Assembly: GCA_964016885.1 (NCBI GenBank)
Contig: OZ024744.1
Span: 80,228,001-80,292,000, forward strand
DNA length: 64,000 bases
Reading direction: 5' to 3'
Source of the DNA: Eledone cirrhosa
Taxonomy: Eukaryota
Shown here: one piece after another, positions 1 to 64,000 of the stretch
Position numbering within the stretch: the first letter of the stretch is position 1
Layout: each line of letters starts with the position of its first letter
Notes under the pieces: generated by a model
Databases searched by the model: none
The model's input: the letters and a program-made list of their open reading frames with translations, nothing else
Told to the model about the DNA's origin: nothing
Program-made: the position numbers and the translations under genes

Positions 1-389
1 ACAGACGGGTTCGTCGTGTGTATGCTTATGTTTGTATTTCAAAATTTATATTCACGTAAATTATATTCAAAGCAACAAGTCAGTATTACTTATCAAGTGT
101 TATTGGATTATTCCTATCGTGAAATTTACGTTAATGTCTCATCACCTTTAGAATATATAAATACGGAGTAATTCCCTAATGACTCAAGTTAGGTTCCAAC
201 TCTTTTTAAAATTTATTGATCTTATTTATTGCATAGGCTTAACCATCTTCATCCAAATAGACACTTGATGAATATCAAGCTTTACAAAGTAAACAGAATG
301 GAAATGAGATATATATGAATCAGGTTAAGTAGCGTTTCATGGAACATAACACAATATAAAAGGAGTAGGAGGAGGGTTAGAGTAGAGCA

Positions 390-1150
390 TATAGAAACAA
401 CGAGATAGAGAGAGAGAGGGAGAGCTAGGCAAAAGACAGAGTAAACTATACTGTTGAAGTCGGAGAGGAACATATAAAGCAAGGTGGGAGGGGTGTAAGA
501 GCAGTAGGAAGAGTAAGATATACATAGAGAGACAGGAGAAGAGAGCATATAAAATACAATGAGTGAGAGAGAGGGGCGAAATACAGAGTAAACTATATAC
601 TGTTTAAGACGGAGAGTAAAAGACATAGAAACAAGGCGGGGGAGTGTAAGAGCAGAAGAAAGAGTAATATATTCATAGAGAGAGAAAGGCAATGAGAGAG
701 AGAAGGGCAGAAGACGGAGTAAACTATACTATGGAAGTAGAAGAGGAACACATAGAAAACAGGTGGTGGAGAGTGTTTAGAGTAGAAGAAAAAGTAATGT
801 ATAATAGAGAGAAGCGAGAGGGTAGCATATAAAAGCAATGAGTGAGAGAGAAGCAGACGGCAGAATAAATTGTACTGTGAGAGTGGGAGAAGAACACATA
901 GAAAACAGGTGGGAGGAAAGTAAGAACAGAAGAAAAGGTGATGTGTATAACGGAGCAAAGTTGGCGGAGAAAATAGAGGAAGAAACTGTGAAAAAAAAAT
1001 GTTAATAGTAAGTAGAAGAGAGAGTAAAATGTATAGAAAGGGGAAGTTAGAGGAGAACCTGAGGTGTTCATAGTAGAAGGCAGAATAAGGTGTATAGAAA
1101 GGGGAGTTAGGAGAGATATACAGAAAGTAGTGAGGTTAGAACAGTAATAG
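390..1150. repeat. Degenerate AG-rich tandem repeat
   Basis: Recurring blocks such as acagagtaaactatactg, acatagaaa(a)cagg and agagcatataaaa at roughly 130-bp spacing. Confidence 0.6.
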
Positions 1151-1273
1151 TAGTAATAGTAGTAGTTGTAGTAGTATGTTAAGAGTGAAAGTAAAAGTGT
1201 TCAGCTAGCAAGGACAGTGTGTATATATATATATAAAAGAAGAAATTAAAAGATGGTTAAAGAAGTTCCATAT

Positions 1274-1341
1274 ATTTTATTATGCGCATTTCGAAAACAA
1301 CATCATCCTGGGACAAGAATTGTGTTCTCATCAGATAAAAT
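1274..1341 (-). ncRNA. Type I hammerhead ribozyme motif
   Basis: Minus strand reads attttat-CTGATGA-stem II-GAAA-tgcgca-TA-ataaaat. Confidence 0.8.
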
Positions 1342-1410
1342 AAGGTAACATGATATGAGGCCTAAAAACACATGTCAACAGGAAAGTGCAAAGCCTACAT
1401 ATGTTACCTT

Positions 1411-1478
1411 ATTTTATCTGATGAGAACACAATTTTTGTCCCAGGATGATGTTGTTTCCGAAATGCGCATAATAAAAT
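1411..1478 (+). ncRNA. Type I hammerhead ribozyme motif
   Basis: attttat CTGATGA gaacac...gtttcc GAAA tgcgca TA^ataaaat; 7-bp stem I and palindromic stem III. Confidence 0.85.
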
Positions 1479-1606
1479 ATATGGAACTTCTTTAACCATC
1501 TTTTAATTTCTTCTTTATATATATACTCCAGTTCTACCAGCTGTTGAGTGCTACTTATCTGATATATATGCATAGTTTTATTGTTCTACAATATTACTCA
1601 CCTTCT

Positions 1607-1646
<40 letters not shown>

Positions 1647-1651
<5 letters not shown>

Positions 1652-1847
1652 AACCAGTAAGACCCCGACAGCTGAGCTCAAGCCGTTTCGACGGCTAATT
1701 CTGGACTCTGAGTCCAGAATTAGCCGTCGAAACGGCTTGAGCTCAGCTGTCGGGGTCTTACTGGTTCCTATTACCCACTCTACTACCTCAAGTATTGAGT
1801 ACTTTGGTGCGTTATGGTCCACCTGGTTCCTTACCACATTTCCTTCG

Positions 1848-1848
<1 letters not shown>
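1647..1848 (+). mobile_element. Perfect ~124-bp palindrome plus 3' tail inserted in (TA)n
   Basis: Palindrome 1647-1770 centred on ggactctgagtcc; tail contains actctactacctcaagtattgagt; (TA)n on both sides. Confidence 0.75.
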
Positions 1849-1895
<47 letters not shown>

Positions 1896-2582
1896 TAGTG
1901 AAAAATTGAACGGGAACAAAACAGAGAGGCAGTACGAACAAAGGTTTATTAATTTCACGCTCTTGAGAGTGGGGTGATGGTGGGAGAGAGGGGAGTAAAG
2001 GTAGGGTGAGGGAGATAGTTGGAGTGAAGCGTTTAGAGAAGGGTCGAATGTAAGATAGAGTGAGAGGCTTGTAGAGTGATTGAGTGCTAAAGTGAATATT
2101 AATGAACGTATGTGAAAGGAAGATAAAATACGTAGATAGATGAACGCGAGAGGATAGCAAAATAAAATCGAAGTAGAAACAAACAAACAAAAAATAATGG
2201 TGGTGGTAGTGGTAGTGGAGGGAGGACATTTAGATGGTTCAAATTTAGAATGTCTGTTCGTTCGGATTAAAATTAATATGTTAAATCTGTTGTAATTGTA
2301 AGGATTTTCAGAGCTGGACCAGACCAGACCAGACTAGAATTGTGAATCATTTTGAGTATGACTAAAACTGAGGAAAAGAAAGAAAAAAAAAAAAAAATAA
2401 ACGAGTGTTAAGATATCAGAAATAAACAAGGAGAAATCATAAAAGAAAAAAAAATGCAGTATAAAAATAAAAATCATGGTGGTGTGGGTGGGAGCGTGCG
2501 GATAGGAAATGATAAGGTGTAATGACGGCGTTGAGGAAGGCCTAGAAGAGCCGGATCTCAAAACCTAACCCGCCTACATTAT

Positions 2583-2614
<32 letters not shown>

Positions 2615-2615
<1 letters not shown>

Positions 2616-2798
2616 AAGAAAGAGTTGTGGTAAGGAACCAGATGGACGAATACTCAATACTTAGGGTAGTAGAGAGAGTAATAAGAAAATGTATGACCCC
2701 GACGGCAGAGCTCAAGTCGTTTCGACGGCTATTTCTGGACTCAGAAATAGCCATCGAAACGGCTTGAGCTCTGCCGTCGTGGTCATACATTTTCCTAT
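2615..2798 (-). mobile_element. Second copy of the 1647 palindromic family, opposite orientation
   Basis: Arms about 2675-2736 and 2741-2798, homologous to 1647-1770; tail on the left; TA flanks. Confidence 0.75.
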
Positions 2799-4419
2799 AT
2801 ATATATGTGTGTGCGTGTGTGCGTATATATATAAGATAGAGAGGTATACATGTGTATATATTATATATATGAGAATATATATATATATATAGTATACATC
2901 CTTCTCACTCGTGTGTGTATATCTGCGTGTGTGTCTGTGTCTGTTTAAGTCTGAATCTGTGTGCGCGCGCGTGTGTATGTGTCTGTATTAGTGTGTGCGT
3001 GTGTGTATATATGTGTATGTGTGTGTGCACATTCTCTCCGACGGCCTTTATCAAACAAACATCTGGAACAAAAATCAATATATTGGAACAACTGGCCAAA
3101 AAATGAGAATAACCAACATATTAGAGATATTCTTCATGAAATGTTTTGGAATCTGATAATATTTCACATAACTGCTGGGCAGACATAGCCTTAATACCAT
3201 CGATAGAGCCTCTGAATGTAGTCGTTTCACTTGCTAGAAATAGTAGTCAAATCTTCCATAATACTCTGACCATCTTTAAAAAAAAAAATAGACTCGTTCG
3301 ATAGATACAGTCGCACGTAGACTGTCTGAAAGGAAAAATATGTGAAGGTCATTGCTAGAACGTGTTTGATATTATATGTCTCCTGGATCAGAACTGACCT
3401 GGAGCTAAATAACAATTACAGCCACTAATACTAGCTATTCCCACCGAGGTTAACTTTGCCTTTCATCTTTACGGGGGTCGTTAAAATAAAGTACTGGAAT
3501 AATTGCTGGCCTTGTGCCAAACGCAGAAACAATTATTAGTAAAGCGTTGGACACCATGCTTGCAGCCCTTTACGTTCTAAGTTTGAATCCTGTCGAGGTT
3601 AGCTTTGCCTTTCATCCTTACATTGTCGATGAAATGAAGCACCACTAGGGATCAATCTAAGCGACTTTCCCCTCCCTTTCAAATTGCTAGCCTTGTGCCT
3701 AAAGTAGAAACAATTGTTATATTATACTAGCAGAAAAACCACCCTTCGCGTGGTTTTCTGCTAGCATGTGTAGTGATGTAGATATGATACATCAAATAAA
3801 ATCGAAATTGACAATATATAATACATAGAAATTGAACGAAGACTGCGTTACACTGTCTTATTTAATCAGTAACGTAATCCATGATACATTAAAAAGACGA
3901 TATTATATATAAACTGCATTAGGAGAAAATTGGTGACAGAAAATTAGTATTTTTATTTAAGTGATGGCCAACCGGAAGAGTTGACATTTCAGAAATTTTG
4001 AAGAAGTGAATCTTTAAATAAACAAAATATATTTAATGAACAGCCACGAAATTTTAGTAGATAAATTATGTAATATTCATTCATTATTTATTCAAAGTAA
4101 TCCAACTTATTTTACTAATGGGATAATAAATTATAAACCGTGCGCAGTCCCGCGCTCCTTACTTTATTGTAGTTTATCATCCCTTTAGGGTCTGAGTTCA
4201 AACCCCACCGAGGTTAACTTTGACTTTTATCCTTACGGGGTCGATAAAATAAAGTACCAGTGATACACTGGGATAATTGCTGCCCTTATGCCAAAAGTAG
4301 AAACAATTATTAGATAATAAAGCCGTAGATACACAGTCTGAATAATGGGATGGTTACAACTTGAACATGTTTGATCATAGGTCTACTGGATCAGGACTGA
4401 CATTGGACTACACAATAAC

Positions 4420-4915
4420 TATAGTAGTGGTAAACCCCTCTTCTGGGATGCCATATGCAGCGACACTTTCTCCAGCGGCAGCCTGGTGCAGTCTACTACT
4501 AATCCAGGCTCTGCTACACTTCGAGCCGAGGAGGGTAAACTCTCCAAATATCAGTCTCTCTCCGACAGGTTGGTGGTCGAGCCCGTAGCAGTGAGGACTC
4601 CTTGGCTGTAGGGCCACCTTCCCGCTCACCACCATCGGCACAGCTGGAATGGTTCTTCCAACGCGTCTCCCTCATCATGTCTGGGGAAATGTCTTCTCTA
4701 TTCTGTCCGCCGGGGCCGCGGGGCGGCCAGCGCGTGGGCTCCCGTTTGCTTATAGTAATGAGAGATGGGAGAGCGAAAGAGAAAGACGAAGGCAGTGAGT
4801 GAAAGAGAGAGAACATCAACGAAGACAGATGTTATTTTGAGGTGGATAGTTTTAGTATCTTGTTTGTGAAATCAATAAGGATGGTGTCGTTCGTTATATA
4901 CAGCATGTCTTGGCT
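4420..4915. mobile_element. GC-rich interspersed repeat fragment (putative LINE 5' region)
   Basis: 4669-4775 is similar to 16501-16612 (ccctca.cat...tctctattc...tttgcttata.taat.agagatggg). Confidence 0.45.
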
Positions 4916-5330
4916 GTTTTAAACCCTAGCGTAGCCCATCTCTCTACTGGTTTTAAGCCCTAGCGTAGCCCATCTCTCTACTGGTTTTAAGCCCTAGCGT
5001 AGCCCATCTCTCTACTCGTTTTAAGCCCTAGCGTAGCCCATCTCTCTACTCGTTTTAAGCCCTAGCGTAGCCCATCTCTCTACTCGTTTTAAGCCCTAGC
5101 GTAGCCCATCTCTCTACTCGTTTTAAGCCCTAGCGTAGCCCATCTCTCTACTCGTTTTAAGCCCTAGCGTAGCCCATCTCTCTACTCGTTTTAAGCCCTA
5201 GCGTAGCCCATCTCTCTACTCGTTTTAAGCCCTAGCGTAGCCCATCTCTCTACTCGTTTTAAGCCCTAGCGTAGCCCATCTCTCTACTCGTTTTAAGCCC
5301 TAGCGTAGCCCATCTCTCTACTGGTTTTAA
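4916..5330. repeat. 34-bp minisatellite, about 12 near-identical units
   Basis: Unit gttttaagccctagcgtagcccatctctctactc repeated head to tail with no spacers. Confidence 0.95.
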
Positions 5331-5918
5331 CACAGTCGAATTTCTTCCAGAGAAAGCAGACCAAGAACTACTGTACTATATATATAATGTAATCCCCAAA
5401 ATACTATATCTGAATAAGAGATGGGATGGTCATAGTTGGAATAACTTTGATCATAGGTTTGCTGATAGGATGTTTGTATAGAGTTCTTAATGTGTGTGTG
5501 TGTGCGCGTGCGCGTGTGTGAGTGTATAAAGTGGTTGTGCTGATGAGAGGACAAAAAGCGCTCAGTCTACCCTGTAAGGTGGTCGTGCTGATGATTCTAC
5601 ACAAAGCACCCAGTCCACACTGATGTTAGGATGTGCATCCAACTGTAGAAATCAAGGCAAAATACAGATCTATATTAGCAAGTGAGTTACCTGACGTGAT
5701 TTGTCGCATAATGTGACAACCCGTCTAACCCATGCAAGCGTGGAAAATGGTCGTTAAAGCTGTCTGTCTGTATGTATGTATGTATGTATGTATGTATGTA
5801 TGTATGTATGTATGTTTCTCTGTATGTATGTGCAAAAAGTAAACAGAAACGAACAAAGCAAATAAGACAGTACAATGAAGAAATATATTAATTTAACGCT
5901 TAATATAGAAGAAAAAAA

Positions 5919-5954
5919 TTTTAACGTTTCAGACACTAGTCCTTCATCAGAAGA
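5919..5954 (-). ncRNA. Minimal hammerhead ribozyme motif (GGAC-TAGC-GTCC family)
   Basis: Minus strand: tctt CTGATGA a ggac tagt gtct GAAA cg TT aaaa. Confidence 0.7.
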
Positions 5955-6273
5955 TAGAATACAGAATGAGAAATAAAAGATGAAATAGAAAGAGAATGAG
6001 AAGAGGAAATGACAAGTGAGAAAAAACATGTATATCCTGTGTGTGTGTGTGTGCGTTTGTGTGTGTATTTGGATTACTGTTGGATCAAGGAAACTGATTA
6101 GCATGTAGCTTCTCGCATCTTTACCAGGATCTATATTGGTAAACTCCAATATAACCAACCATACACACACACACACATATATATATATACACACTGCAGT
6201 AAAAGTTTGGTAGAAATATCCAAGAGTAAGAGCACCCAGTCCATAAGACGAGTTTGGAATAAATAATTACAAC

Positions 6274-6389
6274 AGTGACATAAACAGGTACCTAAGTTTC
6301 GTTGGGGTCTGGACTCCAACTCATTCACCTTATGACAGGCTGAATGAATTGAGGTCCAGAACACAATAAAACTTGAGTACCTGTTTATG

Positions 6390-6394
<5 letters not shown>
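6274..6394. mobile_element. Imperfect fold-back, MITE-like element
   Basis: Termini agtgacataaacaggtac and gtacctgtttatgtcact; complementarity continues toward the centre. Confidence 0.55.
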
Positions 6395-6430
<36 letters not shown>

Positions 6431-6474
6431 TATGTTGATTCACAAGTGTTTTTTAACCTTCATATTGTCTCCCT

Positions 6475-6543
6475 ATTTTATCTGACGAAAACGCAAATGT
6501 TATCGCATGATGATATTTGTTTTTGAAATGCGCATAATAAAAT
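6475..6543 (+). ncRNA. Type I hammerhead ribozyme motif (same family as 1411)
   Basis: attttat CTGACGA ... GAAA tgcgca TA^ataaaat, followed by atggaact...aaccatctttt as in the 1411 copy. Confidence 0.75.
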
Positions 6544-7320
6544 ACATGGAACTCTTTTAACCATCTTTTGATCTTATATTATATATATGTATGCATGTGT
6601 TTTTGTGTATATGTGTATATATGTGTGTATGGATTTACGTATATGTTCATTTGTATGCATGTGTTGATTTCTTATTGCGTACGTATGTGCGCACGCGTAT
6701 GTGTACGTATATAAATTTACGTGGGTTATGTACCTTTGAGATTCATTTATCTATTTTATTGTAGTGTTTTGGGATGTGTGTGTATATATATATATATGTA
6801 TGTATATATGTGTGTGTGTATATATATGTGTGTGTGTATATATGTATATATATGTGTGTGTGTATATATATATATGTCTGTATATATATGCACATGTATG
6901 TGTATGTGTACGTATATTTATTATATATATATATACACATATATACGTGTGTGTGTTTGCATGTATATAGGTATATATGCATGTATATGTGTATAAGTGT
7001 GTGTATGTGTTTATATATATATATATATGTATAAGCATATCTTGTGTATTTGTTTATATTTAAGTTGTTTTTGTTTATCCCCCCCCCCCCCCTACACACT
7101 CACACGTATCGTTGTCAACACGTCCCCCCTTTTTTACTTTATTTTGATTTTTACTTCCTTTTATATATATATAAGTAATTTACTTCCTCATTTTTTAATC
7201 AGTTTGAGCATTTCTTTAGAACTGCTGGACTGGCAACCTGACAGATACCTCAGGCACAGATGATGATTATCGCTAAATACTGATGTTGGTTAGATTATCA
7301 ATATTAGTATTATTGGGGCA

Positions 7321-7447
7321 CCCACTGATGAATTATAGGAGCCCACTTGAATATATATCTATTGATGGTATACAAGCTCCTACATAAATTGGTATAACTT
7401 AACCCAAATTGTAGGAATCCTATAATGAAACGAGACGTCCGTCTGGG
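7321..7447 (+). ncRNA. Hammerhead motif with greatly extended stem II domain
   Basis: ccca CTGATGA attatagga...(about 95 nt)...tcctataat GAAA cgagacg TC cgtc tggg; decayed paralog at 12137-12252. Confidence 0.6.
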
Positions 7448-7618
7448 AAGAGATATATTCGATATGTCTCATATGAAATAATACAGCCAATTTTCCACGC
7501 AATACTTTTAGTTAGCACCCCGAACACATAATTGGGAATATAATCACTTATTTCCTAATGTTTGTTGAGTGAGTTGGAATTTGGCCGGAGTATCGCTAAA
7601 AAGCTTTCTCCGATATTG

Positions 7619-7666
<48 letters not shown>

Positions 7667-8271
7667 AATTTGTTTAGCAAGATTCTTTATCTGAAAACGT
7701 GTGTTGAAACCGATATTGTTATACTTTGGGAGGGTCATGTTGCCAATAAGAAACACACGCACTAGTTGCTTTCACTTCAATTTATTATAATAAATTTATA
7801 AATTTCCGGTTGGTTGGTTGGTTCCACAACCAGATGGTTGTTTATATATTGTCAAAGTTCTTTTGTCACACATTCTGTGACCTCTTCAGTGACTGGGGAT
7901 TCTTTTCTTTGTTTTTTGTGCCTCTCCTTTGTTCTGTCCTACGCCATCTTGTTTTTGTGTGTTGTGTGCTTAGTTTGCGCATGTGTTACATCCGGGTGTC
8001 TGTGTGTGTTTATATTCGTTTATTTATTTGTTTATTTACATGTTACTGGTTGGTTGTTTGTTCTATGTGCGTGTGTGTTTTCATTTTGTCCTTAATTGGA
8101 AGTTGTGATGTTGCTGTTCCACTCATGTTTTCTATTTAATTTTGGTTGGAGTTCATTTATGTTTATTGCCTCTGTGATTTGTCTAAACATTGCGTCTTTT
8201 CTGTGTGTAGATTCTATGTAGAATCTACACACAGAAAAGGGGACTTTTCAAATATTTCACTGTTTTAAATT

Positions 8272-8341
8272 GCCTTGTCCGACGAACGAATGAGGACGTT
8301 TTTCGTATTCGTCTTATTCGGGAAACCTCTGGTAATGAGGT
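8272..8341 (+). ncRNA. Decayed hammerhead motif
   Basis: gccttgt CCGACGA a cgaatgaggacg...cgtcttattcg g GAAA cctctgg TA^atgaggt; core U4 changed to C. Confidence 0.65.
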
Positions 8342-8393
8342 AATTATATTGTATTATTTGTTATACATTATATATATATATATATATATATAT

Positions 8394-8771
8394 CCTCAGT
8401 GTATACTGATTAATGTTCTGAGCCATCCTCAGCATTCTCGTGTAGCACCCATCCACCATCTGAGTGAGTTTCTTGGTCAGTGTCCAAGTCTCAGACCCGT
8501 ACAGCAGCACAGACTCAACTAGTCACCTCAAAAGTGACACAGAGGAGTCTGAGGTTAGCTGGACATGCTCACCGACATCCAGAGTTGCACTCTGCTCCTG
8601 TGGGAGCCCCTACATGGACACACTGGAAGTGGAAGACCAAGGTTAACGTATGTTGGTGCCCTAAGGACAGACACTGGTCTATTGGAGACGCAGGACATGG
8701 CAGCGATAACGAGGGACAGAGACCGCTGGAGAGAACTCGTCCATGGATCTCGGGAATTTTACCCGCCCTAG
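8394..8771 (+). mobile_element. 5'-truncated RTE-clade LINE 3' end with a 5' inversion
   Basis: 8528-8771 matches 44692-44944 directly; 8394-8517 is the reverse complement of about 44528-44650. Confidence 0.85.
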
Positions 8772-9089
8772 AAATATATATATATATATATATATTTTTT
8801 GTAAATTTTTTTTCGTTCTTATTTATTTATTTAGTTATTCCTGCTTCCTAACTACTGCTCGTATCTGTGTATACATTTTTGAGTGCATATATATCTGTGT
8901 ATATGTATGCGTATGTATTTTTGTATATATCTGCGTATATGTATGTGTATGTATTTATGTTCCTGTCCGTATTTCTATGTAGACGCAAATACGCTTATGT
9001 GAGAAAGTATACGTCTACGTACTTTTTTAGTATATGCGCGTAGTTGAGTGTGTGTATGTTTACGTTCTGGATATTTATATTTTTATATA

Positions 9090-9380
9090 TTATTCAGAAT
9101 ATTAATAAATGAAGTCATTCACATAATCAAAATATATGTTTTATTATATATATTTCGAAGGTACTGTGCTGTTTTTCAGTACGTCCTCGTCAGAAAAAAC
9201 AGCACAGTACTTTCGAAATATATATAATAAAACATATATTTTGATTATGTGAATGTCTTCATTTATTAATATTCTGAATAACATTAATAACTCCAGAAAA
9301 CTTCTTTGTAGAGTGCTTTTAATCTATTGTAAAACTATATTTATTGAGTAATCAATGAACCATATTAATCTTTGGTTATA
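9090..9380 (+). mobile_element. Fold-back HHR-bearing insert (same family as the termini of 32783-34850)
   Basis: Arms about 9090-9176 and 9194-9281; tail actccagaaaacttctttgtagagtgct. Confidence 0.8.
9139..9199 (-). ncRNA. Hammerhead ribozyme motif
   Basis: Minus strand: tttttt CTGACGA ggacgtactg...cagtaccttc GAAA tatata TA^ataaaa. Confidence 0.75.
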
Positions 9381-9505
9381 TTTTTATAAATATATTTTTA
9401 ATTTTTTCCCCCTATTTCCTTTTCGCCCGTTTTTTTCAGACTCACTTTCATATTTCCTAAATTTTGTTTTCAAATCCATATTTAATAAATACACCATGTT
9501 TTTTA

Positions 9506-9563
9506 TTCATTCTGACGACTGAAGACAGACACATCTGTCTTCAAGAAACCACTGGTAAATGAA
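9506..9563 (+). ncRNA. Type I hammerhead ribozyme motif
   Basis: ttcatt CTGACGA c tgaagacaga caca tctgtcttca a GAAA ccactgg TA^aatgaa; perfect 6-bp stem I and 10-bp stem II. Confidence 0.85.
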
Positions 9564-9596
9564 ATAATTATCTTATGTCGTTTATTACATAACTAA

Positions 9597-9646
<50 letters not shown>

Positions 9647-10162
9647 GTGTGTGTGTGTGTAAACCTTTTAACTCAGTATAGTAATTATTCTTCTAAGATA
9701 TACAACGTCTGATGGTTTTTCTCCGCACCTTTGTATGCCAAATTTCACTAAGAGCTTGGTTCGATCCGATGCTATATAGTAGATATTTATCCAATATATC
9801 GATTGACGCACGACGGGATCAATCTCAGAGCAAATTAATTGGCTGCAAAGGAGAATTTATTAACTATACAGCTGTGGCTACGCCCCATCAACATTTTTAT
9901 GAAGGCGAAGATATACATAATAAACCAGATATACAACAAATACTCGATTTTACGAATTAATGCTGAAAGTTCGTTAAACCGAAGGTAATGTAAATAATTC
10001 TATTAGAGTTACGGCCCTTTATGGTCTGAGGGTCTGAGTTCAAATCCCACCGAGGTTAACTTTGCCTTTCATCCTTATGGGGTCGATAAAATAAAGTACC
10101 AGTAATACACTGGATAATTGCTGGCTTTGTACCAAAAGTAGAAACAATTATAATAAAGAATA

Positions 10163-10352
10163 GGGCGATGGATTGGCAGTATCGGTAGAGGGTCTGACGC
10201 CATGCTTTGCAGCAAAGAGTTACGGCCCTTTATGGTCTGAGTTCAAATCCCGCCGAGGTTAACTTTGTCTTGCATCCTTACAGGGTCGATAAAATAAAGC
10301 ACCAGTAATACACTGGGATAACTGCTGGCCTTGTGCCAAATGTAGAAACAAT
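10163..10352 (+). mobile_element. tRNA-derived SINE, major family (about 30 full or partial copies in the window)
   Basis: A-box-like tggcagtatcggtagag, B-box-like gagttcaaatcc, 3' end ggccttgtgccaaa.gtagaaacaatta. Confidence 0.85.
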
Positions 10353-10444
10353 TAATATAAAGAATAAGTAATTTTTATTTTACTTTTGAAAATGAAGTTG
10401 AAGCGTATGTTTACTGTGACTGCAGTGATAGTACAGCATTATTA

Positions 10445-10715
10445 GTGGCTGAGCATTCAACTGACACATGTACATTTAACGTAGTTCTCAGGGAGATTCG
10501 GCGTGACACAAGGTGTACAATTATTTTCTTCTCAGTCAAGTGGACTGCAGCAACGAGAAATAAAGTTGTCTTGCTCAATCAGGGTCACAACGCGCCGCTG
10601 GATCTGGGAATCGAACTCACGATGTCTTGTTCAATCAGGGACACAACGCGCCGCTGGATCTGTGAATTGAACTCACGATCTTTCTTACGATCGTAAACTC
10701 AACACTCATTAATCA
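10445..10715 (-). mobile_element. Second tRNA-headed SINE family
   Basis: Minus-strand B-box gtgagttcgattccc; similar sequence at 12950-13200 and 43320-43565. Confidence 0.6.
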
Positions 10716-10761
10716 TTACGTCATGAATACACAAAATACACACATTTACTTATACTCTGCT

Positions 10762-10901
10762 CAGTGCCAGATTTACCATTGTGTCAGGGCGGCCTATCTT
10801 CCTGTCCCCCCCCCCCCCCCCCATTTTTTTTTTTTTTAAACGATGAATTACCTCCTTCAGGGCCCAAGTAAGGAGCCTCATTTATCCTAAATCCGGCACT
10901 G
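10762..10901. mobile_element. hAT-like MITE
   Basis: TIRs cagtgccagattta and taaatccggcactg; imperfect 8-bp TSD actctgct/actctggg. Confidence 0.6.
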
Positions 10902-11544
10902 ACTCTGGGTATAGCTTCACGTTTCTACCTGTAATTATTACTGTAGCTGGTTATATATTAAAACAAATGTTTTCAACTGTGACCTTGTAAAAGTTGTTAG
11001 ATGTCAGACAAACAAGACATTTGTTACATGTGGAAATTCGATCAGTAAGCGAAACAGTAAAATACAGAAATAAATAAATAAATAAATAAATAAATAAAGC
11101 TTCTTGTTTCTTACTTAGAAATGGCTACTGCTTTATTGGAGAATTTTAATTACTGCAGAGAAAGGTGGGGGGTGGGGTGGAGAAACAAAATTTATATTCA
11201 TAAATTGCATAGATGTGTGTGTATGTGTGTATGTATGTGCGTGGAGTCTAAATCTTAAAGATTCCAATTGCATTTTAAACTTATTTATATATTTAACCTA
11301 TGTGTGCAGAATCGTAACAAGGGTACGGCAAGCATGGCACGTGCCATGGGCCTCACATGAATGGAGAGGGGAGGGGCACTTGGACTATGAGCACTATTTT
11401 TATTAATGTCAGATAAGTTATCGTCGGAAAGTGAAAATAGAAACTTCTTCAGATGTACGATGTTTTTATCATGGGTGAGAAACACTATGGTGGCAGTATA
11501 ATTAAATTAATTATATAACTTATTAGAAGGGAGGTAGGTGTAAA

Positions 11545-11910
11545 AGACAAACTCGCTATCTTCAATTCGGTATTCATGCCTACCCTTACCTATGGTCATG
11601 AGTCTTGAGTAATAACCGAAAGAATATAATCACGTAGAGTCACTACTTCTCCGAATTGAGCGATCACAGCTCCGATACTATGGACATGTGGTTAGAGTGT
11701 CTCAGGAGAGAATTTTTACGGGCAAAACCAACAGGCAGAAGAAGAAAGGTAGACCCCGAACAAGATGGTTGGTTAACATTCATGAGCTTGGCTGATCTTG
11801 CTTGGGGGTCCAGCCGGATCTATAGCGGACAGTTGCTTCTGACAGGACCTGCTGGAAGGAGTGTTTGAGGACTCTTCTCCCATGACTCTCTCAGGAATAA
11901 GTGAAAAAGG
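11545..11910 (+). mobile_element. Decayed RTE-clade LINE 3' end
   Basis: Similar to 15960-16385 and to 12760-12940 (minus); translates to RAKPTGRR-like RTE C-terminal motifs. Confidence 0.7.
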
Positions 11911-12488
11911 GAGAAGAGGCAGAGGCAGAGGAGAACTTATTAGGCCCATAGGTAAAAAGAAGGAAGATGCAGTTGTAATTTTCATGTATTGTTTTCAATA
12001 AAAATTAACGAATGCGGTCGGTATTTTTTAGCTGATTTTATGGTTATCTGAAAGATGGCTGTCAGATGTTTGGGCAAGGATGCAATCTCATTGCTTGCCA
12101 TAGGCTCTGTTTTCCTTAGTTACGCCTCTGTGTGTAGGATGAATTATAAGTGCCCACTTGCATGGATATCTATGGATTATATGCAAGCTTCCACATAACT
12201 TGGACATTATTTTCCTACCTTGTAGAAAACTTATAACGAAACGATCGTATGGAAAGAGAGATTTATTTAATTATGTCTCATATAAAATAATTGTTTCTAC
12301 TTTAGGCACAAGGCCAGCAATAACCCAGTGCATTACTGGTACTTTATTTTATCTCATATAAAATAATACACCCAACTTAGTACCCCAAACATATAATTGG
12401 GATTATACTCAGGTATATACTAATGTTTGTTGAGTGAGATGGGAGTTGGTCGGAGTATCGCTAAAAGCTTTCTCTGTTAATGTATTAA

Positions 12489-12537
<49 letters not shown>

Positions 12538-12759
12538 ATTGATCGGTATGAGTGTGCGTGTGTGTGTGTTCATAGCATGTATAGATCTATCTGTGTGTAT
12601 GTATATACATATATATATGTGTGCGTGTGTGTATGTACATGTGTGTGTGTATGTATATATATATATGTGTGTGTGCGTGTGTATATATATATCTGTGCAT
12701 GTAAGACGTTTCCTTCAACTATATATATATATATATGCGTGTGTGTGTGTGTGTAAAAT

Positions 12760-12940
12760 CTGTCCAGTGATTCTTTCCTGAGACATTTTAACTACATGTC
12801 CATAGTATCGGAGCTGTGATCTCTCAATTCGGAGAAGTAGTGGCTCTACCTGGAGTGACTCTCTGATCTCCGAGCTACGCACTTTATCATGTAAGGTTAC
12901 TCCAAAGACCTTTCGGAGGAACGCCATTTCGACTGCTTGT
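12760..12940 (-). mobile_element. RTE-clade LINE fragment
   Basis: ORF MAFLRKVFGVTLHDKVRSSEIRESLQVEPLLLRIERSQLRYYGHV. Confidence 0.8.
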
Positions 12941-13209
12941 AAGTAGTGACTAAGTATTTCTCAGATATGCTTACCTTTAATATAATTAATTCTCGGGTGA
13001 ACGATTTAGCATATCATGGTTGTCACTTTGAATTACAGGTACAGTCCAACCGACAGGCTTCCAAACAGTTTCTGTCTACCAAATTTCACTCATAAGACAT
13101 GGTTCGACTCGAAGCTCAGTATGATGAATGACGCTGATGATTCCGCAATGGGATTAAATGCGGGATCTAATGATTGCGAAGCGAACTCCTTAACCATTTT
13201 CGGACATAC

Positions 13210-14420
13210 ATCATCATCATCATCATCACCACCACAACCACCACCATCATCATCACTATTACTACTATTACTACTACTACTACTACTACTACTACTACAA
13301 TTTCGCCGCCACCACCATTATCATCACTATCGCCACTACTACAATTCCACCATCCCCGGCGTCACAACAACAATACCATTATCACCACTACTACAATTTC
13401 GCCACCACCACCACCACTACAATTTCGCCACCACCACCACCACTACAATTTCGCCATCACCACCACCCCATTATCACTACTACAATTTCACCACCACCAC
13501 CATTATCACCACTACCACTACAATTTCGCCACCACCACCACCACTACAATTTCGCCATCACCACCACCACCACCACTACTACAATTTCACCACCACCACC
13601 ATTATCACCACTACCACTACAATTTCGCCACCACCACCACCACTACAATTTCGCCATCACCACCACCACCACCACCACCACCCCATTATCACTACTACAA
13701 TTTCACCACCACCACCATTATCACCACTACCACTACAATTTCGCCACCACCACCACCACTACAATTTCGCCATCACCACCACCCCATTATCACTACTACA
13801 ATTTCACCACCACCACCATTATCACCACTACCACTACAATTTCGCCACCACCACCACCACTACAATTTCGCCATCACCACCACCACCACCACCCCATTAT
13901 CACTACTACAATTTCACCACCACCACCATTATCACCACTACCACTACAATTTCGCCATCACCACCACCACCACCACCACCACCCCATTATCACTACTACA
14001 ATTTCACCACCACCACCATTATCACCACTACCACTACAATTTCGCCACCACCACCACTACAATTTCGCCATCACCACCACCACCACCACCCCATTATCAC
14101 TACTACAATTTCACCACCACCACCACCATTATCACCACTACCACTACAATTTCGCCACCACCACCACTACAATTTCGCCATCACCACCACCACCACCACC
14201 ACCCCATTATCACTACTACAATTTCACCACCATTATCACCACTACCACTACAATTTCGCCACCACCATTATCACTACTACCGCCACCACCACCATTATCG
14301 CCACTAACTACAATTCCACCATCACCGGCGCCACAAGAACAACAACAACACCAACACCATTATGACCACTACCGCCACCACCACTACTATAATCCCAGCA
14401 GCACCACCACCTCCACCATC
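13210..14420. repeat. Compound (ACC)n-rich minisatellite
   Basis: Alternating units actacaatttc(g/a)cc, ccattatca and variable (acc)n runs. Confidence 0.95.
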
Positions 14421-15755
14421 TCAATAGCTGCCACTGATTAATTCCCCTCTCCCAGACCCTCTTTCAATGTCGTCATAGTATGACTCATCGTTAAAGTATA
14501 AACATTGATGGCTCATGCAGGGACATGCAACATGCATGGTGTGATCGCACTTATTTTCACAGGCATACACACATACACATGTACATACATGCATACATAC
14601 ACGTACATATATGCATTCACACATGCATACATATACACATGCACACATACATACATACATACATACATATATACATATATCCATACATATACACATAAAT
14701 GCATGGATACATACATATGTACGTACATACATACACACATGCATGCATACATACATACCTACACACATAAATGCATGCATTCATACATATACATATATAC
14801 ATACATCCATGCATGCATACATACATACATACATACATACATACATACATACATACATACATACATACTGTTTCCGTTTAGGAGGTAATTCTCCTCCCAC
14901 AGAACTATGAATGAGAGAGAGAGTAGGGAGAAAAGGGAGAGGGGGGGGCAACGTAGATAGAGTGGGGGGAGAGTAAGGAGTGAGAAAGAAGCAAGTGAGT
15001 AGGCAGAGAGAGTAATAAAACGGAGACGAGGGAGAAAGTAGATAGAATGGGGAGAGGGAGTAAGGATTGAGAAAGAAGAGATAGAGAGAGAGAGAGTAGG
15101 GCGAGAAAGAAAAGTGAGAGATGAAGAATGAATAGGCAAAGAGAGTAGACAAAATGAATAGTAAGAGAGGTATGGGAGAGTAGAGAGAGGAGAGGAAGAG
15201 AGAGTTAATGCTCCTTCAGATGTTACAGTTTTTGCAAAGGGTTCCAGATACTAAGGGAAACCCGGAGATTTTTCTATTATTGTTATTATTATTTATATTT
15301 TTATTAATATTATTTAAATTTTTGTTGGCTTCCGGAAATTAATGCAGTTTCCTCAACTGTAAACAACTGTTTGTTATTTTTTTTTAACGTTTTTTAGTTG
15401 TTTTTTTCTTCTTTTAATACATTTATTTAGTTACAACATAATTATAATAATCATGATCATATTATTAATAATGATTAATAATAGTAATAAAATTATTATT
15501 TAGTCTCTCTCTCCTTTCGTTCAGTGATTAAAAAAATAAATAAGAAAAACAAAATTTGCTTTTATAATACAAGAACACCAACAACAACAACAACAATTGC
15601 AACAAAACAGAGAAGTAATGTAAAATGAAATGAAATGGTTTTATAACACCATTAACAACCTTAAAATATCAACTACAAAGTTGTTTATTACAACAGTATA
15701 AACGGGGGTCAAACAGACACACCCCTATGTTTCTCATAATGATTTTTCATTGTAA

Positions 15756-15915
15756 TAATTGTTCCTACTTTTGGCACAAGGCCAGCAATTATCCCAGTGT
15801 ATTACTGGTACTTTATTTTATCAACCCCGTGAGGATGAAAGGCAAAGTTAACCTCGGCGAGATTTGAACTCAGAATGGCAAGGGCCGTAACTCTATGCGT
15901 CAAAGCATGGTGCAG
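15756..15915 (-). mobile_element. tRNA-derived SINE (major family)
   Basis: Reverse complement of the 10163 family. Confidence 0.85.
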
Positions 15916-15944
15916 TGGAGACTTCTAGTATTTCGTGCCAACCC

Positions 15945-16390
15945 TTACCTATCAATCTTGGGTATTGACTGAAAGAATACGATCGCGAGTATAAGCGTTC
16001 GAAATGGGATTCCTCCGAAGGGTCTTTGGAGTAACGTTACTTGATAAAGTGCATAGTTTGGCGATCTGAGAGTCATTACAGGAAGAGCTGTTACTTCTCT
16101 GAATTCAGAGATCACAGCTCCGAAACTATGGACAGGTGGTTAGAATGTTTCATGAAAGAATCACTGGACAGCTTTTACAGGCAAAACCAACAGGTAGAAG
16201 ACCTAGGGGTAGACCCCAAGCAAGATGGTTGGATAACATCCATGAGCTTGGCTGGTCACACTTGGGGATCCAGCCATATCAGTTGGAGATAGTTGCTTCT
16301 GTTAGGACCTGCTGGAAGGAGTGTTTCAGGACTCTGCCCCCATGACCCTCACAAGAATAAGTGGGTGAAGAAAAGAAGGAGAAGAAGACT
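15945..16390 (+). mobile_element. Decayed RTE-clade LINE 3' end
   Basis: ORF MVRMFHERITGQLLQAKPTGRRPRGRPQARWLDNI; (AAG)-like tail. Confidence 0.8.
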
Positions 16391-16682
16391 TCTTGTGTCC
16401 TTGGCCCTAGAACGACCCCCCGTACTCACCACCATTGCCACCGAGTTGGCTAGCCACAGGTGTGAGTCCCACGAGCTGGAATAGCTCTTCCAGAGTGTCT
16501 CCCTCACCATCCTTGGCAGGAAATGCATTCTCTATTCAGTCAGCCGCAATTGCGAGGCAGCCAGCGCTTGGACCCCCATTTGCTTATAATAATAAGAGAT
16601 GGGGAGAGCAGGAGAGATAGAGGCAGTGACAGTGGGAGTTTGGTTCCATTGTGTTCGGACCTGGTTTATATATATATATATA

Positions 16683-16969
16683 TCATCATCATCATCATCG
16701 TCATCATCATTTTACGTCCACTTTTCCCTGCTTGCAAGGGTTGGACGGGTCCTATTCAGCACAGCATCTCTCCACTTGTCACGGTCCTTCGTCATCTCCT
16801 CGGTGAGTTTCAGCGATCTGAGGTCTGCTCTCACCACCTCCGCCCATGTTTTTCGTGGTCTACCTCTACTGCGTCTTCCTTCTACTGGGATTTCTTGGCA
16901 CTTCTTTACCCAGCGGTCACCCTCCATGCGCATCACATGTCCATACCAGTCTTCTCTCCTGCACACCAC
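16683..16969 (-). mobile_element. RTE-clade LINE 3' end with (GAT)n tail
   Basis: ORF WYGHVMRMEGDRWVKKCQEIPVEGRRSRGRPRKTW; (cat)n at 16683-16710. Confidence 0.85.
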
Positions 16970-19881
16970 AACTTATCCCTCTTATACCCAGTTTCTTTCT
17001 CAACTCGTCTATGCTTGGTCGTTTATTTACTACACTACATTAACTGTATATAAGGTATATTATTATAGTTTACAATGACTTCAACAAAACCTTTACATAC
17101 TTTATCTTTCCTTTCTCGCTTACTAACCATTACTTATAAATTGTAATTATTATTTCTTTATTAGCTATGCAGGGTTAACATAAAGAAAACATTAGATACA
17201 GTAGAGGATGGTATAATGTGGCTTTTGGCATATAAAAAATGTTCAACAAAAAAGAAAGAAAGAAAGATATAGAAAATTCAAAACAAAAGCAAATTCCCTC
17301 AATAGTGAGAAGAGAGTTCCAAAGGTCACCGGTGGAAAAAGCCCACAAAAAGCCATGGTCACTCTAACCATTAGGGCAACTACCTTCTCTCAGTTGTCCT
17401 CCTCCATTCTACAAGAACAATACACTTGTTCATTTGGACCATGCTTGCGAAACTCATCTACCTTTCAATAAATTGGCTGGAATACAACACTTCCTTCTCT
17501 GCCTAGATTTTCCTAAAACGTTTATGAGGGCTTCACCAAAGAGGAAGATGACCCTCTCAAAAGCCTCCACCACATGACCTCTTTTGCCATGGCCACCAGG
17601 TAGATAAAAACAGCTGATCCTTCCAGCTAAAAGGAAGGCAACAGAGTGATCTTCACAAAGGACTCAGCTGATAGCCAGATCTGTTCTACATGTGACAGCA
17701 TGTGTTTGACATAAACCCACAAGTCAGCAATGCTGGGACAATGGATGAGTGCATCTCAGATAGACCTGGCTAATAGCACTTCTATGCCTGTAAAGTTTAT
17801 CTCAAACTGGCAATGCTCCCTTGTAGCATTGCCAGGACAGGGATTTCTGGAAATTATCCATAAGTAGCTAGAGAGGCTACAAAATTTCCTCTGACCTATC
17901 TAAAAAGTCTAAAGTCTGTCTCGAGCCTGGAAGCTCATCAAACCAGTGTTTATCATGGTTCCTGTGGCGTGAAACGACTGAGAGATACAAGACTTCCTCC
18001 TTGACAGAACACCAGTCCATCACAAGGTTAAACCCCCAGCTATTGCTGGTACTCATTTCCAGCTATTGTTGTTAGTGGTAGTGTTGATGATGGTGGTGGT
18101 GATGGAGGTGGTGATGGTTGTGATGTCAATGGCTAGGCAGTAGAATGATGATGAGGGGTGGATTAGTGAAGAGAACATCTAAGAGTAGGGTGGTTGTGAA
18201 GATATTGATGATGGTGATGGTGATGATGATAGTTGCTGTTGTTTGTGGTGGTGTTGGTGGTAGTGGCAATGGTGGTGGTGAAAATGAGCATGTAGTTGTA
18301 ATAGTATGATGATGATGATGATGATGATGACAACCTAGTGTCAGGGGTAGGGTTAGGTTGTTGTTGTTGGTGATGGTTGTGATGTTGATGATGATGGAGG
18401 GAAAGAAGGGTAGCGGACTGGATGAAGACTCCCGCTCCACCCCTAGACATGAAATCAGGGTGGATGACACACCAATGGCAGTACAAGTGTGGCAATAACA
18501 TGTCTAATTTTCTAGACACACACACACACACCTCTTTCCCCTTCCCCTTGTGTGATACATACTTCAGATATGTCATCACAAACATACATAGACATACACA
18601 CAGACATGCTCATGCACACACACACATACCAATGCATATACTCACAAACACACTCACATACACACACACATATTTAGACACATACATACCAACACATACT
18701 CTCTCATACATACACACACACATACCAACACATACTCTCTCATACATACACACACACATACCAACACATATACTCACAAACACACACACACACATGCATA
18801 TTTAGACACATACATACCAACAAATATACTCTCTCATACACATAACAACACATATACTCACAAACACACACACATATTCAGACACATAAATACCAACACA
18901 TATATATACTCTCTAACACACACACACATACCAATAGATAAACACAGAAACACACAGCCACACATATACTCTTTCTCACACACACACACATGCCAACACA
19001 TATACTCTCTCACACACACATGCCAAACATATACTCAGAAACACACACACACACATACATACATACATACCAGCCAGGAAAGCTGGGCATTGGAGTGGAA
19101 CAAAATGTGCAGCAGATGCAGAATGAGAAGGAAGAGAGAATTAAATAAGGGGGGGGGGGGGTGAAATAGGGAAGGGGGGGGGGGTGAAATATAAAGAGAG
19201 AATGAAAGAGAGGGGGGGAATGGGGAGGAGGGAGAGAGAATGAAATATACAGAGAGAAAGAGAGGTAGAGAGAATGAAATAGAAAGAGAGGGGGAGGGGA
19301 GAGAATAAAATAGAAAGAGAGGGGGAGGGGAGAGAATAAAATAGAAAGAGAGAGGAGAAGAGAAGATGTGTTGAAAAGTTACATCATCATCACCGTTGCA
19401 ACCACCAATACTAACATTATCACCATCACCACCACCACCACCACCACTACCATCACCACAACCACCAATTCTACCATTATCACCATCATCATCAACACCA
19501 CTACTATTACCACCACCACCCAACAACACTACCATTACCATCACCACCACCACCACCACCACCATAATCATCAACACCACTATTACCACCACCACCACCA
19601 TCATCAACACCACTACTATTACCATCACCACCATCACCACCACCACCACCACCACCATCATCAGAGACATTTTATGTTTTGCTTTCTATGTTGGCATCCA
19701 ACAGGTGGTTAAATTGCCATCCTGAATGAATCAGTCATAGGTCCCATTTCTTCTTTTTTTATGGGGGGGGGGGGTCTATGGTTGGATTGCCCTTCTTACA
19801 GTAACTACTTTACAGAGTGTACTGAGTGCATTTTATACTATCATGGCATACTTATGTTAAGGCATTGTTCTCAAAATAAAA

Positions 19882-20065
19882 TAATTGTTTCTACTATTGG
19901 CACAAGGCCAGCAATTACCCAGTACATTACTGGCACTTTATTTTATCGACCCCGTAAGGATGAAAGGCAAAGTTAACCTTGGCGGAATTTGAACTCAGAA
20001 TGGCAAGGGCTGTAACTCTATGCGTCAAAGCATGGCGTCCGACCCCTCTACCGATACTGCCAATT
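19882..20065 (-). mobile_element. tRNA-derived SINE nested in a piggyBac-like MITE
   Basis: Near-full-length SINE flanked by caaaataa(a)ataat duplicates; both flanks match 36945-37174. Confidence 0.8.
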
Positions 20066-21451
20066 CACAAAATAAATAATACCAAAATCTCATAGATTCA
20101 ATATTATGTGAGATAATTATGTGAGATAAAGCCTTTACTGTGACAATAGTATATATAGAGTAATGTAAATGATAACGGGTTAATTAATTTATCAGTGGAG
20201 GAGACAGTCTGGAAACAGTTGCAGTAACAAAAAATGTATTTTTAACTTGTTCTGCACATAGAGATTATGTAATTCTATATTTTTTTATGTTTGTTTTTTT
20301 GTTTTTTTTATCTCTCCATCCTTATCAAACCTAGTTTCCTTTGTTTATCATCTTCCTACGCACATACACAAAAATAAATAAATAAATAAAATAAAATAAA
20401 ATATAAATATAATGGTTCTATTGTTTAAGAATTAAAAATACTTCTTTTGAAACACAAAAACGTTGAGGGACCAACATTTTTTTTTTTTTTGCAAAGTACA
20501 GCAAAAGTTGGCAACTTGGTAGAGGCATTAAAACAACTGACAGAAGAATCTTTTGCAATATTTGTTCAATTTTTATATTCACTCTGAGTTTAAGTACTGC
20601 TGTGGTCAGCATTGTCATTCATTCCAAAGGGTGAGGGCAGGGGATCCGATAGACATGGTACCATTCCAAGGGTGTGGATTGGCTTAATTGTTAGAATGTT
20701 TACTAATTATGGATTTCCATTACCTTCTTTTACCATTTCACAGCTCTATTTATTATCCATTACTCTCTCATTACTCTTTCGCACTTACCAGCAAATATGC
20801 AGCTGCCATCACTGTCTCTCTTCCTCTACCACACTCATGCTTCAATCATTATGTGTCTCACATCATACTCTCTCTTCTTTCAAGTCCTAGCCCTGGTTCT
20901 TCTGTAACTCATCTCTCTTCTATTCACCCTCTTTGTCAGGTTGCCACAATAAAATACACCCACTACACCCTGTAATGTGGTAATGCTGGTGCCAAAATAG
21001 AATGCACCAAGAACACATTGTAAAGTGATTGATATTAGGCAAGGAATGCACCTGTAGAAAGTATGCCAAAGATGGAACCTAGGAGCAAGACATGGTCTTC
21101 AGACGACTAGTCTAAGAGGTCAGTAAAGAGTCACCTTGATTAAGAACTAATTTGGACCATGAGGGCTTGTGTCCATCCAACAGCATCGAAATTGGATGAT
21201 ATATAGGCACACACATACATTCATACATACATACATACTTACACACATACATATGTATATTATATGCATATATATATATTATATATATATATATATATAC
21301 ACACTTATATGCACATACATACATATATATATATGATACTCACACACATACAGGTGGCTAATTTTTCCCATGTCTAAAAATGTGTATGTACACACAGACA
21401 TATATATATCAACATCATTGCTTTTAAGTCCATTCTTCAATGCTTGCATGG

Positions 21452-21651
21452 NNNNNNNNNNNNNNNNNNNNNNNNNNNNNNNNNNNNNNNNNNNNNNNNN
21501 NNNNNNNNNNNNNNNNNNNNNNNNNNNNNNNNNNNNNNNNNNNNNNNNNNNNNNNNNNNNNNNNNNNNNNNNNNNNNNNNNNNNNNNNNNNNNNNNNNNN
21601 NNNNNNNNNNNNNNNNNNNNNNNNNNNNNNNNNNNNNNNNNNNNNNNNNNN
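21452..21651. other. Assembly gap
   Basis: 200 N characters. Confidence 1.
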
Positions 21652-22579
21652 GCTCATGATGTTTGCTCTAATTAGAGCAAAGCAATGCTTATTACTAATT
21701 TATACTTATTCCTAATTAAACTATTTTTCACTGGGAAACATTTGTCAGCATTTTCTTTTCCTTTTACTAATATATATATATATATAGCTTTCTCCCAATT
21801 ACTCTCTGCCTATCTACATATCTATCTTGGTATATGCTGCTGTTGCTGCTGTTGATGATGATGATGGTAATGGTGGTGGTGGTGATGATGATGATGATGA
21901 CAATATAGTAATATTTAGTAGTCAACAAAGGAAGAACTTAATACTTTTTCTTCTGTATGTACACACATGGAGATAGGAAGGTCAACCATCCATAGAAAAC
22001 ATGCCAAACAAAGGATTAGGATGACTTTTCAGCTGTGTCAAAGACAGGACAACCTCTCTAGTGTTGGTATCATGATAAAACACACTCTGTCAACACTCTC
22101 TCTTCTATTCACCCTCTTGGTCATATCACTTTGAACGAACAGAGGGACCACAGAGCAGTGTAGTGAGAACTCTTTAGTCGTTGATGGTACAAGGCAACCT
22201 CAATAGTGTGTGGTGGCACTATAGAATACACCCATTACACTCTGTAAAATGGTTTCCATTAGAAAATGCATTTAGCAGTAAAAACAATGACAAATAGGGA
22301 TCAAGACATTTTGAGTCTCATGAAAGACATGACAACTTCACTGGTGTTGGTGCCATGATAAAATGCACCCAGTACACTCTGTAAAGTTGTTGGTATTAAG
22401 AGGCTTATTTAACCATAGAAACTATGTAAAAAAAAGGGCTCACAGTTTGCAGTCACATCAAAAACATAACAAGGTATAGTCCAGAGTGTAAGATCCGAAA
22501 AGTTGGAAAATAATAGGCATTAATTTTAAGGAAAAGCAAAAATAAAACACATGCTGTAATGTGGCCATGTAGGTAACAC

Positions 22580-22770
22580 GGTAAAAACCTCCCAGTCCAC
22601 ACTGTAAACGTGGTTGGTGTTAGGAAGGCATCCAGCCGTAGAAAACCTGCCAGACAGTCCTATACGAGCAAGACAGCCAATCTTGCCTCAAGTGGGACAA
22701 TTCCAGTCTAAACCCATGCTAGCGTGGAAGATAGACGTTAAACGACGATGATGATGATGATGATGATATA
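22580..22770 (+). mobile_element. RTE-tailed SINE-like repeat; inverted copy at 22850-23260, others at 5600-5760, 25400-25660, 37570-38170 and 40010-40285
   Basis: Shared cccagtccacactgtaaa.gtggttggtgttaggaagg.catccagc and 3' acccatgctagcgtggaa...gacgttaaa (gat)n. Confidence 0.7.
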
Positions 22771-22793
22771 GTATATATATAGCATGATCATGA

Positions 22794-22853
<60 letters not shown>

Positions 22854-23362
22854 TCATCATCATCATCATCATCATCAGGTTTAGCGTCCGTGTTCCACGC
22901 TTGCATGGGTTTGGACGGGGGTTTTCCCACTTGAGGCAAGAGTGGTTGTCTTGCTCGCATAGGACTGTCTGGCGGGTTTTCTACAGTTGGATGCCCTTCC
23001 TAACACCAACCACATTTACAGTGTGGGGCTGGGAGGTTTTTACCGTGTTGCCTACACGGCCACATTACAGCGTGGACTGTCTGGCGGGTTTTCTACAGCT
23101 GGATGCCCTTCCTAACACCAACCACATTTACAGTGTGGGGCTGGGAGGTTTTTACCGTGTTGCCTACACGGCCACATTTACAGCGTGGACTGTGTGTTTT
23201 TTTGTCGTGACACCTACACGATCTCATTTGTTTCGGCCTGGATGTTGTGGGACCAACATAACTGTACATTGAAAGGGGCGGTGTGGATGGGGTGGAGGTG
23301 GTGGGACGGGGGGGTGTTTTGATAGAGATGCCTACTGACTGTAGTAGGTTTTTACTTTGTAT

Positions 23363-24920
23363 TTAGGTAAGGCGGGTCTTCTCTATTACTGAGTACCGCC
23401 AAAGGTCTCGGTCCAGTGACATTGTCTTGGAGAGGTGTAAGCGTGTGAGGTCGGAATTTATCAGCTCGTCCCATGTTTTTCTGGGTCTGCCTACTCCGTG
23501 GCTACCGTCTATCTTTATTGCCCTGCAGTTTGTTATACAGCTGTCGTCTTTCATGCGCATCACGTGACCGTACCAACGTAGCCTTCTCTCGAGTAAACAA
23601 CATCTGATCCCTCTTATTTCTAATTTTTTCCTTAGTTCGTTTATGCTTTGCCGTTCACGTATATTACTATTGCACATCCAGCGGAGCATGCAAGCTTCGT
23701 TCCTCTCTAGTCTGCGTATATCCTCTGCACACAATGCCCAGGTCTCACTGCCATGCAGCATTGCTGTTCGTATGCAGGCATCGTATAACCTGCCTTTCAT
23801 TTTTAGGGAGAACCCTCTAGCGGCTAATAGTGGTATAAGCTCTCTGAACTTTTTCCATCCAGTTCTGACTCTAGCTACTGTACTTTCAGAGCACCCTCCC
23901 CCACTGGTGATTTTGTCACCCAGGTAACGGAAGCTGTCCACTATTTCTATAGAACCCTCTGCGCAGTTGAAGGAGCTAGTATTTTGTGGGCACTTGCTGC
24001 TACTTATTGCACCAGAGCACCGGCCACATGTAAAATCTATGTTCTTAGTTAGCTTACCTGTGATCCCACTACATCTTTTATGCACCCATACTTTGCATTT
24101 GGGACATAAAATGTTTCTACCTACGCCTTTCCTACACACTGAGCATGGCCATTTCCGGAAGGGACTGCCGCCATATTTTCTTTCCTACAAACTAGAACTT
24201 TTGTCTTAGCCAGGTTAATTTTAAGGCCTTTTGATTCTAGGCCGTGCTTCCATGTTTGGAATTTCTTCTCTAGTTCGGTCATTGATTCAGCTATGAGCGT
24301 TAGATCATCTGCGTATAGGAGTTCCCATGGGCAGCCGGTCTTGAACTCCTCTGTTATAGCCTGAAGGGCAATAATAAATAGTAGGGGGCTAAGAACAGAG
24401 CCCTGATGGACACCAACTTTTACGCTAAACTCTTCACTATATTCGTTGTTAATTCTAACCTTACTGACTGTTTCTTTATACATGGCTTGTATAGCTCTCA
24501 CAAGCCATTCGTCAACACCTAGTTTTCTAAGAGACCACCAGATAATGGAACGGGGGACTCTGTCGAAGGCTTTCTCCAAGTCGACGAAAGCTAAGTATAG
24601 GGGTTTACTTTTAGCTAGGTACTTCTCCTGTAGTTGTCGTACAATGAAAAGAGCGTCTGTGGTACTTTTGCCTGACACAAACCTGAACTGCATTTCATCT
24701 AGGTCAATTCTCTCTCTGATTAGTTGCGCTATTACTTTTTCCGTGACCTTCATGACCTGGTCGATTAATTTAATGCCTCTATAGTTACTCCTATCTAGGG
24801 CATCTCCTTTTCCCTTATAGCAGTTAACGATGATGCTGCTACGCCAGTCCTTCGGAACAACCCCATTCTGTACGACTTGGTTAACTATCCGGGTGACCAT
24901 GGTGTGTCCCACCGAACCAG
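23363..24920 (-). pseudogene. RTE-clade non-LTR retrotransposon reverse transcriptase, 5'-truncated and frameshifted
   Basis: ORFs 24121-24912 (NYRGIKL, FVDLEKAFDRV, GVHQGSVLSPLLF, LLYADDL) and 23363-24139 (Cys-rich insert, FRYLG, LHGSETW, LRWYGHV, GRPRKTW) overlap in different frames. Confidence 0.95.
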
Positions 24921-26337
24921 ATATATATATATATAATACAAAACTACTCCTTACCTCTCATCCTCAAAGCCATTAGATATCCTCATCATTGTACTCTCTC
25001 TACCCCTTGTTCACCCACATTAGACCCCTACCTGTCCCACCATCATACTCCTCCCACTCCTCATACACTAATCCCCTACTTATCTCTCCATCACACAGCC
25101 ACCATATTGACCATACACCCAAAACACTGCATCTCCCCCCACCCCATTCACTAATCAGTGACTCATACTTCTTACTCATCATCCTGCCAAATCCCTGCAT
25201 ACACCTATAATTTCATACCTATCTCCCTCACCTATTGCCCCTCCTCCCCTGAGCAGAGAGGGTTCTATAGTTGTGTCTATGACCAACAACCTCTCTAGTG
25301 ACTTTGTAAGAATGGTCGACAGCAGGAAGAGTATCCCATTGTAGAAACCATACCTAAAAGGGTTGAGAGGACCCTTTAGTTGCATCAAGGACATGACAAC
25401 CTTGGTAGTGCTGGTGATCTACACAATAAAAGCACGCAGTACATGCTGTAAAGTGGTTGGTGTTAGAAAGGACATCCAGCCATAGAAATCTTACCCAAAC
25501 AAGGGTCTGTATCAAAAGACACACCCTCTCTACACTTGATAGAACGTACAGTTGTATGTAGGTGAGATGCAGGCACCTCGGCTTGTCAGTAGCCCCACTT
25601 CAAAGCGGACTTGGCCTATATGGACCCACCCAATCCTTGCTAGCAAGAAAAGTGGATGTTATACAATGATAATGATATATATACAAACACACTCACACTG
25701 TATATTAAAGCTGATTTTATGTGGTGGTCAATACACTTACTCAATATATGTTGTTGTTGTTGTTTTTTAAAGAATTTTATGGAAAGTTAACATACTTTAA
25801 GATTTACTGATAAATTCTTTATTTTCTCAAAAATATGTATCATAATTATCTTACACTTTATTTTGGCAGAATTCCAAGATCTTTTGTGTTTGCATAAGAT
25901 AATGATAAAAAAAATTTCAAAAAATAAAACGGCACATAGGCAGCATAAAAAAAAACGTAGTAAAGATAACTCAGAAGTAATTTTTTTGTGTTTTGATTCC
26001 ATTTAAACCTGAGACAGTGTGTGGCCTAGTGGTTAAGGTGTCATACATAATGAGTACCAGCAGTAGCTGCAATGGACTGGCATCCTGTCCAGGGGCGTGA
26101 GGTGGAGGTATTGTACTCTCAGTTGCTTAATGACATGGAAACCGGGATCAGTACTGGTCTAATGAACATCTAGGCTTGAGACAGACTTTATACATCTATA
26201 TATATTGAAAAGATGTGTAGCCTAGTGGTTAAGATGTCAGTTTTATGTATGTAAGGTGTCATAGACACAATCTCTAGCCTGAGTAACATGCGACCTTAAG
26301 CAAGTCACTTCATTTTATGTTCTAGTTCTATGTACGG

Positions 26338-26625
26338 AGGCACATAGCCTACTGCTAAGTCTGTTAGACTTATGATCATAACATTGTGGGTTTGATTCCT
26401 CGACTGGGTTGCATGTTGTGTACTTGAGCAAAACACTTCTTTTCATGTTGCTCCAGTATACTCAGCTGAAAATGAGTATCCGAAATAGCTAAGGGTTTAA
26501 CCCTGGGATGGACTGGCATCCTATCCAGAGGCGTTGGGTGGAGGTTTTGTACTCTGTTGCTTAATGACATAGAAACCGGGATCAGTACTGGTCTAATGAA
26601 CATCAAGGCTTGAGACAGACTTTAT
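26338..26625 (+). mobile_element. tRNA-headed SINE with conserved central domain (third family; also 26020-26190, 39503-39770 and 17930-18065 minus)
   Basis: tRNA-like head, gtgttcttgagcaaaacactt, gatggactggc.tcct.tc, gaaaccgggat. Confidence 0.65.
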
Positions 26626-27118
26626 ACAGCTATATATATATTGAAAAGATGTGTAGCCTAGTAGTTAAGATGTCAGGTGTCTAGACACAATCTCCAGCCT
26701 GGGTAGCATGCTATGTTCTTGAGCAAGTTACTTCCTTTTATGTTTTGGTTCTATTTAAACCTGATAGAGTGTGCACCCTAGTTGTTAAGGTGTTGATTTA
26801 ATGTGTGTAACATGTTACACATAATAAATACCAGCAGGGAAAGTCAAGAAAATTGACCTCAGTGCATTAGTTAGTGGTACTTTATTTTATTGACTCCGTA
26901 AAGATGAAAGACTAAGCTAACCTTGGTAAGATTTGAACTCAGAACATAATGGGCCACCACTCTCTGCTGCAAAATGTAGTTCAATGCTCTCCAGATATTG
27001 TAATTTATATATAATTGTTTCTACGTTAGGCACAAGGCCAGCAATTACCCAGTGCATTACTTTCCACTGCCCCCAAATTGTTGGCCTTGTGCCTAAATCA
27101 GAAACCATTATATATAAA

Positions 27119-27290
27119 GGGCGGTGGATTGGCAGTATTGGTAGAGGGTCAGACGCCATGCTTTGACGTATGGAGTTACGGCCCTTGCCATTCTGAGTTC
27201 AAATCCCGCCAAGGTTAACTTTGCCTTTCATCCTTACGGGGTCGATAAAATAAAGTACCAGTAATGCACTGGAGTTGATTTACTCGACTT
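27119..27290 (+). mobile_element. tRNA-derived SINE (major family)
   Basis: gggcggtggattggcagtattggtagag...gagttcaaatccc. Confidence 0.85.
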
Positions 27291-27714
27291 TCTGTAAAGA
27301 TGAAAGACAAAGCTAACCTCGGCAGGATTTGAACTCAGCACGTAAAGGGACATAACTCTATGATGCAAAGCATGTAGTCCAACACGCTACCAATATTGTA
27401 ATTTATATATAACTAGCTGGCTCCATGCCATAAAAAATTACGGTTACTTTTACGGTAATATTTTATGTACAAAAGGGTATAAAACCAAGTTTTTAGTTTA
27501 ATAATTCATTTATTACAAAATGTTTTGTGAAAAAAAAACGATCTGCAACTAACATAGATAGATAACCAAGATAATATCTTGGTGTTCTTATGTATATATT
27601 TATATGTATGAATATATAAATATAAACACTCAAACACACATATACTCACACAAGTATAAATATATTCTCATAAACTCGTATACTCACACGAACGATGGCC
27701 CACTGTTTTCTATC

Positions 27715-28200
27715 ATCATCATCATTTGGCTACCTCAGCAGAAATGGACTCAACAATTGATCTCCACGTGGGTCTGTCGTTCATTGCCGCCGCCTAGTCC
27801 TGGATTTCAATACGAGAATCTCTGGAGATGACATCGGGATAGGAGAACTTGCGCCCCCTGTTATTAGTGACTGCTTGTGGTTTCCAAAGCACTAATGGGG
27901 ACACAGCCTCATAGGTGGCACGATGGCAGTGGCCAGTAAATCTTACTCTTCTTTTATGTACAACGACAGATATGCGTGGGAGGCTGGCATATATCTCTCT
28001 CAAAGTCAGATGTCGCCAGCTTATGTTCTGAATGCATCAAAGTAGGCAAGTGTAAGTGCCATCAAGGCGCTTTTGTTTTTGAATGAAAGCGTCCATGTTT
28101 CATTTCCATATAGCAAGATTGTTTGAATTGTTACTTGGAAGAGTCTGATTTTAGTGTGGTTGGAAAGATTTGAGCACCAAACTCAATCCATCTTGTTGTC
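27715..28200 (-). mobile_element. Decayed RTE-like LINE 3' end
   Basis: ORF EIYASLPRISVVVHKRRVRFTGHCHR...LVLWKP resembles the 44490 fragment. Confidence 0.7.
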
Positions 28201-28237
28201 ACCACCCGCTTCCTCCCTCAGTCATCTCTCTTTCATT

Positions 28238-28812
28238 TGGCAGTATCGGGAGAGGGTCAGACGCTATGCTTTGTCGTATAGAGTTACGGCCCTTGCCATT
28301 CTGAGTTCAAATCCCGCCGAGGTTAACTTTGCCTTTCATCCTTACGGGGGTCAATAAAATAAAGTACCAGTAATACACTGGGTAATTGCTGGCCTTGTGC
28401 CTAACGTAGAAACAATTATTATAGTTGATGGTTTATGATTAAGGCACAAGGCCAACAATTTGGGGGAGAGGGGAAAGTCGAACAAATCGACTCCAGTGCA
28501 TTACTGGTACTTTATTTTATTGACCCATAAAGATGAAAAACAAAGCTAACCTTGGTGGGATTTGAACTCAGAAATCCATGCTGCAAAGCTTGTAGTCCAA
28601 CACTTTACCAATACTGTAATTTATATATAATAATTATTTCTACTTTTGGCACAAGACCAGCAATTACCCCAGTGCATTACTGGTGCTTTATTTTATCAAC
28701 CCCGTAAAGATAAAATGCAAAGTTAATCTCAGTGGGATTTGAACTCAGAATGTAAAAGGCCATAACTTTGTGTCACAAAGCATGGTGTCTGATGCTCTAT
28801 CGATACTACCAA
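28238..28812. mobile_element. Cluster of three major-family SINEs (+, -, -)
   Basis: Copies at 28238-28420 (+), 28440-28615 (-) and 28632-28812 (-). Confidence 0.8.
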
Positions 28813-29131
28813 TGCAATAATAATCATTAATATTTACAGTGACTACTGTCCCATTGTATAATTTGCCTGGCTCCATGACATCAAAGCATCTATAACATTG
28901 GACAGATTGTTGCGAAAATTTGCAGTAAACTAAAGTAAAGACTTTAATATCTAATGTGATGTAGTCCTACTATTGTTTTGTCATTTTTAAGAATGTCTTA
29001 TTAATGTGGTTTGTTAATTCAAATAATTATAGTATCTCTATTACTGGACAGATTGTAGTGAAAATTTGCATTATGATGCACTAGTGCTGTTTTGTGCATT
29101 TGAAGAATATCTTGATAATGTGGTTTGTAAT

Positions 29132-29272
29132 GATGCTAAAAGTTATGAGGAACAGGAGGCTAAGAGTTATGAGGCACAGGATGCTAAGAATTATGGGTTA
29201 CAGGATGCTAAGAGTTATGAGGTACAGGATGTTCAGAGTTATGACATACAGGATGAGAAACAGTATGTACAG
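29132..29272 (+). repeat. 24-bp tandem repeat, about 6 units
   Basis: Consensus gatgctaagagttatgaggtacag. Confidence 0.85.
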
Positions 29273-29819
29273 AGGAAAGTCATTAAGAATTTCAGATGTA
29301 AAATGGGGAAACCACACCACATCTATACCAAGTGAAGTGATAGGCAACAGTGATGTTGTGCTTGTTGTTATATGTGGGTGATGTATACATGTGTAGGCAT
29401 GCCATAATACCTTTTTCCAACAGTTTTGCCAACCCACTGCACTTATATATACCAATAATACACATGAAATATATCAAAACTGAATGTAACAGTACATATA
29501 CATATCAAACTACAATCATGACGCTACCAAACAGAAAATAAACAAAATTCAAAAAAATCTGTCTCTATATAAATATTAATTTCTGGTTTAGGCACAAGGC
29601 CTGCAATTTTGTGGAAAATGCAAAGTCGGTTAAATTGATCTTTTTGCATGACTCGTATTTTATTTTATTGACCCAGTAATGATGAAATACAAAGCTAATC
29701 TCTGTGGGATTTGAACTCAGAACATAAAGGATCATAGCTCAATGCCACAAGCATGTTGTCCAATGCCCCACTAATACTGTCAATCCATCGCCCTTATGTA
29801 TGCATATATATATATATAA

Positions 29820-30306
29820 TGAAAGAGTGAAGAATAACATGGTCAACAGTACAAAAAGGGTTTTATTTACAGTATTAACAATTGTTTCATTGATTAGGAT
29901 GTCTAAAGATTGCTAATCACTTGAAGTTGTGTCACTCAATCTTAAATACAGTGTATGCTTAATCAAATCATTGGAATAACTGTTATTCCGATGATTTGAT
30001 TAGGCATACACTGTATTTAAGATTGAGTGACACAACTTCCAAGTGATTAGCAATCTTTAGACATCCTAATCAATGAAACAATTGTTAATACTGTAAATAA
30101 AACCCTTTTTGTACTGTTGACCATGTTATTCTTCACTCTTTCACTATTATTACTCCAAGAATGACCTGCATAGGAATTCCCGGGAACTCGCCACCTAACT
30201 AAGGAGACTTCTTGTTGAGTCAAACAACGCCGTACGTTAAAACTATCCACAATACAGAGTACTCACAACCTCTAAGCGGTTACCTATAATGATAATTTGT
30301 TATCCC
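29820..30306 (+). mobile_element. ~324-bp palindrome with an HHR in each arm plus a 3' tail, in (TA)n
   Basis: Arms 29820-29980 and 29982-30143; tail 30144-30306. Confidence 0.85.
29982..30091 (+). ncRNA. Hammerhead motif with long stem II domain (core CCGATGA)
   Basis: gttatt CCGATGA t ttgattagg...cctaatcaa t GAAA caattg TT^aatac. Confidence 0.65.
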
Positions 30307-30719
30307 ATATATATATACTAATATATATATATATGCTAATATATATATATATATATATATACTAATATAATACCCACTGTGTATTTGTCTGTCACACACT
30401 AGAGATGACTGAGGAAGGAAGGGGGGATTATGTCGACTGAGGAGGAAAGGGGTGATAATGTTGATTAAGGAAGGAAGGAGTGATTACGTCGACTGAGGAC
30501 AAACATCTCTTTTTTATATTATGTATAGATATAACAATTAGCTGTCATTTTTGACGGCATGGGACTAGCCAGTCTATATATAAATAATAAAAGAAACCCC
30601 AAAACAAAATTAAATAACTAAATAAAAGAAGGATTTGGTAACTGTTGACAAAATACTACCAATGTGTGGATTGTTTTTTTGAAAAATATCATGTCCCTAT
30701 ATATAGATTATTAATAATA

Positions 30720-31399
30720 CAGTGGTATCTCAGTTCACAAACTTAATTCGTTCCTGAAGGCATTTCTTTCTTCATCCAAAATGTTTGTAAACCGAAACTA
30801 TTTTTCTCATATGGAATGTTCGGAGAGAAATACAGGGAGAGAGAAAGAAAGAGAGAGAGACTGTGTGTGAAAGACAGATAGATATCACCATAGTAACTAA
30901 CTACACGCCAAGTGATGCTTTCCTGCTGATACTCCAAACTTGCCAGCTTGCGTGTTCGTTACTCGAGATGTTTTATGTTCGGAAAAATTGTTCATGAACT
31001 GATTTTTTTTCATGACTAGGATCTTTTCCAATACATTGATGCGTATGTGTATATGTGTGCATGTGTGTATGTGTATATGCATACATTTATATGAATGAGT
31101 ATATAAATATAAACATGCAAACACAGATATGTTTACAAAAATACACACTCATCCATTCACACAAACACGTACACACATACACAGCATAACAAATTGAATG
31201 CCAGCTGCTATTTTGCTATAGTTTATCCACCACCCGCTTCCTTCATTTTACACACACACATACATTCACGTAAGCAACAGATGTAAAGAGAGAGGAGTAG
31301 TATGAGGTAGTCAAACTACTCCTCTCTTTTTATGTGTTGTGACAGAATCACAGAAATTTATATATAGATGAGAGGCATTTGTGAACCACGGTTCCACTG
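30720..31399. mobile_element. Non-autonomous Tc1/mariner (pogo/Tigger-like) DNA transposon
   Basis: TA|cagtggtatctcagttcacaaa ... tttgtgaaccacggttccactg|TA. Confidence 0.75.
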
Positions 31400-31856
31400 T
31401 ATATTATTAGTATACATAGCAGTGGTGTTCTAAAGGTTTTCACATATTGCACACACACAACTATCTGGGATTTCATACATTCTTTGAAACCCAAAGGAAA
31501 ATATTCCACACCCATCTGTACCCTACTTACCCCTTTCCCCCATCCACCCTCTTTCTGCTCCCCTACATAACTTTAAAAAAAAAGAAAAAAAGATATATAG
31601 ATCAGAAACTGATAAGACTTAAAAGAGTGCTTGGAATACATTTAAAGTAATTTTAATCATTCCAGATTCGATGCCTTCACACATGCGCCAGTGTGTATGT
31701 GTGTGTAGTGGGGGAGGGGGGGTATGTCCATGCATATGTGAGTGTTTGTGTGTGTGACTGTGTTTATGCGTATGACTGTTTTTATTTATGTGTGTATATG
31801 TGTGAATATGTGTGTATATGTGTGCTTGTTTATGTGTGTGCATGGGTGTGTTACTC

Positions 31857-31888
<32 letters not shown>

Positions 31889-32287
31889 CACATATTCTAC
31901 ATACAGCTTGTACTGTGGGACATTCCCCTTCAACAGCTGTTGACTGGGGATCACAACAATTTTGGCACCATCTGATTAGTACCACTTCCCCTAGTGGTGC
32001 CAAATATATATAAATTATCATCCTCATCATCATCATCGTCATTATATTCGTTTTTCCATGCTGGCATGGGCTGGACATGATGTTTTGTGTCAATGTTTTA
32101 CAGCCAGATGCCTTCTTGGTACCAACCTTTTTAGTACCTCCTACGATGCTACAATATACAGAGATACTGTGTACCTATCAATCTATATATGTATCTGTGT
32201 ATGTCTATCTATCTGTACAGACATTACACATGCGCACCCCAAATACACACATATATGTATGTGTAATGTGTGTACACACATATATAT

Positions 32288-32772
32288 ATATTGAAAGAGT
32301 GAAGAATAACATGGTCAACACTACAAAAAAGGGTTTTATTTACAGTATTAACAATTGTTTCACTGATTAAGTTGTCTAAAAATTGCTGAACACTTGAAGC
32401 TGTGCCACTCAATTTTAAATACTCTGTTAGCTTAACCAGATCATCAGAAGGGACTGATGATCTGGTTAAGCTAACAGAGTATTTAAAATTGAGTGGCACA
32501 GCAATTGTTCAGCAATTTTTAGACAACTTAATCAGTGAAACAATTGTTAATACTGTAAATAAAACCCTTTTTTGTACTGTTGACCATGTTATTCTTCACT
32601 CTTTCAATATTATTACTCCAAGATAAACTTACATAGGAATTCAACAGAACTCGCAAACTTGCCACCTATGGAAACCTCTTGTTGAGTCAAACAACGCTGT
32701 ACGCTAAAACTATTCACAATACGGAATATTCACAACCTCTGGATTACCTATAACGATATTTTGTTATCCCTT
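32288..32772 (+). mobile_element. Second ~320-bp palindrome of the 29820 family, with tail
   Basis: Arms 32288-32447 and 32454-32610; centre tcatcag-aaggga-ctgatga; tail to 32772. Confidence 0.85.
32454..32553 (+). ncRNA. Hammerhead motif with long stem II (intact core; 5' strand of stem I lost at the fold-back)
   Basis: CTGATGA t ctggttaag...cttaatcag t GAAA caattg TT^aatac; mirror copy on the minus strand. Confidence 0.7.
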
Positions 32773-34285
32773 ATATATATATAAAACCAAAGATTAGTAT
32801 GTTTTGTTGATTACTCAATTAATACAATTTTACAATAGATTAGAAGTACTCAACAAAAAGTTTTCCTGGAGTTTTTAATATTATTCAAAATATTAACAAA
32901 TGAAATATGTTCTCATAATCAAAATATATACTTTATTATATATATTTCAAAGGTACTGTGTTGTTTTTTCAGTACGTCCTTATCGGACAAAATATATGAT
33001 TTGATATATGACATAACACTATGATCTTGATTATTCAATTCCAGTATTGGCAGTGATTTATTTCATCAAATCTCAACATTTATATACCACAAATAATATG
33101 ATAAACTTAAAGAAGAAAAGGACATAGAGCAAATTAGAGATATGAGGGAGGGTGTAAAGAAGAGAAAAGGCATGGAAAAATATATAAATACATATATAAA
33201 TAGATAAATGAATAAAAAATAAATAAATGGATGAATGAATAAAAGAAATATATAAAAAAAGAAAAGAATAACGACAAAAGAGAGGGAAGGTGTGGGGGAA
33301 AGTAAAGGGAACGGGGGGGGGGGGGGGGAATAAAGAAAAATAAGGGAACATCAAATAGAGGGGGATAGAGAAAAAAAACGTTTTCAAATGTTAGATCCAA
33401 TAGGACATCTAATCAATTCACATAAACAATTGCATATCTCTTGTATTTGATTATGCATTAGCAAATTATACTTATATATTATATCAAAATTAATCAGTAT
33501 AGATTACTTTCTATAGCAATCACATATTTAGTTTAATTAAGAATTTATATAATTTAATTTAACTCATTATAGAATATTATTTTTAATTTTAAGGTAAGAT
33601 ATTCTATAAATATTTTGTTACAACTTTAAAAGAATTAATCTTTAAAGCGTATTTAAATAATTATTAAATATGTATTAAAATATAATACCATGCATATATC
33701 AACATCAATACATATAATATATTTAGATCATTTATTACCCAAATTATTTAATTTAATTAGGATATTCTCTTTATAAAATCTTTACTATTCTTTAATTTTC
33801 ATTTAATTCCTAGGATTAAACTGCAGTTATATTTACTCTCAAAAGTTTTATTTCATTAATTCAATGAAAGGTTATATTGACTTCTGTATTTACTTATTTT
33901 GATATATAGTTTCCTTTTAATGATAGTCTTATATTATTAATCTACATATTTCATATCTAATATAATTTAGCAAGCTAGTCAAAAAGAAAAGAAATTTTTA
34001 CGGACAATGTAAACAAAAGGAAGATAACTCATTCACCATATACAAACATTTAAAACTTATATCTAATCTCACGTCCAGCGATATTTCAAAACCATAAATC
34101 ATTTATTGTCTAGTTAAATATTGAACTGTCCTAATCAAAACATAGGATAACGACTCTTAATGAAATTATTCTAATACATATAAATATCAATAAATTATTA
34201 TCACAATAAGGCAAAACTTATATTTAAATTATTAATTGTCAATATTTTTTCGAAACTTGAACATTGCCTGGAAAGTTTTACCAAT

Positions 34286-34646
34286 TTTATGGTGACAACT
34301 ACTAAATAATTCTTTTTTTTTTTTTGTTGATTAAATTGTCATAATTTGTAATTATCTGTTGAGTCTCAAGGTTACAAAGATTGCAATTTTGCGAAATAGT
34401 TGAGTTCTGATAGGAATTAGCATTCTTTAATTTTGTCCAAGAGATATAGTATTTAATATTATTGTCCTTTAAAGAACATACTAATTGTGAAAGTGAAGTT
34501 GAAAATTTCTTATCTGGTTTACTGAAAGAGTGTCTATGATTATACCAACATTCTTTAAATTTAGATGAAGTGGCACCAATGTAATTATATATATTATTAT
34601 TTGTCTTAATGGTACATTTATATACTAGATTCTTGTCAAGGCAATT
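34286..34646 (-). pseudogene. Penelope-type GIY-YIG endonuclease domain remnant
   Basis: Manual translation: NCLDKNLVYKCTIKTNNNIYNYIGATSSKFKECWYNHRHSFSKPDKKFSTSLSQLVCSLKDNNIKYYISWTKLKNANSYQNSTISQNCNLCNLETQQIITNYDNLINKK..ELFSSCHHK, with LVY...YIG, CxLC and CxH motifs; frame across the A-run not certain. Confidence 0.85.
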
Positions 34647-34736
34647 ATTTTGTATTGAGATTTGATGAAATAAATCACTGCCAATACTGGAATTGAATAA
34701 TCAAACCGTAACAGTATGTCATATATCAAATCATAT

Positions 34737-34800
34737 AATTTTTCTGATGAGGACGTACTGAAAAAACAACACAGTACCTTTGAAATATATATAATAAAGT
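34737..34800 (+). ncRNA. Hammerhead ribozyme motif in the inverted terminal repeat
   Basis: CTGATGA ggacgtactg...cagtaccttt GAAA tatata TA^ataaagt; the partner copy at 32930-32993 (minus) has a mutated core CCGATAA. Confidence 0.75.
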
Positions 34801-35073
34801 ATATATTTTGATTATGAGAATACTTTTCATTTGTTAATATATTGAATAATATATATATATATATATATATGGATATTGATCTAAACCCGTTGCTTGGCTG
34901 GTCTCGCTTAGGGATCCGAGATCCAGCCAGATCAGTTTGAGATGGTTGCTTCTGACAGGACCCGCTGGAAGGAGTGTTTGAGAACTGTGCCCCCATGACT
35001 CTCTCAGGAATAAGTGGGCAAAGAAGAGGAAGGAAGGTTCATGTTGAGTTATTATAATTATTAATATTTTTAA

Positions 35074-35290
35074 AGGGCGGTGGATTGGCAGTATTGGTAG
35101 AGCATTGTACACAATGCTTTGCAGCGTGGAGTTACGGCCCTTTACATTCAGAGTTCAAATCCCACTGGGGTTAGCTTTATCTTTCATCTTTATGGGGCTG
35201 ATAAAATAAAGTACCTGTAATGCACTGGGGTTGATATAATCGACTTTCTCTTGTCCTAAAATTGTTGGCCTTGTGCCTAAATTAAAAACC
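35074..35290 (+). mobile_element. tRNA-derived SINE (major family, longer variant)
   Basis: Same head and boxes, with an extra gatataatcgactttctc segment. Confidence 0.8.
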
Positions 35291-35499
35291 CTTCTTATCT
35301 TTCAGTAAGGCTGGGGGTTAGTAGAATTGATAGAGCGTCAGGCACCATTCTTGGCAGAATGGAATTACGGTCCTTTACGTTCTTGGTACAAATCCCGCTG
35401 AGGTTAGCTTGAATTTGTGCCTAAATCAGAAACCATCTATTAATATGTAATACTTTTGTGTATTTGTCCATCACAAGAGTTGACAAAGGACGAAAGGAA

Positions 35500-35635
35500 C
35501 GAGTGATAACGTCGACTGAGGAAGGAAGGGGTGATAACGTTGACTGAGGAAGGAAGCGGTGTTGACAAACTGAGAAAGGAAGGGGTGATGACAAACCGAA
35601 GAAGGAAGTGGTGATAATGTCGAATGAGGAAGGGA
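35500..35635. repeat. ~29-bp tandem repeat (related array at 30405-30500)
   Basis: Unit gtgataacgtcgactgaggaaggaagggg. Confidence 0.75.
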
Positions 35636-35935
35636 GGTTTGGCAGCGTCTAATATTCGCTACACCTGTGTGTCTCTATATGCATAGCGAATTGGCTACAC
35701 ACATTGGCTGTTATGATTATGTGTGTGTGTATATGTGTGTTTGTGTAAATTATATTAATATACAATATTTGTGTGAGTGTAATGTGTTTGTGTGTGTTTA
35801 TTTAGAAAGATACAGAGACAATAGAATTAGAAACACACACGAATCTACACATATCATCGTTTAACATCTATTTTCCATGCTAGCATGGGTTCGTATATAT
35901 AAACAGACACACTTAAAAAACATTATTATTACACA

Positions 35936-36127
35936 GGCGGTGGATTGGCAGTATCGGTAGAGGGTCGGACGCCATGCTTTGACGCATAGAGTTACGGCCC
36001 TTGCCATTCTGAGTTCAAATCCTGCTGAGGTTAACTTTGCCTTTCATCCTTACGGGGTTGATAAAATAAAGTACCAGTAATACACTGAGTAATTGCTGGC
36101 CATGTGCCAAAAGTAGAAACAATTATT
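35936..36127 (+). mobile_element. Full-length tRNA-derived SINE with TSD
   Basis: attattattacaca occurs before (35922-35935) and after (36122-36135) the element. Confidence 0.9.
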
Positions 36128-36944
36128 ATTACACACATACACATCTATATGATGACTGCGGAAGGAGGGGGTGAGAAACTATAGAAGTCCAGCGTTCTAA
36201 GATACGTCAAAGCTGTGTGTTAGTATCACTTGTGTAAATGAGCGCAAAGGAACCAACCAGCCAACCAACAAACAAACAAACATGTCTTTTTTTTTATATT
36301 ATGTATAGATATTACAATTAGCCATCATTTTTGATGGCACAGGACCAGCTATTTATTAATATTTTTAAACCAACTAATTATTGTATTGCTATTGTTTCAT
36401 TGTGAAAGGTAGGTTGCCTTTATAATGTTATTGCTAATATTACATAAGATTTTCTTACTCATTAATCTCGACTGATCTCGACTTTAGTAAGATTAATTAA
36501 TCTACATTTGAGGCTAGAAAGAAAATTATCCTTATTGTTCTTGTGTGTGAGTTATGCCTCATGTTTAAGTAAACATTCTAATCTATTATCTTATTTTTAG
36601 TTTATCAACTATACTATTTACCACACTGTTAATATTATGGTCATTTTTTTTTTATTATTGTTCTTGGTTACGCTTTTATTTAGTAGCTGCTTATAGTAAC
36701 TATTTTTAGTTTTATTAGAAAATATAGATTTTTTTTGTTTTATTTGTTTTGTTTTGTTTTGTTTTTCATATATAATTCTCATTGTTCTTATTATCAGATT
36801 AAAATATATTTTGGAAGGTATTAATGTACTTACAATAAAAGATTAAAAGACAGGGTTCAACAAATTCTAGGTCCTTAATTCTGGGGGAGAAGAAGAATGA
36901 GGATGTGTGTCTTTACATCATAGGAGGGTATTTTGATGACTTAA

Positions 36945-37174
36945 CCCTTTAGCATTTAAACCGGCTGTATCAGGCCAGAATTCTCTCACCTCTTTCTGTT
37001 CAAAGTTCTAACCAGCTGTAGCAGACTGCTCATACTGATGTTAAAGTATTGTACTCAAAATAAATAACATCAAAATATCATAGATTCGATATTATGTGAG
37101 ATAATTATGTAAGGAAAGCCTTTACTGTGAAAAGATAATAGTAAATATAGAGTAATGTAAATAAAACTAAAGGG
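36945..37174. mobile_element. piggyBac-like MITE (other copies 19848-20183 and 42781-42987)
   Basis: TTAA|ccctttagcattt ... aaactaaaggg|TTAT. Confidence 0.7.
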
Positions 37175-38509
37175 TTATGTGACACAGAAAAGGATTTCCA
37201 GAGCATACATTTAACTACCCCTTCAGCTTTCTCCAGTAACTTTTTTTAAATAGCGATTCTAAAATGTTACGGTAATATCCCTTATAGAGTAATAGAGGAG
37301 TTAGAATTGTTTAAATGCAAAGTTGACACACTTGTTTTGTCTTGAATAATCCCACCCCTGCCACTTATTAGTTTTTCAAATTTTGCTAACCTATCTCCAG
37401 CGAAATTTTATTTGACTTACAATAAAATTCATATTGATACAGCAGCTGGAGAATCTAATAATAATTTAATTTTACATTATGTGCTGTTTCCTTGAGCAAG
37501 ACACTTTATTTCACATTGCTCCAGTTTACTCCGCTGTAGAAATGAGATGATAGGGACTGATGTCCCTATTATTCCACTGTAAAGTAGACGTGTAGGCACC
37601 ACGGCAAAAAAGCACCCAGCACTCACTGTAAATGAGGTTGGTGTTAGGAAGGGCATCCAGCTGTAGAAATCAAGCCAGAATCAGTTCCCGTCCCACCCTT
37701 GCAAGCAGGGAAAAGTGGACGTAAAATGATGATGATGATTAAAAAAACATTATATGTGACAAAAAAAAAAGCAAATCTCCACCCCCCACCTGCTTATTCC
37801 ACCCCCACCACCTATTATTCGGGACTAGACACAACAAAAAGAATCCAGTCCACACTGTGAAGTGGTTGTGTAGGTGTCATGACAAAAAGCACCCAGTCCA
37901 CTCTGTAGAGTGGTCATGTCGGTATCACAACAAAAAGCACCCAGCCCACACTGTAAAATGGTCATGTAGGCGTCACAACAAAAAGCACCCAGTACTCGCT
38001 GTAAATGTGGTTGGCGTTAAGAAGGGCATCCAGCAGTAGAAACGAAGCCAAAATCAGTTCTGTATAAGCAAGACATGGTCACCTGACCTAGCATTGCCCA
38101 CAACAAGACAACTCGTCTAACCCATGCTAGAGTGGAACTATGGACGTAAAACGGTGATGATGATGATGACGAGACTAGTCATATAAGGAGACCGTGTCTT
38201 GCACATATGCACCAGTATTTTGGCTTGGTTTCTAAGTCGGAATACAAGTTTCTCTGGTCGGTGAAACTTGTATTACAAGTTAAATACCTCAATGGATATA
38301 AAATAAATTTGATTAGCCTTGTATTCTAAACATAGGGGTCAATTGGTAATAGATATTGCTCCTAACCTGTAAATCACATACATGTAGGTCTTACAACAAT
38401 GAAATATGATATGTGCGTGTGTGTCTGTGAGCATGTATATGTTTGAGAGGGAGAGTGTGTGTGTGTGTGTGTGTATGTTTGTGTATGTACATATATATAT
38501 GTATGTATA

Positions 38510-39190
38510 AAGAGTTAGAGAAGAAATCCTGGCTTGGAAAACAGAAATTAGAATCAAAAGGGCTTAGAGCAAACTTGTGAAAAAGTAAAGTCTTAGAGAG
38601 AAGGAAAGGAAGAAAGACTCTGATCCCTTCAGGGAGGTGGCCTTGCTCGATATGTTGGAAAAGAATAAGTAGAAACTCTATACAATGTACACAATGTAAA
38701 TCTTCAGTACACAAGAGGTGTAGTGGGATTGCAAGCAGACAAATAGAAAAGATAAACTTCATATGTAGCAGATGCACATAGATAGTTAGTAATTGTTTCT
38801 ACTTTAGGCACAAGGCCAGCAATTACCCAGTACATTACTGGTACTTTATTTTATCGACCCCGTAAGGATGAAAGGCAAAGTTAACCTCGGCGGGATTTGA
38901 ACTCAGACTGTAAAGGGACGTAACTATACTAGAAAGCATGGCGTCCAACCCTCTACCGATACTGCCAATAAGAGTATAAATGAAATAAACTTTTTCCAAT
39001 CCCAGGAAAGATCAATAGATGCAGTTGATAGCTTCTGTTAGGTGATATAATTAGCAGTGGAGATTGTTCTGAGAGCATAGTAACTAGAATAAGAACAGGA
39101 AAGAAAACATCAGGAAATTACTGCATCTGTTGATAACAAAAGTTTCTCTACATACGAAAGGTCAGCTGTATGACACCTGTATGCAATTCA
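38510..39190 (+). mobile_element. Decayed RTE fragment interrupted by a SINE (38790-38968, minus)
   Basis: Translates to ELEKK...LESKGL...PSGRWPCSIC...CTQCK..VHKRCSGI, homologous to the 23363-24920 element. Confidence 0.7.
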
Positions 39191-40388
39191 CGATATATAC
39201 TAGCATAGTACTCATAAAAAATGATGGGGTTAATAGTAAAAAATATTTAAGTAAATAATTCCTTGATTACAAAATCCTCAATTTTCCTTGACCCATATCA
39301 CAGTATTTCATTTTACATTAATTTAAATTAATTATAATAATTTTCTTGCACATTTTCTTTAATCATTATGAAAGATATACCTAAAACTAATCATTATGAA
39401 AGATATACCTAAATGACTTTGTTTTAGTTATCTATCTAGATTAGTAAATACACAGAGATAACTATAGATTGTCAGTCTGACAGAGAAAGAGGTAGGTAGA
39501 TCACGTGGCTTAGTGGTAAGGGTGTTGGACTTACGCTCATAATGCCATGGGTTTGTTTCCTGGGCTGGGTTGCGTGTTGTGTTCTTGAGCAAAACACTTC
39601 ATTTCACATTGTTCTTGTATATTCAGCTGAAAATGAGTACCAACAATAGCGGGGGTTTTAATCCTGCGATGGACTGGCGTCCTGTCTGGAGGTAGTCTTG
39701 TACTCTCAGTCGCTTCACGCCATGAAACCGGGATAAGCACTGGCCTAACAAGCTTTTTGGCTTAAGACAGAATTAGGTAGATCGATACATAGTTATGTAA
39801 GCAAATAGATAACCACTGAACACTTTGTCAAAATTGTGACAGAGATAAGCAGAGAGAGAAATATCAAATTACCATCTTTATACTAAAGTTAGCACAAAAT
39901 GGTTGCTACATGACTTTGTGTTTTCTCATAAATGATATATATATATATATATACCAGATTATTATCTATCTTATGACAGATAAATATGAAAGTATATATA
40001 TATATTATGTTGGTACCACAAAACACCCAGCCCACACTGTAAAGTGGTCTTGTAGGTGTCATGACAAAAAGCACCCAGCCCACACTGTAAAGTGGTCATG
40101 TAGGAGACACGGCAAAAAGCACCCACCACACACTGTAAATGTGGTTGGCGTTAGGAAGGGCATCCAGAAACAGTCCTATATGAGCGTGACACGGTCACTT
40201 GACCCAATTTGCCTCTAAATGGGACAAACCCGTCTAACCCATGCTAGCGCGGAAAATAGACGTTAAATGATGAAGATGATGATATTTACCACTGTGGGCA
40301 ATATTAGGTAAATAAATACATTTAATACACTTGTAACATAACAAATATACGATAAAACCAAATCAGTACAATATAGATATTGTGTTTG

Positions 40389-40423
<35 letters not shown>

Positions 40424-41280
40424 ATTTACATGTACAGTACATAGACTACTCTTCTTTCCTTTACCTTTTCTACGGAAATACTTAACACACACACACATAC
40501 ACATACACATACATACATACATACATACATACATACATACATACATACATACATACATACACACATACATACATACATACGTATGTATGTATGTGTGTGT
40601 GTGTGTGTGTACATAACAAATTTACGCATTCCTCCTTAGATTAAACAAAAGAAAATGATGAATCTGATGTACACTACAAATATAGTATTAAAAGAAAACC
40701 AAAAAATTGAGGACAGAAATATGTTTATTCCTATATGAGGGTCAAGTTGTCCTAATATTCCATTCATTGAAAAAACCAAAATCACAAACAAACAAGAGAG
40801 GATGAAAAGAAAAGCAGACGACATTTATTTTGATGTATGGGTTTGTGTGCGTGTGCACACACACAAACATATATATATAGTCCCGTCGCGTAACTCCTTG
40901 TGGAGTCATAGGGGCGCCATATGGACATACGGGATTTCTTGGGCATTTTAAGCCTGGCTGAGCCCATGCCTCTCCAGCCAGGCCTGAGTACAGCAGATTT
41001 CTTCCAGAGTGAGGAAGAATCGACCTCAGTACTGGACTGGTACTTTATTTTATCGATCTCGAAAGGATGAAAGGCAAAGTTGACCTCTGCAGAATTTGAA
41101 CTGAGAGAGTAGAGAGCCGGAACGAATACAATAAAGCATTCTAACTGACGTTCTAACGACTCTGCCAATTCGCCGTCTATACATACATACATACATACAT
41201 ACATACATACATACATACATACATACATACATACATACATACATACATACATACATACATACATACATACATACATACAT

Positions 41281-41311
<31 letters not shown>

Positions 41312-41738
41312 TACATTTACGAAGTCTTAGTAAAATGTGTTTTGTTTTTTTTAAGTATTAAAATGTGAATAAAATATATAAGCAATCCCTTTTTTATGCT
41401 TTCATGGTTATATAACATCTATGAGAAAGAGAGAGAGAAAGAAACAAACATTTTCAGTTCTACACCTAAGATGGCGGTTTTTCTAGTCAGATTAAAAATG
41501 TTGGACAACCTAGGCATTTTTTTAATTTTTAATTATTTATTTTACTATGTATTAGGGTTTAAAACATTATTATTATTTCACTTCAAGATATTGTATATGG
41601 GAATTAAAAGAATAACGTTTTAAAATGGAAAGAGGTAATAAGGGGTAAAGTGCATTTAATTGTATCTGAAAACTGATAAATTTGAGTGATTTTCATGGGA
41701 TAATGGAAATAGATAAGGGATTATACAGTATAGTACAT

Positions 41739-41846
<108 letters not shown>

Positions 41847-41876
41847 CTCTGATTTATCTGAATTATTGAGCCCTCT

Positions 41877-42062
41877 GCCGGTGGATTGGCAGTATCGGTA
41901 GAGGGTCGGACGCCATGCTTTGCAGCATAGAGTTACGTCCCTTTACTATCTGAGTTCAAATCCCGCCGAGGTTGACTTTGCCTTCCATCCTTACGGGGTC
42001 GATAAAATAAAGTACCAGTAATGCACTGGGTATGTGCTGGCCTTGTGCCTAAAGTAGAAACA
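41877..42062 (+). mobile_element. tRNA-derived SINE (major family)
   Basis: Near full-length copy. Confidence 0.85.
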
Positions 42063-42118
42063 CAAGTCGATGTTGTACGGTATGTCAAATCTATTTATCT
42101 ATAAAACTGTTTATATTG

Positions 42119-42184
42119 TATTTTGTCTGAGGAAGGCATAGCATATTGTTAATATGATATCCCTGAAATATATATAATGAAATA
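42119..42184 (+). ncRNA. Type I hammerhead ribozyme motif
   Basis: tattttgt CTGAGGA aggcatagcatatt gtt aatatgatatccct GAAA tatata TA^atgaaata. Confidence 0.75.
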
Positions 42185-42224
42185 GATATGGTTTTATAAA
42201 TATAGTTTCCATTTATTTAATATC

Positions 42225-42307
<83 letters not shown>

Positions 42308-42656
42308 CATATATATATACATATATATACATATATGCATACATATATATACATATATGCATACATACACACACACACACACATAAATATACATATGCAT
42401 ACATACACATATATACATACACACATATATACATACATATACATATATATATATATATATATATACATTCACACACACAAGACCTGTCAATTCTCCCTGT
42501 CGGACGGGGAGATCTCCCGCCCACTTCGGGGTGGGTGAGAGATGTCTTCTCTTGTGAAAATGGGTATAGCTTTCACTATGTAAAATCTCCCCCATTTGCC
42601 TCAATTCTCCCCGTTTTGGTTTTTAGAAGTTGACATGTCTGCACACACACACACAT

Positions 42657-42691
<35 letters not shown>

Positions 42692-44032
42692 TGTATTAAG
42701 GTATTTCTCAATAAAAATAACTCAATAATTCTTTTATAATATAACTGGAGAGAATTTAAAAAATTGCCAATCAATAATATATTTAAACCGGCCATATCCA
42801 GCCATAATTCTCTCACCTTTCTGTTCAAACCGGTCATAACTGGCTGTTCATACTGATGTTAAAGTATTGTTCTCAAAATGAATAATATTAAAATCTCATA
42901 GATGCGATATTATGTGTGATAATTATGTGAGATAAAACCTTTACCATGAAAATACAATAGTATATATAGAGTAATGTAAATGCTAAATAACATTATGTTT
43001 ATGTCGTCAAAGATTGAAATATAGAAGGCTTGCCGTTCATCCTTCTGGGATCGGTAAAATGAAGTATCAATCAAATACTGGTTCCGGGGAGGGAGGGGGG
43101 GTTAATATAATCGACTGCACGTGAGCAATGGGCCGAACATGGTATAAAAAGAATCCAAACCCACTCCACACCTCAACACACTACGATCTCAGGCGCACAC
43201 ACATACACCGGTTGAAAGAATATACATTGCCGGTACATCAATCGATGGATCTCCGTCCGTTTCGACGATGAGTAGTCGAGTTCGATAAAACAGAGCAGCC
43301 CAAAATTATGAAATTAACGTGTAAGCAGTGACCGAGCATTCCCCAGACACGTGTATCTTTAATATAAATTCTCAGTGAGATTCGGCAAGAGACGGTGTGT
43401 GGCACACGACGGGCTTCCAAACAGCTTCCGTCTTTCTAGTTTCACTCACAAGGTCAACCTGGGGTTATGGTAAATCTTAGTTTGCCAAGGACACCAAGCA
43501 GTGGGATCGAACTAGAGACTTAACGATTGTGAAGCGACCTCCTCAACCATTCGACCGTCCTGCGTCCACTTTTTCATCAATATTAAATAAATAAAAATCA
43601 AAAAATAAAGAAAGCATATTACCATTAACACATACAGAATACAGACACACGCAGAGAGACACACATACACACACACACACTCTCTCTCCCATTTAAAAGG
43701 GGGTAACGCAAAGAATTAGCTAGTAAACTAATGCGTATGTATGTATTTATGTGTCTGTGCATATACAAGTATGCATGTTGATACTGGTAATGTTTGAATG
43801 TTTTATATATACACTTGTATAATATGTGTGTGTGTGTGCATGTTAAGTAGACAAAGTTAAGGAAAGAAGAGTGCTCTATGTATAGTACAGAGCTATTTAA
43901 TTACATAAATAACTCTATAATATGAGTTTTGCAAGAAATGTCAACATGAATGGATCTGTTATTTTTATCTAAAGACATTCTTTTCCAATTCCATCCCGCC
44001 CCTCCCCTCAATCTATTTTATTTCTCATTCTT

Positions 44033-44068
44033 TCTTCTGATGAAGGACTAGCGTCCGAAACATTAAGA
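44033..44068 (+). ncRNA. Minimal hammerhead ribozyme motif (GGAC-TAGC-GTCC family)
   Basis: tctt CTGATGA a ggac tagc gtcc GAAA ca TT^aaga. Confidence 0.8.
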
Positions 44069-44150
44069 CCCTCTTCCTGCTATATCAAGCGTTAACCTAA
44101 TATATACCTTCCATATTTCTGTTTACCTTTTACATACATATATATATAAA

Positions 44151-44295
<145 letters not shown>

Positions 44296-44489
44296 GTAGA
44301 GGTTATATTTAATTTGTTGGAATACAACAAGCAAAATATTTTTATAACTGATATAAAGCACTCAACAAATTATTGGAGTAAATATACAATATGCCTTGGT
44401 GGCTCTTGAAATATGTATAATGAAATAAATATGGTTTTATAAATATAGTTTCCATTTGTTAATATATTGTATATATATATATATATATA

Positions 44490-44944
44490 CAAGAGACATG
44501 AAAATCCGCCTCTTCATTGCTGTAGTGGAGTCTGTGCTGCTGTATGGGTCTGAGACTTGGACACTGACCAAGAGACTCACTCAGATGGTGGATGGGTGCT
44601 ACACGAGAATGCTGAGGATGGCTCTGAACATTAATCAGTATACACTGAGGATGAAAAACTCAGAGCTGTATGGGAGCATCCCAAAAGTCAGCTCAAAAGT
44701 GACACAGAGGAGACTGAGGTTGGCTGGACATGCTCACCGACATCCAGAGTTGACATTGCACTCAGTGCTCCTTTGGGAGCCCCTACATGGACACACTAGA
44801 AGAGGAAGACCAAGGTTAACATATGTTGATGCCCTAAGGACAGACACTGGTCTGTTGGAGATGCAGGATATGGCAGCGATAATGAGGGACAGAGACCGCT
44901 GGAGAGAACTCGTCCATGGATCTCGGGAATTTTACCCGCCTTAG
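44490..44944 (+). mobile_element. 5'-truncated RTE-clade LINE 3' end
   Basis: Open frame KIRLFIAVVESVLLYGSETWTLTK...RLRLAGHAHRHPE...RGRP; (AGAT) tail. Confidence 0.9.
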
Positions 44945-46179
44945 ATAGATAGATATATATATAAATGAAAATTGAGAAATGAATGTGAGCAAGAAGCCAA
45001 CAGTAATTCAGACATATAAGTGACTATTACGTCAAGATGGAAAATATTTAACGTAAGACATGGGAAAATAATTCAATCTCAATTCAAAAAAAGTCAAGAC
45101 AGAAATTTTATCCACAGATTTTGTGTAATCCAGGGAAAAAACAAATAGTCTTAACTGAGAATAAAATTAAGGGTAAATACTTATCCTTCAATTGGGAAAA
45201 ATCTACAAATGCTCTATGTAGTCTTAAAAAGACTATTTCACGAAACTTTTCAGTGGGGTTAGTCACGGTTGGAATCGTTTATCAGTAGAGCTCAACACGA
45301 TAACTAAGATCTACAGCTAAAATATGCCAAAAGGGAATTTAAAAGCAAGCTAGTTACACCTCGTGTGGAATTAAGATAATAAACACACATGGAGAACAGG
45401 GCTAGTGACGTCAGAATGAGACGAATGACTGTTTACAAGAAACAGCAGTCAAAACATTCCGAAAAAAACTCAACAAAAGGTATGGAGTTCAGCATAAAGC
45501 AATATTATCACGGTTTTTAAAAAAACCGGGATTAGTCACAAATAATTTTAAGCACTCTAGGAAAAATTCCGAATATATATATATAATGTGTGTGCGTGTG
45601 TGTGTGTGTGGGGGGGGGGGGGGGGTTATATATATGTATAGTTTTAATAGGTAGGTTAAAATATCCAAGGTATAGAGCAACTCAAGTCCGTAGGGCGAAT
45701 TTCAATATAAATAGTAAGGCCAGTTACTACAACGGCGCCATACAAGGTACGAACGTTTCGTTCACCCTGAGGATCAACTTATTCAACCTCGTGTTCTGGT
45801 TCATTTTCATCGGCACAGGTTGAACAAGTTGATCCTCAGGGCTAACGAAACGCATATATATATACATATACACAATTACGGTCCTTTACATTCTGTGTTC
45901 AAATTCCGCCGAGGTTAACTTTGCCTATCATCCTTACGGGGTCGATCAAATATAGTACCAGTAACGTACTGGGGTCGATTTTATCAACTTTTCCCTCCCC
46001 TTAAAATTGGTGGCTTTGGGCCAAATGTAGAAACGATTGTTATTATAATTAAAGAACTACGCACTGTGGTCGATTTAATCGACTTTCCCTTTCCCCAAAA
46101 TTGTTGGCCTTGTGCCCAAATCAGAAACTATTATTATAAGAAACCATTACTATAAACAGAAAATATAAGAAACCATTAT

Positions 46180-46653
46180 TGGCAGTATCGATAGAGGGTC
46201 GGACGCCATGCTTTGATGCATAGAGTTACGGCCCTTGCTATTCTGAGTTCAAATCCCGCCGAGGTTAACTTTGCCTTTCATCCTTACGGGGTCGATAAAA
46301 TAAAGTACCAGGAATACACTGGGTAATTGCTGGCTTTTGTGCCCCAAAAAGTAGAAACAATTATTGTTGTTGTTGTCTTTATAAATTATTTTCACATCTC
46401 TTTTCTTTTTTTTCATTCTCAATATCTTTTCTCTTCTATTAAATTTAAAAAACGAAACAAAACAAGAGAAAGATAATTGTTTCTACTTTTGGCACAAGGC
46501 CAGCAATTACCCAGTACATTACTGGTACTTTATTTTATCGACCCCCGTAAGGATGAAAGGCAAAGTTAACCTCGGCGGGATTTGAACTCAGACCGTAAAG
46601 GGACGTAACTATGCTAGAAAGCATGGTGTCCTACCCTCTACCGATACTGCCAA
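46180..46653. mobile_element. Inverted (tail-to-tail) pair of major-family SINEs
   Basis: 46180-46364 (+) and 46474-46653 (-). Confidence 0.85.
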
Positions 46654-46785
46654 TTCACCTAGAAAGATAATGATAGTGATATTCATCTATTTGTTCTTGG
46701 CGGCGGAACCAAAATATATATATGTCGTGCTTAAGTGAACTGAGCAGTTTTTATTTCTTCTGTTTCTTATTTAGTGGGTGGGTGG

Positions 46786-46821
<36 letters not shown>

Positions 46822-46830
46822 GTGTGTGCG

Positions 46831-46896
<66 letters not shown>

Positions 46897-47019
46897 TGTG
46901 TGAGTGTGTGTGTGTTTTCCACGGAGCAGACTGCGTCTGCTGTTTCTTCTAAATTATAAGATTATTTGGCACACTTTCAAATGACTGAAACAATGAATAT
47001 ATATATATATATATATATT

Positions 47020-47103
<84 letters not shown>

Positions 47104-47135
47104 TATATATATATTATATATAGATATATATATAT

Positions 47136-47167
<32 letters not shown>

Positions 47168-47215
47168 ATATATATATAATATATATATATATTATATATA
47201 TATATATTATATATA

Positions 47216-47258
<43 letters not shown>

Positions 47259-47279
47259 TATATATATATATATATAATA

Positions 47280-47323
<44 letters not shown>

Positions 47324-47347
47324 ATATATATATAATATATATATATA

Positions 47348-47767
47348 TACATTTCCTCTTACATCTCTCTCTTCACCACCGGATTCTGTTACCCAGAGAT
47401 TTACCCATCTGCATTGTTGAGGCTTCCAAAACGACCCAAATTTTTTTTATTGTACGTGGCCCCTGTTGCCCACATACGGCGGACAACAGGGGCCACGTAC
47501 CGTTCCTCTCCGACAGATAACCTTCCTCATCGGAACCCCCCCCCCCCCTCCAGTTGATGGATGCGAAATCCGAAATATAGGGACAATTAAATCTCTCCCA
47601 AGGTAACTCTATCTCGTGTTATTATTTTTATTTTTTACGCTCTTTCCTACGTTCCTCTACACACTATACATCTCATTCTACATTTCCTCTTACATCTCTC
47701 TCTTCACCATCGGATTCTGTTACCCGGAGATTTACCTATCTGCATTGTTGAGGCTTCCAAAACGACC
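47348..47767. mobile_element. Partial tandem element with a 331-bp period, in (TA)n
   Basis: 89-bp direct repeats at 47348-47436 and 47679-47767; internal 17-bp GC-rich stem at 47452-47500. Confidence 0.7.
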
Positions 47768-47768
47768 A

Positions 47769-47876
<108 letters not shown>

Positions 47877-47996
47877 GTATATATATATGTATATATATAT
47901 GTATATATATATATATGTATATATATATATGTATATATATATATATGTATATATATATGTATATATATATATACACAGACCCTCCATATCAACTCA

Positions 47997-48034
47997 CCTT
48001 TTGAAAAGCAGAAGAACTGCGAAACCGGTAAAGG
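47997..48034 (+). ncRNA. Hammerhead-like motif with aberrant core (second copy 51731-51768)
   Basis: cctt TTGAAAA gcag aagaa ctgc GAAA ccgg TA^aagg. Confidence 0.55.
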
Positions 48035-48104
48035 AACCAAATAAATATATATATATTTTTTTTAAAATAAGACTTCAGTTGCATTTTCGATTTCATCTCT
48101 TTTT

Positions 48105-48157
<53 letters not shown>

Positions 48158-48159
<2 letters not shown>

Positions 48160-48347
48160 AAAGTTTTATTTAAAATTGTTGGGTTACAACGAGTAAATAT
48201 TTTATAACTGATATAAAAGCACTCAACAAGTTTTGGAGTATTTTACGATATTAAACAAATGGAAACTACATTTATAAAACCATATTTATTTCATTATATA
48301 TATTTCAGGGATATCATATTAAAAATATGGTATTTTGTTTAATATCG

Positions 48348-48349
<2 letters not shown>
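48158..48349 (-). mobile_element. Fold-back insert of the 42119 HHR family (also 44302-44472)
   Basis: Long arm with tail is truncated in HHR stem II; 16-bp inverted arm tacgatattaaacaaa/tttgtttaatatcgta. Confidence 0.7.
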
Positions 48350-48382
<33 letters not shown>

Positions 48383-48426
48383 ATGTGTGTGTATGTGTGT
48401 GTGTGTATGTATATATGTGTGTATGA

Positions 48427-48457
<31 letters not shown>

Positions 48458-48511
48458 CACCCTGTGTGTGTGTGTGTGTGTGTGTGTCTATATCTATTTC
48501 ATTTTATAACT

Positions 48512-48636
48512 ATTTCATCTGATGAACAAGCTGGACGTTTCTGTTAGGATTATCTAGTTTCCTGAAACCTTTGGTAATAGCTCTGTACTATACATAGAGC
48601 ACTCTTATTTTTACCTTTCCTACGGAAATACATAAC
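48512..48636 (+). ncRNA. Decayed hammerhead motif plus tail (63303 family)
   Basis: atttcat CTGATGA...GAAA cctttgg TA, then tail agctctgtactatacatagagcactc. Confidence 0.6.
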
Positions 48637-48642
48637 ACACAC

Positions 48643-48673
<31 letters not shown>

Positions 48674-48718
48674 TATACACATATATATATATACATATAT
48701 ATACACATATATATACAC

Positions 48719-48749
<31 letters not shown>

Positions 48750-49036
48750 TGTGTGTGTGTGTGTGTGTGTGTTTATATACATATATGTGTATTTACATAT
48801 GTGTGTGTGTATTGTAGTATTTTATATATAAAAAGGGTACAAAACCAATACTTTTAGTTTAATAATTCTTTTATTACAAACTTTTTGTAGATAATCTTGG
48901 TTGGTGTTCTTATGTATACAATGATATGTATGCGTATATAAATATAAACACGCCAATACAGACATACACTGACACAAGTATAAATAACACTCATACACTC
49001 ACACAGGTGTTATAAACACACAAATACACACAATAA

Positions 49037-49213
49037 TAATTGTTTCTACTTTTGTCACAAGGCCAGCAATTATTCAGTGTATTACTGGTACTTTATTTTA
49101 TCGACCCCGTAAGGATGAAAGGCAAAGTTAACCTCGGCGGGATTTGAACTGTCCGTAAAGGGACGTAACTCTATGCTGGAAAGCATGGCGTCTAACTTTC
49201 TATCGATATGGCC
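49037..49213 (-). mobile_element. tRNA-derived SINE (major family)
   Basis: Reverse complement of the family consensus. Confidence 0.85.
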
Positions 49214-49434
49214 ATAATAATAGCCATAGAACACTGGTCGGTTTTTTACTGTTGTCCCCCCCCCCCCACCACCATACACAGACACACTTCCTTTATCAGT
49301 TATCACATAGATGTGTGTGTATGTAATAATTATTTATCTAATGTCTGTTTATGTACACGTATATGTAGATGTGTGTGCGTGGTTGTAATTCTATTGTATA
49401 TAAATAAACACAATGGCTATTATCATGGTTGATG

Positions 49435-49473
<39 letters not shown>

Positions 49474-49984
49474 CATAAGTTTATCCCGGCTTCAATCGGG
49501 GGTAACCAGAGTAAGTAAGGTACTCAATACATAGCAGAGTATATATAATGAATGCGGAGGAAGAATATCAACGGAAGGGGGGGAAAAAACAAACAAAAAA
49601 ACAAAAGGGATAAAAAGAAAAGAAAGAATAAACAAACAAGAACAAGCAAATGAATGCATGAAGAAGGGGGCGGGGTAGTGGGGTGGGTAGAGAGATTGGT
49701 AGAGAAAGGAGATGGAGGAGAAGGAAGATCACCATGGAGACGAATGAAACATTGATGTTTCTAAATAAATGAATATTTCAGTAGACAGGATGTAATATAG
49801 GCAACAGCTCAATTATACAGCCCGAACGCTGCTAAGCTTACTACAACTTACACACAAACTAGAACTAGGACAGCTTAAACACATCGAGTCTATTTCCACT
49901 TTCATTTTCACATTGTCACATGTGACCTGAACTAAGTTTTAAATTGTTATTGAGCAGCAGCTCACACACAGACACAGACACATG

Positions 49985-50019
<35 letters not shown>

Positions 50020-51086
50020 GGAGAATATATATATATATGCATACACAGAGGAACAGTGTTATGTAGAAATGATATACAAACAGCGCTATTGATTGATCGA
50101 TTTTCCCTCTACTGATTCATTAAGTGATCGATTTGTTTGTCCATAACCGATTAATAATAGTCTGGCGGCTGTTTGGCAGGGCGATAAATTCAAATGGATA
50201 ATTGATTGAATGAATGTCAGACACATTTAGATTATTTTAAATACACAAAAGGACAGGCTAAAATACACTTAAACTATTACAGATCCTTTTATTGGCGTGT
50301 AATAATTGACAAAAAAGCGTTGTGATTGAATATAGCAACAGCAGGCTCGAGTCATGTACAGTCTAAAAAATAGTTAGAATTACGGAAAGAATCCGGACTA
50401 TGGAAACTAGATTCCATTTATCTTTCCAGTGATGGTACTACTTGTCAGTCATAACTCTTGGCAGAAGAGTCACTGCTTTTCCGGTGACAGGAGACAGAAT
50501 GTCATCTCAAAACATACACAGCTAGAACAGATACTGCAAACTACTCTGTCCGACACTCGACACACAAATAATTCCATCAATCCACCTCACTTCGACTGGT
50601 AGTTTATTTATCGATATAAAAAAAAGAATGGAAGGCCAAGATGACCTCGGCGTGGTTTTGAATTTCAGACACAGCGAAGAGCCATATTTAATTCCGAGGC
50701 AAATAATAACCGAATGATTCTATTATCTGCCAATTTGTCGACATTAATATGTCTAGTGTTAGCTTTATTTCTGTTTAAACCAACAGTTAAATATCAAGAA
50801 AAGGAAAGATAGAGTTAGCCTAGGTTCTGAACCACAAAATCTTATTACGTTCTAGACAATATGAGTTGAAGTTATATATCGTGTTTGCTGAATTATACGG
50901 CGCAATTTCACTACTAACCACCACTGGAAGTGTCTCAAAAAATCAAATCAGCTTGTATCTTATAAACACAAGGTCATGTACTGACCTTAGGGTTTTGGTT
51001 ACTGGCAAGTAGAAGTTCAAGAAAAGGTTTATAAGTTCACGCTATGTATATGTGTGTGTGTATATATATAAACACATACGCGCAGG

Positions 51087-51120
<34 letters not shown>

Positions 51121-51216
51121 ACATGTTGGTACCCGAGTTGTGTCGGGGAGGTAACCACGGTTAAAGAAGCTACTCAATACCTTGTTAGAGTAAAGACATC
51201 TTTATTATTATATATA

Positions 51217-51401
51217 GGGCGGTGGATTGGCAGTATCGGTAGAGAGTCGGACACCATGCTTTGAAGCATAGAGTCCTTTATGATCTGAGTTCAAATCCCG
51301 CCGAGGTTAACTTTGCCTTTCATCCTTACGGGGTCGATAAAATAAAGTACCAGTAATGTACTGAATAATTGCTGGCCTTGTGCCAAAAGTAGAAACAATT
51401 A
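51217..51401 (+). mobile_element. tRNA-derived SINE (major family)
   Basis: Full head; flanked by attattatatata duplicates. Confidence 0.85.
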
Positions 51402-51570
51402 TTATATATAGAAATGATTTCTACGGGACATTCTTGATGATTTCATATGAATGAAACAGTTCTAGTTTTGTGGAAGTCATAAATATCTCTTTGCTTATAT
51501 ATGTATATATATATATATAGTGGTAGAATACTGGAAGGTAATATCCTGTTCTGTATAACCATGTCGATTA

Positions 51571-51608
51571 CGAGCTGAAGATCCGCTAAGGTGAAACAAT
51601 TCTTCTCG
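51571..51608 (+). ncRNA. Minimal hammerhead ribozyme motif
   Basis: cgag CTGAAGA t cc gctaa gg t GAAA caattc TT^ctcg, inside a ~120-bp insert between (TA)n tracts. Confidence 0.65.
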
Positions 51609-51901
51609 GTATAGTGAACTGTTGTGTGTAACCACTTCTATATATATATTTATATATATATATATATATAGATGTGAGATCATATATATATGAGATGTGA
51701 GAAAAACCACAGACCCTCCATCTCAACTCTACTTTTGAAAAGCAGAAGAACTGCGAAACCGGTAAAGGAACCAAATAAATATATATATTTTTTAAAATAA
51801 GACTCCAGTTGCATTTTCGATTTCATCTTTATTTCTTTATACTTTCACACGTGTAGGACACCTCGGTTATTTTTCATTTTGTAAAAAAAACTTCACTTTC
51901 T

Positions 51902-51986
<85 letters not shown>

Positions 51987-52050
51987 GATAAATCTACCAA
52001 GAGTTTACGGTAGTGTCCAATCCGTATGAAGAACTCACATTATTTTTTTA

Positions 52051-52111
<61 letters not shown>

Positions 52112-53139
52112 AACACATACAGTTTGTATAGCGTGCTGAAGAAGATGCAGCATATATATACACACAGCAATTCGACCTAGTAGAAATAGCAGCCAAATCT
52201 GACCTAAATCTCACATTACCATCATTAAAAGAGGACATAGTTTCAAATGTCCTAAAAAATATTTGTCTGAAAAAAAAAAATGATATGGTCACTACTGGAA
52301 TACCTTTTGATTCATAGGTCTGATAGATCATGGTTGACCTAGGGTTAAACAACAACAACAACAACAACCATACAAACAACTAGTTTACTGCTATTGTTGT
52401 TTAGCTCCGTCCCAGTTATGACCATTCCATTTATTCCCATTTTATTTTCAGACATAGTTTTGCATCCAGGACTACGTTCTCTAAAATGTCCTTGATTTTT
52501 TTTTTTTTCTTTTTCGGGTAGTAATCTGTGTTTTTAGGGAGACTTGTGTTATATTTCTAACGGGTAAATTAGATGCCTATACATGTAGGGAATGTTTCCT
52601 CGTCCCTCCATATAGATATCATAAAAGTACACACACACACACACACACACATACATGTATGTATGCTGGAAATGTGGTAAAATAATGGTTTCTGATATAG
52701 GCACAAGGCCAACAATTTTTGTGGAGTAGGGTAAAGTCAATTAAATCGACCCCAATGCATTACCGGCGCATTGTTTCATCGACCCTGTAAGGATGAAAGG
52801 CAAAGCTAACCTCGACAGGATTTGAACTCAGTGTGCTAAAATAATTGTTTCTATTTTTGGCACAAGGCCACCAATTATCACAGTGCATTACTGGTACTTT
52901 ATTTTATCGACCCCGTAAGGATGAAAGGCAAAGTCAACCTCGGCGGGATAGATAAAATATGTTTGGTATTAAGATATTGACGTACCTTATGAAAGCACAT
53001 AAAATAAATATGGTATTATAAAGATATTTTCCATTTATTAATATTGTTAATATTAATAATACTCCAGAAAAAACTTGTAGAGTGCTTCAAATCTGTTATA
53101 AAATTATCTGTTGAATAATAATCAACAAAAAATATAACT

Positions 53140-53185
<46 letters not shown>

Positions 53186-53306
53186 CCATACATAAACAAA
53201 TGTATGTGTATATATATATATATACACACATACACCCATATATATATATGGGTGTATGTGTGTATATATGTATGTATGTATATATATATGTATATATATA
53301 TGTATG

Positions 53307-53405
<99 letters not shown>

Positions 53406-54008
53406 CTTTTTTTTATTTTATTTTTTATTTATTTATTAATTTTTTTTTTCTCCTCGTGCAATGGCCATACTCGATAACGAGGGGGCAGCCATCATGTATA
53501 TATATATATATATATACACACACATACATTTGTTTATGTATGGGTGTATGTGTGTATATGTAGGATGTGTATGTATGATGCCTGTGTGGGTGCATACATA
53601 TGTATGGATGGATGGGTGAATGTATGTATGGCTGTATGGACGGATGTATGGATGGACGGACAGATGGAAAGATGTATAGATACATAGAGGTCTTTCTACA
53701 AAGATGGATAAATATATGGATGGCTAGATTGGTCAACAAGTTATAGAATGGTATAAGTAGGTGGAATATCTCTGCATTTCATAACATCTATTACCGTTTT
53801 TAATGTTTCCTATTTCAAGAATCTTCCGTGATGAGATGTCGTCGTTGTTTTAAACAGAGGTTGCCGAATATATATATATATAGAGATGGAAAGACAAGAC
53901 ATACACATAAGACATATTCGACGTCGTCATTCTCTCTATTAAATTAAATTCGACAGAGAGTATAGTGATATTTATCAGATAGTAGTTTGTAAAATATACC
54001 AACAGTAG

Positions 54009-54059
<51 letters not shown>

Positions 54060-54095
54060 TGTGTGTGTATTATAAACATATATATATGTACATAT

Positions 54096-54126
<31 letters not shown>

Positions 54127-54159
54127 ATATACATATATATCATATATATATATACACAT

Positions 54160-54227
<68 letters not shown>

Positions 54228-54339
54228 CCGTGGAAAAGGTAAAGGAAAGATGAGTGCTCTATGTATAGTAAAGAGCTATTTAATTATGTAATAAACACAT
54301 ATATATATATATGGAACTCCTTTAACCATCTTTTGATCT

Positions 54340-54381
<42 letters not shown>

Positions 54382-54542
54382 TCACATACACACACACATA
54401 TGTGTATCAGTGTGTGTATATATATATATATATATGTGTGTAAACACGGTTGATTAGTTGTTTCTTGTGTGTAGGTGGATGGATATATAGATGTAATAGA
54501 GGGTGCGTGGGCGCGTAAAGGGGAGAAATGTATATAGATATG

Positions 54543-54627
<85 letters not shown>

Positions 54628-54644
54628 GTATATACACACACACA

Positions 54645-54817
54645 ATACATATATATATATATATATATATACGTTTAAAGGGAGAATGAAATGTATAAAC
54701 GTAACAAATATATCATATATCTATATATATATGAATACAACGAATACAACGTATATATATATATATATATATATATATTCCTTTAAAGAGAGAATGAAAT
54801 GAATAAGCGAAACAAAT

Positions 54818-54848
<31 letters not shown>

Positions 54849-54859
54849 TAATATATATA

Positions 54860-54919
<60 letters not shown>

Positions 54920-55043
54920 ATACATGTATATATGTACGTTTAAAGGGAGAATGAAATGTATAAACGCAACAAATATATCATATATCTATATATATGAATA
55001 CAACGAATACAACGTATATATATATATATATATATATGTATGA

Positions 55044-55078
<35 letters not shown>

Positions 55079-55131
55079 AATGAAAAGTATATACGTTTAA
55101 AGAGAGAATGAAATGAATAAGCGAAACAAAT

Positions 55132-55145
<14 letters not shown>
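54645..55145. repeat. Local tandem duplication
   Basis: cgtttaaagggagaatgaaatgtataaacg...gaatacaacgaatacaacg...tttaaaagagagaatgaaatgaataagcgaaac occurs twice. Confidence 0.8.
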
Positions 55146-55206
<61 letters not shown>

Positions 55207-55357
55207 ATATATATACACTCTAACTGAAAATACGTTGTTTATATTATAAACAAGTTTGCACAACACGCGCGCGCACGTGCCATACACACACATGCACGCG
55301 CCTCTTAAAGAATATGTATGAAAATTAAAAGAAAAATATAAATAATTTGAATGAAAT

Positions 55358-55560
55358 ACTTACCATGGTTGTTGTTGTTGTTGTTATTCTTGTTGTTATT
55401 ATTTTTCTCTCCCCCCCTTTGCCTGTCGGAATGCTGTTAAGGAAGCAAAATGCGATCTGACTATCGGTGGCTGCAACAGTGGTGATTGATAAAACCGAAT
55501 GTGTGGGGAGAAAAAACAACAAAAACAAAAAAAAAACAACAAACAGACGACGTCACAGGT
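55358..55560 (-). other. Candidate host first exon ending in ATG followed by a splice donor
   Basis: Minus strand acaaccATG|GTAAGT at 55366-55358; non-repetitive sequence upstream with a CRE-like tgacgtc near 55549-55555. Confidence 0.4.
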
Positions 55561-55649
55561 TACCGAAGCTTTCGTATCGATTTCTACTCACACTCCAACT
55601 TTCTAACTCATTTACTCCCCCCTCTCTCTCTCTGTCTCTCTTCCCCTCT

Positions 55650-55734
55650 ATTTCTCTCTCTCTTACACACACCTTCTCTATCATTCGCTAGCTTCTACTT
55701 GTGCATGCTCTCTTTTTCTCTCTCTATATATATA

Positions 55735-55767
<33 letters not shown>

Positions 55768-55908
55768 CTAAAATGCCTTTATGGTAAATAAAGAAATATA
55801 TCTATCTATTTCTCTCTTACACACACCCTCACTACCATTCGCTAGCTTCTACATGCATATGCTCTCTTTCTTTCTCTCTATCTATGTCTTTCTTTCTCTC
55901 TATCTATG

Positions 55909-55951
<43 letters not shown>

Positions 55952-56540
55952 CTGTCATTCACTAGCTTCTAATTACGTATGCTCTCTCTCTCTCCTACTC
56001 TCACTTTCTCTTACATATACCCTCACTATCATTCGCTAGATTCTACTTACGTATACCCTCTCTATCTCTCTCTCTCTCTTACACACACCTTCTCTATCAT
56101 TTGCTAGACCCTACATACGTATACTCTCTTTATTTCTCTTTCTCTCTCTCACATACACCCTCTCTATCATTCACTAGATTCTACTTACGCATACTCTCTC
56201 TCTCTCTCTCTCCCTCTTACACATTTTCTCTATCGTTCGTTAGATTCTACTTACGTATACTCTTTTACTCTCTCTTTCTCAATTACACACTCTTTCTATC
56301 ATTCACTAGATTCTACTTACGCATACTCTCTCTCTCTTTCTAGTTCTTCCTCTCTCTCTCTCTCTTTCTAGTTCTTCCTTTCTCTCTCTCTCTTTCTAGT
56401 TCTTCCTTTCTCTCTCTCTTACACACTCTCTCTATCATTCGATAGCTTCTAGTTACGCATACTCTCTCTCTCTGTCGTACACACACACACACACGCACTC
56501 TCTCTATCGTTCGCTAGATCTACTAACACATACTCTCTAT
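55650..56540. repeat. Degenerate CT-rich minisatellite
   Basis: Recurring ctatcattc(g/a)ctag(c/a)ttctacttacg(c/t)atactc separated by (CT)n. Confidence 0.85.
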
Positions 56541-56907
56541 ATATTCATATATATATATCATCGTATATATTCATATATATATATATATATCATCGTCGCT
56601 CGCTTGCTGCATCACTTCCATCGCTTGTTGCCACTCTCTTTCTATTTACCCCTCCTTTTTTCTTTTTTTTAACCTTCTATTTTACTTTCTTTCGTCGCTC
56701 GTCATCTCACACAATCATACTCATACACAGAGAAAGTGAGATAGAGAAAGAGAGGGTTACGTTCTCTTTTCCTCTGGCTAAAGAGAGAGAGAGAGAGAGA
56801 GATACGGAGAAAGAGACTGATAGACAAACATTAATCGTACCAGTAATACACTGGAATAATTGCTGGCCTTGTGCCAAAAGTAGAAACAATTAATCAGTCA
56901 GACATAT

Positions 56908-56975
<68 letters not shown>

Positions 56976-57016
56976 GAGGTTATATTTAATTTATATATAT
57001 ATATAAATGAAGTAAT

Positions 57017-57150
57017 TCCGTCGGAAAAGTCCAGGAAAAAAGAGTGCTCTATGTAGGTAACAGAGCTTAATTATTATTATGTAATAAACAACATAAGGCA
57101 ATTATTGGTAAATGGAATAATTGCCTTATGTTGTTTATTACATAATAATA
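57017..57150 (-). mobile_element. Fold-back insert of the 63303 HHR family
   Basis: Arms about 57072-57106 and 57116-57150; tail ggaaaag...agagtgctctatgt. Confidence 0.7.
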
Positions 57151-57183
<33 letters not shown>

Positions 57184-58020
57184 AAGAAATAGATAGATGG
57201 GTAGGTAGATGATAGATACATATATTTGAAGATAGCTAGATAAATATGTGGATAGACAGACAGATAGATCTCAAGCGAGAGATGTGGAAAAAGAATAGCA
57301 GCAGCAGCACCATGAATCAATTAGTGGTTGGTAAATCTGCTGAAAATAGTAGCTAAATCTCTCTCAAAATGACGCACTTTGTCTTTTTCTTTTTTATAAA
57401 GGAAGGATATATTAGTTAATTTAGTCATAGATACAGTCTATAAACCCCCTCCCCCCAGCAAACTAACGACATTGCCATGGCTGGAATGCTTTTGATCATA
57501 AAGGTCTGCTGGAACAAGAGTTACACTTGGGTTAAACAACACAAGCAACAGTAAATTAAAGGTTAAGATTAAAATACATATTACATAAGGCATTTCATAA
57601 GCTCTTAATATAGGACAAAAAATTGAGGTTTGTGAAATGCCATATATCATGTGCGCACGCGTGTGTGTGTGTATTTGTGTGTGTGTTCTTTTTAAACGCA
57701 CACACAGACACAAGGAAGAGAAGAAGAAAAATTAATGCTCATTTGCATAGATTGCAATTTTTTTTTTTTAATTCATTCAAAGGTGATAATTCTATTCCGT
57801 CGCTACCGCGACTTCCGGGTGTCTTTGCTTACATGCATCACCCTTCAGTCGACAAAAGAGATAGTAGGTACGTACGTATGTGTGTATGTGTATGTGTTAG
57901 TGTCTGAGTGTGTTTGTGTGCATGTACACACATATTTTCGTATATGTATGTTCATATATATATATATGAATATATGTTATGGAATACTGTTAGCTTCTCG
58001 CTATAATTTCTATACCTTTC

Positions 58021-58140
<120 letters not shown>

Positions 58141-58329
58141 ATATTTATATATTTATATATATATATATATTTATATATTTATAGATATTTATATATATAT
58201 ATTTATAGATATTTATATATATATATTTATATATATATATATATTTATATATATTTATATATATATATATTTATATATATTTATATATATATTTATTTAT
58301 ATATATTTATATATATATATATTTATATA

Positions 58330-58389
<60 letters not shown>

Positions 58390-58490
58390 TATATATATGT
58401 CTATATATATTCATATATATATATACATGCAGTTGTCCCCTGGGGGTTACGTTCCTAGAGCACCCGCGAATATTGGACGTGGTCCATAAT

Positions 58491-58655
58491 AATCGTTTCT
58501 ACTTTTGACACAAGGCCAGCAAATACTGGTATTTTATTTTATCGACCCCGTAAGGATGAAAGGCAAAGTTAACCTCGGCGGGATTTGAACTCAGTCCGTA
58601 AAGGGACGTAACTCTGCTGCAATGCATAGCGCCCGACCCTCTACCGATATGCCAA
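58491..58655 (-). mobile_element. tRNA-derived SINE (major family)
   Basis: Reverse complement of the family consensus. Confidence 0.8.
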
Positions 58656-59670
58656 TCAACCACCCTCATACGGTATATTGTTAATAATTTAGCGTTAAAA
58701 AGCGTGAAAAAATATATATTGCCACGAAAAAAGCCATAAAGAAGGCGTGGAAGATTACGATTTCGCGAATTTGCGATGGTTTCCAATTATTAGTTAGGTT
58801 CTAAGGAAAATTCCGCGAATGCCGGGGTTATAATGTATATATATATAAAACAGTAAGTAGAGTAATGCTATCTATTATCTCCAGACGCGAGCAGCATATT
58901 CACAGGGACATCCACTGGCAAGTTTTACCATCAATATAAATTCTTCACATTATAGCGAATCATGGTTCTACTTTATAGCCATCATTGATCTGTCATTTTC
59001 TATTCCTTTCAGAAATTGTTGTTGTTGTTGTTGTCGTTGTCGTCGTCGTCGTTGTTGTTTTTTTTCTGAGACAAATTAGCAATTTTTTATTGCATAGATA
59101 TTACATGAGTGTGTGTGTTGGTGTTTTTGTGTGTGATTTGTAGACTTTGATTCATTCTTTTAAGTAATTTGTATTCACCGTTCCATCCGCAGTTAATGTT
59201 CGCCACCCTGGTGGTTTTTATGTATTTATGTACCCAGTACAACCTGTCGCATGGTCGGGTCGTCTGTACACCCTGCAGGACAAAAAACAAAACCTGACAA
59301 AGGGCGGAAGAACTCATAAGAGTCAACAACCATCCAAAAATGTGTAAATATGTATATACGCGGCGACATAAAAATAATCGGACTGGATACCTAATCGCGC
59401 GGTTAAACCCCTGGGAGTGAAGGACTCCTTGCCTTTGTCAGAGCATTCTTCTAGGAGAAGGCAACTCGGGAAACTGGGATAACTCCGATATAAAACCTGC
59501 GGCTCAGTAGTTACCGATGATGTTGATCTTTTCTTCTTTTCGGGTTATAACTACTGTCGCTCAGAGAGTGGGATTGGCTCAGTGCACAGTCTTTCCTCAC
59601 TTAAAAAAATATCTGATGTTAGTTAACTGGAAAGTTTGTTGAAATGAATATCAAGCCACTACCTGCAGCC

Positions 59671-60611
59671 TCAGATATTCAGGACGTATCGGAGGGTTCT
59701 TGCTATTCCCAGCAAGCATGCCTTTTGAAGCGTTCCAAAAAGCGTGGAGGGGCCAATTTTCTTTAACCATCCCTGGAAACTTTTTGAGATAGTACCTAGT
59801 GCGCCTATGACAATCGGGACCACTTTGACTTCATGGCAGTTCCAAATCCTTTTTACCTCCAACTTTAAGTCCTGGTATCGGTTAATTTTCTCCCTCTCCT
59901 TCTCTTGCACTCTCGTGTCGAATGGGCAGGCCACATCCACAATCAGGCACGATCTTTTTTCTTTGTCCACAACCACCAGGTCAGGTCTATTGTGTTCCAG
60001 TTTCTTGTCCGTCTGTATCCTAAAATACCACAGCACCTTCACCTGGTCGTTTTCTATCACCGACTCTGGCTTATGCTCATACCACTTCTCAGAATGTGGT
60101 AAATTGTTTACTTTGCATAGGTGCCAGTGGATCACCCTGCCCATCACATCATGTCTCCAGCCCTTATAGTGAGTCTGGGCTAGGTGTTTACACTCGGATA
60201 CAATGTGAGCCACAGTCTCCTCTCTCTCTCCACAGATCCTGCACAGTGGGCTAGCCTCCTCCTTGTAAATATGGTGTTTCAACCACTTCGTTTTGAGGGC
60301 CTGCTCCTGCGCAGCCATTAACATTCCTTCTGTAGCCTTTTTAAGGTCTCCTCTTTTCAACCAGTTCCATGTCTGTGGATCTCTGAATTCAGTTTTCTCA
60401 AAGAAGGTACTATGAATGGATTTTTCCTGAAGGCTGTTCTTTCTCCTTGATGTTATTTCCTCCTTGGACATCCCCTGGTCTATTGTCCCCTCCTTCAGTA
60501 CAGTTCTGAGCATTGGCTCCTTACTATCAGTCACGTATTTGTGTAGGTTGTTTTTCTCCATCTGAACACAGTCCTCTATGCTGATAAGACCTCTTCCACC
60601 TTCAGATCTCC
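59671..60611 (-). mobile_element. R4/Dong-like non-LTR retrotransposon, C-terminal zinc knuckle and restriction-like endonuclease, 5'-truncated
   Basis: Uninterrupted frame with GGRGL, CRICGEREETVAHIVSEC (CCHC), RHD, RPDLVV, DVACP and EKINRY; 5' junction at (TAA)n 60612-60660. Confidence 0.9.
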
Positions 60612-60660
<49 letters not shown>

Positions 60661-60821
60661 GTTTTTTTTTGTTTTGTTTTTTTCTCGTGCAATGGCCATA
60701 CTCGATAACGAGAGGGCAGCCATCATGTATGTATGTAAAAGGTAAAAAGAAATAACAACACAATCAGTACAGTGTATGGAAGGAATATATTAGGTTAATG
60801 CTTGAAACAGCAGGAAGAGGA

Positions 60822-60857
60822 TCTTAACGTTTCGGACGCTAGTCCTTCATCAGAAAA
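60822..60857 (-). ncRNA. Minimal hammerhead ribozyme motif (GGAC-TAGC-GTCC family)
   Basis: Minus strand: tttt CTGATGA a ggac tagc gtcc GAAA cg TT^aaga. Confidence 0.8.
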
Positions 60858-60893
60858 AAGAATGAAAAATTAAAAAGATTGAAGGGACAGTTG

Positions 60894-62378
<1,485 letters not shown>

Positions 62379-62854
62379 TCAAATTAAAACGTCGAGTTAA
62401 ACATTCTCAATAATCTCCTACAATCAAGTAAGCTCAAGGAACAAATTTTCAAGATCTTTATAAAACAGTAAAGAGAGAAATACACATACATAAATGTGTT
62501 CGCTCATAGAGGATAAGAAACCACCAGGGTGACGAACATATTAACAACGGATGGAACGGTGAATACAAATTAAGTAAAAGAATAAATCAAAGTGTACAAA
62601 CCGACCATTATAACTATAACATCCAGACATGTTCAAAGTTGAATCATGTTTTGGCTATAATGTGAAGAATTTATATTACAGTCGTAGCTCTTCAATGGAT
62701 ACCCTGCAAAGACGAACTTCATTTCTAGACATATACTAGATAACTAAAAATATATATATATAAATAAACGCACATGGTGTGACATGGTGTAAGGCCGCTA
62801 AAAATAGCAGCCCAGAACCATTCAACTTGAAAAAGCTCTACTAACATAAATAAT

Positions 62855-63065
62855 GGTTTCTTATATAGGCACAAGGCCAGTAATTTGGGGGGAGGGGAAA
62901 GTCGATTAAATCGACCCCAGTGCATGACTGGTACTTTATTTTATCGACCCCATAAGGATGAAAGGCAAAGTTAACCTCGGTGGGATTTGAGCTCAGATCA
63001 TAAAGAGCCGTAACTCTATGCTGCAAAGCATGGCGTCCGACCCTCTACCGATACTGCCAATCTAC
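62855..63065 (-). mobile_element. tRNA-derived SINE (major family, longer variant)
   Basis: Reverse complement of the family consensus. Confidence 0.85.
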
Positions 63066-63302
63066 CACTCTTTGTATTAAAAAAACTGTGAAGAGAGCAA
63101 TACACTTACATATATGAAACCACCAGAGTGACGAACATATTAACTACTATGATTGAACACATATATTTATGTATTTCTCTCCTTACTGATATGTGTGTGC
63201 GCGTGTGTGTTAAGTATTTCCGTAGAAAAGGTAAAAGAATGAAGAGTGCTCTATGTGTAGTACAGAGCTATTTATTTATGTAATAAACAACACATTATAG
63301 TT

Positions 63303-63375
63303 ATTCCATTACCCAAAGTTTCGCGAAGTTAGATGATTCTAACAGAAACGTCTGATATCGTTCATCAGATGAAAT
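63303..63375 (-). ncRNA. Type I hammerhead ribozyme motif
   Basis: Minus strand: atttcat CTGATGA acg...cgc GAAA ctttggg TA^atggaat; a 14-bp inverted copy follows at 63376-63389. Confidence 0.75.
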
Positions 63376-63546
63376 ATTTCATCTGATGACTGATGAAACC
63401 CTTAGGTAAGGGTTGGCACGAATCCCGTATTGAAGATAGCAAGTTTCTCTTTTACAACTGCCTCCCTTCTTCTGATTACTGGATGCTGAAGCTGGCGCTA
63501 TTTCTTGAAACTTAAAAATGACATATTTCAGAACTTCTGTTGACGC

Positions 63547-63920
63547 ATGACTTCACTAGAAGAGAAAGTAAACTGCGTTCTTTAGTTGGCTGAACTAAAA
63601 TCTACTGTCACTGTTCAAAGAAGGTTTGGAACTTGTTACAATAAATGAGCACCACACAGGAATTCCATATCCAAGTAGATGAAGAAATTTAAAGAAACAG
63701 GTTCGGTCAATTATAAGTCATAATCTGGGAGACTATGTGTTGGTGAAGAAACTGTAACATCTGCAGAATAAGCTTTTGTGGAAATTCCAATAAAACTCTT
63801 TAGAGGAGGCTTTCAAAATTTACTGTGCATAAGATTCTGTGGAAAAGAATTCACATGAAAGCGTAGAAAATCCAAATACATCAAATGTTGTTAGAAGAGG
63901 ATTATCATGCATGTAAAGAT
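63547..63920 (+). pseudogene. Tc1/mariner-superfamily transposase N-terminal HTH remnant
   Basis: Manual translation MTSLEEKVNCVL*LAELKSTVTVQRRFGTCYNK*APHRNSISK*MKKFKETGSV...SGR, with several stops. Confidence 0.75.
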
Positions 63921-63928
63921 AGTGAAGG

Positions 63929-64000
63929 TGCGTGGTTTTGTGGTTAGGGTATTCAGTTCACAATCGCAAGGTCGTGAGTTCGATTCCTGGTGCCGCGTTA
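63929..64000 (+). mobile_element. tRNA-like SINE head, cut by the window end
   Basis: gcgtggttttgtggttaggg ... ggtcgtgagttcgattcctgg. Confidence 0.65.

Follow-up and report, generated by a model that had tools for sequence, protein, structure and literature searches.

The window, the whole 64-kb stretch of DNA that was analysed, contains a 2-kb unit that is a 5'-truncated and 5'-inverted copy of a Penelope-like retrotransposon (PLE). Read along the minus strand, the unit runs from (TA)n to (TA)n through the features below, two of which (the ribozyme motif and hairpin H1) lie within others; a mini-copy found elsewhere in the window is given last.

34870–34853, no strand: (TA)n target run beside the end of the inverted arm
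34852–34655, plus strand: inverted arm, a 5'-truncated second copy of the 3' end (the short-end arm), which stops about 5 nt before the expected H1 start and enters (TA)n
34744–34793, plus strand: type I hammerhead ribozyme motif with an intact core, a long and bulged stem II and a palindromic stem III; predicted cleavage after 34793
34654–34232, minus strand: 5'-truncated remnant of a dead Hydra-type GIY-YIG endonuclease (EN)
34231–33077, minus strand: long AT-rich 3' non-coding region, about 1.15 kb, family sequence rather than unique flank
33076–32878, minus strand: 3' terminal repeat (pLTR-type), hammerhead core decayed at 32986–32980
32877–32784, minus strand: tail of about 95 nt separating the short from the long end and finishing in (TA)n; missing from both inverted arms (2-kb unit and 9085 fold-back)
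32872–32846, minus strand: H1, a bulged hairpin shared among Hydra-type elements, built of an RCTC stem, an upper stem that varies, a bulge of 2 nt on the 3' side and GAGY-RC; it has covariation and a covariance-model match (this copy is in the training set)
32783–32772, no strand: (TA)n target run in which the tail of an adjacent fold-back from another family also ends
9085–9380, plus strand: fold-back mini-copy of the same family but another subfamily; inverted arm 9085–9198, forward arm 9193–9380

The inverted arm is the reverse complement of 32878–33076, with 184 of 199 positions identical (14 mismatches and 1 gap; 184 of 198 aligned bases). It meets the EN remnant at 34655/34654 in a blunt junction that has no TA run, and its outer end lies at 34850–34852, the range reflecting TA ambiguity. 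A sequence-only reading of the same DNA had placed this inverted terminal repeat at 34850–34652, and the repeat is real after that minor shift in coordinates. The same reading had reported a GIY-YIG domain outside the ORF track, an AT-rich 3' region of about 1.2 kb, and a hammerhead terminal repeat with a tail, all of which were recovered: the domain lies in an open frame without ATG (34302–34700, minus strand), the AT-rich region at 33077–34231 gave no Pfam match in six of six frames and no match to the Hydra profile, and the repeat and tail are both present, with the ribozyme core intact in the inverted arm. It had also taken the small palindrome near position 9090 for an extreme truncation of the same family. 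That palindrome matches both termini of the unit at 85–88% and is an independent extreme truncation of the family; its forward arm carries H1 (9290–9316) plus the tail, and the two arms overlap by about 6 nt of A-rich sequence at the fold.

Both ends of both copies are flanked by (TA)n, within which a target duplication is unreadable. A decayed Hydra-type N-terminal piece also occurs at 36468–36587 (E 3e-7), in the same orientation and 1.7 kb upstream of the unit. With its TA microsatellites and dense SINEs, the window has the look of octopus DNA. The unit is very probably a single dead insertion of a Hydra-clade PLE family, made by target-primed reverse transcription into (TA)n.

Endonuclease, ribozyme and clade assignment

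The element-derived EN reading starts at the junction (34654) and follows the pattern LVY...YIG...NH..SF...CNLC..E...N. It carries CNLCNLE, LIN and, past a frameshift, CHH, which correspond to a CxxC ahead of the catalytic E and a CxH that follows the conserved N. We call this EN copy dead because a near-invariant Arg (query position 36) is Cys and a run of A13 (34313–34325) shifts the frame ahead of CHH (34289–34297). A phmmer search with the 113-residue EN peptide returned 1815 proteins at E<=1e-3 (best 1.1e-18). Among the best 150 of these 1815, Y[IVL]G was found in 133, CxLC in 131, CxH in 83 and CxCx5C in 62, and YRDD lay upstream of the EN in all three proteins long enough to show it. 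A CCHH-type Cys pair between the GIY and YIG words was seen in 0 of the best 150 of 1815 and in 0 of 51 parsed metagenome ORFs; the window peptide has a single Cys in that interval. The AlphaFold model of the peptide (pLDDT 87.6) found its best fold match in the I-TevI catalytic domain (Z 10.2, rmsd 2.5, 89 residues aligned), followed by T4 EndoII (Z 8.5). A Pfam search of the peptide gave zero families, with weak GIY-YIG scores in two of nine homologues. An EN-profile sequence search of the PDB gave a single non-significant row, a protein-cluster look-up for 10 EN homologues gave no named cluster, and none of 30 pattern matches in viral contigs was confirmed.

An alignment of eight longer EN homologues was used to retrieve metagenome loci, and the best 80 of 451 confirmed stretches gave 79 of them. 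Within this best-scoring set, the reverse transcriptase (RT) and EN share one ORF at 64 of the 79 loci, the RT coming first in all 64; the linker CxCx5C is present in 58 of these ORFs, and the RT motifs RWK and DKT/S in 36 and 46; RWK and DKT, with IFD missing, mark a Hydra-type RT. The same 64 ORFs (best 80 of 451) stop 18–52 residues past CxLCxxE, and the window EN matches every one of them at E<1e-5, with a best identity of 44%. In the window, what follows the EN is a stop, then the 3' region and then the terminal repeat, and not an RT.

In Hydra PLEs as described, the EN sits at the C terminus, lacks CCHH and has CxxC and CxH flanking E and N; a CxCX5C linker lies upstream of it, and the elements carry canonical hammerheads and insert into (TA)n. 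In Naiads, the EN is N-terminal and contains CCHH, and a canonical hammerhead is lacking (PMC8557442, drawn on here and below from its accessible portions). The family of the unit appears to be Hydra-type rather than Naiad because it combines a C-terminal EN, the absence of CCHH, the order CxLC..E..N..CxH and a hammerhead in the repeat. The sequence-only reading was right to propose a Penelope-like GIY-YIG retroelement; its Naiad-type assignment was wrong, as the RT precedes the EN in 64 of 64 homologous ORFs (best 80 of 451), a C-terminal CxxC/CxH without CCHH is the Hydra signature and a hammerhead motif is present. Naiads do resemble the unit in insertion architecture and (TA)n preference, inverted 5' copies are common to both, and Naiad remnants occur in cephalopods, but a Naiad identity is extremely improbable, given that EN position, CCHH and hammerhead all differ: here the EN leads to a stop, a 3' region and a hammerhead instead of an RT. 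The expectation that a longer copy would join this terminus to an RT was borne out only indirectly. Other copies run into what reads as the Hydra linker and all close RT-bearing homologues have the RT upstream, but the family's own RT was not seen; word-index protein searches for it were null, one of them covering just proteins of 1132–3230 aa.

Other known groups fit less well. Penelope/Poseidon, Neptune and Nematis PLEs were rejected, as they require CCHH in the C-terminal EN and the window EN has none, and a non-LTR retrozyme was rejected because it needs non-coding head-to-tail tandems, whereas the unit has head-to-head arms and an EN remnant. The likeness to the Hydra clade covers the C-terminal GIY-YIG domain without CCHH, the CxxC/CxH motifs, the hammerhead near the 3' end and the (TA)n targets, and for one member, Penelope-13_HM, an inverted 5'-truncated copy like the unit is recorded (PMC8557442). 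Compared by eye, Hydra-1_Obim from Octopus bimaculoides differs in its hammerhead and in the length of its 3' region, about 0.27 kb versus about 1.45 kb here, and the two families appear distinct; the accessible supplement of PMC8557442 does not contain a 10-letter word taken from stem II in the window. The tail is also long, about 95 nt where 30–40 bp is the figure given for PLEs. This is a dead element new to the Hydra clade, and both its 3' region and its tail are unusually long.

Near the 3' end, both sequence and pairing fit a putative canonical hammerhead. Searching the window for the core together with its stems gave six sites, including that at 34744, against a mean of 0.03 in 30 shuffles. 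In a related subfamily (42127), stem III is kept and stem II is different yet still paired; a palindromic stem III is typical of dimer-type PLE ribozymes (accessible text of PMC4209133). Rfam reported no hammerhead in the window and, at gathering level, nothing in the window or in 16 metagenome loci; below threshold it gave only miRNA-type matches to the neighbouring palindrome and to TA/CA runs. Minimum-energy folding of the monomer preferred other hairpins and did not produce the hammerhead fold. Among relatives, a hammerhead core follows the stop in 49 of the 73 loci with an EN end (best 80 of 451), and in these 49 it lies 33–461 nt from the stop, compared with about 1250 nt here.

Other copies and the long 3' region

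Three sequencing runs of one sample contain 0.30–0.31 of the sampled window words. Positions 32700–34660 were compared, at 80% likeness, with two of those runs and with two RAD-seq runs bearing the same species label (at most three samples, two studies). Other copies cover this interval in 30 of 30 bins among contigs and in 28 of 30 among RAD reads. The summed contig depth for X1, which is not a copy number, reaches 295,923 at 32898–32963, ranges over 1,164–5,147 across 33426–34283 and 431–5,067 across the EN, and is 114–633 over the low-complexity interval 33162–33425; the peak at the 3' end is inflated by related subfamilies. This coverage marks the long 3' region as family sequence, and copies accumulate at the 3' end. 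Contigs of other copies carry collinear internal deletions across the long 3' region, and among the contigs listed none spans the whole unit. In the window copy the CxCx5C linker is lost to the truncation. Past 34654, 14 and 11 contigs continue in frame, with a 30-letter consensus that was read by hand as N-C-x5-C-P, the first Cys codon having only two letters.

The same data bear on the ends of the family. The short end is fixed, with 292 and 323 RAD reads leaving the family at 32878 into TA-rich sequence, and a divergent tail variant (loose end 32807, among those listed) meets TA near the long-end position. Three opposite-strand joints, among the loose ends listed, fall at three different positions. 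Other subfamilies are abundant, with loose ends at 32910 and 32924 (among those listed). About 99% of other-copy reads keep the intact hammerhead letters at 32985 and 32981, and the changes in the 3' arm of the window copy are private.

Paired hairpins and the ends of insertions

Five nucleotides past the short end, the tail opens with RCTC...GAGYRC (H1), and the same motif stands at the tail start in no fewer than four further repeat families of the 64-kb window. A covariance model found 14 window sites at E<0.005, seven of them outside the training set, and two versions with long loops were recognised by eye (32615 and 30152). In the metagenome loci (best 80 of 451), H1 lies about 35–60 nt beyond the hammerhead cleavage site. 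Among the 36 of these loci with a recognisable start, at least one motif lies upstream in 32 and two lie upstream in 23; in those 23 of 36 intact 5' regions (best 80 of 451), the paired motifs stand 58–83 nt apart, between the ribozyme and the ATG. The second motif, H2, is 8–59 nt ahead of the ATG in 31 of 32 loci from the same best 80 of 451. All 47 model matches, found in 30 of the 79 loci (best 80 of 451), are on the sense strand.

Because motif instances were chosen on their outer words, nothing can be concluded from the three invariant pairs. Across the 2-nt bulge, the next three positions of H1 are paired in 94 of 108 cells, versus 59.3±4.2 after shuffling, and in the window instances in 37 of 39 cells, versus 22.7±3.2. 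When proteins were clustered at 60% identity and each contributing cluster (22 of 43) was represented by a single H1, 56 of 66 cells were paired against 36.2±3.3, a value reached by 0 of 5000 shuffles. An alignment of 33 hairpin sequences has 96% of cells paired versus 80.0±1.6 shuffled, and 44 double changes versus 14.6±3.0, with 0 of 500 shuffles reaching either; slid controls gave 23–60%. The first hairpin pair changes from G-C to A-U in six window sequences. Covariation in the upper stem of H2 was not above shuffles (56 of 84 cells versus 50.2±3.2), H1 folded alone gave no stable structure (z 0.18 and -0.14), and counts of G-U versus A-C pairs (7 versus 5) do not tell RNA from DNA. Hydra consensus sequences in print carry the motif, and the 5' end of Hydra-1_Ajap has both copies (PMC8557442 supplement). 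"Hairpin" and "stem-loop" occur 0 times in the accessible text of that paper, and "hairpin" 0 times in the accessible part of its supplement. No description of twin hairpins was found in the literature searched, which misses most subscription papers, Repbase reports and Dfam, and a twin-hairpin rule for element ends appears to be undescribed so far.

Alignment of 104 hammerhead segments to longer segments of the same family yielded 18 pairs, of which four at contig ends were dropped and 14 kept. Ten of the 14 mapped ends fall 0–6 nt before H1 or H2; the four misses comprise three cross-family alignments that break at H1-37 and one end at H1-12. The probability of these positions is 4e-8 under a uniform null and, calculated by hand, about 6e-6 under a stricter null (about 45 nt before the missing hairpin), neither figure being exact, with the 10 matching ends coming from about seven families and TA targets blurring ends by 1–5 nt.

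Fold-backs in the window follow a consistent build. There are 16 tailed termini, eight with a clear inverted arm and eight without one. All eight clear inverted arms stop at H1-5 to H1+1 and have a partner arm that bears the tail; each of the eight clear fold-backs joins one short end to one tailed end. The same build is found in a metagenome locus with an RT ORF (L012), in which the inverted arm (790–974) reaches H1-3 and the forward end lies at H2-4. In the interval shared by four arms, nine columns group by insertion, none by arm type and one crosswise, which suggests that both arms of an insertion come from one template lineage. In the 9085 fold-back, the inverted arm extends to H1-120, 22 nt further 5' than the forward arm, which ends at H1-98; two to three window cases have inverted arms that extend 5' of the forward arm. 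The palindromes at 1647–1850 and 32288–32610 are nearly symmetric with short loops, while the inverted arm of the 2-kb unit was copied from about 1.6 kb away from its junction.

Possible origin of the ends and its meaning

Overall, the locus is likely best explained as a Hydra-clade PLE insertion made by target-primed reverse transcription, with hairpins setting its ends. A fuller scheme, in which hairpins guide the RT to two start sites on a read-through RNA, both nicks act as primers and the cDNAs are joined head to head, is slightly favoured on balance. The template RNA would be a read-through of a partial tandem, comprising the ORF, the 3' region, the hammerhead, H1, H2 and the next ATG. 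The RT-EN protein would bind H1 and H2, starting cDNA a few bases 5' of each, and the EN would nick both (TA)n strands. One nick would prime from the H2 site to give the long end, tail included, and the other from the H1 site to give the short end. The two cDNAs would halt at positions with no relation to each other (1782 and 204 nt 5' of H1 in this unit), and the truncated products would be joined head to head with 0–6 nt of overlap, long runs yielding the 2-kb element and short runs palindromes of 0.1–0.5 kb. The tail would then be the H1-to-H2 interval, and for the window family H2 is predicted just past 32784. More tentatively, the two tandem bulged RNA hairpins may dock an RT-EN dimer, each fixing a template start, so that the subunits would prime opposite DNA strands in one coupled reaction. 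In L1 twin priming, two nicks likewise prime two cDNAs and thereby produce a 5' inversion, with arms that do not overlap and a second priming event that uses local base pairing; here, in contrast, the arms overlap and both starts are fixed relative to structure.

A close known system is PAc, a Poseidon PLE from Anolis carolinensis (Frangieh et al. 2024, PMC11167929, in its accessible portions). Both strands are nicked and extended in that system, the RT starts at two internal sites that bound the tail as two fixed ends, targets are AT-rich, a hammerhead lies near the starts and a dimer is predicted. However, its EN is of the CCHH type and its starts lie within one AC-rich stem-loop inside the ORF, whereas here the ends front two separate bulged hairpins in non-coding sequence. 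Strict pairing of one long with one short end is without direct precedent, since the RT start site in the Poseidon work was the same for both strands (PMC11167929). Non-LTR retrozymes are likewise short non-coding hammerhead derivatives of PLEs but form head-to-tail tandems (bioRxiv 10.64898/2026.07.22.740005, accessible text), and truncated Schistosoma PLEs have dual hammerheads on opposite strands 100–700 bp apart (PMC4209133). Unlike retrozymes, the window copies fold back head to head, carry a single tail and differ in where they fold.

Alternatively, the element could be the same while the hairpins work at the DNA level (or else serve as a promoter or translational signal), and the EN cuts a cDNA or circular intermediate 5' of H1 and H2 so that the ends arise by resolution. 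This is rather unlikely, although several observations are consistent with it: Craig et al. ascribed the tail to EN-mediated resolution (PMC8557442), the EN needed the Drosophila virilis tail to recognise plasmid DNA (work cited in PMC11167929), wobble counts give RNA no advantage, and the position of H2 shortly before the ATG in 31 of 32 loci (best 80 of 451) would also suit an expression signal. However, the variable loop length, one-sided bulge and covarying upper stem point to a single-strand fold, and RT starts at both tail boundaries were shown directly for Poseidon (PMC11167929).

The remaining alternatives concern how the arms came to lie head to head. Snap-back of a single cDNA, with no second priming, would suit the nearly symmetric palindromes with short loops, but it cannot give the 22 nt that the inverted arm of the 9085 fold-back has and its forward arm lacks. 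It is improbable also in view of the distant origin of the inverted arm in the 2-kb unit and of the fixed H1 site at which inverted arms end, never including the tail. A composite locus, in which a later short copy landed in reverse inside an older, longer copy whose RT part was deleted, would be consistent with the N-terminal piece 1.7 kb upstream, with the 14 differences among 198 positions between the arms and with the blunt junction. We consider it quite improbable: both arms belong to one subfamily by the nine-to-none-to-one column grouping even though other subfamilies are abundant, the junction has no TA run, and the same build recurs in L012 and in seven other fold-backs. Inverted repeats close to both ends and the many small palindromes in the window could instead suggest a non-autonomous DNA transposon (MITE or foldback) with terminal inverted repeats and a captured GIY-YIG fragment, the palindromes being its self-propagating minimal form. 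Yet the repeat is not terminal, a 95-nt tail stands on one side only, fold points vary among the window copies (as do the three opposite-strand joints among those listed), read depth drops steeply away from the 3' end, and the hammerhead and hairpin match RT-bearing PLEs, which makes such a transposon very improbable.

Taken by itself, the element is an ordinary decayed copy from a new Hydra family, and its interest lies in the rule that its ends expose. That rule bears on how PLE RTs pick an internal RNA start and on why the tail is optional; one in vitro study has mapped two RT starts, with later steps unvalidated (PMC11167929). In octopus-like and metagenomic families alike, a 25-nt covarying hairpin that is present twice indicates where both ends fall, with an error of about 6 nt at most, a prediction that can be tested by moving or mutating it. 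The hairpin is also an annotation marker for Hydra termini that Rfam and Pfam miss, and since at least 14 such hairpins occur in the 64-kb window, PLE remnants account for many of the window palindromes. If docking hairpins do operate in this way, they would explain the PLE tail, the rule of one long and one short end and the abundance of fold-back palindromes, and they would represent a compact, portable signal that sets the template 3' boundary in the closest mobile relatives of telomerase RT.

Upstream ORF remnant

Upstream of the truncated Penelope-like element lies a further trace of Hydra-type coding sequence, detected by tblastn and profile search:

36350-36950 (-): N-terminal part of a Hydra-type ORF, heavily decayed

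Its best piece (36468-36587) reached a tblastn E of 3e-7 and a profile iE of 0.006. The element's GIY-YIG endonuclease (EN) remnant follows 1.7 kb downstream in the same orientation, and SINEs and other repeats intervene between the two; the ORF remnant is probably an insertion separate from, and older than, the element itself.

Hydra-type termini in the window

These 64 kb hold termini from at least five Hydra-type families. Many are fold-backs, head-to-head pairs of a short end and a tailed end, and the tails begin with a bulged hairpin (H1):

42090-42227, 44302-44470, 48160-48350, 52950-53145: termini of subfamilies related to that of the studied family
32288-32775: fold-back of another hammerhead-bearing family, with tail
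29816-30316: second fold-back of that family, with tail
1226-1625, 1647-1850, 2614-2798, 57010-57152: fold-back termini of three more families
6482, 9512: additional hammerhead cores
43893, 48580, 49540, 54276, 63268: additional tails that carry H1 and terminate in a run of TA or CA

The related-subfamily termini include tailed copies, a short-end copy standing solo with its hammerhead (42127) intact, and one fold-back whose forward arm barely exceeds the tail. The fold-back at 32288-32775 adjoins the studied element tail to tail within one common run of (TA)n, the target of Hydra-type insertion. It is 83% alike to the copy at 29816-30316, with a different fold point, and in their family stem II of the hammerhead is long, H1 has a long loop and the tail measures ~160 nt. 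In the three more families, each fold-back joins a short end at about H1-5 (5 nt before H1) to a tailed end, and the hammerhead cores at 1334 and 1418 are both intact, on opposite strands. A covariance model also returned an H1-like match at 41838-41877 (+; E 7e-4), immediately preceded by a TA run and immediately followed by a SINE head.

Other repeats

An abundant SINE-like family of ~180 nt is present on both strands in over 20 copies, frequently as inverted pairs. Examples of it, and other features of the window, are:

35078-35261, 35938-36121, 41879-42062: SINE-like examples
23363-24957 (-): non-LTR retrotransposon remnant, with RT (RVT_1, E 9e-33) and PHD-like domains from domain search
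44429-44944 (+), 8468-8851 (+): two C-terminal non-LTR pieces, which we take to be RTE-like
59671-60789 (-): C-terminal non-LTR piece, weak zf-RVT match in domain search
4848-5425: 34-nt minisatellite, ~12 registers, core 98-99% alike
13010-14440: long CAC/TAC-rich tandem region
21452-21651: gap (200 N)

Partial tandems in metagenomic relatives

Among the metagenomic Hydra elements, retrieved as relatives of the EN, seven loci (L008, L009, L018, L029, L043, L047 and L079) are partial tandems, reading from the 3' region through the hammerhead, H1 and H2 (the second such hairpin, which precedes the ATG in relatives) into the next ORF start. This partial tandem is likely the template arrangement.
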